From: Blasia pusilla
Lineage: Eukaryota
Assembly (NCBI GenBank): GCA_050084515.1
Contig: CM114271.1
Span: forward strand, 39,804,001-39,868,000
DNA length: 64,000 bases
Reading direction: 5' to 3'
In this document: positions 1-64,000 of the stretch, piece after piece
Layout of the letters: the number at the start of each line of letters is the position of its first letter
Numbering within the stretch: position 1 is the first letter of the stretch
Program-made: the position numbers and the translations under genes
Notes under the pieces: model-generated
Seen by the model: the letters and a program-made list of their open reading frames with translations, nothing else
Databases searched by the model: none
Told to the model about the DNA's origin: nothing

Positions 1-387
1 CCGGAGAGGAAATTTAGAGAGTCTGATTCAGGAATGTGGTCAGCGTTATAGAGATTTCTTAGAGCTTCCTCTAACCGATACCTTCATTGTAGTCGATGGA
101 AACGTGGATCGAGTAAATATTGAACTGAGGGTAAATGTCTCATTATGCCCGTGGTTCCATGTCGATTTGGTCTGAATTGCGAAGGTTGATTGCATGATTT
201 TTGCTCTCAAGAGCATCTGGCAACCATTTTCACTATCTTGAATTTCGTGATTTTGCTACGAGAGCAGATGTGCAGACTTTAGCAGAATTCACTATCAGAT
301 GATAGTATATGTTATGACTACGCTAGCTGGATTGTAAATGTTGCACATTCTGTTCCTTGATCATGAGTAGATCTTACTGTCGAACAG

Positions 388-3300
388 GCCAAAATTCAAA
401 AGGAGGATGCTAAGAAGGTTGCTGTACACATTGATGAAAATGTGCCGGCACCATCACCTCGATGTAATTGCTCGGTAAGTCGGATTTTCATTTTGAACTT
501 CCGTCTTTGTTGGTCTAATGGATGGGTTTTAAATTCTGGTGTGGTTAAAAATTTAAGCATGCGTTGAATTGTACATCGTAACCTGGATCTTCTGGACTTA
601 TTTCTATGTCAGCACTTTAGTCGAAGCGATTCAACGAATGCCCTGAAACTACTATCGCAATGAACTGTTCTTGGTCCTGTTCCTTTGAGGTTTGTCGGAT
701 CGTAGTTACCGAGTTGGTTACTCAGTTTTGATGTACCCTAAATGTGAACTGACTCGTATTGTCCCTCTTCCGAAGACAGTATTGAAGATTACATCAATTA
801 AGGTTAAGTTTGTCTGGATATAAAATCGTCAGTAGGCTTCAGGGCGATTGTTTTAGTTTTTGTGATGATATGGCTCACGATCAGCTTAAGTTCAAAAGTT
901 GTTGTACTAGTGTATAGAAGCTGCCCAGCATGATAACGAGCTAGTTGGTTTATTGGAAAATTGTCTCCTCTCTTGCATGTTTCGGCAGGTCACTGTAAAC
1001 CCTGCAAAGGAAACCGAGTTGATCTTTTATGGAGGTGAATATTACAATGGTAACAAGGTGAGACCTTTACAGATTTGGTGTGGAAAATTTTGGTATAATT
1101 CCTTGGGTATATGTACGCGTAGTCCAGTCTTCATTCGCTGGATGCCTTTTCTGAGACTAGATGAAGTGAAGCATTCTCCAGCAACTCTACTTTCAAAAGA
1201 TCTGCTCAAACACCAGCCTGGACCTGTGGTCCATTCATCTTTTAAGATCGAAAAGATGCTGCTTTGTGTCTAGGAGCACAAGTTTGCTCTTTATGAACAG
1301 GTATCAGAAACACTTCTGATGGCATGCTCACTTGAAAAAGTTCCAGACGTTCGTTTATGGTGACCTTTACAGGTTTAATGTGGAGAAGGGAGAATGGAAA
1401 CTAGTGTCCAGCCCAAATAGCCCACCACCAAGGAGTGCTCACCAAGCTGTTGCATGGAAAAACTCTCTCTTCATATTTGGTGAGTGTTGAGTTCAGGTTT
1501 TGACATGAAGAATGAAAAGAAAGGCTGGAAATCAAATTCATCTAAATGCAAAACACTCTAATAAGTTGCTCTGTCATCTTTTTTCAGGTGGTGAATTCAC
1601 GTCCCCAAATCAAGAAAAGTTCCATCACTACAAGGTAGATTGGTGGGACCTACTGTGTGAATATTTTAGCATCTTTTCCCGTCTGCAACAAATGGTGAGA
1701 AGGTGGTGACAGTCATGGATCACCGGGGGTTAACAAAGGTTTGAAGAGTTTAATTAGTCATGCACACAAGTCAGTTAAAAAAACAAGTACCAACCTCGAT
1801 GTCATCTGATGTAGATTGGCCACAGGGATTTGCTGACATAAAATTCATCAACCCCCTGAGTGGTTAATCATTGACTCTATATTGCAAAGGAAGACGTAGT
1901 TGCTTTGTGCATGTTGGAATGCTTGTTTTACATTTTGAGCAAGAACAAGCTCCGTACTCCGATCTTACTAGATTTGGATTGTCTCATCAGGATTTATGGA
2001 GATTTGATTTGCTAACAAATACATGGGAGCAGCTGAATCTGAAGGGTGCACCAAGTCCTCGATCAGGTCATCGAATGGTAATAGGTCTTGACTTAAGTTT
2101 ATCTCATGGTAGTGAGTTCCATCAACTGAAAAATCAGTATGTTCAAGAACTGGCTTTCTTGAAGGCACAATTTGTATCTCTACACCTTTGGTATGTGTTG
2201 ATATCAGTCAGACATCATAGAATTTCTTCATTCAACTCAAGGGTCCTGTAAAATCAACTTTTATTGGATCAAACAAATAGTAGAGTAGAATGGAGGAATT
2301 ATGGCAGACCTCATCCCAATGCAGTTCACAGTGAGACTTGAAGGCGTACAATCTGAAAGTCTTATCTTGGATGTTTTGTCTGAGCTGACCAAGTGAGCAG
2401 TACAGTGATTAGTTCTGTTTTCAGTTGAATTCTTCGAAACAATTCTGGACTGTCTGAAAGTAGCCTGCACGTGCAGTAGAGCAGTTTTTCATATTTCTGA
2501 TTACTCTTCCTTACATCTAGATCTTTAATGCTTTAGGGTTATGCATGAACTGTGCTCCAGTTCAATTTATCTCCTGCCTTAATCCTCTTTTTTTCCTAGT
2601 GTAATGCTCAGTGGCAGCCAGGAAAGTTTGGCAATAACTGCCCTCTGTGCCTTGTTATGTAGGTTGAGAATCTGGCCTCGCTTTAGGTATTCAAATGCCC
2701 TGGTATGGAGAGCTTTGATTTTTTTCCTATGATAATTGGTGCATTTTTATCTTTTGGGTCTTAAGTTCTCTTGCATAGTCTCATGGTGGAATCCCTCACC
2801 TTGTATCTTAAGGCATAATATAGGTCTTACTTCCCACCTGTTGGAGCTATAGGAGGCCTAGCCCCAAATGAATCAATAAATTTGTCGGCTGTCTTCATCC
2901 CTTCATCTTTCAGACAATTTTTTTTCTATTCTCACAGTGCCTGTGCCATTTCTTGCAAGCTGTTGACTTGTGTGGAGCATTCCATCTGTCAGCGACTCAG
3001 TCTGATGTTAAGTTCATTTTCCAGCATGGGTTGGAGATGATGCAGGTATCTAAATGTAGTGCATGTGAGATTGGTTGATGCAGATTTTGTGGAAGCATAA
3101 GATACTCTTATTTGGAGGCTTCTATGACACCCTTCGAGATGTAAGGTGAGTAGAAGTAGCAGTTTTTAGTTGATGTTTGCCGTTTATCCAAGCATGTAAA
3201 TGTGTGTATAGTATGGAATGTTCTGTAGTGAGACTGGATGGGTGAGTGGTCTGATCTAGCAACCTGATGTTCAAATTGTGTTGCAGGTACTTCAATGACT

Positions 3301-6300
3301 TACATGTGCTGGACCTTGATGAATACAAGGTTAGTGGAATGTCCTATTCATGTTTCTTGTACTGTGGAAATCAATGTGTACCCATCTCTTGATGTAATGA
3401 CCTTTTGTATATCTGTAGGAAACTCAGGTGACATTTTAACTGCACCTGTTTGAGTTACTAAATAAATATACCTGGAAGGGTTTAGCATCTTCTTCAACCT
3501 TACTGTGACCTGGGATCATGAATACTAGTTTCAGAATTTCCTACGTGATGCTTGCTCTGTTGTGTTCCATCCTGGTAGCCTCGATATAAGGGCCATGGTC
3601 AAATTTTCTAATGTGTAAAATCAATTTTGCCAGCATAAAAACTTTTTTACTCACCCAGAAAGACTTATGTGAACCACTTCCCTTAAAAAAATCCTGCCCA
3701 GAAGACACATGTCAATTTGAGGTGTTGAAAATCAAGAATGTATCCTCCCTCAATAGTATAATTAGATTATGGGTGACAAGTGAAACACAGTCGTGCACCT
3801 GTGTAGACACTGCTGTCCTAAGAAAAAAATGTTTTAATGTTTGCAGTGGCAGGAGGTCAAACCAAAGCCAGGCGCTCTTTGGCCGAGTCCCCGGAGTGCC
3901 TTCCAGTTTGCTTCTCTTGCGGATGAGGTCTGTCGTTTGCAACTGAGTTAGTTCTTTATCTTCCATTGTGTTCGTCACTGCAAAATTCAGTCTGAGTGTT
4001 ACATATTTGAGCAGGGATGCTGTAAACGCTTTTTAGCTCATGTGTTGGAGTTGCTGATGGATTGTACAGATTTTTCTGTATGGAGGTTACTTTAAAGACT
4101 ACACGAGTACAGAGAAGGATACTAGCGAGAAAGGAGTAGTACTAGCTGACATGTGGAATTTAGATCCTCGAACCTGGGAATGGAACAAGGTGAGCTTAAG
4201 ATGTTTCTAAGTATGTCACGTCTGGAAGTATGTGATGAAGTAGTCTTTCTGTAAGATGATTCGCACCTAATTATCACTGCTGATGAGAATTTAACAGACC
4301 ATCACAACCATTTCAGGTGAAGAAGGTGGGACTGCCTCCTGGACCACGTGCAGGTTTCTCTATGTGTGTGCATAAGAAAAGAACAATTTTCTTTGGTGGG
4401 GTTGTGGATAGCGAAGATACAGGTTTGAACTCACCAGTATGACAGATACAGCTTTGAGATACAAGTCTTTGATCTATGGGGGTTCAAAGTTTGTGTGATT
4501 GTGAGACAATTTATTCTTTGTGGGCACAGAATTCTGAACCGTTGGGAGGTCTAGTTTGGAGAGCTGTTAAAGTAGTTGATGGGTGAACAAGAAATGGGGT
4601 TTTTCCTCTGTAGGCAATTGATGCCACTGAAATTTTTGTACCTGCAGGTGATTTGCTGAGGAGCATCTTTCTGAATGACATGTATGGATTTCAGATGGAT
4701 AATCGGCGATGGTATGGTGGTCCTTCGTTAATTCTATAAATTAAGCAGTGAAATGGAGTGTGATTTCTCAACCTCAGGAAGCCTAACAGTATGCTTCTCT
4801 TGGGATTGACAGGTATCCCATGGAGTTGCGGAAAGCAAAAGTGACAAAATCAAAGGTAGGAAGTTGGATCCATATGATTAGACAATTATTAGATCTCTCA
4901 GTAGATTAAACCAGAAATTTTGCGTTACAAATACCATCATGCCCAAGTTGATTTTGTAGAAACCTTTTGTCCTTAATTGGCAGATGAGGGGACAGGCAAG
5001 TCGGAAAGACCAGGCAAGCTCAGGAGATCAGCCAAGTCTGGAAGCAGCCAACAAACCCGAAGTGGTGGTTGATATGGAAGTTGAAAAGAAGGAAGAACTT
5101 GTGGAGCAAATGAAAATGGCTCTTCTGAAGGACACTGACATATCAAGTGACAACTGTGAAAGTATTGATGATTCTTCTTATGGGAAAGATGAGGTACACT
5201 AGGCACATCAATCTTATTTCTCATTAACTTCAGGTCCTTTTGTTTAGGTCATCAGCCCTCATCTCAAATAAGAGATATACTAAGAAGATCAACCACTCAT
5301 TGTTGACCGCTGTGAGTTTCAACGCTAAATGTTTTCTTACCTTCCACACTCAGACAAAGATGTAGAATTTTGTCGGACTCTCCTTTTGATGCTGGCTTCC
5401 ACAATCAAAGTTTGTAGTATGTTTATTTGACCAGATCCGGGTGTGCAATGAGTTGGTTATGACCGGGAAGGTTAATCTAGACTTAAGTTTGCTATCGCAT
5501 GCCTTAGATGTCATTCATGAAAGGTAAAGTATTGTAATTTTCCCTCACTAGTGTACATGGGTGTATATTCATCAGTCATGGATGTTGGACAGAGAGGTCG
5601 TCACCTGAGCTGATATTATTGGACTCTGAAGAGAACTACTGTCAATATTAGATACCAGGTGTAATGAGGTTGACGATAATAGCAGATAGCAGGTGTATAC
5701 AGTTCTGCTAATTTCACACTCGTCCCATCACTTGCAGATTGTTCGACCATGTGGACGTATAAATGCTGCCATGGTTGTAGGCAAAGATACCCTGTACCTA
5801 TATGGTGGTGTAATGGAGATCGGTGACCGTGAAATAACTTTGGATGATTTATATACCTTGGACCTGAACAAATTGGATGCATGGAACTTAGTAATTGAGG
5901 CAAGTCTCTGTTTCCATTAGTTCTAGCTGGTCTATTCACTGAAGCTACGTGATGATTTTGTTGTTGGCTGACCTTCATGAAAGCCTGAGTGCTCTATTTC
6001 AGGAGAATATGTTACAAATGTTATGCGTTGTGAAGTTTTCCATACTAGCAAATCTGATCCAAGGTTGTACATCTTAAGGGTTTATTCCCTTTTGTGTGGG
6101 ATGTCTTCATATTTTAAGCAATGGAGAACAGGCTTCTGGAGTATTTTCATGTTGAACCATCCAGTGGTGCCCACATTCCATCAAATTATATAGGATATTA
6201 CAATGTTGAAGGCTATTGCACTGATTTTAAGTAGATGACCACCTCAAATTCGCTCGTATGCTCGTCATTGCCTCTTTCTGGATTTTACTGCAGATTACAT

Positions 6301-8067
6301 GAGTAAATCCGGGGTGATAATTGGTAGTCCCACTTTTGCAGGCAACAGAAACTGACTGGGTTGAGGCAAGTGAATCTGAGGAGGATGATGATGACGATGA
6401 AGAGGATGGCGATGGCGAAGGCGATGAAGAAGATGATGACGCTGACAGTGATGTTGATGAGATGGATAGAGATTCCCAGGTGAGACTACCTCAAATTAAG
6501 TGCATTTGTTTATTTTATCCTGTTCTATCGTTGGTCAACAAGCTCATTTGGACAGGTTTGTGGTCAAGAGATTCGTGCAGAAGTTGATGAGTTTGCGAAG
6601 GTTAACGTGAGTCGTAAAATAAAGCAGGACTCTTTTAGAATCATGTTTTTGTCACCAAATTTACTCCAGACAATCTCCAAGAATCTGGATTTGTTTGAGG
6701 GCAGCCAGATAAGTCCGTTTCTAGGTTGTGATTGCTGCATGAAAGAAACATTATGTACCCCCATACGTCAAGAATGTACCTAGCCGACTAAAAACAGTGT
6801 TGCTCTCGTTAGCAATTCCAATTGAGTTTATCTTCTCAACTATCCTAACAGTGGAATATCGCTCCTCAATGCCGAACTAAGGAATGCTCTGAAAGACTTC
6901 CAAGTTATTACTCTTTCCATTCCTCCTCTCTATCACACTCCCAACACCATGACACGCCATCCTTTGAAGATTTAAGGGATGACGTTTCACTACTATAGCG
7001 TGGAAGGCTGGAGATTTTCTTTAAGGTACAGATATTACAAAATCTTTTTCTTACTGCTCTACATAGCGCGCACTTGGTTCAATCCATTATTTGGTTGAGG
7101 TCGCATGTTTAACCTGCTTTCTAATCCTTTCTTGACGTATGGGGGGTAACAGAGAGACATCGCCGAAAGTTCAGCGGTGGAGGCTGCGGCTGCAGTTCTG
7201 AGAGGTGGTGGCCGTAAAATGTCCCGCAAACAGCGAAAAGCAGAGATAGAGAGAATACGAGCAGAGCTTGGACTTGCAGATGCACAACGGACGCCCTTGG
7301 TACGTCCTGTGCTTTCATACAAGAATCTTTGCAATAATCTTCACACTACAGTGCTTAGCATGTCACGATCGATATTTTATTGTTTGGCGCTCGGAATTAT
7401 GCATGTTCTGACCACGCCAAATGTGCAGGCTGGTGAGACACTGAGGGACTTCTTCAACCGAACACTTATGTATTGGCAAGAGGCTGCGTATGCACACACG
7501 CAACACACTGGCAAGGTACTTAAGGAGTCAGCGTTATCCTTTCACAACTTGTTTATCACCGGATTCATCTGTGATGACTAACTAGTCGATAGACAATGCC
7601 ACAGGCCTGGTGTATCTTGTCTAGAGATACCGCTACCAGTCACACTTTCACAGGACAGGGCATAGGCATCTCCTTTTGGTACGCATACAGTGAACCCTTG
7701 GTTGCACTCCAGAGTAAGATTAACTGTGGCGTCTGGATGTGGCCGTCCAAGCAGGAGCTCCGCAAAGACGGATTTGATCTGGCAGAATCGAGATATAAAG
7801 AGTTGAAGCCTGTACTCGACGAGGTACATATAATTGATGGGATCACGTCTGGTTGCTTTCAGCTGTCCCGTTCTGCAAAAGAGAACTCGTCATTACTTTT
7901 CTAGGGTTGTGTATTAGATGGCTAAACTCTTCGATACTGATTGGAAAAACTCTATGCAGTTGGAGAAGCTGGAGAAGGACCAGAAGGCAGAAGAAGAAGA
8001 GGATGCTTCTCGTATGCTTTCATTGAAGAAATCCAAGGACAAAGCGAAGGCGGCTTCACGTCGGTGA
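388..8067 (+). CDS. KLHDC4: Kelch-repeat protein, KLHDC4-like, with C-terminal DUF4110; 5' end lies outside the window. Exons: 388-474, 989-1057, 1347-1479, 1588-1634, 1991-2077, 3084-3145, 3287-3329, 3847-3927, 4070-4189, 4317-4422, 4648-4711, 4813-4855, 4984-5193, 5738-5899, 6342-6479, 7153-7299, 7429-7515, 7755-7823, 7960-8067
   Basis: Phase-consistent AG/GT-bounded exons give PSPRCNCS-VTVNPAKETELIFYGGEYYNG, PPPRSAHQAV, GGEFTSPNQEKFHHYKDLW, PSPRSGHRM, FGGFYD, PGPRAGFSM, RPCGRINAAM, an acidic tract, then DAQRTP-GETLRDFFNRT..YW..ELRKDGFDLAE; stop TGA at 8065-8067. The middle low-complexity exons are least certain. Confidence 0.92.
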
Positions 8068-9078
8068 CACTGTAGCGTCCAAGTAGCTATAGTTTTTGGG
8101 CTTTGATATCAAAATGGTCATACGGTTCACATTACATATATATACTCATGTTACTTAAAAAAACCGAATTTGGTGTGAGGATAAGTGTAGTGTTTGAATC
8201 TGCTGGTGGCAATTTTGGAAGGCTTTTTCGAGAGGTGTTAACAGTTGCCTTAAGCGCCGGTTGCAGGCACTTCCATATTGGAATCACGGTGGCCAAGTTT
8301 GAAGTTCGTACAGAAATTTGAGTAGTTTCGCACACGTGAGCAAAGAATGGTTCGTTCGGATGTTAAGGTCCGAGTATCCAACTCATATGAAGGTCGGAGT
8401 CAGCAAGTCGAATTTCACCTGTAGGGCCGTAGGCATGACGGATAGTCATAACCTTGTGTCCGTGCCTTCCATCGCGTTTACTAGGATTTTTCCTACGAGT
8501 TAATCCGTTAAGGTACCGGGCCGATCTTTCTTTCCGGAATGCAAACCAATTGCAGCCCTCTTTGACTGGAGTAAACACCACATCGGTCGGTACGTATGTA
8601 CGTAACAAATCATAACTGCTATCTGATGGCTCCGAGTTTCAGGTTGTAAAATGTCGTCTGATATTGCCAGGGATCTTCACGGTGAATTCTTCTCTGGATG
8701 TGATGAACAAGGCACTGGAGGGGCGTAGATCGCGGAGAATTATCTCGTGGTTGTGGTTTTGTACCACGGCAGCATGAGCCCAACAGGGGACGCGGGGAGA
8801 GAGGTGGAGTTGGGGGGAGTCCAGCGGAGTGGAATGAAATGGGTGATTGAAGGAATGCACCGTTTCGTCCCATCGGTCCCACAGCGATCCATGCTGAGCA
8901 GCGATTGACCGAAGCAGAGCTATGGAGGTACAAAGGTGATCGTTCCATATACGCGGAAATCGCGTCGCGGATTTCTGTTCGCCTCTGCATGCGATATCGC
9001 AATTTAGGGAGACGGCTCGACTTGATGAGGTTGTAGTCTTTCAAATCGGACAGAACTTTCTTCTTGGGGCCTGAGACG

Positions 9079-10035
9079 ATGCCCTTCTGTGGCCACTGCT
9101 CTCAGGTCATCAGCTGTAGGACATGTGTTGAGTATCATCAACCTGTGTTTTCCGTTCCGAGGGAGAGAATCCAAGCGATTGATGCCTGCCTCGAGTGCAC
9201 AGAGGATTTGAAACGAAGCGTGCAGGAAAAGACAAAAAGCGTGGCGGATCTGAGAAGGACGGTGATTTGTCTCGAGGAGCAGCTTCACTTTTTGAGAAAG
9301 TTAGAGCCTAAACCGGGGAGTGAAAATTTTAAGGGAGACATCAGCTTTATAATAGAAGACAACAAAGCTGTACCCGAGGTTGTTCAGGCGCATCAGTTCG
9401 TATTGGTGAGCATTTCGGCTAGCTTCAGATTGCGTGAGGTTTTTTTGGTCAAAAGTTTGCAAGGAACGGAAGATAGAATTTAGAACTTTTGATTGTCTAC
9501 GGATATTGCTACTTCTGGCTTTAGCTTCCTAAGAATACGTTCTAGATGAAAACCTACCGCTCTCTCTATCGTGTTTATGGCAGATCAAACTGTAGCTTGG
9601 CAATTCTGCTTTGAATTTGATCATGACGCGGGTGCAGTTGTTGCTTGTTGGCAGGCCAGCAAATCCCCCCTGTTTCGTAATATTTTTGACCCTGGCATGC
9701 ACGAAAAACTGCCTGCAACCATACATGTCTACGACACGACAGCCCCGGTCCTTCGTGCGATGGTAAACTTCTGCTACACGGCAGAAATCACCTACAATCA
9801 TGAGGTGACACCTGAGAGAGTTTTACGAATTGCACATAAGTACGACATCCTTGAACTGAAGAATCATGCCGAAACGGTTCTCGTCCAGGGCATCAACCAG
9901 GACAACCTCGTTCATACGATAAGAATGGCTCATAAGCTGGAATCGACGGTCCTGAAAGAAGCAGCTATAGCGTATTTTGAAACTCACTTTTCAGACGTGA
10001 AAAACTTCGTTATTGACTCACTCGTTGGACGCTAA
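9079..10035 (+). CDS. BTB/POZ domain protein (~235 aa) with N-terminal Cys motifs and coiled coil; exons 9079-9405 and 9655-10035
   Basis: ATG 9079 (MPFCGHC..CRTC..CLEC), then GDISF..VQAHQFVL|ASKSPLFRNIF..LRAMVNFCYT..LRIAHKYDILELK typical of BTB; GT at 9406, CAG ending 9654, phase 0. Confidence 0.88.
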
Positions 10036-10564
10036 GTCACAAGGGCCTCGATATCCTCCTTGACCGTGTCGGACGGTTTTGGTGCTTAACATAGTCAATG
10101 GATGGCATGCGAAAATTGCGCAATCTACAGAGTCTCCTATAATCCCCTTCATCGCCGTAGAAGGCAACATTCCACTGTCCACGGGAAGGCTCACCTCACC
10201 CTAGCTGTGGATGTTCACAGACTAGAGTGCTTGAGAAGGCTCTTCCCGGCGGAGGAGGACGTCGAACCGCACAGGATACTCTAGGAGGCCCATCGCATCC
10301 TCTGAGGGCAAAAGACAGTCATGCCCCCAAGAATGTAAACGCATCGTTATGAATTGCCCACGATGGCCCGTGAGGCATCGGTTATTGTTGGAGCACCGGA
10401 ACCAACTTTCTGCCGTCTTGCGTACATTCGGTCCGTTCGTGACTCCGAACCTAAGTTCCACACTCGATTCAGCTGACCCTGCGACGCTGCCAGATACGTA
10501 CAAAACCATCCTCATACCAAGTTAGTTAGGGTCGGGAGATGGAGAATGGTCGAGAAACCTCGAT

Positions 10565-10740
10565 CATCCTTACAGATCGTTGGCATATCGAAATTCGAGG
10601 AAAGGTTGCCCAGACGACTTCGAAATCAGGAAGAGCTTTATGTGGTTGTTGCGAGGCCCTCTCTCAACAACCACATAATGACCAGTAAGTAGGCATTTTC
10701 GGAGGGTTGTCAGAATGTTATGCCTGGACCTGTCGGGATG
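10565..10740. other. Long imperfect fold-back with perfect 14-bp core stem
   Basis: ttatgtggttgttg (10638-10651) is the exact reverse complement of caacaaccacataa (10665-10678); outer pairings gacgac/gttgtc, ggcata/tatgcc, catcc/ggatg. Confidence 0.55.
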
Positions 10741-11849
10741 CTGTTGACTCAGCATCAATTAATGGAGTGAGTGGGACTTCTATACGCGATCCAGGGGACT
10801 TAGGCACTATTATGTTAAGTGAAGATGTTGTATGCATGGACTATTCTTTGGGGTTGCTTTCCATGTGTTGGTGTTGCTGTTTCCGATGGAGCTTCCTTCA
10901 ATACTATGTTCCCTACTTGAACTAATATGCGGCCTTGGTTTAGGGGGTTTTTTTAGGCATGTTGATTCATATTTTTTGGAAACTTTTGAGTATTTTGGCA
11001 TGTTAAAAATTTCGGTGGGAGAAGCGCTAACATGGGGAGGGGTACTAACACGGGGAGGCATAGCAAAAAGCACTAACATGGGGAAGTAACAATGTCCAAA
11101 ATGTGAAGCAAAATGTTATGGTTCACATTTATATTCACATGGGGTTCACATTTCTATTCTGTTCGACAATTGAGAAGTTGCTTGCATTTTGCAGTTTCTG
11201 TATTCAAAATTGAGTACTAATAGGGGCTCTACCAATTTAGTCTTGTAAAAACAAATTTGTGGGGAAAGTGATTTGGAATTGCAAGTACCAGATTATCATA
11301 TGTATTTATTGCATGTGGCTCATTATGTCCAAAAGATATTTCATTTTAAATTCTATAGATTTGAGATTAATTGATTGACGGATGTAGCAAACTTTAGGAG
11401 GGTCAAAAGTGGAGTTGGGACTATAGAGGAAATCGCCACGCCTTCAAAAGAAATAGGTAAGGTAGATGGTCGTGAAGCTACAACAACATAGGCTTCGTGA
11501 AAATCTTTTAGAACCAAGAAGTTGACCGAATATTGCCATGCTTAAATTATTGAAAGAGGTGTAATGGAAGATGAAACATATAGCGAGAAAGTATTAAGAC
11601 CTTAGAAGGGTTTTGTACTTCCTTATTTTGAGAGGTCATACGTGACTTACTTTTAGGAGGTGATCTATGAGTATAGTTTCTTAACCATCCATCACCCTGG
11701 GATCGGATGGATGTGAGATGATCACATCTCCTCAATTAATTACCCTCTGTTTGTAACTTTCCTCCCTCCGTATTCTTCAATTCCGTTTCTCCTACAATAT
11801 TAGTCTCCGGCCTATTAATCTTCTCCTAACCCTGGTGAATATATCTTAG

Positions 11850-14800
11850 ATTAAAACCAAAAAGAGGGCCGTTTAAAAAGAAATGTTGAGAAAACAATTG
11901 TAAAACATTTGTAAGCCATGCGTGTCCATTTCTGGCACCCCCACATGTCCTCCGCTATACAGTGCCACGCGTCCGCCAGCAGCCGCCCCAACGGTCCGTC
12001 CGTAATGGACGGACGTCGGTGGTCTGCAGGTCTTCCGGAGGTGGGTGCCCGTCATCGATTCAGTTCCGGTGCGCTGGGAGACCGAAGCTTTGGTCTTTAA
12101 TAAAGTCGGGAAGAGAGGAGCGTTTGTACTTGATTGCCTGATTTTGGGGCCGCGAAACAAAAGCGGTGATAAAATCCAATCGCACCGAAGTGACGCTTGC
12201 CATGAAGGCGGAGTCGGTCTCGATTGATTTTCCCAACCACTCGCGAGTCGAACTCATGCTCTTGTACCCCTTCGCTCCGGACTCCGGACTCGTGCCCAAC
12301 TGCTCTCTTTGTGCTTGTGGCAGAAATGATGCCAAGCCAAGCTCACATCTGCCCTTCTTTTCGTGTGGGGTCGAGGTCGCTTTGCTTCCGGACTTTCGGC
12401 GTGTCGAGGGATGGTGGGGAGGGTTCTCCGCACATGGTTCTATGGGGAGAGAGCTTCCATTGTTACGTGGGGCTTAGGGTTTAGGGTTTCCAAAATGAAG
12501 AAATTGCTTTGGAAGCATCGCATTAGAGTGAGTTGATTTAGGGTCCCTAGAGGAACACCATGCGAGCTGTGAATATAATGGGCGTAGTGCATAGAATGCA
12601 TAAGGTCGGAGGGAGGGAAGCCCTTCCCTTGAGGGCCCATCTTTTTCTGTCCTACTGGAAAAATTGACCGAAATAGAATTGGAAATTCTTTCCAATTCTA
12701 CATTTTCCTTCTTTATTCTTGGATAATATAATGTGAGTTTCGTCAAAGCTTTGGATCCTCTTGGTGTGCATTTGGCATGCTATCCGGTTGGGGGTCAAAG
12801 GATTGCCACTCATGATATTGTGTAGGATATTATGTTCTCTATTCATCACGAGAATGATTTCCATGTGTAGAGAGAGTGACACTACTCCATGCGAGATTCT
12901 TTTATTCGTGCTAATCTTTATATGAGGAAGGAGGTTGAGGTGGTGATGGTGACCAGAGCTGTAGTCATGAATACTATGTGGAAGTATATATGAGCCCATG
13001 TGGTAGCACAAGGGAGATTGCTACAAGGAGCAGCGTTGGTGGCAATAAACAAGATCCATCTCTAGAGTCAACTTTATGACAAACACCAATTTATCCCCCT
13101 ATTCGTAGAGATGTATAGGGATATGGTCATAGAGATCTACGAGGCTATGCGGAAGGGGTTTCATTCGTTCCTTACGGATTGTACTCATGATCTCAAGTCA
13201 AAAAAATATGTTATCTTTAGCTATTACGATTCTTTATTGTAGGCAATGAATCTTCATAGCTTTGTAGCATGCCCAAGCCAATGAGTTTTTGAGGCGGACT
13301 AAGGACATGGCAGATGCTACTGCTAGAGGCCCTCTTAGTGGTAGCCATATTTCTCTAGGTGTAGCTGATATTGTCTCTGTTGTTGATAGGGGGAGAGAGG
13401 CCACCCCCCGCCTTTTCTTTTTCTTTTTCTTGCGCCGGATGTGGCCTTTATCCACTCAAATGATTAAGTCCCCCTTGATCTTTTGTTCTTTAAATGGGTT
13501 CCCCCATCACCCTTTTATGCAAAATTTCTCTTCTCTATGTCGCTCTTTGGAGGGATGGAGGGCTTGTCTTTCTCTCTTTAGAGAATGGAAGGTCCCTACA
13601 TCAACATCCCTACCTATCTCGACCTCATCCATCTCAATCTCATTCTCGTTTCACTCTATCACTCTACTCTTTGAAATGAGGGTTATTATGTCATAATTGG
13701 TTGACCATTAGAGTTTTACTATGTCAAAAATAACAAGTTGTTTGGTTGCATCCTTGTCATGAGTGGTTATATGAGGTTGAGGTCAACACCGTTGCGTTGG
13801 GATTGATGTTTTCAACAACTTCCTTATTTTATATTTCAGATGTATATGTGAGTAGATGGCTCCCAAGAGCCATGTATCTCATGTTAAGCCCAAGAAACAC
13901 TCCTTTAGGGTTTTGTAAAAGTTAGGTTGTTAGAGTTTGGATTCTCTTATGATGGAGGGTGGATATGGCTTGACAACATCATGTATGATTATGAGTTGAT
14001 GTAGTTGTGAGGGTAATTTTTACTTCCATTACATGAAAAAGATGATGGGGATGGGAGGGAATTTTCTACGTGTAGGTGGCTAGTCTAATTTCCTTATTGG
14101 CAAGTCACGGGCCATGCGGGGAGATGAATCAAATGATTAGTAGTTCTCATTTTTTTTTGGAAGGCCATGCGCATAAGCATTGATCATTTTTCCACAAGAA
14201 TTCTTGATGGTGACTTGATATATGCACAAAAAAAATTGATGGTGGAAAATAGGGATCGTATGTGGCCATAAGGCTATTGTCGTTGAACGACGACTCATCG
14301 TTGCATAAAAGTGAGGAACCAACCGAAAATTGATGAGACACAAGAAATTTAGGGAAAAGATCTTAAGCATCAAATGAGGGGTGTTTATATATATAAAGGA
14401 TTATATTGCTAGATGCGGTGAATGTTGGATCACATATAAATTTTCAAAGATTATGACGGATAGACCTTCAACCACATCAAGTATGTGCTAAAAAACCTTA
14501 TGATGGAGGTCCAAGAGCATCCAACTTGACAATTGATAGGATCTTTAATTGAACCCAAGACAATGATCTTAGGTAGCTACTCATAATGATAAACCATAAT
14601 TTGCCCTGGCTAATAGGATGGAAGAAGAGATCCAAGCTAAGTTATACGTGTGGGCTTAAGGTGTTTGTTGTGTGGGTCTATTAAACTTCCAACAAACTTT
14701 TGTTTGTGATGTCTTTCAAGAGGGTGGCATATCTCATGCTTGACATTCCTTCTTGATGTGATTCTTATGGAATAATGGGCATATTGGTACTACATGGAGT

Positions 14801-15100
14801 TAAAAGACGTATCCTCCATGTAGGATGGTGGTTTTGTGATCTTAATCAATATATGTGAGTAAACAAATCTTTCCAAGTGGTGGGAAGATCAACACATATG
14901 TTGTGTAGATCTGACCAAACATATAAATTATGTAGCGATATATTTGTGCTAAAGAGTTGTCATATTATAGTTCGTCAAATATTAAAGTCCTAGCGTCAAG
15001 TTTTCCAAAAGTGGAAGTCACTAGAGGGAGGGACATCGAAGCTCATTTTTCTTGTATACATCTTGTTGATCGCATATAACTCAAATTAAGCTTTTGATAT
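11850..15100. mobile_element. Highly decayed, unclassified TE-like region
   Basis: GC-rich end with TTAGGGTTTAGGGTTT followed by CpG-poor sequence with stop-riddled protein-like frames (e.g. ~12975-13300). No diagnostic motif recognised. Confidence 0.3.
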
Positions 15101-16712
15101 GAATATATTGCCTACTAATAAGGTGTTCGTGCGATGCACAAGAAATAAAAAAATGTGAGGAGTTAGTGTAAAATCCGTGAAGTGAAGAGATTAATGATGT
15201 TGCACATAAATTCAATTTTTTTTCCTGCTGCTCACGGTATGTGAAACATTTTCTCGCTGTTCAATTGTCACGTGTCAAATATAAAAGTGTTTGAAAATAA
15301 AGAAAACACTCTCACATAATAATATTGATTTGTCAAATTTTGTTATGATAGTTTATAAGGCTCAACTTGCCGATATCTCAGTCTTAAGATTTCCATCCCT
15401 ACTACTATGATTGGAATGCACTACAAAGGATTGTGACTAATTTGCCTATGACCTTCTTGAGCCCCCTTTCCCCTAAACCGGTGTGATCCTCGGAAATATC
15501 CCGAAAATCGGGATATTTCCAGGCAGGCAGGCATGAACCGGCGGTTGTCATCGGAACCGGAACTTCTTTCCCGTACAAATGCCGGTAAATCGCCATGTAC
15601 CGGCAGTTTCTCGTCGAGCTAGCTCTGTGTCGAAAGCCCGTCCAGATTCGTGGGGACGTCGACCGGGCTTTCCCTTCCGGCAACGGCCAACGTCAGTTTC
15701 CACCGGCCAGCTACGCTCCCATTGATCCACACCATCTACTAATCCATCTTTTTGGGGACCGGGGGGCAATCGAGTCTACCTTCGGATCCAAACGCTACGA
15801 AAGTCCCTCTCGGAAGTCAGTACCGGCCTTCATGTGAGGGGAGGAACGGGAGGGGGGAGATCGAGATTCCAGTCTACTTTTGGATCCAGACAGGCAATCC
15901 CAATTTCAGAGAGTTGGCACGGAGTCGATGTCAGCGGTGATATATGCAGGTGGCAGTTATAGCGCTTCCTCCCACGAGGAAATCACGGTGTTTCCTCTTC
16001 AAGAAAATAGTACGAGAAATGCAAGCCATGCAAACGGGATGAGAGGGTTTTCGGACATCGTGAGGTTGTGAGTAGAATTGAAGACGGCGTTCGGACAGCG
16101 TAAGAGACGAGCTTCTTAAGACTTAAGTACGAACGAACTAGTGAAGCGCAGTTCCGGAACTTCTGCTGGACGTAGCAGAAGAAATCTGACGCCGCTCTCA
16201 GATGTCAGAGGAGTGTCATACGTGAGGCGGGAAAACATCCGAACTAAAATATCTTCCTTTCCTTTCTAGCGGTGGGAGCTTAGGCTATGGAAGGAAGTCT
16301 TCCGAGTTTTAATTTGACGTGAGCTGCGGTCGATACTGTCCAACGACAAAACCGTCTGCCATTGGGATGATGTGCCACCGGATACACGTTCATAATGCCT
16401 ACCTACACATGATCAATTCTGGTTTGGAGTTGGTATTTTCTACGACTCGTCATAAATGAAGGAATTTCGAGCTGGCAAGAGACGGAGCGGACTGCGCCGC
16501 GATTGCCCGGCCTGGGGTGCATGAGTCCAGACATTCATTCTGTATGTACTGGTATATATTATCCGTTTGAAGGGAGGAGATATCGAAGGTTCGATCGGTC
16601 GGAAGAGTCGATCAGACCTACACGTACCGATTTGAGGATTCGCCGATCTTAGTTGGTGCTCGAAGCAGTGGGGTGGGAGGGTAGGTCTGGCCACGGTGCC
16701 CAAGCGCTTGCG

Positions 16713-18127
16713 ATGGAGGTGCAGATCCCGCTGTGGTGCGCAGTTGCAGCGCTGCTGTTCGGCAGTGCGTGGGGTGTGCAGCTGCAGGTTGGGAGTTTGG
16801 GAGCCAAGTTCTCTCTGGGAGCCGCGGCGGACGGAAGTTCCGATAGCGACCAAGATGTCGACAAAAGGAGCAGCTCCGGTCACGTTGCTGGCGGGAAGAA
16901 GCCAACAGTCTTCTCCGGACAAGTGTTGTGCATGAGCTGCGATCATGTTTCCACTCCTATTTTCGGTCGGTCCTTCTACACTTTCTTGGGTCGATGCAAA
17001 AGCGCTAGAAACCACTCAATGCCTCGCAGGCTTCTCGTGAGAGGGAAGGCCATCGATAAAGCCTTTGGAATCCTCCGGTCCAGTCCACGAGGATTCCGAA
17101 GGCTTTCGCGATCCCTCCCATATGTGAGCATCTACGTCTGAGTCTACTCAAACACTTTTTCCTTTTTGAGTGCATTTCTTGGGGCTTTTCTCCAATCGCT
17201 CACTAGTCCAGTGGAATAGCCGAAGATCATAGCTGAATCTTCCACACTTCAGCTTCAGGGAAAAGGGCCTGTTTCTGACATGCTTCTCACGTGCAGCTGA
17301 GTGGGCATTCGTTCGAGTATGGTAAGTGCAGTGTGCTTACTTTGTGGAAGATCAGGGACTTTGCCTTTCTCGGTCCTTGTGTGGGAGTTTATGGAAAGCT
17401 CGTTCTGCTCATGTGCGCCTGAACTCTCCTGCACAGTTGCCATTTGGAATCAACCTTTACCTCAACTACTTACACTTGTGCCGCCTTATCTGTGCTCGTA
17501 GGGGTTGAGGCGAATCTTCTGTGTCCACACCCTCCGCCAGGGGGGGGAACTCCAAAGGTGCAAATTATATCATCCGGAATTACCGGCGAAGATGGCTCTT
17601 TCCACCTATCAGTAGGTGATTCCTCCGTCACATTGCTGAGCCGATGTTTCATGAAGCTCGCCAAAAGCTCATCTTCGAACTCCAACTGCAACATTCCGAC
17701 CCTCAGCGAAGACGGTTTTGCTCTGTCCAGCCGCTTAAAGATCACGGACTCGGACTCTCTGGACCGAAAATACTCCGTCTCCTTCGAATTCCACCCTGCT
17801 TCATGCTCGATTGGTAGGAAGTTCCTCCGAGACGAGAATGAAAATCCCGAGGGTAGACATACTGGCCACCATGGTCATCATCCGGGGTCTGGATTCCGTC
17901 CTGAAGAGGAAGAACCTCAACGTCAACTCCTAGGAACCGTCAAGGCGTCTGTCACCATTCCTCCCATCCCAGAAATTCCTCCCATTCCACAAATTCCTCC
18001 TATCCCACAAATTCCCTCCATTCCTCAAATCCCAGCTATCCCAAAAATCCCCCCGATTCCAGCCACCCCGTCGGAGTCTAGCAGCACTGCGAATCACGAG
18101 GACCACTCCACCGATTCCTCGCCTTGA
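16713..18127 (+). CDS. Secreted Pollen Ole e 1 allergen/extensin-family proline-rich protein (~292 aa); exons 16713-16965 and 17502-18127
   Basis: Signal peptide MEVQIPLWCAVAALLFGSAWG; GQVLCMSC..PIF|GVEANLLC..TGEDGSF..C.MKL..S....CNIP Ole e 1 Cys pattern; phase-1 GT-AG intron; C-terminal IPPIPQ repeats; TATA-like tatatatta near 16554. Confidence 0.85.
17957..18061 (+). repeat. Coding 18-bp tandem repeat (IPxIP[Q/E/K]) x ~6
   Basis: Translates as IPPIPE IPPIPQ IPPIPQ IPSIPQ IPAIPK IPPIP. Confidence 0.85.
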
Positions 18128-21100
18128 CCTAGACCTTTCAAGTCGAGTTGGAGGATTCGCTCTTCTCAGATCGCTTGAGCTACAGTCCACTCCCAGCGCC
18201 CGTCGCCACTAAAGCGTTTGAATTTGGAATATTAGGCATCTGTGGTCAGGAGATATATACAACGCAGGTTGATCACCGTCTCGAAACTCAAGTAGATGCT
18301 CAAGCTGCGTGGAATGTTTTCATATGGTAGGGCACGTCGGTAGCTGTACATCATACGTCTAACTTAAAAAATGTAAGTGTAACTACGATAACAATTAGCG
18401 TTTGGAATGAGAAACGAGCCCAGCGACAACAAGAATTGTCGCCTTTCAAGCAGAGTACTTGCACCCTCCTGTGTAAGCGCGCCCTGAATGAGCTCTGAAG
18501 AAAACTCCAAAGCAAGCCAGCCCGTAATCTCGTTGTGACAAAATTGTCTGCTCGGTGAAGAATTGTAATAAAGCATCGAGAATTGCAGATGCTGATTGTC
18601 CGTCCCGTGAGAGGTAGTCAAATCGCTGGTTCGCACCTCGATGAGTCGGTTACATTGCGTGCCAGCCCAACGGGTGTTCCAGAACTCGGAGAAAGGTCGC
18701 CGCTGGATCGAGCTCGGCATCTCGAACACGAACAGAATTATTCACGATGAGCGTCATTCGTACAAGGAAAACTTCACAGCATTCGAAAGGAATCTCCCAT
18801 TGCAACGGTTTGTGTTCAATTCCAGAGGAAGCCTGAATTTGATGAAAGATGCGAAACGGATTGTACTAATGAGGAAGAAATTCGAGTCGTGAGAAAATGT
18901 TCAATCATGACCAATTATTGTGAAGAATGGAGAAGTTGGAGAATGGGAATTGGATCGCGAAAGCGGATTGCTTCACTATGTATTGTGAACACATTGCAGT
19001 TGTTAAGACTAGTTTGAACTGTGCTTGCATTTTGCTACAATGTCATGCGCTCATATGCCGTCTCTACTCATTCCGTCGATTCTACCTCCAGGAAGATAGA
19101 CGATCCCTATTGGAATCATCAGAACCAGGAGAATGGAGAGATTCGTCGAGGAAACGTTCAAATGGCTCTGGGTTAGAATTCCTGGAATACTAACAGCCAA
19201 AATCAGCTCACTTGTCGACTACATGTAATTAACCGTAACCGGTTGAGACGCTGCACGGCCTTTCACATCGTATGTTCTCCTGGTAAAGTGCCTTTAATGC
19301 ATGAATGAGTGTAAGGTGCCCGTTTTGCTCTAGTTTCAAGTCCAAAAATCAAGGAAAAGCATGGGTGTATCCGAGAAAATTCCGTGTTACCTGCAAAGAG
19401 TACGCAATGTGGAGCAGCTGCGGTTCAACTCCATAGCTCTTTCATATCTTTCAGAGACTAATACAGACCCCTGCCTCTTCTCAATTAGGCTTCAGTAATC
19501 CATGGGCATTCTAGAAATGATTTATTCGGAACTAGGCTTGCACTCCATCGTAAGTCACAGAGTTGATGCGTAAGCCGAATCACAAATCAGAGTTTCTAAA
19601 CTTAGGTCCCAAATTGCCTGGACCAGTTCGGTTTGTGAACGAGACACGAGAGCGTTGCGGAAAAGCGTGAACTGGAAAAATAGGGAATGGATCCATTGCG
19701 ATGGATCCATGGGGTCAATCGCAGAAAAAATGAGTCAGAAAAGCGGCCACATATCAGAGTTACTGACACCGTGAAAAGTCTCCTCCCTGTAATGTGTCTT
19801 ACATGTTGATGAAAAAATCCAGAGGTGTGATAACTTTGATTAGCTAACACACGAATAGAGGCATAGATTGTTGAGCCTAACTAGAAGCTGTGCCTATGCT
19901 GTAATTATTTGGAACTCACTTCACCCTAGTTCGTATGGGACATGAGAGCTGCTTGGAGTAGCGCCTGTGAGACTATCTGATACAATCTCACTCTTGGAAA
20001 CACGCTGTTCCGAATGCATCCAAACTATTAAATAGAATAGCTCTCCTGGTTCATCGTGATGTGACGATTGGATCGCCAGGTCATGATATTTCGGCTCCTC
20101 TCCTGCTTCGTGTATGTGATCTCGTGAGCGGGCAGGATTAGCGTCAGAGGATACTGGAGCGGCCTGGGAGCGCCAGACAATCTGCAGATCAAGTACTTGG
20201 TGTGATCGGATCAAGTGAATGCACAAGGAATAACCTTTGGGACAGTTCCGATCGTGTGCAAGCGAGTGCCGGGGGAAAGGAACCATTATGAGCGAAAGCT
20301 CTGAGCACCCTCTTCTGGGAATTGTAGTCGGCAAAAATGGAGGTTGACAGAAACGAGTAATTTACTCGATTTATTCGGGCCTATACGGAGAAGGTTTCTC
20401 TAAGATAATCACCATCAGACATGGTAACCGAAAAATTCACAAGGTTGCTATAATGCGCAAATAGATCTTGAACGACTCGCGTTCAAGAAAACCGAGTACT
20501 GCAGTTGAAACGAAAGCAATTCTAGCGATCTGGCCTCTAATCCTCCTGTGGCCTTCTTGGTTGGAGCTATGGATTCTTGCCAGCACTTCAATATCGGAGA
20601 AATGTAAAATAAAAGTGGAAATATTTGTAGACCGGGAGGAAGACGATTTTCTTACAAGAGACCCATTTCTCGGGCATGAAGATGGGCACACTCAATAAGG
20701 AAAGGCTTCAATGACTAATGAGGTACAACGGAGGTGTAAAGCTGAATCCTAGAGTAGTCTACCTTTGCTCCTACCACCGATCTCCTTGAAATACCTCGCA
20801 TTGGCTCATGCATACGAAATACACAGCTTAATTTGGCTGATATGCCGTAGGCTTCCTATGTTATGTATATGCAATCGCGCATTGAATAGTGCCACTCTCT
20901 TCACATGGAAGTCACTCTCGGTCGTGAATGGTATCCTCTCATCCTACGACGTGCCAAATGCAAACCAAGAGAATCCAACCTCTCACAACACTCATAGTAT
21001 GTTGAAGGGACCACAAATGGTCGGGGAAGTGTAACCATCCTTTGTTACTAAAAGTCTATACCTTATAGCGCATGAGTGGGTACGAACCAACCAAAAATAA

Positions 21101-21538
21101 AAAAAGACATATAACATTTGATCAAGATGAGAGTGGACTAGTAGGTTGGTGAAAGGTAAGATACGAATGACGTAGATAATAGAAGAACACCAAAGTCCAA
21201 AGAAGATCCACTCAATCAAGGAGACCACGTGGGATAAGGATGGATAGAGCTATTTTTTCTTCATTCTATTTATCTCTAAGTATGTAAAGGAAGGCGAGGA
21301 AGGAAGAAGAGAGGCCTCGGAGGGTATTCTTCTTTTGTGCAATTCTACAGTGGTTTTATGAGTTTGAGATTTACGACGGTATCAGATAAAGGTTGCTCTT
21401 TCAATGAGAGTGGATTATCCTTTTTGGAAGAATAACCAAGTAATGATCTCATGTAATGAATTTCGAGAGGCTTGTTAGAGTCTAATATTGGCCATTAAGC
21501 TACAAGTAGAGTATGGAGGAAGGGTTGTTTTGCAAATA

Positions 21539-21754
21539 ATGGATGTAGGGGTAGTAAGAGTGACTCATAAATTTCCATTTCTAAAAATATTCGCCATCAA
21601 ACTCTTACATCTAGATAGACATTGGTTCACAAGATACCTCGTATATCATGGTGAAGCTTTCATCACACAAGTGATGGATTCTAGTTTCTTGACGATCCTT
21701 CCAATTGTTACATATGATTGTGTATGGGATTGCATTATTTATATCTTATTTTAA
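21539..21754 (+). CDS. Small ORF-A (71 aa) inside LTR, unknown function
   Basis: MDVGVVRV..DRHWFTRYLVYH..ILPIVTY..WDCIIYILF*; homologous start-to-stop to the ORF at 33632-33879. Confidence 0.55.
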   Translation: MDVGVVRVTHKFPFLKIFAIKLLHLDRHWFTRYLVYHGEAFITQVMDSSFLTILPIVTYDCVWDCIIYILF

Positions 21755-22888
21755 ACGAGATATGGGGGATGGACTTGGATAGGCTCCTATAAGTGTTTAT
21801 ACATACTCAATGTATAGTCAATACGGCTTCTCGATCCAAGGTAGCAAATAGAGAGTTGATATTTTATAAGACGTTTTTGGCCAAAAGTATTATGATGAGG
21901 TATTGCGTCTCCATTGCCTTTTGTAATCCTCGTTGTATGAAATGAGCAAATGTATATCTTGATGTTAAATTAGAGTGGTAGTTAAGGATCTAGAGAAAGC
22001 CACGTGGAGTGACGATGGAAGACATTTTGAGAGAGATGATTCATAAATTGAGAGGATTCAGAGTTGCATTTGACCAAAGTCAAAACCAAGTCCAAGAATT
22101 AGTATAACCACTTGCTTCGATAAAACGAGTGTGTATAACATAAAGAGTGGTGGATATGGATGTCCAAGCGTCATTGATATTGAAAATTGAATATGACAAA
22201 GGCATGTAAGGTAGAAGCATTCAAAGGAGATCAAGACATTTGGATATTAGAGGTTGGATCATTCATATGGAAATCCTCTTATCCCTTTTCAACATTGTTG
22301 ATCACATTATAGGAATTTTTACAAGATTGATATGGTATCAAGGATGGAAGAGATCTTTGATTGAAATGGATCGAAAAATCACGTGGAACTGGATGAAGCA
22401 AGGGCTAGTGCAAAATTTCCAAGATATGGATCTCATCCACATTAGTAGAATGAGCATTAGTAGTATTTATCATTGAAAATAATAATGATCATAAAAATTG
22501 GAGAAGAATAATAATCATGATAATCATAATGAAACTATGAAGATTAGAATAGAAAGGTAGTATCGATGACTACATCAAGGATTTTTGTGACTTACAAATA
22601 CAAATTCGTGACACGAGTAGGACAAAAGCCCTCAATCTATTCAAAATAGGCGTAAAGAGGAAGATGTGTCGAAAAGAAACTTGAGATAACCCCAAAAATA
22701 TCAATCAAGAAACAAGAAGAGATTGTTGCTTCCATGAGCAACCCATATGGATCCACAACCATGGAGTTTGATAACCTTTGAGCATGAGATGGTTACGCAC
22801 CACAAAGATTTAATGAAAGGATGTCAATGAAGAGAGATCGGAACTCTAATCTACAAGGGGTGGCTCCTAGAACCGACGGGGTTCTTAA

Positions 22889-23187
22889 CAAGGTTGCATG
22901 TGGACAAAGTTCATGTCCGTGGGTATGTCCATGTCCGTGAACTTATGTCTGTCCTATCGAAGGACTTGTCCGTATGGGCCCCATCCTTTCCCTACTTTCT
23001 TATTCCCCTTACTTGCCTTCGTGTTCCATACTCCCGAATTTCTTCCTCCCTCATTGCTCCGCTCATCCTTGTCTTGCCTTCCATCATGGACTAAAAGTAT
23101 GGGTCCCACCTCTTGGAACCCATGTCGGTGGACATGCCCATACTTGTCCGTCCTAAGGAAGAACTTGTCCGTTTTTTTGCAAAGATG
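22889..23187 (+). mobile_element. hAT-type MITE copy inserted in the Gypsy element
   Basis: Ends caaggttgca...tgcaaagatg; TSD gttcttaa/gttcttag; internal sequence matches 27621-27950. Confidence 0.85.
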
Positions 23188-26100
23188 GTTCTTAGAGGAG
23201 GGAGAGAATAAGAAGTCCAACGAGATATGTGCCAATATTTTGAGTGTGGAAGATGTAGTGATATAGACATGAATTTTCACTTTCATAGTCTAAAAAATAG
23301 GCCACATCCTCCTATTAATCATCTTGAAGGGGAAGACATGCATGAAGATGAAAAGAACCTGGACCTCATAAAAACGCCAACCACCAACAATCTCTTATCG
23401 CGGATTTTCTAGTTTTACAAAAGGAAGAAACAAAAAGAATCAACATAAATATATGGAGGTAAATGGTTCGGAGAGGGGAGAACCCCATCTCACTCTTGCA
23501 TCTCACTATCGTAGATGGGGAAGTAGAGGGATTCCAAGTTAGAGTATTGATTGATTGTAGTGCACAAAAAAATCCATAATAGTAACTTTCTTCTTGCTTT
23601 AGATAGGAATCAAATGAAGAGGTAGAATTTCCAAAAGGAAAATAGAAAGAATTGAGAAGCTTCCTCGAAGTATAGAGTTCACGATATGAAAGTATTATGA
23701 AGAGTTGGAGTTTAAGGTCATTTGATTAACACTTTATGATGCTATCTTAGGGATATCTTGAGTGGAATAGTACAATCTAGTACAATCCAAGGGTGGAATA
23801 TTTATGAAGATAGAGTTAGATCACGTCCAAGAATTGTATCCTTATATGTAATAGGAAAAACTGCCATCAAACATCAAAATGTGTGTTTTTCTTCTTTAAT
23901 AAGAGATGTTGGTGGTTTAAAAAAGTATTTAGAGGTAATAGACAAGTTGAGAGAAGTATTGAAGAAGTTCGAGGATGTATTCCAAGAAAACTCACCATCA
24001 AGGTTTCACCCCCAAACGAAGGCTACACCAAAATATTGATATCCCTCCAAGAAGCATGCAACCATATAAGGCTCCTTACTGTCGTGCTTGAATTGCAAGA
24101 ATGTGAGGCCCACGTGGAGAAGATGGTATAGAAAAACTTCATCCAACCAAGCATCTCGCCATATGGAGCCCAATTCTTTTTGTGTAAAAGAAGGATGGAA
24201 GCATGTGACTCTATATCGATTATAAACCATTGAATCAACACAGCCTGAGCCTCCATTGCGCTGTCTTAGGCCCAAAGCTGAGCTCTTGCAGTCTGTCACT
24301 TTAAGTATCTGCTTCTCATTTCAGAGAGATATACACGTTGTACTCTATGTAATAAATTGTCTCACAATTTTGAAATCCCTACATCTTTTTGGGACTTAGA
24401 CGTAATCATTTGCACGGTAGAGTCTCTCCATCCCACTACTACAATGAGTGGGATGGGATTGATACCAAAACTTGTTCCTATTTCAATCCCGATATTCTTA
24501 AATTTTATAAAGACTTTTAAAATCTAAATAGTCAAATGAAATGAATAGCTTAGCTTGGAAAGAAAAGTTGTTGATTAAAGAAACACCAAACAATACATGG
24601 TCACAATTGCTACCTTTGGTCTCCTAGAGCCATTTTTTTTATTATTACACGAACAAGAAATATTCAAATCAATCTTTTCGATCATATGGATACAAAAGAG
24701 GAAACTATTTTAGAAACATTATTAGTATTTCAACAACTTTTTGGTTTTATGTTTGAATCATACTCATATTTCTTGTTTTTGGTTGAACAAGCCAACGGAA
24801 GAAAGTGATCCATTAACAAACGTGGTTGATTATTTTTTAGCGCAATGTCTATCGTCATAATCATTTTACACTCTAGTTTTTAATATGAAAGAGAGGTTAT
24901 GATCTAATAGGGCTACTTAGTCAACAAAGCATATCCAAGTAACGGGGTCCCTACTTTCACAATCAAGGTCGTAGGCTTGATGGGCAGGGTTTGGTTGCTT
25001 ACTTTATGGCAAAAAGCTTTCTTGATATATAAAACACCAAGTTCTATAAAACCAAAGAAATCTCCGGATCTTTCCTTCTCAACCATTTCAGCAAAGGAAA
25101 TCGTAAAGCCAAAGAAGCACTACATGCCTCTAAAGGCAAAGATGGGAGCAAAAAGAGAAAATTCTTTGCATGTTTTTAGCACTCCCTTGGCAAGGATCCA
25201 AGGGAAAAGCACCTAAACCCTTGTGGTGTTTGACAAAACAAAGTCCCTCGGCAAGGACCCCTTTTTTTTTTCAATGGTAAAATAGTGTCCAAGAAAAAAG
25301 GGCTAAAAACTTTTGGTCTAAAATTTGACCAGATCATAGCCTCTAAGGTCTTAGCTCTATGCCTTCTTTTGACAAGAAAGTGCAATCCTCTGTAATTTCA
25401 CAATAAAAATTTAGAGCATAGTCTACGAAAAAATTTTTTTTTTTTTTTCAAAAATAGATCTTGTTCTTACAAAAATATTCAAGCTCACGGATAAGGGCCA
25501 TAGACAAAAGAAAGTATATATTTTACGACCAAATAAAAATATTTTAGTTTTTGGCAAATAACGGGATTCCAACCCATGCTTTCATATCCACAATCTACAA
25601 CTTTAACCCCTAAGTTATATCTTTTTTTATTTTTAAATAAGATACTTGCTATCATATTCGAACGGATATTCCGTTAGAATTTGAGTTTGCCGCATTTGAA
25701 ATTTCACCAAGTGAGTCTTGGGTTTTGTTAGGAATATATTGAAAATTTGTACTAGTTGTGCAACTCCTTTTTGCATTACTCGGAGACCCTTGATGAAATT
25801 CACCTTATGCTTTCAGAGACTCACTTATCGATGAGACTTCAAGGCTAAGGACCTCAGACCAAAATAACTAAGCCAATCTACACGTTAGGAGGTATGTACA
25901 CCTCTTTTATATGTTGCATAAACCTATCAAGCATGTAAGATTTAGGTGCTTTAGCCAAAACTAATGCTTGTTTACCTATAACCTTGTTATTACAATGTTT
26001 TCGTTTGCAAGAATATCTCTATTAGATGGATTTTGTAGCAAAAATTTTTTTTTCCGCTTTAGGCTTATGGGGCCCACTTACTATCCTTCATACGAGTAGT

Positions 26101-26339
26101 AACTTACTAGCGTTATCACTTGGTTTTATTGTATATGCTTTATGAAAATAATGTATTTTGAGCCCCACCCTCACCCCAACCTAGCTTAGCCGGACCCTAG
26201 GCCCTCTGAGCCCGTAATGTAGAAACGGGCTCGTGTTGCCTCCACCCATTTTGTAGCCCACATGAAACCCGCGCGTAGCATGCGGCAAGCCCACAGGGCC
26301 GACCGGGCCCTCATTCACCATGAACTATAAGTGTGAACT

Positions 26340-26400
26340 ATGAACCTTTTGCAATTCATGTCCAAACTTCTCCGTCCATGTCCATTTTTGTGCAACCATG
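26340..26400 (+). mobile_element. 3' end fragment of the same MITE family
   Basis: tccaaactt..ccgtccatgtcc..tttttgtgcaaccatg matches the 3' end of the 27621 copy; no 5' end found. Confidence 0.55.
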
Positions 26401-27620
26401 TTATTGGCGCTGTTGGAAAATATCCACATATTGGATTGCATACTTGGTTTCCCGATGCAATCAAATGCTTTTTCAATATTTGAGGGCTCTCATGTGCCAT
26501 TAGTTACATTCCAAAAATCTCACTAGATGCTGGAATCTAAATGAGAGTCCCTATCACGGAAAAATATCTCATTTTGACCAATCAGTAGGAAATCTATCAG
26601 GGTCAAATCCACTCGGCAAAGTCAAGGCCAAAGGAGCTCTCTAGGATCTCTGTACGTAAGACCTCTTGTTCAAAATGGAATCTCTCCCAAACTCAATGGC
26701 ACGAAGGGTATGAAGAGCAGTAAGGGAGGCCTGGAGGTAGGGGATTTTTTTTGTTTGATACCGCCCTACACTGTCAACAAGAAAAGAAATAAAAAATAAC
26801 AGGTAAATATTGACCAAAGAAAGGGCAGAAACTTCTAAAGTTTTGGAAAAATCTAGATTTTTCGCATAAATTATTTTCATGTATGAAAGAAAAACCGCCT
26901 TATTTTAAGGTGGGGGATATAGAAGAATAGGAGGAAAATTATAAGAATGCAAGAAATGAAAAACGCTTCACTAAAAACTTGTAGCATCCACATGTGCAAA
27001 GATGCAAATGAAAGAAAATAGAGAGGCCCAAGTGCATGAGGGATGCCTTTTTAGCCTTTTGAGTTGGTTTACAAGTCAAGTGCAAGTCTTGAGCAAGTCT
27101 CTTGTGAGTCTGACATGCAACTATTGTGCAAGTTGGGTGCAAGTTTTGGCATTCATATGCCTCGAAAAGTCTTATTAGAGTGACTTCAAAGACCCTCAAG
27201 ACTTTGCGACTCTTAAAATCTGCATAGTGACTAATTTGCGACTGGCAAGACTTGCAATAAAAGTTGCAAATTGTGGTTTTTAAGATTCTAAGACTCGTAA
27301 TTTAGTCATAATTGTGTGAGTGGTTAGAGACACTATGGAAAATTTTTCAGGTTGTTTGCAAGTAAGGGAAGCCACATACTACTCATAGTGGATCCACGAC
27401 TCCACAAAGACGACAAATAGACGCTATGGGACAATAACTTATATCTCAAATATCTCCCATTGAGTGCTTCTTAGCTTTCTATTTTCTACTGATGTCATGA
27501 CCAAAGAGGAAAGCGTATGCACAATACATGCCTCTAGTATATGCCCCAAGTATCAAAGGATGATTGCATATATACACGATAGGATAGGTTGGAAATTCAT
27601 CCTCGGACACAAAATTTGAT

Positions 27621-27950
27621 CAAGGTTGCATGTGGACAAAGTCCGTGTCCGCGGACATATCCATGTCCGTGGACTTATGTCCATCCTATGGAAGGACTTG
27701 TTCTTATGGGCCCCACCTTTCCCTTCTTTCTCATTCTCCTTACTTGCCTTCGTGTTCCATACTCCCCCATTTCTTCCTCCCTCCGCCTCCACTCTCCCCT
27801 CCCTCATTGCTCCTCTCATCCTTGCCTTGACTTCCATCATGGACTAAAAGTGTGGGTCCCATCTTTTGGAACCCATGTCCGTGGATATATCCAAACTTGT
27901 CCTTCCATGTCCGTCCTTAGGAAGGATTGGTCCGTTTTTGTGCAACCATG
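27621..27950 (+). mobile_element. hAT-type MITE (330 bp)
   Basis: TIRs caaggttgca/tgcaaccatg; perfect 8-bp TSD aatttgat on both sides. Confidence 0.92.
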
Positions 27951-28228
27951 AATTTGATGCAAGCATAAAGGACGACATGGATGGATACTTGTTCCGTGAG
28001 ACTATCAAATGGGTTCTTCGATCCATGCCAACACCACCACCACCCCTTGAGATTGAGGTTGACCACCAATCTTGAGCTCTTGAGCATCTAATGTCGGCCT
28101 TTGATCACCTGATCCCATAGTAAAGGTACACAACCTCGATTCTAGATGCGAAAGGATATTGTACACACCCTGCCCAACAAAGATGGCTTTGTGTTGTTGG
28201 ATGTCTATTTATTATGTTGTGTAGGACG

Positions 28229-28780
28229 AGATACGATTCGTTCAAGTTTGTGGTAATGCCTTTCGGTCTATTTAATGCGCCTCTGACGTTCACCACTTTG
28301 ATAAACTCCATCTTTCATAAGGACACAGATGAGTATGTGATCATCTACATAGATGACAAACTCATCTATTGAAAAACACTAGAGGAGAACACTCAACATT
28401 TGAAGACTATGTTTGAGAAACTCAAGGCAAACAAGTTGTATGCAAATGCCGACTAGAGTGAGTTCGGTTTGACAAAGATCAAGATCTTGGGGCATGTGGT
28501 TAGTGCAGATGGAGTGAGTCCAAACATGGAAGAGATAAGGGCAATTTCGAATGGGAACCGCCTTCCACTGTGAAGGGGATGAGGAGGCTCATCAGAGCGG
28601 TCCAATTTTACTAGACATACGTGAAGAACTTTTCGAGAATAGTGAAACCTCTCACAGATTGGACCACCAAGTTTCCAAACAGGAAATGGACCGAGGAAGT
28701 GAAGAAGGAGTTCAACTTTCGCAGGAACTAGTTTTGAAGCCGCCGGAGTTCGACCAACCGTTTGGAGGTGTACCATGGAG
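28229..28780 (+). pseudogene. Ty3/Gypsy reverse transcriptase fragment
   Basis: RYDSFKFVVMPFGLFNAPLTFTTLINSIFH..YVIIYIDDKLIY*K..LGHVVSADGV with in-frame stops. Confidence 0.9.
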
Positions 28781-29492
28781 GAATGTCCACTAACAAGATA
28801 TTGACAATGATCTTGTATGTGGCAGTGACATATATAGCCAACTACATTTGGTTTTCTAGTCTGACCGATAACAACCTTGAGGAGAACATTACATGGGACT
28901 ATGTGGAGGGCTGAAATGAGCGGTTTGGTCCGCAATTGGTTTTTTTGCATTCCACCATCGCCACCAAAACCATATAGATAGGCGAGGAGAAATTGCTTTA
29001 GCTATGAATACCCTAAAAACTCAAAATACCCATTCATCATAAATTTATAAGAAAACACACCTATTCCTTCATGTTTGTTTGCGAGTATTTTTTTATATTT
29101 TTCATTTGAGTGTTCCAAGTTCTAACTACAAAGCTTGTTTAATATGTATATTATAACCTATGTGCAAAGGGCTCCCCCTTCTCAAAGGCATTACAAGTTA
29201 GAGCGCATGTTTATGGCAAAGGATTTCCTTTTGCTATCTTTAGAGAATGAGTTGGTGGTTGAGTGGATGATTGGTGATTTGCCTATGTCTCCATCAATAT
29301 GAGATATGGGAGGCCATAAGCATAACAAGGGATCCATGGATGATGATGGTGGATTATAGCACGATAATGCGTGCTTGCATGAGTGCGTCGTAGATGTCCT
29401 TAATCGCTTCTATGACGATGGCATGGAAGAATTATGCATGAATATTTTAACTATGAACTGATGCACTATGAGAGCATTTTAATGAGGATATG

Positions 29493-29960
29493 CAAGTTCA
29501 ATTATATGATCTTATTCAAACATCTCACATGGTAGCTAGATTGCTTCTTCTCAACTTACAAGAGCATTTTTTTGTTTCAAAGGTATCCATCGACTTGAAG
29601 TTAGGCCTAATGCATAACTCATTGCAACCCAATCCTTGCTACAAACGCTCATAGTAATCGATTATGCAACCAACTCTGAATTAGCCACTCCACAACTATT
29701 GAGCCAAAATCCAACAGGATAATTCAACAAGGTCAAACATATATGCCCTTACAACCAGTTTCTATTTCATAGACATGGGTCATCCTTCAAGTTTTTCTCA
29801 TATTTTTGGGCCATACGATAAGGAGATGATATCCAAGGCGATGACTCATGAAAGATTCTTCGTAGATTTTCTATCATTCCATGATAGTTGCACATATATA
29901 GAGTTTCAGGATTGGAAGAGTTGATGGTATGGCATATAGGCCAAAATTCAATAGATGGTG
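29493..29960 (+). pseudogene. CACTA/EnSpm transposase (TnpD) N-terminal fragment
   Basis: LYD..S....LLLLNLQ..F.VS..SID..L.LMH..L.PN and KILRRFSIIP**LHIYR....LMVWH, matching the typical KVLR.FP.IPRL...M.WH motif. Confidence 0.65.
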
Positions 29961-30359
29961 CATGCGGAAGGAGCTTATAACATACAACAAAGGGCGGGCC
30001 CTACTGGAAAAGTCACCCTCAACAGAGTAACCCCCAACCCTATGTATGAAACCGCATCCCTACCTAGACACTACGGCCCTACATAAGGTATGGCCTCTAC
30101 TAGCACACTATACTCTACGACATAATCCGTATGGTCATGACAGTTGTCGTCATACAACATGCATCGCTGACATACTATACTCACATACATACATAACAAA
30201 GACGAGACCATACACAAACACAAGTGTACCACAACTCGCCCCCCTAACTGGCGGTTAGGTCCCTCTAACTTCCAAGAAGCCCTATACATCTACTACATGC
30301 TATACACCTTCGTGGGTGCAGGAATCAGAAGGCCGGGTGCAAGCACGTGCCTGATGAAC

Positions 30360-32008
30360 CTGGAGATGTCGTAACACACGCAATATCTCCCAAAAAATCG
30401 AGACCTAGGGTCGTGTAATCCCTTACTACGACCAGCACGTGTATAATCCTGACATGGCCATCCAACAATCACCAAATCCACAAGACCAACCCTCTCAAGG
30501 TCCTACGCCCCCAAAAATGCAATGTGTGACGACAAAGCACGCTGGTACCCACGAATTGCTGATGGCGGCAACAACTCAAGAAATCTCCGCATCAACTGCC
30601 CAATATGTCGGGATGAGACTCTCTGGGCCGTCTCATCTCGCTCCACATACACGTATCTCCGCACAAGAATACCGGCGTGCAACACTGCAGCCAAACCAGT
30701 GCTAATCCCACCAAAGAGATCTAACACACAAATGCCTTCCGACGGATACAACCATACAATGGGTGTAGTATCCAAGGGGATAACCCAACTGGACCAGAAG
30801 TAGGAGTCCGCAGTGGAGGTTCCTCTTCCTCGTGAGGTATAACAACCTCACACCAAAGCCTCTTGCATTAGGCGATCAGCCTCCTGCCATAGTGCACCGC
30901 CTGAACTCCAAAGTGGCACATCCAACGATGAGGATACCACTGCTGCAAAACTAGGGACCTCCTCTACCTCTTCATGCACAGGAGAATCCATAGCAGAAAG
31001 GTTACCCTCCAAAAAGTCTCATGGCCAAGTGACTACTCCACTAAAACTAGCCAGAGATGCTAACACTGTTGGGGACGACCCTCTTGGTCGAGCCCCATAA
31101 ATAAATCTCATAGGAACCTGGCTCATACGTCCATCCCCAGACTGCCAACCAGTTCTATAAGATGTTGTTTCAGTCCAGAAGTCCATCTGAAAACCCATCG
31201 GGTACAATACTGCTCCTCCAACTATTACATCATACGACTCGGCCAATGTGACCACTGCAAATACTCCCAACCTGGAGCTATCAGTCGCATGATCTGGTCT
31301 CAACTGTACATACAACTTCCCCGATGGCATGAAATGAGACCTATCATTGGCTCCTCCAAGCGATGTCTGAATCTGGAATGGGCAAGGCTCAAGCTCTGAC
31401 CTCCGACTACCCAAACCAATACATGTTGTCTTTCCCAACATCAAAGGTTGGGCACCAGAGTCTAACAAGACTCTATCTGGTCTACACACCTGTCTTGTAT
31501 GACTCACCAATCGAAATATCCCACTCTGGTTGTCCAACATATAAACACCAGGTGTAAGCCTCTCACGATCAATGGTTGGCCGGGCAGGTAATGCATCCAT
31601 CTTCGCCGCTGCTGCCTGCCAAGTAGCATTGGTACTCAATGCTACACCTGACATAGAGGGTTGCTCCACTGTAACACCCTCATCCATCTCAACATGTGTA
31701 GCAGTAACACTCTCACGTTCACACAACGTGGGTGCTAGCTGAAATACATGAGCTAAGTCAACTCCTAAGGCCATCAACTCAGTGGCTGAAAGCAATGGGG
31801 ATCCCAACACTGAAGTTGTCATCCGCAATACTGCACTGGATGCTGCATCCATGTCTACTACATGCGATATAGATGCCTCAGTCCCTACTGTAGGCTCAAT
31901 AGACTGCGTAGGAACCATAGATGGAGTCCTAAGCACCTCTGACAACAAGAATGATTGGGGAAGCCTATCCTGCCTCCCAGCCTCATCCCTCTGTGGATCC
32001 AACTCCAC
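30360..32008 (-). pseudogene. Polyprotein remnant: retropepsin-like protease followed by C5-cytosine methyltransferase motifs I-IV
   Basis: VLLDSGAQPLMLG...YDVIVG protease; VLDLFGGISTG (motif I), YVYVERD (motif II), DLVIVGWPCQDYTRAG..GLHDPRSRFF (motif IV, catalytic PC). Listed ORFs 31019-32008, 30503-30775 and 30293-30481 share one frame, broken by stops. Confidence 0.85.
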
Positions 32009-33631
32009 AATAGCACCACGTGGCTATGACGCTCGAGTGGCTCCTCTCGTAACTGCAGTCGTTGCCTCAACCTGTGCTGCACTCGCCATATAAGAGAGAT
32101 CATCCCCTCCATAAGAGGTGGAAGCCCATGCATAAGAGCTAAAAATCAGACAAACTTGCTGTCCATACAACTCTAGAATCGCAAATCCGACAGCGCTTCC
32201 GCCCAGATTCATGCACATAGAAATCTGCAACACTCTTTCACCACAACAGCAATCTGCTCCATACACTCAAGTAGATAGCTTCACATGAGATCACAATAGA
32301 GGTAGCAATAGGAACCTCCAACCTACAGAGCTTCCGTACTCCAAGCTCTCCACATCAGAAAACTGTCGAACACGAGTCAGAATCTTCAATCTTTGATAAC
32401 TTCCAACTCCCTGGACGAAATCCAGCGATCTAAAGTGTGTTTGAAAGCTCTGAGCAAGGCGCTTCTTTCCCAACCAACCACGCACCAGATACACACCTCC
32501 AACATAGGCCACAAGCCACGAACATCCACGGCTGAGTAAACAATCAGCCCTAACCAGATCCTACTGATCTACGATCGAAGCTACCATCGATCTACTATAG
32601 TTCTTTGAGTGAAATCCGTGAAAGACCTTATGTCATAAACCATGTATAGAATCACATACAATCGAGCCACACCCACTCCAGGATGGGAGAATCCAGGTCG
32701 AAGCTTGGGGGAACCACCATAGCCAAGAGCTCTTCTCACTACCAAGGCTAACTTCCAACGCACCGGCTCAACTCAAAGAACTAACGATTCTTTGAGTACA
32801 CTCCACACTATATCCTCCAACTTAAGGGCGGGCCCTATTGGAAAAGTCACCCTCAACAGTGTCGTATAGTAAAATCAGCCAGTGGGTAAATTCTTTCCTC
32901 GTTCAGTGTTCAATAGATTTTTATTAGTATTAAGAAAATTAGCTTAGGAAAAGGAAATTCCCATATTTAAACCTCTTTACGGTGCCTCTTTTATGCGGGC
33001 CCAACTTTAGGAAAAAAGGTAATAAATAAAAAATGAATTTATAAAAGTAAAGTAATAAAAGATGACTTTATAAAGGTTGGTGCTTTAATGAAAAGCAAAA
33101 GTAGGCTTGGTTGGTAGCTAGGTTAGTTGGGGTAATTTGGAAAATATCAAGTGGGTAAAAGAGGATATTTTGGAAGAGATAAGAGGAAATCTAATTGTGT
33201 CAAAATATGATTGGCTGAGCAATGAGAGGAAGCCATGTAGCACAAAATAAGATTAGCTCTATTTCGTACTCTTGTGGATCTCTTGTGAGTATATAAAGAG
33301 GCGGGACCTTCAAGGGTTCATCATCTTCTATTACACATCTTGAGTCTCTTGTGTGACTCTTGAGTATATGGTTTTGGGATTGCTTGCTCTTCCAATGAGA
33401 GTGGATCACCCCTCTTGGGAGAGTAACTTGATCATGGTCTATTCTTCAAGAGGTTTTTAGAGTGTGGTGTGTGTGTGGAAATGAGAGGTTTGTCATCTTA
33501 GAGGAGTTTAGTCATACTAAAATAGTGAATGTTTTGGCTTGTTCCTTTCCCAATGAGAGTGGATAACCCTTCTTGGGAGAATAATTCCTCCCAAACCCAT
33601 TCTTGAGGAGAGTAGAGAATGTCTATCAAGC

Positions 33632-33879
33632 ATGGATAGGGGTGGAGCACGAGTTGTGCCCGACTTTTCTTTCCTCAATCCATACCATGTCAAGACACTC
33701 TTTGTAGATAGGCATTGGTTCACTCGCTATTTAGTTTATCACTTTAGAGAGGCGTTCATGAACCAAGTCATTCAATCTCCAACTCCGGTCATCCTTCCTA
33801 TTGTCACATGTGGAAGGACATGGGATTTATCGTCACATATGGAAGGACATGGGATTGTACTTTGTATGTCCTTATATAG
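33632..33879 (+). pseudogene. Small ORF-A in solo LTR (72 aa once a 29-bp tandem duplication is removed)
   Basis: Duplicated gtcacat(g/a)tggaaggacatgggatt at 33803 and 33832; the repaired frame ends WDCTLYVLI* at the same position as the 21539 copy. Confidence 0.55.
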
Positions 33880-33885
33880 CAATCC

Positions 33886-34146
33886 ATGGACGTCAATAGG
33901 CCTACTCAAGTAGGGTTTAACACTAGTTGTGCTATCTTCCTCGTGAACAAGCGTAAAGTAGTTTATAGGGATTTTATGGTTAGGAATTTTGGGGTCCGAT
34001 GTTACCAAGAAGTGATCGCCTTGGCACTTCTATTTGTGATATCTGTCGTGAGACAATGGAGAGTATACAAAAGAATGAATTTTTTATTGAAAAAGGAGAA
34101 CTTCTTAGAGGGTTCACCTTGCATTGACCACGTCTGCCGCAGCTAG
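33886..34146 (+). CDS. Small ORF-B (86 aa) in solo LTR, unknown function
   Basis: MDVNRPTQV..TSC..KVVYRD..FGVRCYQEV; a disrupted homolog MDLDRLL*V..TQC..KVANRE..FGQKYYDEV starts at 21769. Confidence 0.45.
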   Translation: MDVNRPTQVGFNTSCAIFLVNKRKVVYRDFMVRNFGVRCYQEVIALALLFVISVVRQWRVYKRMNFLLKKENFLEGSPCIDHVCRS

Positions 34147-34849
34147 AAGATATGCCCTTACTCGAAGAAAGGCTCTCAACACGACAAGGGAATAACCCCC
34201 AACCCTATGTATGAAACCGCATCCCTACCTAGACACTACGACCCTACATAAGGTATGGCCTCTACTAGCACATTATAATCTACGATATAATCCATATGGT
34301 CATGACATAGTGCCTCTCTTTCACTTTGGCTTTTCAAAAAAAATTTGTCAAGAGAGAGGGAGATCAAATATTTTAAAGGCTTCCTCTATGTTGTTATGTT
34401 GAAAGCCTTTTTTTTACTCTATTCACTAGAGGTTTTATGACTTGCTCTATGTCTTTTGACTTCTATGCAGAGTGCCAATCCAAATGCCAAGTAGTGACTA
34501 GAGGTGTCATTGCCATCATCACACAAGGTGCAAGAGTTGGTGCCGAGCTTTCCAATGCCAACCAGGAATCTCTAGTGCTAACCATCTACTCTACGTGATT
34601 AGGACCTCCAATAAATATTATTGTTCTCCATTACAACAACTTTGGGAAATAAATCAATAGTACTGAATGTGAAGAAAATTCCTTCTAGTGTGACCAACTT
34701 AGCAATATCAATATATGCTCTTGCTTTGCTTGTTGTGAATTTTATGCAGGAGACCAAGTGATGACTAGAGCTTCCAACCTTAGTTAGAGAGAGAGATTGT
34801 ACGCATTAAGTAGTGCCTTATGCTGCCTTGAGACCATAGACCATAATAT

Positions 34850-35635
34850 AGATTAGCAATCGGTGGTCTATTTGGGAGGTGACACAAAACAACCTATTCA
34901 AGGAACTTAGCCAGTGAGCATCAAGCTACTGAATGGAGTACAAACTGCCATATGTCTTGTATGTCGGCCGACTCAAGAAGAATCTGATCTCAGTAGATCG
35001 ATTTGATCAAGCGGGAGCACATGCGACAGTCAAAATTGTTGTTGTATCGTGGAACACAAAAGTGTTAGAATGAGAGACTGTACTCATTAAATAGTGGCTT
35101 ATGTTGCCTTGAGACTATAGACCCTTGCGCTATGATGTTGCACAAGACATTACGTACCAGTGGAGTAGCTTTGGGCTTACCTAATGTGTGGAACAATTAT
35201 GGTGTGAGCAACCTAGCAATATCATCATATGCTTTTGCTTTGTGTGTTGTGAATCTCTTTACAACATAATACATCTTACCTAATTGGAATGCCCTAAAGG
35301 AGTTACTCACAAATGTAGCAGCTTTGGGCTCTAAATTGTGGCTTTAGAATGTGTTGAATAGCTTTGGTGGTACGAGCTGAGCAATCTGTATGGGTGGTAA
35401 TCAAAGATTAAATCAAGGAAGAGGAAGCTATAGTTGTCCACATAGAGAGTTAGAATGGATATAGGAGCCACTCAACACGTGGCTCACCACCTCAACACAT
35501 TTAACAATTTTCAAGCTAGTAATACACATCAACAATCAGTGGTATATTTGGGAGATGACACAAAACAACCTATCCAAGGAACTCAGTTAGTAAGCATCAA
35601 GCTACTGAATGGAGTACAAACTGTCATCCCAGATG
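34850..35635 (+). pseudogene. Ty1/Copia protease-region fragments, locally duplicated
   Basis: MDIGATQHV..VYLGDDTKQPIQG and YVGRLKKNLISV; ~34856-34950 is repeated at ~35535-35627. Confidence 0.7.
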
Positions 35636-35639
35636 CTAG

Positions 35640-38060
35640 AGTCATCATTGTAAATCCTCTTCATGAGTCTATGCCTAAATTGGCCATCTGTGTTACTACC
35701 ACCTGTAACAAGTTCACTATAGAGTGGATGAGACAACATTAGGTACAGTTGAAAGCAATGTGGGATGAGTATTGTTGAGTTGATGTCGAGCCTTTAGTGG
35801 GACATGCCAGTGATTGGGATGCCCGTAGTAGAAAACTAATGATGGAGGATTTTAGGGGTGTTAACTCTACTATATCTAGGTACAACGTAGGGTGGGAAGG
35901 ATGGCACTATTCTATCTCTATTCTTCCTAATGGTGATCTCTATGGCTTTGGAGACCATGATACACCTCACAATGGGAAGAAAGCAATTAATCCATTGGAT
36001 AGATGCTCAGCTACTTGTGTCCTTGGAGATCAACATCCGTCTCTGTCATATGTGACAAATGTCTATAACCACTACAAAATTCATGACCATGGCTTGAAGT
36101 GGGATGATGTGAATAGGACTAACATGCAAAATTGGGCTGGGTTGAATTGCTTCAAAGAGAGTGCAAGCTTGTTTGCAAGATATGTTTGAAAGAATGGATG
36201 TTGGTCATGACAGAAGCCTAGGGACCCAACTATACTTAGAGTTTGTGGTGATTACATTGATATTTTTTTCTCACGTAAGCATGACTTGAGGAGTCGTGTA
36301 GTTTTGGAATCTAAAGTGTCATGGTTCTTTCGACTCTGGAGACTTTGGCTGAGACATGGTGATCATTCTGTGATAGAGAGTGTAGGATTTACGAAAGATA
36401 AGAACATGATATCAGTGCAAGCTTTCCATGATATCAACGTGTCTTGCAATTTTTTTTGTATTACTAATGTGTGCATTTTGTGACAAGAATCCATACTAGC
36501 AAGTTCCGTTTCACCTCCTAGGATCTAATTGTTGTGAGATCTTCTTCAGCAAGGTAGGTGGAATGAGCGGCCATGAACGCAACTATGATTTTGGGTCTTT
36601 GTTGGATAGTGGAGTGGGATTGAATAGATTGGTTGGCTTGGAATTTGGACCAGAAGGATTAAACATTGGCTGGTCTCACCCAAAGCAAGATCATGTGTGG
36701 GGAACTCTCCATCCGTTAGGTGTAGGGGAAGATGCTCCCAACCTATTTGACTATTCATTGATTCATACTAATGAGCCGGTAGTTGATGCCCTTAAAGCCA
36801 AATCAATATTGACCACGTTGAATATGTCTTGTAGATCCTCTTTGCCTACAAGTCTGAGGCGATGGTGGTTGCATCCAGGGAATGTGGAGGCAGAGACGTG
36901 GCTTGATTTAGCTATTATAAATGCGGCAGGTACATGTGATGACTCTGCGGATTTCATAGAACACAAACCAATAATAGCATGGTTGCACAAAAATGGTCAA
37001 GTCCTTCCTTAGGATGGGCATGGACGGACAAGTTTGGACATGTCCACGAACATGGGTTCCAATATTTGGGACCCTCACCATGATGGAAGGCAAGGCAAGG
37101 ATGAGAGTAGCAATGAGGGAGGGAGGAGGGAGGGAAGGTGGAGGGAGGAAGAAATGGGGGAGTATGGAACACAAAGGCAAGTAAGGGGAATGAGAAAGAA
37201 GGGAAAGGTGGGGCCCATAAGGACAAGTCCATCCATAGGACAGACATAAGTCCACGGACTTTGTCCACATGCAATCTTCAATAGTAAGCCCTCAACCATT
37301 CGAGGACTCTTCTGATGAAACAGAAGTTGATGATCCAATGTCGAGGGATTTTCAATAGTCTTGATGCATGGGAAAGTGATGCACCGGCCTCTATTGAGTC
37401 CAAAGTGATTGGTGAAGACTTGGATGAGGATGCAGATTACAATCCATCCATAGAGACAGATATATTGGGACATGTTGTAAGGCATGTATTCAGTTCAATT
37501 TTGCAAGAGTGCACACATAGAGTTCCTCGTCGAGTTATGCCTACTGTGATATTTGAGAGTAAAACATACTACAAATGTACTTTGGTGAGTGATTGGGCTT
37601 GCAATCCTTTCATTTCTAAACATAGGCTAATACATATGACACATAAAACATAGTACACTATAGGTAAGGTAAAAGAACCAACTAATCCAAATTTTCGACT
37701 TGTTATGTTCACATTGGAAGTGATATAGCTATTTTTTTAGTCTACTACAAAAGTTGGCCTTTCTTCCATATCATGTGAGTCAAATAAGAGAAAACAAAAA
37801 GAGTTGGATGAGAACACAGTAGTCCCTACAAAGGAATTTTGGTTAGGTTGTATTCTATTCGTCATACATAAATATGGTAGTCAATCGGAAAGATGTAGTC
37901 TTGTAGATCTCCTATTGATCTTTTGGACCGGCCTGTCCCAAAAGATGGGCAGACATACAGTGTCTGTCAAATATTGTGCAATTGGTATCGGCGCTGAGGT
38001 AAGAGCAATACCTTGTTCACATATGATGTATGTGATGGCCAATATATTGATATTGAAATG
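35640..38060 (+). pseudogene. Decayed DDE transposase, P-element/THAP9-like, interrupted by a MITE
   Basis: GHASDWDARSRKLM, DTPHNGKKAINPL, DDVNRTNMQNW, FFRLWRLWL, FHLLGSNCCEIFFSKVGG; order resembles P-type SD / D.PH..K..RN / QD.LE.FF..R..GG motifs. Superfamily call is inference. Confidence 0.55.
36978..37279 (-). mobile_element. hAT-type MITE copy, reverse orientation
   Basis: catggttgca...tgcaatcttc; degenerate TSD aataatag/aatagtaa; reverse complement of the 27621 copy. Confidence 0.85.
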
Positions 38061-39104
38061 GTGATTTCAAGTGTGAGCTTGCCCATGAAGCCAAGTCTTA
38101 CATCGTGGATATATTAATTGAATTACAATAATTTATAAGTGATCAATGATTACATTCGCAGTGTGTCATCTTTTGCCAAGTGATGTGCATGTTATAGTGT
38201 GAAGTCATTTTCTGATATTAGGATAGGCTAGTTTTGGGAGGGAATATGTTAGGGGGATGACGGGGTGGCCATATGAGCATCCTGCCCATATCGAGGATCA
38301 ATTCCTCTCCTTCATAGGTACCAAAGTAATGGGGAAAGTGGAAATTGCACAAAACATTTAGTTAGTGGAAACATGCAGATAATTCCACCTTACATATCAT
38401 TCTTATGTTTGGGTATCGCTGAAGGTTGTTAATAGCTTGTTATCAAGTACAAAAACACAAGATTGTCATGCAAAGGGATACTTATCTTACTTCAAGCCGC
38501 TAAACAAATCAAGGATAAAAATTTACTGAACAAAATATAGGGGTCATAATTTCTATAAACTTGCGGTTTTAGAGTAAGTAAGGGGGAGGAAAAAAAATTT
38601 CACTTATAAGTTAGGGATTTTTTACCCCAAAACATCGTAGGTAATGTATGAGGTATACAGAGACCTGATTCCCCCAAGAACTTTCAAACCTACTCGCATA
38701 TGGAGAGCACATATCCTTGTTGGTCAATGGAGCCATAAATATGTGATTGGCTCTTGTAACCAATCTAATCTTCTCATATGGCCTTACGTGACAATCCTAT
38801 ATATTCATTGAGGTCAATTACTTTTAGTTTTTTAAGGTAATGTTGAATCTTGCAATGACTATACTTGTATTTAGGACTCTCAGTGTTCATGTAATCGTAG
38901 GAAAGTCAGCAATATGCTTTTTTGACCTTATTTGGATATTCATTGGCAAATGATTGTGTAGCAAGGAAATAAATGTAAAGGACTGTATTCTTATGGAGAT
39001 ATAGGTTCTCATGTCTTTTAGGAAGATTTGACGAATATATGTAGGTGCCTTTAAGGAGATCGTACGAGAATCTCAAGAGATTAAGGATAACCTTCGTAGC
39101 TCTC

Positions 39105-39108
<4 letters not shown>

Positions 39109-39168
<60 letters not shown>
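39109..39168. repeat. (AG)30 microsatellite
   Basis: Direct reading. Confidence 0.95.
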
Positions 39169-39170
<2 letters not shown>

Positions 39171-39428
39171 TGCATATGGAAAAAACACGTGTCCGTGGAC
39201 TTTCACCCGTTCTAATTTTCCATGTGAGCCCCACCTTTCCCTTCTTTCTCATCCCCCCACCCCACTTACCCTATATGTTCCATAATTTCCCGTTTCTTCC
39301 TCTCTCCACCCCCACTTCCTCCTCCCTTATTATCTCACTCGCCCTTAGCCTACATTCCATCATGAACTATAAATGTGGGCTCCATCTCTCAAAATCCATA
39401 TCTGTCCTACGGACGGACTTGTCTGTTT
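39168..39428 (+). mobile_element. Diverged, truncated MITE copy between two microsatellites
   Basis: ggttgca..gtgtccgtggac..cccacctttcccttctttctcat..catcatgaactataaatgtggg resembles the family. Confidence 0.7.
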
Positions 39429-39491
39429 GAGAGTGAGAGTGAGTGAGTGAGTGAGTGAGTGAGTGGTGAGTGAGTGAGTGAGTGAGTGAGT

Positions 39492-39554
<63 letters not shown>
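39429..39554. repeat. Compound (GAGT)n(GA)n microsatellite
   Basis: Direct reading. Confidence 0.95.
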
Positions 39555-39557
<3 letters not shown>

Positions 39558-39680
39558 TGGAACTCATTCTTTCTTTGTTGAACCTCTTAGTATGATCCAA
39601 GGCAACTATGGTCCTCCCTGTCTTGTGAGTGATCCCCTAGCCTCTCATTAAGAGAGTGGGATTAGTTTGACATGAGAGAG
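39545..39680 (+). repeat. Dispersed repeat shared with 62362-62495 (probably LTR/TE fragment)
   Basis: ctcattct..ttgttgaacctctt..ctatggtcc..cttgtgagtg..agcctctcatta.gagagtggg..tttgacatgagagag occurs in both places. Confidence 0.75.
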
Positions 39681-39886
39681 GGATGGAGATTATGTGCACC
39701 ATTGGAATAATAAGTATAAAATTATGATATAATTGGAGATATTTTGGTACACAATCATCTTGGTATGTAGATGCCATGAGTGAATATGGTATTTTACGTG
39801 TGTATGCTTTTAGTCAATAACAATAATGTATATTTTGTATCAATGTGTATGGGCACAACTAGGAAGCAATTATCATTATAGATTCG

Positions 39887-40270
39887 GAGAGGGTCTTTCC
39901 ACCCTCATTCATGATGAAGTGGAGACATCGACTCATTCATTTGGCTAGAGAGGTTGGCATAGCTGCACTTGTGAAAATATTGCAGGTGGATGTATTTTGT
40001 TGAACGTTAGATGCGCCGAGTGAAGGACTTGATAAAAAACCCAGGCTTCAGTGGAGGGAAGTATGGCAAAGGGCTACATGTTAGGCGAGGCCATGTTCTA
40101 CACATCCAAGGGTCGCCTCAATATTGCTACATTGGTAGAACATACATCTTGGTTGGTGGATATTGAAGATGAAGACAACCATCAAAGAGCATATAGGGCA
40201 CATACAAGGGTGTATTTGACAGAGATACGCTGCATCCAAGCATATGCCCTATTGTTTCATCAAGAATGAA
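39887..40270 (+). pseudogene. CACTA transposase C-terminal (DUF4218-like) fragment
   Basis: ERVFPPSFM, HRLIHLAREV, RWMYFVER, VEGSMAKGYM.GEAMFY. Confidence 0.8.
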
Positions 40271-42279
40271 CTTTCCTTAGTTCAGAACCTACATGACTGA
40301 TATTATTCAAGAGCATTGTGTTAGAGAAGAGATCATTGTGTCAAGATGTAGAGTGATAGAATATACATTTATATTTATATTTATATATGTTGCATAAATA
40401 ATACATATTTTTATTACAACCCAATGGATAATTTTGTTTACACATAACTTAGTCCCTAACTTACCACATAATCGTACAGTCCTCATCGCTATTTTCCATA
40501 AATGAGTTCGCACAATTCCCTCCATTGGTATGCTTCCTTAATTGGAGATTCAATCTATCTTGCACTCTTCTAGGCACCATATTGCTCAGCACAATATTCC
40601 TCGAAGGTTTGAGACTCTTTTGCATCATACACATACTTTTTCATTTTCAATTTTTTCTTGTGCTCCTAAGTTTGAAGTCTTCCGATCAAATGCTCATCAT
40701 CAAGTGCAACCCCAACTTTGCATGTTGATATCGCCTTCAATATGTTAGGACATGCCATGATTCAACTCCCACCTTCATTGAGTACAACTAAGTATACATC
40801 TCTTGTCGGAGGAACCAACAATAACATAATCTCTTGCATCTTGTTGCACTCCCACCGTTCTTCTTTTCTCTTCCTCTGTCGGAAAAATTTGGTCGTCATT
40901 CGGTGGGCCCTCCCCTTTGCGGCGTCGGACTCCTTGCGGCCCCTCTTGAAAATTTGAGATACTCCCATTTCTTTTCCCAAGAAGGAGGATGTCAGCTTTC
41001 CAAAAATGAGGACCTTTGTTTGCTCGGAAACCCTTGTATAAGGAAAATAAAAATTTGCGACTCCCAAGACCCATTGAATGCATTGCGAGTGCACGTACTT
41101 GCAAATTGAGAACATCTATGCGGAATGGCAAATAAGTTGCCTCTCGCAAGTTTGTTGTGATTCTCAATGAAGTTCAAATGGAACCGCACAAAGTAGACTA
41201 GCATTTGAATTGCAAAGTAGCCGCTCTTGGAAGGAAAGGCCTTGCAATAGAGCCATCTTGATAAAGTTTCTAAAGTTTCTAAAAGTACATGCAAACGTTG
41301 ATGCGGCTAGAAAAGCGTCCGAAGCCAGAGGCAATGAAGATGATATGGTGTGTAATATCACAAAATTTCTTCCCTCTTTTTAAAAATCTCTTTGAGGAAA
41401 TGTCTCGACCAGATTTTTTTATGTTCATTTTCAGCTGGGATCGTCTCATCTAGATCTTTCTCTTGCAAAAATTTTCCACCACGCAAATTTTTACCATGGA
41501 CATTTCAAACTTGTATATGCACTTACTAGACTCCGTTGCAACTAGAAGAGGTCCATACTTAAATTCGTATCATAGTGATCTCCTCCTCCATATTCCATAT
41601 TAGTTTAAAATTTACAGTAAAATAGATTTCTGCTTATTTTACTTTTCAATATTGAAAAAATCCGAGGGCACATGGAAACCCGGCTCGTGCGTGCTGCTCA
41701 ATCAATGATCAAAGAACCTGTCAGGAGCATGGCTCTGGGGTCAGCCCCATGATTATTAGACGATAGCAAGATACCAGATAGCAAGTGTGGTGATGAGATA
41801 GAGGAACTATGACTGAGCAGTTTTACAGGACCGGCCCACGCAATTCGTAGGTCTGGTCACACTCTAGGGTGGAGCAGGAAACTGCGTCCGTAAGGAGTTG
41901 GGGTCCACAATGCTCCACAACTTTGGAGGAGAGAAATCTTCAGAGTCATCGTACATCGGAGAAGATCGATCACAGTGAATCGTCGACGATCGCAGAAGTG
42001 GCAGAACCTTACGTTTCACGTACGAGCGTCAAAAGTCAAGTCCTGTCGACTCGCAGATCGAGATGAATCATTTTCTTCAAATCGTGAATTCTCGGGGACT
42101 CAGACCTGCATTATGTGAGTTGATTGCCATCATAGCTAGAGATTCAGGGACAGGGAATTTCAAGTCTTTCAAGATCGAATAGCCGTAGCAGACGGAGCTT
42201 TTTCCTCCCGCTCTTGGGCCACGAGGAGCCAGATAAAAGAAGCTGAGAGCCTCGCTGCGGCGCAATATGAAAAAACAAA

Positions 42280-42329
42280 GATGGAAAACCCATCGGAAGT
42301 ACAAAAGAGGGGGACTCAAAGAGTCAAAA
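42280..42329. repeat. 50-bp exact duplicate of 58875-58924
   Basis: gatggaaaacccatcggaagtacaaaagagggggactcaaagagtcaaaa is identical at both sites. Confidence 0.9.
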
Positions 42330-43946
42330 GCTGAAGGCCACAACACGACCAGAAAAGGAAGAAGGGGGCATTATGGAAGGAAGTGCCGTCGTGTCGTGGA
42401 AGTAGGATGACTGTTTCCTGCATTAGTGATTCTCGGGACCGCGGAGCATTGCGGACGAGTACTTCTAACGGACGAGCAACGTTGCAGTGGCTGTGCGGAC
42501 GGACCGGCATCAGTACATCACACGTACAGCCCAGACCACGAGGACCACGCAGACAACGCCGTTTACATCAAACCATATCATTTCACGATCTTCTGCGCGC
42601 ATGCGGTCGCAGGCTCACGGCACATCGGATCGCCTTTCCGCTCGCAACCTGGCAGACGAGCATTTCTCGTATCGCTTTGCCAGCCACTCGAACTGTCCCC
42701 CGCACCTACTTTCCACGCCATTGGCTGCTCGTTTCCCTACCGCAACACGAACGCATCAGGTATTCACTCATACACCTCAGCGGCGCCCCGCATCCCCCTC
42801 TGCCGCCGAGGTGGAAAGAAAGAAAGACGCAAAGGAAAAAAAGAAGAGGGAAGCATCGGACCCAATCTACCTGGTTGTGTGTATTTGTGTGTATGATGTA
42901 AGAGTACGGTATACGGCTCTCATTCATTTACACTATTTTATCTACTGTGCTGTAACAGTGCGACGGATCTCGATAACGGCGAGAAATTCATATTATACGA
43001 CGGAACGACTCGCGATGGCGGGAGTTATTGCCACGGCTATAATAACACTGGTCACGCTACTCCATTTCATTCTTTCGAGTCTATTATGGCGACGAGTTCT
43101 TACATGCAATGTGTGGTATGGTGTATTAACGTGAGAGTAAAGGAGGATGGTGATCGGATTCTGCTGAAAAAGCTTAACGAAAGTTTCAGCTTTCCAATAA
43201 GAGTTTGAATTAAATAAATTGCGGACTTTTTCCTGGTCGTCGTGAATTATGGAGGGAAAATTTTAAGTGTCCATGGTGGGCTCGTCCATTAGTGGTGGGT
43301 TATTCTACCACGTGTTTCTTAAATTTAATGCTGTCAAAGAATTATCAACATCCTACCTGGACCAGGCGGGCGTCATAAAATTTTAGAAAAAATTCGATCT
43401 ATATAATATTGACTTTGCTATCACAAAAATTTCGGATGCATGAGAGATCTTAAGTTTATTTAAGTCTTGCCTCGATCACTTCTCCTCAATTTTCTTAGAA
43501 GTTACAGTTAGTGACGAGGGAAGGGAGGACACGTTATTCTTGGAGTATTCGATTCATACTCTATGGCCACACGGATCGCCTCTAAGGCAATAGATAACAA
43601 ATGATATACTAAACTGACCACGCAACAAAGGATCCCTTTAAGTCTTGATGTAATCTTGTCCATTTAGAAGTATTATCTATATCTATACCATTGGGAAATT
43701 TTAGTATCTTGGATTTTTCAAACAAAATTGGCTTATCTTTGTGTCTTTTGTCCACAAAGTTTTACTCTAAACTTACTATTTGTGATATGGGCTCTTTTTT
43801 GCATATTCCATGAATTCATGCATAAGAAAATGCAATTGTATGTTTAATTGGTGAAGTCCATCAAACATAAAGGCATAAATACTACTAGATTCCATATGTT
43901 CTATATTCAAAAATCAAGGATCGAGATGTTGTGGAGTCATATTGAG

Positions 43947-44259
43947 CAAAGTTGCATGTGGACAAAATCCGTATCCACGGAAATGTCCATATTCATAGAC
44001 TTACGTCCGCCCTATGGAAGGACTTATCCATGTGGGCCCCATCTCCCCCTTCGTTCTCATCCCTCCCTTCTCAAACTTGTTACTTGCCTCCTCTTTTCCG
44101 TTCTTCCTCCCCCCTTATTTTGACACCTTCCCTTGCCCAGATTGCCTTACCTTCCACCATGAACTCTAAATGTGGGTCTCACCTCTTGCAATCCATATCT
44201 GTGGACATATCCAAACTTGGTCGTCTTAGCGATGGACTTGTTGGTTTTTTGCAATCATG
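43947..44259 (+). mobile_element. hAT-type MITE copy
   Basis: caaagttgca...tgcaatcatg; perfect TSD atattgag. Confidence 0.88.
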
Positions 44260-47200
44260 ATATTGAGCCTCTCTTCCTCTATTTCTAATACATTTCAAGG
44301 TTATGAGCTCTTATAATAATCTCCTTCATCATGTGTTGATCTCCAATTAAATGCAAAAATTTCTTCCAACCAGGCTATAAATGAAGATAATGATTCAAGA
44401 GTCAAAACTCACTTCACTATAGAGTCTATTGTTGCAAAATCTATGTCTATCATTTAAATTGATCACTAATCCCACAATTAAGTCTTCTTCCACTAATCCA
44501 CATATTACTATGTATGAGTTATAGAACAATTTATATAGATATAGAAATATCACTATACCTTTGGTTCATATTTCTGATATTTAAATTTTATATTTAAATT
44601 ATTTTTCTTATAATTAATTATTATATTGAAATTTTAAATTTTAAATTTTCAAGGATATAAAACTATATAACCAGAATAAATAAAAATAAATAAATTTCTT
44701 TTAAATAATATTATAGAATATATGATAATATATAAATCACTCATATTATCCAATTGGATATTTTATTACATCTCGTAAAGTTTCAAAAGCATCCAATTAT
44801 TACAAAAATCCTCATTGCAATTAATTTTTTAAAATCGATCTACCACATTAGAAAAATGAATTCAATTACACGTGTGTTGTTGAATATTTCTTGTTTCTAA
44901 ATTTGGATAATAAATATTCCCATGGATAAAAAAATTGAATTTGCTTTGGGAAAATCCATAAATTTTATCTTTCCCTAATGGATTTAGTTCTTCCTCCAAA
45001 TGGTGGTGCGATAGGTCATCACGAAACTCCCTCCGTATTCAATGCTTTATGTTTAGGGCTTAGGAAAATCTCCAAAATGAGCATTTACTCCGAGCATTTA
45101 CATTTTGTATTGCCATTTTTGTATGATGAAGTAGATTGGCATATTAGGATAATTTTTTATTTGGGGAAATGGGATGACAAGAGGGTATGTTGTGATGAAT
45201 GAGGATGGAGGTGACAATGCGAAAAGTAATGCTCTAAAGAGAATGGAAGAAGAGTTGCTTCAAGGTGGAGAAATGACTCATGAGCCATGTTCAAGACTAT
45301 CACAACACTACAATTTGCTTCATTTTGATTGCAAATACGAGCTAATCTTATGGATCATAACAAATTGTTGAGGAAGAGTTATTGATGCTTATAGTTAATA
45401 AGTATATTTTGGGTCGAGTGATAAGATGTATTCCTCTTGTGGAGTTTCCAAAAAAAGGCCTATCACAAATGCATATCTTGATTATTCTTGCCTTGGGGGA
45501 TCAGCTAAAAAAAAAACCTTTGATTTTGATGATATTATATTTGCTAAGATTCTCATTAAACATCTGAAAATTTATTCAATTGTGATAAATTGTATGATAC
45601 ATGGACCATGTAAAGTTCTTCATCCAAATAAACTATGAATTGGAAAAACAATAAAAATTTGTTCAAATGACTATCCAATATGTTTTGCATCCATGATAGA
45701 TTGAAAATGGAGAATGAGCATGGATATCCTATTTATAAGCAATAATTTTGCTAATATTTTTTTTCCATTTAATATTCCAAGGCTAGATTTTTTCAAAATT
45801 TTCTTCTACCACTACCATTGTCATATGTTTGCTTTTATGTACATGTGATAATGGTAGATTGATTAACAAGTCAAATCATGACTTTGATAACCATTGGATG
45901 GTTCCCTATAATCCGATGTTATGTACCCTATTTGATTGCCATATCAATTTGGAGATAACTAATAGCATATTCGTAGTGAAGTACTTTTACAAGTGTGTAT
46001 GTAAGGGATCAAACGTCATTTCATATACCTTGGCAAAGAGTGCAAAAAAGAATATATTGTTGATAAGACATCGATATACCATAATGCAAGGTGCTTTGAT
46101 TTTTATGTCTTTGCTATATTATTTTACCATTATTTTTGAATATTGAATGTTGGACCCTGAATATACTTGTTTTTTCCTCTATGAAGGTATTGTTTTTTCC
46201 TCTATGAAGGTATGTTTTCTTCTTCGGAAGCATATTGGTGAATCTTCAAGTTTAGTCTACACTTTAAGCAACAAAGTATTGTAGGATTTATTTTCATCTA
46301 CCAAATAGCTAGATGGTATATTTTCATGAGCAAGATTCATTGGGTAATTTCCTAGAGGGAATTAAGGCGACCACTCTGATCCAACAATTTATAAATTATA
46401 TTTCTCATCCTACCACTCGACAACACTTTTATTTGAAGTTCCCTTCTCATTAATCTTGGAAAAGAATAGATGGCTGTGACGTTTATACATGACCAACCTA
46501 AGTCAACTTTCTATTATGTGTTAAGATCTGATTTTTACGAAAATAATTCAATTTAATAGGGTAAAATGAAATTTTATTTTGGTTTTCTTAACATTTATTC
46601 ATATGTAAAATCATGGAGATGCAGGGGAGCATCCTTGGTTATGATTACTTCTGCATCACATGACAGGAGCTCATTGCTTAATCATACCAAGATTTGAGAA
46701 CGATTGACGATGTAGTTTGTCCTACTTTGAAGGAAACAACTATTCGGATGGGCTTTTTAGAAGATGATAGGGAGTTTTTTTTTCTGTTCTTTGAAGAGGC
46801 CGTCGTAATTCTTACCAGATACTCTTTGCAATCATTCTTTTGTACTAAACCCCGTCTATACCTTTTATACTGATATAGTATGAGAACATTTCTTAGTTCC
46901 AATGACATAATAATTTTTACACAAAAGGCGTAAGGTAATATGCTTGCCTTATATTAAATTATTATTTTTAAAATATTTTTATATTTTTACTACCCATATA
47001 TTTTATTTTTTTAATTTTTTTAATTTTTTATTTGACATAGAGAATTGGAATTCTGGATCTTGTTTTGGACATTTAAAAAATTAATCTTGTATCATTAGAG
47101 ATCTATTATCATCTTCAAGATCATAGTAAAAGTATGATAGATTTCCCCGATATGCCTCAACTTGAGTTTATTTCCTTGCCATTCATCGATTTTTCGCTTA

Positions 47201-48463
47201 GAGGAAGAAGAAGAACTCTACTACAATCATGATATACTTGTGAGTGTATTTGACTAGGAGAGACCTATTTGCATAATAGAAAATGAGCTATTTGGATTTT
47301 GTCCCTTTTTTTTTAGGAGGTGTTAAATGAATCAAATAATACGCCATCTTCTACAAGTGAATCTCCTTTATGTTATGATCTTGCATGATTGTAATACAAA
47401 GTTTATTTCCTTTTAAATTTCTTCTTCCTAAGTATGATTTTTTCTTAGAAAAAGTTATTCTTTGTTGATGGTCTTGGTAGAATGGGAAAACCTTTCTACA
47501 CAATCTTCTCCTTGCTAGGGTGCAAAGCAAGGGTCTTATAGCTCTTGCAGTTGCATCTTCAAGGATTGCTACTTTGTTATAGGATGGAGATTGTACGACT
47601 CATTATTCATTCAAGATCGAGATTGAGATTCATGAATAATCCACTCGCAAGTAAGTTTATGTTGAAGACTTTGCTAGCACTTGGCATTATTGCTTAACAT
47701 TATTGTCTTCAATTATTGGGTCTTCATTTATATATATTATAAATCAAAGATTTCTTACCTATTGATTTGTTGTGTGTTTTTAGCGTATCTTTCAATAGTT
47801 CCATAACACGCCTTATACAAAAGGCACTGTTCATTGTATGGGATGATGTCCCCATGACCCACCATCATGTTTTCGAGGATATAAATCATAATTTTCAAGA
47901 TATCATGGGTTTGGTGGATCCTCAATTGTGAGATCTGCTATTTGGGGGTAAGATATTTATATTTGGCGGTGACTTTCAACAACTTCTTGTTTTTTGTTGT
48001 GATGATTGTCTCATTGTTATGCAGGCAACCCTTAGGAGATCTCTTATTAGATGTCATATGAAAGCAATGAAACTGACTACTTACATGAGAATGAATTGTT
48101 TACAAGGTATAAAATTTTATATTCTTACTTTTCCTATCATAGGTATTTTTTATTAAATATACTAATTTTTTTCATGTAGGTTTGCCTAGGATAGATATAG
48201 TAAGAGCAAGAAGCATTTGCAAATTGGTTGTTAAAGGTTGGAAAGGGTCGTATACCATTACATTTTAACCTTAGAGATGATTTTATTAAAATTCAAGATG
48301 CACTAATCATTAATACCAGAAGACTCAATGATCTCATCCACATTATTTATAGGTGTGATATTGATAAGTGGAGTGATATTGAGTTCTTGAGGAATACACA
48401 TATTCTTTCAACAAAGAATATTATTGTGGACTTTATTAATGTTGAAATTATGTCTCAATTTCC

Positions 48464-48925
48464 CAAGGTTGCACACGAAAAAAGTCCGTGCCTGCGAACT
48501 AATGTCCGTCCCTATGACAAACATATTCATGTGAGTGCAGATATCCACAACCCACACCCGATCCCACCCTGCCTGCAACGTACACCTCGGCTTGGCTTGC
48601 CCGCATCCCGTCTAAACACTCTTTGCCCCTTTTGTAGACAACACCGGCTCACCTTACGCCTACATTGGCCGGCGCTATGCTTGCCTAGAGCAGGCTCAGA
48701 CCCTTCGGTCCTCCCTCCACAACTGCAGCCCGCCCTACGCAGGCCCTAAACCCACAGCTCGCCCTCCTCGGGCCAATTCCTTAACGCCTCCCTTAATCTC
48801 ATCCCGCACTCGTTCCCTCATTCTGATCCTACCCTTACCAATGGGGTATAGAAAAAGCCCGGGCCGGGAACCCCTTGAGCATGTCCATCCCATGGACGGA
48901 CATGCCCTATTTCCATACAACCATG
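48464..48925 (+). mobile_element. 462-bp hAT-type MITE with related TIRs but different GC-rich interior, inserted in the Helitron helicase
   Basis: caaggttgca...tacaaccatg; perfect TSD caatttcc. Confidence 0.88.
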
Positions 48926-51468
48926 CAATTTCCTTGAAAGGTAATTTTTTATATTTTCTTAAATATCATAGATCTATACTATAAGATGACGATTTGTAGT
49001 GGTGTTGTTCTATGTTATCTTTTTTGTTCTCATGATTTCTTCTCTTTGTTCAAGAGCACACTTTTTTAAGTGTTGATTCGGTTTCTGATAATGGGATTAG
49101 GATTGTATATCCAACAAAAGATATAGAATATGTTTACGATCAAGACTACTGCCATTTTTTTAATTTTGAAGATTAGATCTCCAATCATTGTATTACAAAA
49201 TATGAATGGAGCAAAGGGACATGTAAACATGACGCGTCAGGTGATTTTTATATTTGATCGACGTGTTATAGATGCAGTAAGTATGACTAGAAAAAATATC
49301 AGAGCTCGAGTATGTATTCCACGTATTCCGCTGATTGAATTTGATTTTGGTTTATCTTTTGATTTACTACTATTTAAATTTCCTACTTGTATTGCCTTTG
49401 CAATGAAGATTATTAAGTCTCAATGTCAAACATTAGAAAGAGTTAGCATTTACTTGTCAAACCCCGTAGAGACAATTATATGTTGCCTTATCTAAAGTAG
49501 GTTCTAAAATTTTAATTTTTATGATGGTTGATAATCAAAATCCAGCAAAGAAAGTTAACTTTTTTTACTAGAACTTTTGCTGTATATATGAAATGATACA
49601 TTGAGATGAATTCAAGGATAGAGTTATGAATTTTTGTTTATCCTTTTTTCTCTCTAATAAGTATATTCTAGTTATTTATGATTTATTATTAAATTAATGA
49701 TTAAAAAAGATAATCTCATGTTAAAAAAACCATGAATTTGAAAGGTTTTGTTTAAACATGTTAAACTTTCAATGACACGGATACGAATGAGACCATTATG
49801 CATAAGTATTGGAGACTTGTCATTTATTTTGCATATTAATAAGTTTTTAAAAATGCAACTATACTATTATTTGAGGAGCGTTCCTCACATGGCTACATGT
49901 TGAACATCTAAACGTTGAAAGACACGGGAATGTATGACATATAATTAAATAAATTTTAACCTTTAACGATGCACTATCCCTCACTAGTGGACTAGTTACT
50001 ATCCCTCACGGATCGTAACTAGTCCCTCAAAAGGAAGTGGTGCATTCTAACTAGTTCCTTGAGTAGATGCACACAATCTAGTTTAACTAACCATACTACT
50101 ACGTCCACGTTCTCGAGACGATGGCTTAAAATATGTGTGTCCTCTTCGTCGCATGATAATATTTTTCAGGTCTTACGATTAAAATGTATATATGTCGATG
50201 TTTGATAACTGCCCCTATCTACTCCTTTATTTCTTTCTTAATTTAAGCTACTGTAAGGAAGTATTTAAATCCTAGATCCCTGAACTGACGATGGCGATGA
50301 CATCCTAGGGACGACCAGCATCGTCCCTGGGAAAACCTGGGGCCATATGGTAGGTGCCGAGCGAAGGCCATACGCAATAGCATATGACGGGGCAGTGGCG
50401 AGTAGATTCATCCAACCACTATCCATGAATTGCTCAGAAACTCTCGCACCAGATGCTTCCCGCCTCGGAAGCAAAGGTTGAAGGGGGAAAAAAAACACCA
50501 GCTTAATAAATAGAACGAAATAAAGCGCGCGAAGCGTGCCTTCTAAGTAAAATAACGAGGGCACTCGAAGTCGAAGAGCCGAGCCGAGCCAAGCCAAGCC
50601 AAGCCAAATACACACACACAATAATGGGGGAAAGGGCAAGAAAGGCTCGTAGCCCCTACTTCCAACAAGCCTGGCTAGACTCCCTCCCTCACAGCCAGCG
50701 AGGCCAGGCCAGGCTGGCTGCGAAAAGCCTGGGAAGGCGTGCGTGGTGACAAAGATCCAGTGACAGATCCACGCACAACACAATTGGACAACGGAAACTT
50801 CCTGGATTGCAGTGGATTCTGGATGTCGTAAGCTTCTCCACCTGACAGATTCTCCTTTTATTATAGCGTCTGCGTCACTGATCGAGACGGACCGGCGGAC
50901 GCCCGACCGACTCTGTCGTGTCGGTAGCCTTCTTAGCCATAAAGTGCTTTCCGGTACGTTAATGTTACTTGGGACTTCACAATGCACATTTTACTCGAAT
51001 GTCTGACAACAACTGTCATGCCAATCATACTCACTGAGTAGACGTTCAAATTTCCACATTACTGCAATGTGAAAACTATTACGAGTCGGGTTAAGTAATA
51101 TACGATTGTCCTACTGATATATATATATATATAAAAGAGGATAGGATTAAGAAAAACCTTCCTCAAATGTTGACATCTGTCTTTTAAATATATCTTTTTT
51201 GATACATGTAATTTTAAAAGAAAGAATTAAAATAAAATGAGATGATTAAATGAAAAAAGAAAAAGAGGACGGGAAGAAGTGCTAAACTACTTTTTTTTTT
51301 TAATATCCTGGAATAAAATCACGGGCAAAACTCTAGTTTGGCTGATTACAGTCCCAATTAGAGGGATCCTATTAAGTGCTAAGTTCGCTTCTTTGATCCA
51401 GTCGTGTTCTTATGGAGATTTTTCGTGTCTAATTTTCTTCCAATGGAGAAATAATTTGAACGCAACTT

Positions 51469-51618
51469 CGGGTTAGTTTTCCATCTATTTACTCATAAAA
51501 TTAACGTGAAAGCTATATGGGATTAAGAGGGGTTGCCTGGGAGTTAGCAGAGGTTAGTAAGGGTTTTAGTAGGGCTTTCAGGTTAATTTTGTGAGTAAAT
51601 AGATGGAAAACTAACCCG
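51469..51618. repeat. Inverted repeat, 45-bp arms, 60-bp spacer
   Basis: 51469-51513 versus reverse complement of 51574-51618: 43/45 identical; weaker pairing extends to about 51433/51661. Confidence 0.88.
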
Positions 51619-54245
51619 GAGACGTATAATCCACTCAAAAGTTTTTTCCACGGGAAGAAAACTCGATAATGTCTGTAATTGTAATTTTGGATATCATTAA
51701 GGTTACAGATTTTTTTTTCAATATAGATCTTACTCTTTAAACCAAACATAACAACTTTGTCACATCATTGTTTTCAGAGTCGAGAGTACGCGCATAATGC
51801 ATATAAGAGGTCAAGGATCGACACCCTTAGGTTGAAGATGACCTATTCAGGACGCGGGAAACCTGCAATTTGCATGCGTAGGTAATTCCTAATTTAGGAC
51901 CCATTTGGGATTATTCCAAAAAACTTAGCGCCAAGTTATAAAGTGGATGGCACAATTAAGTGTTTAGGACCTACAACCATTCACAACAAGAGCATCCCTT
52001 TGAAAAGATATGGGAAGTTTCTCTTTTAGGGACACCAATTCTGTTAATTAATAGACGAGGATTTTTCACTATCAACATTTTCTTTTAAAACATGATAAAT
52101 ATCATGTCAAAATGCATGAAAAAAATATTTCTTGTTGAAAATACCACATCAGTTTGGTATGGTCCAGGAGTAAAGTAAAGCCATTTTGGATGTTCAAGTT
52201 GTTCGATCGAAATATTTCTGCATTTGAATTATTTTTCTCTAATTCCTTACTTTGATCAATTAACGAGTATTATGTAATAATATTTCTGTCAAAATATTTG
52301 AGAATTAAATAATTTTTATTATAGGTAAAGGATACATCTTAATTTGAACATCACCTATGCAATGATGTCATCATGTAATAAAAAACTCTATGACAAGAAG
52401 AACTTAATCATAGAGTAAAATACAATAAAAGTTAATGACACCTAAAAAGACTAAATTTCCATCAAAACGATCACCCTAGTGAGTTGGATACTAGGTGAGT
52501 GAAAAACCGAACCTGCTATTAACCGATCCATATCGACGGCCGGGAATGGATTCCAATCACCCACGCATTTCGGAACTTTTGTGCAGCGCTCCTGAAGGAA
52601 CCATGAGAGGGTCCCACGTGTCCTGGGTACCGTATTCCCGGGCTGGAAGCAAGGCGGAACAAGAGATTGAAATGAGTGTCTGTCTTTCTCGACATCGATA
52701 TTCTTCTTTCTTTGGGCTCGGCGTGGAGTGTCAAAGCGCAAGATCGGGCGTACCTCTGCATTGCGTTCCAACGTGTAAAGTACGCACGGTGAGCACGCTT
52801 CAACTGCTTTTTCTTTTTCAGCAAATGCTTGTGTGTACAAGGGAACGACAGCTTGGCTCTTCTATCAGTCGCTGTCGTCGACTTTCGCCGAGAGGACGTT
52901 CGTAAGAACTTGTCCTAGTTTGCCTAGATGCTTTCACCTGCGCTGCAACGTGGAACTCGTCACGAGACTTTTTCTAGAGCGGCAAGATTTCGGCCCTGAT
53001 ATTAACGAGACTTGATACTATCTTCAGCGTGAGGTGTCCGTCGGACCAGACCACGTCTTCGCCGGGTCTGCGAACGTGTCTTTTGGAGATTGGTACTGGT
53101 CTAGCCTTTGATGGCATTGACCGGGATTCACGCTTCTGGGTATAGCATTGCTGGCTTTGACCGCGAGTCGAGTCACGGGTCACGAACGCCTAATGAGGTC
53201 GTCGAAAGCGGCCTTCGGACTCGCGCTCTCTCCAATTTTGTAGGGTTTAGATAAGATGATCCCAACCAGACTAAAGACGATAATACCTTCAATAAACCGA
53301 CTTACATAACGCATCCTGATCTGTTTGTCAGCTCAGGATAGAACATAAATTGTGAGCTGCAGCGACCAACCTAGCAGTCAATAGCGGTTGCAGATATATC
53401 GGTCAAGTCTTTTACTTAAGAGCACATTTCCCATCCAGCCAGTACTCAAATCCATGCGTGTGATACTTACAAGACAGTCTGTCACCAAAATTTATTTGTA
53501 GGCCAAGTCTCCGATACAATCATGCCAGAAGCACGGATATGCTCATTTTCATGCGGAATTGTATTGACACCTGGAGACCTCGAGTTGCTGAGCTAAATTA
53601 TTACATATTTAATCATACAGGTCTACAGTCTGGTTGTGGCTCGACCACCACAGTAATAGTAACATACATATCGCTGTGATCCAATGTGTAAACCCTGAGA
53701 AGGGAACAAGTGGATGCCCTTTCATACTTTAAACTATGTGGCAACTACTCTAGAAATTGTAACTCTCTTCAATCCTAAAGGCACGACTCTATTTGGTTTC
53801 GTGGACTGTTAGTATGATCCGTCTAGTGAATTACTTCGCCTTCTCCTCACTGTGGAACTGAAAACGCTAGTAATACTCCTAATGCTAGGGAGGACACCTT
53901 CAACGAAACAGAACAATTGCTCTGCTAAAAAGCTGCCGATGGCCGCACTCAGTGAAAATTTTCGTCCTTCCAAATTGCTCACCAGCCAAAAAAAAATTAA
54001 TCCACTCTTTATATACATAGGCCCAAGTCACGTCGAGAGGCCCAACTGTAACCAGTGTCATCATGATCTCACACATGAACTCTCCACACCATATCTCGAT
54101 AATAATTGCACGAGCTTATCTCTGGACAAGGGCTGCACAATCAATCAATGATCCGGTGTGTCAAGACTATCCCTAAAGCTCTACACAATCCCTGTCATAA
54201 ATAAGATCATCAGCTTCACTTGTGTATCTTTTCATCGCTGCTACA

Positions 54246-57200
54246 CTACACTATCCATCTTGCCAACAAGATTATCAACCTTGCTCTTGACAGAGGCTGC
54301 AAAAACAGACAAGGTACAAGAGAAGAAACCACTACGTAAGAAATTATCACTACTTGATGCGAGAGACGAATAAACTCACACAGAGGATGAGAACATGAGC
54401 CTGCGATAGAATCTCTACCTTGGTTTGAAAATCGTCTACCCCCGCCTCAAAAAATAGCTCTCTATCAGATGGCATGGCGTTCCCTGTAAGAGCAATAATG
54501 GGAGTTTTGACACCCATGTTCCGAATCTGCCTCGTGGCCTGCATGGACAGAGAACTGGTGAGATAATACTGGAAAATCGGACTGCTGCTCCGCACTGACA
54601 TACCATATGCCCTAACTCCAACCAAATGCACGTCCCCGAATGTAAACCCTCTGAGAAAGAAACCTACCTCATGTCCATCCATCACGGGCATTTCTTTGTC
54701 CATTAGAATAAGATCGTAAGTCCTTCCTTCCTTGTAGAAATCCACAGCAACCTTCCCATTCTCCGCCTCATCGCATTGAAGATTAAGATTCTGAAGCACT
54801 TTCCGCAATATTATCTGGTGACATGTAGCACGTCAGATTGACATATTCATGTTCCAATTACATCAACACCGCAAATTTTAAACATAGCTTCTACTGAGAA
54901 ACGGTATTTCAACATCTCCCTAACGTATACCCAACGTACTTACTCTGTTGATTTGCGTGTCTTCGACCAATAGGACACGCCTCTTGAAAGTATTCGGGTC
55001 ACACGCAGTTGGAGTCGTAGACTTGGCATTCCTGTTCCTGAAGAATTTCTCTTTGCTGTGCAATGGAGCCCGTGTGCTCGTGCTCTGCTCAGATATATGG
55101 GTATCATCGTATGGTGAAGGGAGCTCTTGTTCGGTGTCCAAGTCTCTCGAGATGAGAGGGAATGGCAAGCAGAAGTGAAAGGTGCTGCCCTTGCCTTCCT
55201 CGGAGTCCACACCAATGTGTCCACCCACTTGCTCAACGAAACGCCTTGCCATACTAAGACCGAGACCAGAAATTCCAGCCTTCTGAACCCAGCCCGAAGT
55301 CACAAAGGAGTAAGGCTCAAAGAGCTTCAACTGATCCTCTTCAGATATTCCTGCAGGCATACCCACCCATTCGTAAGTTTCAATCCACCACCGACGTAGA
55401 GCCCCGAGAACTCTCACCTTCTCAACGGTGTGAAAAAGTGATCTAAAACTCCCAAATATAGCTAACCGGCACTTCGGAACGGACATAACTCATTCATGAC
55501 ATTTGACCCACACTATCGCCAGGCACTTACCGACTCCAGTGTCTTTTACAGAAATTCTTAATCGCGCAACTTTGCCATTAGACTCTTTCTTAGGGCAGGA
55601 CCACTTTCTTGCAGCTGTTGGACAACGCTCCTCAACCACTCTAGCTGATTTCCTTGACGAAAGTGAGGACCCTCGATCTCTCCGCAAGGTAGAAGCTGCC
55701 AGACTTGGGCCTGGCGTTTCCACGTCCTTGGCATCGAGAACCTCCTCGCACTTTAACTCCAGCTCAAGGCTGCCTCCCGGGTGACTAAATTTGACAGCAT
55801 TGCTTAGGAAATTGCCTGCAGAAGTCCCCAATAAAGGCTGGTTGTGCGTTAGATTTCGACTTGCAGGGAAAACCAGGATGACACAGAATAAACAGTCCGT
55901 GATCACTCAACCCTCATTCAGTGGACGGAACTCACCGCGAAATGACAACAATGCTCGACTCTCTAGGTTCCGCCGCAATCATGAATTTAGAAACTTCAAA
56001 TACCGTGAGTTCGAAGAGGAACTATACCCAGAGTTTGCACAATGCGCTGTTTATCTCCAACGACGTAATGCGATGAGAGTAGCTCTCTTGCAACGGGATC
56101 GACGGTCATTTTGAAGGTAATCTGGTTTTGATCGATCAGATCTTTCAACCCCCACGATAAGAAATTTACAACTCCAAGAAGGCTGAACTCGTCCCTATTC
56201 AGCTGCATTTGGCCTATCTCCCACTGACCTGTTGAAATGGCAAGAACTTTTCAGAACGAGCCCACTGTGGAACGTCGAATAGGAGACCCTTCGAGCCCTG
56301 AGGTTACAACAGTGCCTACTTATACAAAAGAATCTGCTGGAAAACTGACCCATATCGGTAACGTCGTCGAGGACACTAGTCATGGTTTCTGCGCAATCCA
56401 ACATCATCTGCACGAGGTCCATCTTGTCCCCTGCTTTGCCGATTGAGCCCTCTCCCTCTCCAGTAGCTCGCATGTGCCCAAGGCCAAGCACAATGGCATT
56501 GAAAGGGACTGCAGACAATCCCACGCAACAGCCGAAAACTTTCATCCGTTCAGTACTAAGCTATGGGGCCAAGAGGGAGGTACAAGAGAAACAGAGGATA
56601 CTTGAAAATCCACTGCACCGGCTGACCTATTCGCCAATCTATCCTTCGGACCCGACTCCATCCAAGTGTCGAAGATAACAGGTAACTGTAGGAAGGAGAA
56701 CAAATTTTTGTGCGAAAATCTGGCCACGAGAACGTACTCAACGCCACGGGATTAATGCCGGACTGGCGAAGCTCACCTCTAATGTTATGGAAAACGTACG
56801 CCATAAATTGTTGCTTGGCAAGCTGCGCTTGTTCGGCCCTCTCATCGGCCTCCTCCACACGGCAGCGAGTTTGCTCCACGACCTCACAGTGCGAGCACAG
56901 CTTCTTACGCTTCCAGAACGCGAATTTTCCCTCCACCAAGCGGCACCCTACGACTGAAGAAATAGCCACGGCAAGCAACCAAATGAAAGGTTGCGCTCGT
57001 GCCATGATCTGGCAGTGTGCACGTACGTACGTGATCCTAGATCCAGACGACTGGATATTTTGAAAGTACTGGTTCTTCAAGCTTACCGTGGGGTGAGCAG
57101 CGAGGACGAACTCCATGCAGAAGTACATTGCAACTAGAGGGAACAGCAACAACAAGAACGCTTTGGCTATGTGCATCCGTAGGGCATGTTTCGAACTCCT

Positions 57201-57788
57201 TTCAGTTTCGACCTCGATAGAGTCCTGCAAGCGAACCTCTTTCTCGTTGCCCAAGAGGGACTTCCCCAAGTCGGAAGTGGTCTGAAAAAACGAAATGGAA
57301 GAAGAGGTAGACTTCCCTTTCGCCTTCCCAAACTCGGAACCGGCCGGTAGCGACCTTGTCCGCCTCTCGTACAGATTATGATTTCTAACAACAAAGTCTT
57401 CCTTGTGCACTAATACGTCTTTGCCTCCAAAGGCCCTCGAAACCTCCTGTGACACGTCTTCCATTAGTCTCCATTCATCTCTTGACTCCCTGAATTCTCC
57501 ACTTGCTGACGAAACCGTCCGGAAATCCTTCCTACTTAGTCGCTTCCCCCGCGCTATTCCTGAAGAAGGATAGTCGTTGAATTCCTTTCCTAAAGTTTGA
57601 TCAAGCTCACTATTCATCGGGTTTCGTGATCCCAGCGACGAGAATCGCTCCAACCTTCTCGACTTACTCCCATCAGCCTGGACATCTCTTTCGACTACTT
57701 CGTCCCTAACTCGAGCTTCCATGTACAGAGATACCGTCGGCCGGCGGACGCTGGAAACGACGTCTGACTTGCAAAAACTTACTCTCAT
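54246..57788 (-). CDS. Membrane-bound hybrid histidine kinase (2 TM, HisKA, HATPase_c, receiver), ~793 aa. Exons: 57788-56777, 56508-56350, 56228-56028, 55815-55531, 55350-54944, 54814-54668, 54538-54419, 54296-54246
   Basis: H-box FMAYVFHNIR|VPFN; GDKQRIVQTL|GNFLSNAVKF (N-box); VKDTGV|GIS (G1); LFEPY (F); GLGL (G2); GKGSTF; receiver VLLVED..DLILMD.EMPVMDG..IIALTG..K|P. All introns GT-AG and phase-consistent; total 2382 nt. Confidence 0.92.
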
Positions 57789-58874
57789 GGTGCTTAAACT
57801 CAGAGCCGTGAAATATATTCCGCAGAAGAGTCGAAGATGTCAAAGGCGATGCGCTGGGAATGCCTGTACCTATTTACAACTGAGATCACCTTATGTTCAC
57901 TCGATTGACATTCAAAACATGCAGGCTGCTGGGAACAGAGTCGAAAGTCTGGAAGACCATCCACCAACGACGAACCTGCAGAGATGAGGACAGTCAGACA
58001 AAGAACATGAGCGTACCGCGAGGGGGGTCGGGAAGAAGAATACACAAGTAGAATGCATCCAGAGCAACGAGATCATTTCTGGAGATTGTGTTCACTGAAT
58101 GGCACAGCACAAGCAGGCCGAGGGGAACCGACCGGAATGGGGGAGGAGTGAGAACAGCGCAGACTGTGAGCTACAAGAACTAAGGAGCGAATGGGAGAGA
58201 ACCGGATCACGCCATTGTTTGGCTGTGTCACGGACGCAGTTACTGCAGCGAAGAAAGCGGATCGGAGAAAATATGACAACGAAACCGGCTAGTAGAAATA
58301 GGAGGAAAGAAAGTGAAAGAGAATACGAAGGTGACACAGCCGAGGAAGGAGGTGACGGAGAGAACCTCGATCGAGAACGGCAAGCAGGAAAACGAAGCTT
58401 AAACGGATTGACTCGAAGGATGTTAAAGTTAACTACTGCCTCTGCCATCCATCTCGAACCAGACTCCGGAGATTCGATCCACATGGCAGAGATGCAGTAC
58501 AGATACGCGCGTTGCGCAATATTATTCTTTCCTGTCCCGTGTTACAGCACATCATCGGATTTCCCTCTCTCCTTCGGAGTCCTCCCGAGTTCCGTCCTGT
58601 GACTCCACGGACGGGCCCGCCCGCGGTGTGCATTGCCCACTCGAAGGCGGATAAACTTGAGCGCTCACCGGCACCGGTTTTGGGGACTTTACTCAGTTTC
58701 CTGTATCCTGGCCGGCAAATTGTCTTCACCCTGTCGGGCCTCGAGCGCGTCATTTTCCCGACAAGTCGTCGAGCTAGACCCGTTCTGTTTCCCGAGCAGG
58801 CTGTATTTCCGGCGATGTACATGACTCAGTCCGCACAAAAAAAAAATGAAAGATGCACTTCGATAAAAACGAGT

Positions 58875-58924
58875 GATGGAAAACCCATCGGAAGTACAAA
58901 AGAGGGGGACTCAAAGAGTCAAAA
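58875..58924. promoter_or_regulatory. 50-bp element ~1.1 kb upstream of the histidine kinase ATG, duplicated at 42280
   Basis: Exact identity is seen; a regulatory role is inference only. Confidence 0.3.
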
Positions 58925-60635
58925 CAAGAGTCCGCCGCCGCCGTGGCTGCGGTCACTCGGTGAACTGCACTCTCAGTTGAACGTTAACTTCTCCATCCGG
59001 AAATGAACGCAGGGTACCGTACGTACCCTTCTCCAGCTGAACATAGCTTGACCCTTAACTAACTGTCGTGGGGTTAACCGTCGCTACCCTAGGCACCATG
59101 TGTTGGCGAGTTACGCTCCACATCCTGCACTCGTAGCCTTGTACCGTCGTCGTCTATCTCCATTCGCCCCTCATCTGTCCTCTATCGGTTTAACTGTCAC
59201 TAGCGTAGGCTACCTGAATTTGGTGAATTACGCTCCACATACGGAGCTTCTGTGGCGCTGCCTCCCGACTCCAAACCGCCAAAACAAAACAACAATTACT
59301 TCCGCGGCTTGATCTTTAACGTCCACGTTCAAACCATGCGAAACGTGGGCGTCCCAGCTCTCGACATGGTACAACGGAGTACCGCATCGTTTGATATTTA
59401 CCAACACGTGTCATAAAAGCCAATGCGTCGGACCAAGGCTGCAGTTTAACGGACCAGGTCTGCTACAGACCAGTTGCAGGCCTACGAACAGACAGACGAG
59501 GATGGTACGATTTTCGTTAGGCCGGCGAATTGGATCTTGGACCGTCAATTTGTACAGGTGGACGGTCCGATGAGGTGGCTGCCAATCTCTTAGACGCTAG
59601 ATGCGAGATTGCGATCCGGCTGCAAATATTATCGAAACCCGAAAAAAATTTACCTCAATCTCGCTTTCTCGACTACCGACTTTCAGGATTACAAGGGCGT
59701 TTCGGACATCTTCCCCTACCAGCTCCCGTTGTATCAGATACTGGTGAGGTGACCCACAGGGATCTCTTTAGATGAGTCCAGTAAGGTATTTGTTTCCACA
59801 CAAACGGTCACCCGTGTGAAATGAAAATATTCTTTCAATAAACTCTCAATAATTTTTAAACGGTTGGAAAGAGGACGGACACCGGGATGGCCCTCACGAT
59901 CTAAACCCCCAACGGGATACCTAGAGGTACCCCGTAAGGTTACGTCCAGGGACGGAAGGGGCCATTGAGACGGTCACCGTCACCGTCGTGGTCTCTTCGG
60001 TTCGGCGGACCTCAATTATCTTCGAGTCACCGGCTTCCTTTCTAATGAGTATACACTATTCCAGCCTGTATCTGTCCTCCTACTCGCCATGTGGCGGCCT
60101 CCTGTCTCCTTGGTAGGTTTCCAAGCCCGGCAGCACTCTGACGTGGTCTTCAGAAGTTCAGACTTGGTACACTACTCGGGCTATAACTTATACGGTGGCC
60201 TTCACCAGCCGCCATTGACACACGTGCCTCTTTCTCATGGGCCAAAGACCTAAAATCATGCCATTCGCCGCGTCTTGTTTCCTGAAACCGGGCGGGTTCA
60301 AAGGCAGAACTCTCGAGATTAGACGATTGCTCTAGACTAGACCGAAGAAACGTCTACGAGAGTCCCTACAGACCAACATCCGAACTGTATGACACCTTCG
60401 CAAGGGCAGTCATGTCGGAGGTAGACGTCCCACGCCATCGCTCCGGGTGCAGAAGAGATCGGAGCAAATCCTCTAAGGCGTGTCGAGCGAGGGCTTGTTA
60501 ACCAACAATAACAACAGAATATGTGTTGGTTGCCAGCAGCGGGACTGTGATCTCTTCATTTTCTCACCAAAGCCTGTACCTCCATCCTGGACCCTACGAT
60601 TCCATGTCTGGCCGACTCGACGGCCCGCGATCGCG

Positions 60636-60795
60636 GAAAGAGAGCGAGGCGCGGTCGTCTCCCCGAAAATAGCGAACTACACCGATGGACAGGGACGCCG
60701 CGAAAGAGAGCGAGGCGCAGTCGTCTCCCAGAAAATAGAGAGGGACGCCGATGAACAGGAAAGCCCGCGAAAGAGAAGACTTGTCCGGTCTCCCG
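60636..60795. repeat. Tandem repeat, ~66-67 bp unit, ~2.4 copies
   Basis: gaaagagagcgaggcgc.gtcgtctccc..aaaatag starts at 60636 and 60702, partial at 60769. Confidence 0.8.
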
Positions 60796-62269
60796 AGGCA
60801 CCTATTTCGCCATTACGATCGCCTCCTTATTCAATAATTAAATTTCGTCTGTTGCCTTAGGCCCGAGTCCTCTCTCCTGAAACACCCTTAGTACAAACAA
60901 AAAGCCGATTTTATTCTCTTGATTGACCAAGGAGAGAAACAGGGTGGTTCACTCGAAAACGTTTGAATCAAATATTCCGCGTGTCACAATACGCTTGGGA
61001 GTATCGGAAAATTTACCCTCACCCTAGGAATACGGTCAATCCTGAACTCATACGACTGCGTATAAAATAAGCGTTAGGACATTCGACCTTCGAACATTTT
61101 TTTCTCGGTTACATGTGTGTTTTTCTCTTTTCTTATGGTTCTATGTTTTACTCGTGCGAGTGAAAGAACGCGGCCGTAACCAACAAAGGTTAACGTTGTG
61201 GTCACTAATTTCATGGTTGAAACTTAGAGGAGGAAGTCGCGGAGAAATCAAAGTAAGTTGCCTCCAAGTTCTAGAATGCATAGTCTCGTATTCAACCACT
61301 TTTTTTCCGTGATTCTGGTTGCTATCTTTGTCCGGCTTCTCTTTGTTTTGCTGCCGAGAATGGCCGCACGTGCAGAGGCAGGAGCAAGGGACATGAGTAA
61401 TTCGGGAGCGCCGGAGTTGGAGCTCGAGGTATTCGAACGTGGAGGACCAGTTCAAACAACAACTCCAAATAGAAGAAATGTACCCTTTCTATTCCACGAA
61501 GGGATCGACAGCACATTCGCCCTCGATGTAGAAGCGCGAGGAGAATGCAACCTGACTGAAGCCGAAGAGATTTGGTTGGCTCTTTGAGCCCGATGTAGAA
61601 GCACGAATAGAACGGGTGCAGATCTGTCGTCCGATGTAGAACGACTACAGATGCTCAGCAGATGTAGATAGTCATTCTATCGATTACCTAGAACACAAAC
61701 TGGAAAATTTCAGAGTCGACTCAGATATACATTGTAACACCTTACACATTCACATCAATAAATCCGAGTAGCTTTGGATTTTGATACAACCAGAAGATGC
61801 TGAGTATGCATATCAATAAATCCGTGCACCTTCCTATCATATCGATGCATAAATATAAATGCATGTGTCGAAGTGTCTTCAGAATCGTGCGCAGAATGGT
61901 GATTGAAATTTCGATGGAGACAAAAAATACGAAAGAATTATTCCCTAAAAACAGGCCCCTTGACTTCATCGACGGATCTCCTTGCTCGTAAGATTATAAT
62001 CGTTTGCAAGCACTAAAATTTGAAAATGAGTAGAAACCGTTTGTAACGTCTTTTAGGATATATCGGTGAGATCTAGTAGAGCGCCTTCGTGAGTAGTGGA
62101 GGACAAAATCAGTAGATTGAGGATGACGTGCTGAGGCCCCGGGAAACCTGAGAGAGCAGGTTTCCCCTTCGTTTCGGCTCATTTGGAGCCATATTGAGGA
62201 ACTTACTATTTTAGGTAAGTACCATTTTGAGTATATGATCGACTTTCTATTTTTGGTAAGTGGCCCTTG

Positions 62270-64000
62270 ACCTCCTACATCAGGTCAAGAGCCAAGGAGG
62301 TGACTTGGGAGAATAGGTTATCATGGAGAGAGCTTGGGAGAGGGGAGGGTATACCTCAACGAGAGAGAGCTTGAGAGCTCATTCTCTTTTTGTTGAACCT
62401 CTTCGCATGAGGTGGCGGAGCTATGGTCCCTTGCCTTGTGAGTGTAATCCAAGCCTCTCATTAGGAGAGTGGGTTTGTTTTGACATGAGAGAGAATACAC
62501 ACATTTGAGAGCTATGGTGTGAGATGGTGTAGAGAGAGATTGGATCTTACTTTACAAAGAGAGAATGAGAGAGTGAGAGAGCTTCATGGGGGATCTCGCT
62601 GGTCATTTGCTAAATTGTTCTAACCCTAAAAACCAGCCGCCACGCCGGCAGCGGCCGTCGCCGTCATAGTCATCGTCAACGGTCTGCCATCGACGGTCAA
62701 CCATCACCGTCACCATCAGCGGTCAAACGTCACCGTCAACGGTCCACCGTCCGTTGTCCACCCTTTGGTTGCCATTTCCGCCATTACGAAGTGGAGGGTC
62801 TTCCACGACGTTCGTTGATTCTCTGACTTGCGTCGCCACCACGTACTTTGTTTTGGTCGCCACTGTCATCGTAGTTTCCTCATCAACCAGTGATGGCGGA
62901 TGACCTCCGGTTATGGTGTTTGAGTTCTTAATTCATGTTGCTATGTTGTGATTGGTAGCCGCTCGACGACGATCGAATACCGTGCCTTGACGCCCTGTAG
63001 CCGCAACGCATCGCCGATTGCCGCACCGTCTCGATCGCGGAGCCGCACCGTCATTATTGAGCAGAGTGTGGGTTTATTGTTGATTGAGGAGGGTATGCCG
63101 CCGAGTGCCGCATCCCACCATCGAGGTCCGTGCCGTTCGTAGCCGTTTCGTGCCGCCGAGTGCCGCATCCCACCATCGAGGATCGTGCCGTTCGTAACCG
63201 TTCCGTGCCGCCTGCAATGTCGCACCGTTCCGCTGGAACCGCACTATCCATCAAGGAGTTTTAAGCATCATTAGTACGGGAGGAATATGACTTGATGATT
63301 GGAGGAGTTGTCTCCACGACCGAGTTGGGGTCGAGATTTGCAGTTGCTGAGGAGCGACATCGACATGTGTTCAGGTTACCCGGCCATTCTGGTCCTTTAC
63401 CCTGCACGTGTGAGGGATTCTGGGATTTGGGTAGTTTATTTGGGGATATTGGGTGTGTGGATGCTAAGAGCATCATTTATGCATATGGTTTAGGGGACAT
63501 AGACTTGTGTGGGATGTCCGGAGTTGAGGGTAGGTTGTCGATGAGATAATAGCCTGGTCGATTTGCCGCACCACGCCGCTTGTTGCCGCACGTTAGACGT
63601 CTTGGGGAGGGAGGGTGTAGATCGAGTGCCGCATGTTTGGGATGAGTGATTGAGGGATTACTCGCGAGGTTGAGAGTGATTGTGTGAGAGGGGCACGAGG
63701 GTCATCACGGAGTCTGTTCGGGACTTTGAGAGGCGAGGTGGTGAACTCGAGAGTAGCTCTAGAGGTTTTACGTGGAGTGACGCGAGGTTCCGAGGGTCTC
63801 CATGTGAGGGACCACCTTGACCTCCTTCTGTGTCATCGTCAGACAAGGGGGAGGGTGTAGAGGAGTTTGTGAGCACATCGCCACACATTGTGAGTGGTCC
63901 TACCAGTTGGGCGTATGAGATGGACGACCGGGGTAGAGGACCGCGTAGGTTTTCAGATGCAGTAGGCACGATTGAGTTGCACGATTTCATAGCAGAGTTT
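62270..64000. mobile_element. Unclassified TE-like region running off the window end
   Basis: Contains the dispersed repeat shared with 39545-39680, accgtca/acggtca short repeats (62640-62760) and a ~55-bp tandem unit (63097-63210); no coding motif recognised. Confidence 0.4.

What the first reader, a model, noticed from the sequence alone, without database searches (positions are those of the whole stretch)
29990..34307. LTR retrotransposon carrying its own C5-cytosine DNA methyltransferase in frame with the protease
Seen: between two ~96% identical LTR pieces, the minus strand encodes a retropepsin-type protease (VLLDSGA...YDVIVG) followed in the same net frame by DNMT motifs I (VLDLFGG), II (YVERD) and IV (GWPCQ...GL.DPRS.FF), broken by three stops and probably two compensating indels. 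RT, RNase H, integrase and the later DNMT motifs are absent, so this copy is internally deleted. Known: DNMT-bearing retrotransposons have been reported in dinoflagellates and charophyte algae; I am not aware of them being characterised in land plants. Inference: a PR-DNMT polyprotein family that could methylate its own cDNA existed fairly recently in this lineage.
Basis: partly seen in the sequence, partly recalled or inferred. Interest (0 to 1): 0.85.

Follow-up and report, generated by a model that had tools for sequence, protein, structure and literature searches.

The report
Liverwort retrotransposon carrying a DNA methyltransferase
This is a dead, partly deleted copy of an abundant, still transcribed liverwort jumping gene whose coat-protein reading frame also carries a DNMT3-like DNA methyltransferase, a kind of element published from algae and here seen across liverworts and peat moss with rearranged ends that point to an unusual way of copying and inserting itself.

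Summary
Confirmed. Minus strand 32020-30342 encodes a retropepsin-like protease and the N-half of a DNMT3-like methyltransferase; the copy is dead (two deletions, 3' truncation, 1.3-kb insertion). It belongs to an abundant, sense-transcribed Ty3/gypsy family of a complex thalloid liverwort: gag-PR-DNMT-RT-RH-DDE integrase, DNMT under purifying selection (dN/dS 0.18). Relatives occur in Marchantia, Calypogeia, Sphagnum, Closterium and, colinear, Klebsormidium nitens, so this is the published KnitGypsy-Dnmt3 kind extended to land plants, not a recent local capture. The repeats are not ordinary LTRs: full copies read A-coding-B.A-B with TG..CA ends, 4-bp TSDs and an internal palindromic CA-GC-TG junction. 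A Tf1-like self-primer/PBS pair, a PPT before B, RNA that crosses B-A but not A-B, and no permuted copies (0 of 176) suggest an LTR of B.A whose end-joined cDNA is opened by integrase at that junction (inferred). A conserved UAG-CAR-YYA stop after DNMT implies Gag-level methyltransferase and read-through RT/integrase (inferred). Self-methylation of cDNA is untested; CG depletion is not family-specific. The scan found this family before in peat moss (e1-7304403, e1-7226033).

The parts
34187..34307 (-). 5' terminal repeat A1, first part; begins TGTCATGACC (left att end of the element)
   Evidence: matches A positions 1-123 of longer copies
32860..34186 (+). Foreign 1327-nt insertion in A1, ends TGTCG..CGACA; solo-LTR-like repeat of another abundant family with 4-bp, often NCGN, target duplications
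   Evidence: 2344 first-look candidates, 40 scored at 84-87%; ends and TSDs of copies; NCGN preference is described for Phygy in PMC6317226 (passage); family assignment inferred
32610..32859 (-). 5' terminal repeat A1, second part (A is 368 nt in undisturbed copies, ends TTTCA)
32808..32815 (-). TATA-like box about 30 nt upstream of the predicted RNA start
   Evidence: TATA-like or TATAAAA at -28 to -32 in subfamily 2 and in a 40%-identical lineage; function inferred
32771..32782 (-). Predicted self-primer (first ~12 nt of the RNA), exact complement of the PBS
   Evidence: start site not shown experimentally
32598..32610 (-). Primer-binding site directly after A1; not complementary to a tRNA CCA end but to the self-primer
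   Evidence: 10-14 contiguous pairs in 18 of 24 copies; different sequence, 15-17 pairs, in other lineages
32136..32597 (-). 5' leader remnant; about 2.5 kb of leader and gag deleted at 32136/32131
   Evidence: positions 823 to 3306 of the comparison copy missing
30342..32131 (-). Remnant of ORF1: Gag C-terminal spacer, protease, linker, DNMT N-half; 92.7% identical to a longer copy; three stops and three 1-nt indels
31181..31561 (-). Retropepsin-type protease (DSG at 31462-31454)
   Evidence: 39% over 130 aa, E 2e-24, to P0039 whose region carries PF13650/PF13975; no direct Pfam hit
30342..30760 (-). DNMT3-like C5 methyltransferase, motifs I, II, IV (PCQ) and V; motifs VI-X lost
   Evidence: PF00145 22.3 bits; full domain of another copy: best PDB match DNMT3A E 6.8e-15, Foldseek E 8.9e-16
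30248..30343 (-). 3' UTR remnant after a ~4.0-kb deletion that removed DNMT C-half, RT, RNase H and integrase
   Evidence: positions 5096 to 9085 of the comparison copy missing
30236..30247 (-). Polypurine tract (TTAGGGGGGCGA) immediately before repeat B1
   Evidence: a G-run precedes B in subfamily 2 and in metagenome relatives
30145..30236 (-). Repeat B1 (107 nt in undisturbed copies; short deletion near its end here)
30139..30148 (-). Internal att-att junction B1/A2: GACA-AC-TGTC here, GACA-GC-TGTC (palindrome) in most copies
29990..30142 (-). Repeat A2, truncated; the rest of A2 and B2 (right att end) are lost, so no TSD can be read in the window

Best explanation
The window holds a dead deletion derivative of a streptophyte Ty3/gypsy lineage that carries a DNMT3-type C5 methyltransferase (the KnitGypsy-Dnmt3 kind), here a large, recently active and still transcribed family of a complex thalloid liverwort. 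Shown: domain order gag-PR-DNMT-[stop]-RT-RH-DDE integrase; ends A-coding-PPT-B.GC.A-B; TG..CA termini; 4-bp TSD; sense RNA over the whole element. Inferred cycle: RNA starts inside A about 30 nt after a TATA box and ends inside A2; its first 12-17 nt pair with the PBS and prime minus-strand synthesis (Tf1-like); the PPT primes the plus strand at the start of B; the result is a cDNA with a functional LTR of B.GC.A at both ends; the two ends are joined (A end to B start) and integrase opens the palindromic CA|GC|TG junction of the leader-side LTR by a 2-nt staggered cut, giving processed ends that insert as A-coding-B.A-B with a 4-bp TSD. Gag-PR-DNMT is translated at Gag level and RT-RH-INT by read-through of UAG-CAR-YYA, so particles would hold many methyltransferase copies; the likeliest job is to methylate the new cDNA (mostly CG) before insertion. 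Odds: identity and family 0.93; self-priming 0.8; read-through 0.8; end-joining plus junction cleavage 0.55; cDNA methylation as the DNMT's role 0.5.
For: Family: 3841 first-look candidates, 40 scored, the 39 other than the window at 93-94%; RVT_1, RT_RNaseH, Integrase_H2C2, rve, PF00145, Retrotrans_gag on a long copy. DNMT3 type. Selection: DNMT dN/dS 0.18 between subfamilies (RT 0.15, RH 0.10, INT 0.10, PR 0.23), 0.17-0.22 against five metagenome relatives; catalytic PC kept in 25 of 26 subfamily-1 and 10 of 10 subfamily-2 copies. Ancestry: 61 homologs incl. Marchantia 78%, Calypogeia 80%, Sphagnum, Closterium; K. nitens GAQ93235.1 colinear from gag to DNMT, 27% over 1129 columns, E 6e-61. 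Ends: A-coding-B.A-B in 10 of 10 copies chosen by DNMT similarity; 4-bp TSD exact in 17, 3 of 4 in 5, worse in 3 of 25 copies with both ends, 3 of 3 in subfamily 2, 4 of 5 in metagenome relatives. Both A and both B copies share lineage variants in cis along their length (B: 33 copies-with-both vs 3 with one at four columns). Junction+A+B 174 vs junction+A+leader 2, and those two are not permuted but A2 extended into leader then B, as expected from priming downstream of the PBS. Primer/PBS pairing kept with three unrelated sequences (0 of 500 shuffles in 4 of 7 metagenome loci). RNA run X24: 4801 reads, strongly one strand; B-to-A joint 85 sense reads, A-to-B joint 0 sense and 1 antisense among listed joints. 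Stop at the same codon in 21 of 23 copies (next most frequent 4 of 23), TAG-CAR-YYA in 16 of 21; 7 of 10 in subfamily 2; 10 of 11 Sphagnum-like; 2 of 2 in the 50% group; motif defined in PMC3542737 (passage). Precedents: Tf1 self-priming (PMC7175516 passage); foamy-virus integrase cleaving palindromic 2-LTR junctions (PMC1180852 abstract).
Against: No methyltransferase activity measured; KnitGypsy-Dnmt3 gave none in yeast. CG observed/expected in subfamily 1 (0.53) equals copia (0.46) and DNMT-less Ty3 (0.51). The only read pile-up inside A is at A162, not the predicted A195, and its meaning (start or end) is unclear. A circle holds two equal B.A junctions, and nothing shown explains why only the leader-side one is opened. 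24 further joints were not listed. The 40%-identical lineage lacks the stop (4 of 7 printed loci open, none with CARYYA), and the Sphagnum-like context is CAA-CCY, not CAA-YYA. Primer pairing under 10 nt in 6 of 24 copies and not clear in 3 of 7 metagenome loci. No host DNMT3 was recovered for the tree, and the tree does not resolve the K. nitens protein with the bryophyte clade.
Confidence: 0.7

Rival explanations
1. PAT/Ngaro-like replication: the RNA spans A1 to B2, the internal B1.A2 copy splints both ends into a circle, and the circle is then inserted; the repeats work as in split-direct-repeat DIRS elements although the integrase is DDE.
For: Same repeat order as SymbioDIRS and KnitGypsy (PMC5890265 Fig. 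1 and 4 legends); explains an internal junction and identical repeats.
Against: Sense RNA crosses B-to-A (85 reads) but not A-to-B (0 listed); a conserved PBS/self-primer pair and PPT are LTR-type priming signals; no tyrosine recombinase found in the long copy; 4-bp TSDs.
Confidence: 0.15
2. The DNMT-like domain is kept for a role other than methylating the element's DNA (RNA or DNA binding in the particle, guiding integrase to or away from a junction, or methylating host target DNA).
For: No family-specific CG depletion; inactive K. nitens domain in yeast; Gag-level expression suits a structural role; related elements place the domain between RNase H and integrase instead.
Against: Catalytic PC, ENV and RxR motifs are kept and invariant across 40-50%-identical homologs; related SymbioDIRS-Dnmt3 domains methylate CG de novo.
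Confidence: 0.3
3. Independent, recent capture of a bryophyte host DNMT3 by a liverwort Ty3 element, convergent with Klebsormidium.
For: DNMTs were captured repeatedly by retrotransposons (PMC5890265; 10.64898/2026.05.21.726589 passages); host DNMT3 was not in my trees.
Against: Colinear gag-PR-linker-DNMT alignment with K. nitens; same position in Closterium and in 40-50%-identical lineages; no named host DNMT3 among the homolog hits, and the 21 top-150 hits scanned looked like polyproteins; same unusual repeats as KnitGypsy.
Confidence: 0.07

Closest known systems
KnitGypsy-Dnmt3 of Klebsormidium nitens (de Mendoza et al. 2018, PMC5890265; read: parts 1-2 of the text, sections 9 and 10, passages, supplement search; Supplementary Information PDF too large to read)
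   Same: Ty3/gypsy pol with an unrearranged, intronless DNMT3-like domain; DIRS-like A-coding-B-A-B repeats with gypsy domains; purifying selection on DNMT; a K. nitens protein (GAQ93235.1) aligns colinearly with ORF1.
   Different: Host is a land plant; hundreds to thousands of copies; DNMT 38% identical only. The text read gives no priming, integration or translation mechanism ('circular' 0 hits, 'primer' only in methods). That GAQ93235.1 is one of the paper's KnitGypsy copies is inferred.
Tf1/Tf2 and Tf1/sushi self-primed chromoviruses (PMC7175516 passages; PMC6317226 passages)
   Same: RNA 5' end complementary to a PBS abutting the 5' repeat; no tRNA primer.
   Different: No chromodomain hit in the long copy; carries DNMT; split repeats instead of two LTRs; primer 12-17 nt rather than 11.
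SymbioDIRS-Dnmt3 and PAT/Ngaro split-direct-repeat elements (PMC5890265)
   Same: A-coding-B-A-B repeats; DNMT3 in the polyprotein.
   Different: DDE integrase with TG..CA ends and 4-bp TSD instead of tyrosine recombinase; gypsy-type RT/RH.
Prototype foamy virus integrase cleavage of 2-LTR circle junctions (PMC1180852, abstract only)
   Same: Integrase cuts a palindromic att-att junction to make processed ends (the step inferred here).
   Different: There the junction is formed from the DNA ends; here it is encoded inside the functional LTR and the end-to-end joint is an A-B junction that is not an att site.
TMV-type UAG-CAR-YYA read-through (PMC3542737, passages)
   Same: Same stop and 3' hexamer between a structural frame and the polymerase.
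   Different: Here it separates Gag-PR-DNMT from RT-RH-INT in a retrotransposon; read-through not measured.

Membership tests
KnitGypsy-Dnmt3 / streptophyte Gypsy-DNMT3 | Ty3/gypsy domain set RT-RH-DDE integrase | tested here: met
   RVT_1 E 1.6e-32, RT_RNaseH 4.5e-37, Integrase_H2C2 3.4e-16, rve 1e-13 on a long copy; deleted in the window copy
KnitGypsy-Dnmt3 / streptophyte Gypsy-DNMT3 | Intronless, unrearranged DNMT3-like domain inside the polyprotein frame | tested here: met
   motifs I-X in order; best PDB sequence and fold matches DNMT3A/B
KnitGypsy-Dnmt3 / streptophyte Gypsy-DNMT3 | DIRS-like repeat order A-coding-B-A-B | tested here: met
   10 of 10 subfamily-1 copies, subfamily 2, metagenome loci L227, L233, L236, L240
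KnitGypsy-Dnmt3 / streptophyte Gypsy-DNMT3 | [quoted passage not shown] | tested here: met
   0.18 between subfamilies, 0.17-0.22 against relatives; 0.63 within subfamily 1, where post-insertion decay dominates
KnitGypsy-Dnmt3 / streptophyte Gypsy-DNMT3 | Monophyly with the K. nitens element DNMTs to the exclusion of host DNMT3 | tested here: inconclusive
   colinear alignment with GAQ93235.1, but the tree is unresolved at depth and has no host DNMT3
C5 DNA methyltransferase (active) | De novo cytosine methylation activity | not testable with these tools
   motifs intact in most copies; composition test uninformative
Canonical LTR retrotransposon | Two complete direct LTRs flanking the coding region | tested here: not met
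   5' end is A only, 3' end is B.A-B
Canonical LTR retrotransposon | TG..CA termini and 4-6 bp TSD | tested here: met
   17 of 25 exact 4-bp TSDs, 22 of 25 at 3 of 4 or better
Canonical LTR retrotransposon | tRNA-complementary PBS | tested here: not met
   sequence after A1 begins CTCAAAG, not TGG, and pairs with A instead; no tRNA library comparison was run
DIRS/PAT/Ngaro | Tyrosine recombinase, usually no TSD | tested here: not met
   no recombinase hit, DDE integrase present (the last ~550 nt before B were not scanned in all frames); TSDs present; the no-TSD rule is recalled
Tf1/sushi self-primed group | RNA 5' end complementary to the PBS | tested here: inconclusive
   complementarity conserved with changed sequence in three lineages; RNA start not mapped, pile-up at A162
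Tf1/sushi self-primed group | Chromovirus RT clade and chromodomain | not tested
   no reference RT set available; no chromodomain hit in the frames scanned

The most novel reading that the evidence does not exclude
An ancient green-lineage clade of DDE-integrase retrotransposons replicates by a route not found in the papers searched: self-primed reverse transcription of a circularly permuted LTR (B.A), obligatory end-joining of the cDNA and integrase cleavage of an internally encoded att-att palindrome, while packaging a DNMT3 at Gag stoichiometry (leaky stop before RT) that methylates the cDNA, possibly marking which of two identical junctions (CAGCTG holds CHG sites on both strands, with a CG just upstream) is protected. 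It has also moved horizontally between liverworts and peat moss.
Probability: 0.35. Interest if true: 0.88.

Novelty: new variant of a known kind. Interest (0 to 1): 0.68.

Why it matters
If right, DNMT3-bearing retrotransposons are not an algal curiosity but a major, transcribed repeat class of land plants, present in the model liverwort Marchantia where methylation mutants exist, so the open question of why transposons carry their own silencing enzyme becomes directly testable. Thousands of element-borne DNMT domains also confound DNMT gene counts in bryophyte genomes, and elements with A-coding-B.A-B ends will be missed or mis-dated by standard LTR finders. The inferred cycle would give a natural case in which a DDE integrase must open a circle junction, a pathway debated for retroviruses.

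Tried and rejected
Permuted insertions (A-B.A-coding-B) expected from an unbiased two-junction circle: 0 of 176 pattern hits. CG or CWG depletion as a mark of self-methylation: not specific; copy-to-copy C-to-T rates (CTG 0.127, CAG 0.064, CG 0.056, CHH 0.015) fit host methylation after insertion. Host DNMT3 via DUF3444: the one hit is a DnaJ-like gene; PF00145 search returned element copies and phage/bacterial-type genes on small contigs. Troyka as a match: rejected, CG..CG ends and 3-bp TSD (PMC12440569 abstract and introduction). Ikeda et al. preprint 10.1101/363937 (passages), Neumann et al. PMC6317226 (passages; 'methyltransferase' 0 hits) and PMC12344493 (passages) do not describe land-plant DNMT elements. 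Literature searches for a land-plant report: 0 papers; 0 papers; the library lacks most subscription journals, two papers say 'streptophytes' loosely, and the unread Supplementary Information of PMC5890265 may bear on this. Run search: no RNA holder listed in the index; runs X11 and X16 are RNA only by guess and were not used as evidence. Names for 10 unnamed representatives: none informative. Look-ups of earlier notes by place and by sequence were empty.


Full report
Observation. The minus-strand frame from 32020 holds VLLDSGA (31471), YDVIVG (31234), VLDLFGG (30727), YVERD (30649), GWPCQ (30463) and GLHDPRSRFF (30421), with stops at 31021, 30850 and 30505 and 1-nt indels near 30857, 30775 and 30395. 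The DNMT part passes the PF00145 cut-off narrowly (22.3 bits, E 1e-4); a motif I-IV pattern occurs once in the window and in 0 of 100 shuffles. The protease has no Pfam hit alone but is 39% identical to a Pfam-annotated retropepsin region of P0039. The repeat pieces are 145 of 152 identical.

Host and family. The genome is 390 Mb in 26 contigs; a window histidine kinase is closest to Marchantia (52%) and Riccia (46-47%), so the host is inferred to be a complex thalloid liverwort. The DNMT half found 3841 first-look candidates, of which 40 were scored, the 39 others at 93-94% identity; PF00145 found 5348 candidates, and 26 of the 30 fetched loci belong to a second subfamily whose least damaged copies are about 60-67% identical in DNMT protein. 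These are not copy numbers; an exact 32-letter junction occurs 215 times and is kept exactly in 4 of 10 copies chosen otherwise, which implies roughly 500 or more such ends in subfamily 1 (inference). Long copies are up to 9.8 kb and read gag-PR-DNMT-RT-RH-INT (Retrotrans_gag, PF00145, RVT_1, RT_RNaseH, Integrase_H2C2, rve). Of 20 copies chosen by their 3' junction, 16 held the DNMT region. The window copy lacks about 2.5 kb of leader and gag and about 4.0 kb from DNMT motif VI through integrase, carries a 1327-nt foreign insertion in its 5' repeat, and is cut at about 29990. It is dead.

The methyltransferase. A full natural domain matches DNMT3A best by sequence (E 6.8e-15) and by predicted fold (pLDDT 71; Foldseek E 8.9e-16, TM 0.59/0.72). 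Catalytic PC is kept in 25 of 26 subfamily-1 and 10 of 10 subfamily-2 copies, and the NVP of motif VI in 23 of 26 and 9 of 10. dN/dS between subfamilies is 0.18 for DNMT, 0.15 RT, 0.10 RH, 0.10 INT, 0.23 PR (alignable codons only). Homologs: 61 proteins, among them Marchantia (78%), Calypogeia (80%), Sphagnum and Closterium; 258 clusters at E 1e-30 or better. Of 10 looked-up representatives, 8 were Closterium, 1 Klebsormidium nitens and 1 unnamed; the K. nitens protein aligns colinearly from gag through PR and linker to DNMT motif X (27% of 1129 columns, E 6e-61). A FastTree of 88 of 206 domains groups both subfamilies with Marchantia, Calypogeia and Sphagnum at support 1.0, but deep nodes are weak and no host DNMT3 was available. 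De Mendoza et al. describe KnitGypsy-Dnmt3 with the same domains and DIRS-like repeats (PMC5890265 section 9). I found no land-plant report in searches; the library is incomplete and that paper's main supplement could not be read.

The ends. All 10 copies chosen by DNMT similarity read A(368)-coding-B(107).A-B. Termini are TG..CA; of 25 copies with both ends, 17 have an exact 4-bp TSD, 5 match 3 of 4, 3 less (5 further copies had no A1 in the fetched stretch). B1 and A2 are joined by a 2-nt spacer, GC in 8 and AC in 2 of the 10 unselected copies, making the palindrome GACA-GC-TGTC, two att ends head to tail. Subfamily 2 (A about 515, B about 128 nt; TSD 3 of 3) and metagenome relatives down to 40% DNMT identity (L227, L233, L236, L240; TSD 4 of 5 with L218) repeat this layout and the junction motif. 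A G-rich tract precedes B1 in every lineage examined. The bases after A1 are not a tRNA-type PBS; they pair with a site inside A, 28-32 nt after a TATA-like box: 10-14 contiguous pairs in 18 of 24 subfamily-1 copies (14-bp stem in the fold), 16 in 2 of 3 subfamily-2 copies, 15-17 in 4 of 7 metagenome loci (0 of 500 shuffles each; one locus was cut short, two were weak). The paired sequence differs wholly between three lineages. This is the Tf1 arrangement (PMC7175516 passage).

Replication model. Both A copies and both B copies share lineage variants in cis over their length, so each cycle remakes both from one template. In RNA run X24 (same species label as the best DNA holder; 4801 of 10.1 million reads, nearly all one strand, whole length) 85 sense reads cross B-to-A, while none of the listed joints shows a sense read crossing A-to-B (1 antisense; 24 joints not shown). 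So B2 seems not to be transcribed. Self-primed and PPT-primed synthesis would give B.A-coding-B.A; joining the A end to the B start gives exactly the A2-B2 joint seen; a 2-nt staggered cut at CA|GC|TG gives two processed ends; insertion gives A-coding-B.A-B with a TSD. Two aberrant copies in which A2 runs on 90-150 nt into the leader before B fit priming downstream of the PBS. Foamy-virus integrase cuts palindromic circle junctions (PMC1180852 abstract). Against: such a circle has two equal junctions, yet 0 of 176 hits were permuted, which the model does not explain; and the one read pile-up in A lies at A162, not A195. These steps are inferred.

Translation. A stop sits at the same codon between DNMT and RT in 21 of 23 subfamily-1 copies (next most frequent codon 4 of 23), as TAG-CAR-YYA in 16 of 21 fully read; 7 of 10 subfamily-2 copies, 10 of 11 Sphagnum-like loci (CAA-CCY) and 2 of 2 loci of the 50% group show the same; the 40% lineage lacks it. 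Marchantia gene models P0002 and P0003 end 92 residues after motif X. UAG-CAR-YYA is the tobamovirus read-through signal (PMC3542737 passage). The DNMT would thus be made in Gag amounts and RT-RH-INT at a few percent (inferred).

What the DNMT does. Most likely it methylates the new cDNA inside the particle, as proposed for SymbioDIRS-Dnmt3, whose domains methylate CG in yeast; the K. nitens domain did not, a result its authors call inconclusive. My composition test gives no support: CG observed/expected is 0.53 in subfamily 1 (14 loci), 0.72 in subfamily 2 (11), 0.46 in copia (20), 0.51 in DNMT-less Ty3 (5). I put this role at even odds.

Verdict. A real feature, and a dead copy of a known kind of element (KnitGypsy-Dnmt3), extended to land plants where it is abundant, selected and transcribed, with a replication and translation anatomy that I did not find in print. 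I had reached the family, split-repeat and self-priming readings before seeing that the scan noted the same family in peat moss (e1-7304403, e1-7226033); those notes are not independent support. The lines shown from those notes do not mention the RNA joint asymmetry, the absence of permuted copies, the conserved leaky stop or the low liverwort-Sphagnum dS. Novelty: new variant of a known kind; interest 0.68.

Noticed in passing
L190, L191, L207, L218, L227 (metagenome contigs) against G000:C6 copy: Elements 81-90% identical to named Sphagnum proteins (L190, L191, L218, L227) are 79-80% identical in DNA to subfamily 1 over up to 7.4 kb, dS 0.4-0.8 in the enzyme domains, lower than between the two subfamilies inside this genome (1.1-1.5); L190 shares the junction letters exactly. 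Hints at horizontal transfer between liverworts and peat moss; no host-gene dS control.
   Followed up: partly
P0073, P0076, P0082, P0091, P0096 and others: A large set of unnamed polyproteins carries a related DNMT between RNase H and integrase, often with a C-terminal PHD finger and sometimes a G-patch (73 of 242 DNMT-bearing proteins classed RT-before-DNMT); they group together in DNMT and RT trees (support 0.83 and 0.96). Hosts unknown.
   Followed up: partly
window 32860-34186: The inserted solo-LTR-like repeat has ends (TGTCG..CGACA) like the att ends of the DNMT family and mostly NCGN target duplications; 2344 candidates.
   Followed up: partly
window 32771-32800: The predicted self-primer is the 3' arm of a hairpin in A; a start in the loop would free it at the RNA 5' end while masking it in A2. 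An imperfect hairpin is also seen in subfamily 2.
   Followed up: no
G000:C20 and C23 (L053-L056): Small contigs with intronless phage- or bacterial-type C5 methyltransferases beside terminase-like frames: probably contaminant or viral sequence in the assembly.
   Followed up: no
window 28220-28500 (+) and 35455-35635 (+): Decayed RT fragment (RVT_1 E 2.5e-13) and a copia-type Pol beta-barrel fragment (PF22936 E 1.3e-10) flank the element: a nest of old repeats.
   Followed up: no
window 22889-23187, 27621-27950, 36978-37278, 39216-39257: Dispersed ~300-nt repeat in both orientations, 82-92% alike.
   Followed up: no
window 54350-57839 (-): Hybrid histidine kinase gene, 52% to Marchantia MpHK-like, 46-47% to Riccia, 25-32% to named mosses; used to place the host among complex thalloid liverworts.
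   Followed up: partly

Follow-up and report, generated by a model that had tools for sequence, protein, structure and literature searches.

A candidate 71-codon gene inside the long terminal repeats of a plant retrotransposon lineage

Introduction

Can the long terminal repeat (LTR) of a plant retrotransposon carry a protein-coding gene of its own? LTRs are treated as non-coding promoter/terminator modules and are masked by annotation pipelines. The question is raised by a locus on contig CM114271.1 of Blasia pusilla (GCA_050084515.1), within a stretch of 64,000 nucleotides (positions 39,804,001 to 39,868,000 of the forward strand; hereafter the window, whose first letter is position 1 of all coordinates below). 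A first-pass annotation made from these letters described a solo LTR with two tandem small reading frames, ORF-A and ORF-B, found a relative of ORF-A in a diverged LTR of the same window, and proposed that both frames encode microproteins under purifying selection. Here we analyse the two LTRs, their reading frames and transcripts, and the relatives of ORF-A in protein databases.

Results and Discussion

The LTR Holding Both Frames

The unit at 32860-34186 on the forward strand (E1) had been taken for a solo LTR, and its ends, the repeat that it splits, the read joints, and its copy number support this. Its termini have the form 5′-TG...CA-3′ with a short inverted repeat (TGTCG...CGACA). The flanks on both sides of E1 (32809-32862 and 34190-34307) are contiguous at 29976-30142 (+), an uninterrupted paralogue of the target site, with 87% and 95% identity; given that they adjoin there, E1 is a solo unit, inserted with no internal region attached.

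One DNA run and three RNA runs with the same species label were mapped on positions 32600-34450, and reads at least 85% alike were counted. The DNA depth was about 6000 (2 × 3000) over E1, whereas the single-copy flank at 34336-34450 had a depth of 3.4-5.7. From this ratio the E1 family has about 1000 copies, as an order of magnitude. Uninterrupted copies of the target were also seen in the DNA reads: in 1169 of them (576 + 593) position 32857 was followed by four letters, mostly TGAG, and then by 34193, and in 356 (179 + 177) it was followed directly by 34189. Each of the two forms lacks 1331 nt relative to the window, a difference that agrees with an LTR of 1326-1327 nt together with a target duplication of 4-5 bp. 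The two copies of the target duplication at E1 agree at only about three of five positions, as in an old insertion.

The consensus of the loose read ends in the 30 nt before 32860 finishes with the letters GGAGGGGGTGAA, a polypurine-type tract. The agreement with this consensus was 0.93-0.99 in the RNA runs (72, 140, and 91 reads) and 0.52 in the DNA run (1369 reads), the latter being the value that a 3′ position of roughly half of the LTRs would produce. Downstream of 34187, the DNA consensus reached an agreement of only 0.41 (1215 reads) and had no TGG start, and neither E1 nor the second LTR described below (E2) was followed by a recognisable tRNA-type primer binding site. E1 behaves, then, as a solo LTR, with the primer binding site as the one defining feature for which no match was seen.

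The copy of E1 in the window is decayed and frame-broken. It differs from the family majority at no fewer than 225 places; the commonest changes are A-for-G and T-for-C in the window copy (at least 47 each), an excess that is expected of an old methylated copy.

ORF-A and Its Intact Counterpart

ORF-A starts at 33632, as had been annotated, and reads MDRGGARV...DRHWFTRYLVYH...PIVTCGRTWD. Its original frame runs for 65 codons, up to WD, at 33632-33826 (+), and is broken by the 29-bp tandem duplication already noted in the first-pass annotation, which we locate at 33799-33856 (+; 2.0 copies, 93% matches). The DNA depth dips to about 1900 in the bin 33778-33839, against 3900-4800 in the adjoining bins. 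The tail of the protein, VTYGRTWDCTLYVLI with the stop codon TAG, follows in the shifted frame at 33832-33879 (+). The relative in the diverged LTR is intact: ORF-A′, inside E2 at 21539-21754 (+), has 71 codons and ends in TAA.

In both families the AUG of ORF-A is flanked by A at -3 and G at +4. The predicted products of the ORF-A type have about 8.5 kDa, a pI of about 7-8, and a hydrophobic composition, with GRAVY values of +0.75 for the product of E2 and +0.33 for the database homologue P0005 described below. In an AlphaFold model, residues 27-46 formed a helix, and a hairpin came after it; the pLDDT of the model was 45, a low confidence, and the model was kept out of the fold search. It was also observed that ORF-A′ (21539), ORF-B (33886), and the first ATG behind E2 (22156) all begin with ATGGA(T/C)GT (M-D-V), a coincidence that is possibly due to chance.

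The Element behind E2

E2 is a distantly related LTR at 21043-22140 (+), with the limits given in the first-pass annotation. [quoted passage not shown] ORF-A′ lies about 390 nt before the end of E2, and gag-like frames begin about 180 nt behind it. On the same strand we recognised what we take to be gag-like frames (22210-22681), a protease of the D-S-G type (23463-23576), and the start of a reverse transcriptase (23740-24036). Pfam was silent on these frames at 22210-24036, which are short pieces; the gag/pol remains of E2 consist of pieces of 36-125 codons. Further downstream, at 28124-28369 (+), there is an RVT_1 fragment (Pfam E 8.2e-07, 29.4 bits versus a cut-off of 29.6) whose best solved relatives are the Ty3 reverse transcriptase 4ol8_A (E 0.0012) and the Ty3 Gag-Pol structure 7q5b_A (E 0.005). 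No integrase was located behind E2.

The first-pass annotation had spoken of Ty3/Gypsy elements, and the RVT_1 fragment agrees with that. The element to which E2 belonged, probably as the 5′ LTR, would thus be a decayed one of Ty3 type. The Ty3/gypsy assignment would hold at least for E2, from whose downstream sequence it is drawn, and not from E1's own family. The string TGGTATCA at 22333, which we presume to be a primer-binding-site motif, was considered as the primer binding site of this element and rejected, as it is 193 nt away from the LTR end and falls within the gag-like frame.

Coding Signal in ORF-A

The length of the open frame is unremarkable, frames of at least 71 codons having appeared in 326 of 2000 shuffles of E2. 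Since open length alone proves nothing, the evidence for ORF-A comes from the comparison of the two copies. By BLASTP, 36 of 65 residues are identical between ORF-A and ORF-A′ (55%, E 5e-22), and tblastn against the window gave E 6e-18; with blastn, no DNA match over ORF-A was obtained between E1 and E2. When the two LTRs were forced into a MAFFT alignment, the identity was 0.58-0.74 over ORF-A against a background of about 0.45-0.5, and the leader motif (0.73) and ORF-A were the only islands that exceeded this background.

Sixty-four codon pairs could be compared, with 17 identical, 19 differing only synonymously, and 28 non-synonymously; the differences at codon positions 1, 2, and 3 number 22/18/36. 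By NG86, dN was 0.40 and dS was 2.05, the latter being saturated. The seven synonymous codon differences previously listed across DRHWFTRYLVYH are exactly as given there, and the coding-type pattern deduced from them holds over all 64 comparable codons. The frame of ORF-A has 36 of 64 identical residues and zero stops, compared with 18-24 identical residues of 63-64 in the five other frames, all of which contain stops (1-8 per sequence). In 20000 column shuffles the number of identical residues had a mean of 21.2 (sd 2.7) and a maximum of 31, and none reached 36.

These comparisons suggest that ORF-A is under purifying selection on its protein, either now or over most of the time since the two lineages separated. 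The coding signal is carried by three sequences only: ORF-A, ORF-A′, and P0005.

Promoter, Leader, and Transcripts

A TATATAAA box, identified by its sequence at 33290-33297 (+), lies upstream of both ORFs. It has weak homology to positions 21279-21300 of E2 (score 21, versus a shuffle mean of 14.5 and a maximum of 22). The RNA depth is minimal in the bin that holds this box (33282-33343) and maximal at 33592-33653, over the start of ORF-A; pile-ups of RNA molecule starts are seen at 33301 and at 33332, and one of molecule ends at 33342. We read this as a U3 that extends to about 33300, a short R with approximate limits, and a U5 that is long (about 850 nt) and contains ORF-A. The transition from U3 through R to U5 takes place within about 40 nt downstream of the TATATAAA box.

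In the stranded RNA, throughout the length of E1, the first mate was on the minus strand in 7-200 reads per bin versus 0-13 on the opposite one. Assuming the usual convention for stranded libraries, the RNA of the E1 family is of the plus strand, sense to the TATA box, to the direction from polypurine tract to LTR, and to ORF-A. Only one of 2992 RNA reads was at least 99% like the window copy, most of them being 90-95% alike or less, so that the RNA comes from other members of the family. The earlier suggestion that the frames, being downstream of the TATA-like box, could be expressed even from solo LTRs is therefore sustained as regards their position and the sense transcription, and not as regards the window copy, with its broken frame and its single read.

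Seven AUGs precede ORF-A in E1 and six in E2, with frames of 1-30 codons, and most of them are in poor context (lacking G at +4 or having a pyrimidine at -3). The LTRs show no depletion of AUGs (28 observed, versus 28.2 and 24.9 expected), and from ORF-A to the end of the LTR there are about 11 more in E2 and 6 in E1.

The leader motif is present, by sequence match, at 33393-33418 and 33551-33576 in E1, where it is duplicated, and at 21402-21427 in E2, always on the plus strand. Its pattern, CAATGAGAGTGGAT.A.CC.T.TTGG, has these 3 matches in the window for 0 expected. It is conserved at nucleotide level between LTRs that are otherwise unalignable, and its own small frames change mostly non-synonymously. 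RNAalifold folded it into a hairpin of 18 pairs, 7 of which are kept through a one-sided change, with zero compensatory double changes. A scan of metagenome contigs for the DNA of the leader motif gave 0 matches.

Relatives of ORF-A in Databases

A HMMER scan of 1.84 billion representative proteins produced two matches, P0005 and P0004. P0005, from a contig of 951 bp, has exactly 71 residues and 44% identity (E 2.5e-06 in that scan); against the E1 copy it is 40% identical, with a pairwise E of 6e-14, and it has the same C-terminus, PIVTYGPTWDCTIFILY. The three homologues have 19 invariant residues and keep start, stop, and length (71/72/71 codons). Taking into account that three lineages agree in these features, we take ORF-A as a real gene.

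P0004 was rejected as a homologue: it is a tandem-repeat protein of 365 residues, and its E-value is inflated by the repetition. The match covers residues 26-53 of ORF-A, with 32% identity in each of 5 repeats. The protein consists of about five tandem units of 77 residues, and its source is assembly contigs of up to 731 kb. Between the unit NQHWWTKFKLHH...QISSTILTI and the core of ORF-A, DRHWFTRYLVYH...QVMDSSFLTI, 9 of 28 residues are identical. P0004 could have arisen as a satellite from a leader of this type, or the resemblance could be due to chance.

A word-based protein search with the single sequence found zero relatives; with a profile it found, at near lengths, only P0005, and 0 relatives among 94 candidates when the profile was compared with longer proteins. 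Peptide-pattern scans gave 120 matches in metagenome contigs, 37 in viral contigs, and 35 in prokaryote-genome contigs, of which 0 were confirmed. The ESM Atlas gave no usable match for P0003 or P0005. Among the profile searches that had been proposed as a check, Pfam returned 0 families for ORF-A and for ORF-B, and the PDB returned 0 matches; for ORF-A′ there was one weak Pfam match, SH3_YKFC_2nd (E 0.11). No host or transposon protein resembling ORF-A was found among the 1.84 billion representatives.

ORF-B

ORF-B is present as described, with 86 codons at 33886-34146 (+), 6 nt past the stop of the ORF-A tail, and it is open in this copy only. By tblastn it has no counterpart in E2 (best E 1.4), where the ATG that matches its start (21769) runs into a stop after 7 codons. 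The reads of the family show frame-changing indels: a single-base deletion at 34077 is carried by 958 of 1285 DNA reads and by 19/19, 41/42, and 42/42 reads of the three RNA runs, and a four-base deletion at 34074 by 273 of 1525 reads. When 1 or 4 bases are taken out of the window sequence, the resulting frame stops three codons on. Deletions of 3 bases relative to the window occur as well, at 34070 (440 of 1533 reads) and at 34073 (486 of 1527). Frames of at least 86 codons arose in 206 of 2000 shuffles of E1.

ORF-B is probably a chance frame of one copy. As a second conserved microprotein it is unsupported, given the lack of a counterpart in E2 and the indels in most copies, so the proposed purifying selection on both frames is retained for ORF-A and abandoned for ORF-B. 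The idea of a toxin/antidote pair made of the two frames loses its support together with ORF-B.

Interpretation and Rival Explanations

Considering the evidence above, we judge it likely that ORF-A is a genuine gene of about 71 codons in the U5/5′ leader of a plant LTR retrotransposon lineage, kept by selection. Its amino-acid sequence would have been retained while the remaining LTR diverged past alignment. The RNA would begin just past the TATA box and carry several short upstream AUGs; scanning ribosomes would leak past those in poor context, or reinitiate, and then start at the AUG of ORF-A, and few of them would continue to gag once the 71 codons are read. ORF-A and gag would share one transcript, judging by the position of ORF-A′ in E2. 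The product would be hydrophobic, have a mass of about 8.5 kDa, and contain a predicted helix and then a hairpin, and the role that we prefer is that of a family-specific accessory factor which would act in trans on the element's own life cycle. A trans-acting protein is preferred because conservation extends over most of the length of ORF-A. Since ORF-A sits in the LTR, solo LTRs could also make this product. Anti-silencing and similar roles are speculation. A more specific version, according to which the lineage is of Ty3/gypsy type, the U5 gene is expressed in sense from about a thousand LTRs, solo ones included, and the 71-residue protein acts in trans on element RNA or against silencing, is put forward only tentatively.

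A serious rival, which we nevertheless consider rather unlikely, is that ORF-A is a cis-acting conserved-peptide uORF whose nascent peptide stalls the ribosome at or near the stop codon, none of it acting once released; the stall would set the output of Gag or divert genomic RNA from translation to packaging. It stays serious because in the three homologues conservation reaches the stop codon, and because ORF-A is situated in the leader, about 390 nt short of the LTR end, with gag-like frames starting about 180 nt behind that end in E2. The constant length (71/72/71 codons), the strong context of the AUG, and the absence of a recognisable fold or family would also suit it, as would the C-terminal pattern of conservation, which is typical of plant conserved-peptide uORFs. 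Against it, the conservation between E1 and E2 peaks in the middle of the protein (DRHWFTRYLVYH) and not only at the C-terminus. Moreover, 71 codons are long for such an ORF, and the AUGs that follow (about 11 in E2 and 6 in E1) make a control of gag through simple reinitiation implausible.

Both LTRs stand in old, decayed contexts, E1 with its 225 or more differences and broken frame and E2 with its fragmented gag/pol, and the open length is insignificant by shuffling (326 of 2000). It could be argued from this that ORF-A is a fossil, functional only in an ancestor or as a captured fragment, and in neutral decay in all present copies. This is improbable, as the signal between the lineages needs selection during most of their separation (dS about 2), a third lineage (P0005) has the same start, stop, and length, and the E1 family is still transcribed; neither did any resembling host or transposon protein appear among the 1.84 billion representatives. 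Least probable, and disfavoured, is a function of the nucleic acid itself, for example as an enhancer or as a signal for packaging or dimerisation, in which the open frame would be incidental. Retroelement leaders are dense in cis signals, and the nearby leader motif, of 26-44 nt, is conserved in just that manner, as nucleotides and with mostly non-synonymous change in its own frames. In ORF-A, however, third codon positions hold 36 of the 76 differences, 19 codons differ only synonymously (including CGC/AGA and TTA/CTC), and the remaining five frames are interrupted by stops and show less identity.

Comparison with Known Systems

Plant Ty3/gypsy elements contain additional ORFs (aORFs), such as the env-like genes of Athila/Bagy2, gene23 of Grande, and those of RIRE2 and Retand, which are lineage-specific, conserved over copies or families, and devoid of database homologues and of an assigned function; those treated in the review PMC7264820 all lie in the internal region, either ahead of gag or in the space from pol to the 3′ LTR, some in sense and others in antisense orientation, and none is situated in an LTR. 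ORF-A is like an aORF in being an extra ORF besides gag-pol that is conserved over families, and unlike one in having 71 codons and in lying within the LTR (U5) instead of the internal region. Plant aORFs, to which ORF1 of Ogre may be added, are much longer than ORF-A. Being within the LTR, ORF-A comes twice per element and is also found in solo LTRs. We regard it as an additional retrotransposon ORF in a new position.

Within the literature searched, which leaves most subscription journals outside, no conserved protein-coding ORF was found reported in the LTR of a plant retrotransposon, and in that literature the sag gene of MMTV was the sole LTR-internal gene met. Like ORF-A, sag is a protein-coding ORF in an LTR. 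It belongs to a vertebrate retrovirus, its product is a membrane glycoprotein of about 320 residues, and its place is U3, a different part of the LTR; it has no sequence relation with ORF-A.

The leaders of the pararetroviruses CaMV and RTBV have short ORFs and are crossed by shunting (PMC5902531). The leader ORFs of these viruses and of Rous sarcoma virus, as well as conserved-peptide uORFs, resemble ORF-A in that they precede a main ORF in an AUG-rich leader, and the conserved-peptide uORFs share with it the selection on amino-acid sequence. Retroviral and pararetroviral leader ORFs have from a few to about 30 codons, and it is their position that matters and not their sequence. To our knowledge, conserved-peptide uORFs are known from host genes and not from retrotransposon LTRs. 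ORF0 of LINE-1 is also a small ORF in the promoter/5′ UTR of a retrotransposon with many copies; it is antisense and primate-specific and belongs to a non-LTR element.

If ORF-A is what we propose, a gene in U5 would be a new location among the accessory genes of plant retrotransposons, and solo LTRs would be a distributed source of transposon protein and not inert remnants. Being short and having a clear start, ORF-A may also offer a handle on the translation of the long AUG-rich leaders of plant retrotransposons.

Genomic Setting

The window is plant nuclear DNA in which host genes are found together with nested transposon remains. Pfam scans, carried out with single open frames as queries, detected host-type domains at 9550-10032 (BTB), 17423-18124 (Pollen_Ole_e_1), and 54350-55486 (response regulator and histidine-kinase ATPase). 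The host repeat that E1 interrupts (32600-32857 and 34193-34307) itself has about 1000 copies, and on either side of E1 the RNA reads of the stranded runs have the direction opposite to that over E1. In this repeat, position 34274 was joined back to 32656 by 3, 7, and 5 reads of the three RNA runs and by 0 DNA reads at a depth of about 5000x. In LTR-free copies such a back-joint would correspond to a circular or back-spliced product of about 284 nt, unless it is an artefact of reverse transcription. Rfam reported no ribozyme in the region 20500-35000, the host repeat flanking E1 included; its only results there were a mir-1827 match and a tRNA-like match below threshold, the latter at 25556-25622 (-) with a score of 28 versus a gathering score of 29. 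ARAGORN called zero tRNAs across the window.

An open frame of 333 codons at 31019-32020 (-) contains LLDSGA and, later, an ...IVGG...M.F motif, and is presumably retropepsin-like; it had zero Pfam matches even up to E 1. This frame may belong to an element of the minus strand that was split by E1. A dispersed repeat of about 300 bp was also found at 22889-23182, 27621-27945, 43947-44254, and, inverted, 36983-37259, with copies that are 70-87% identical; two of these copies interrupt the decayed Ty3-type element behind E2.
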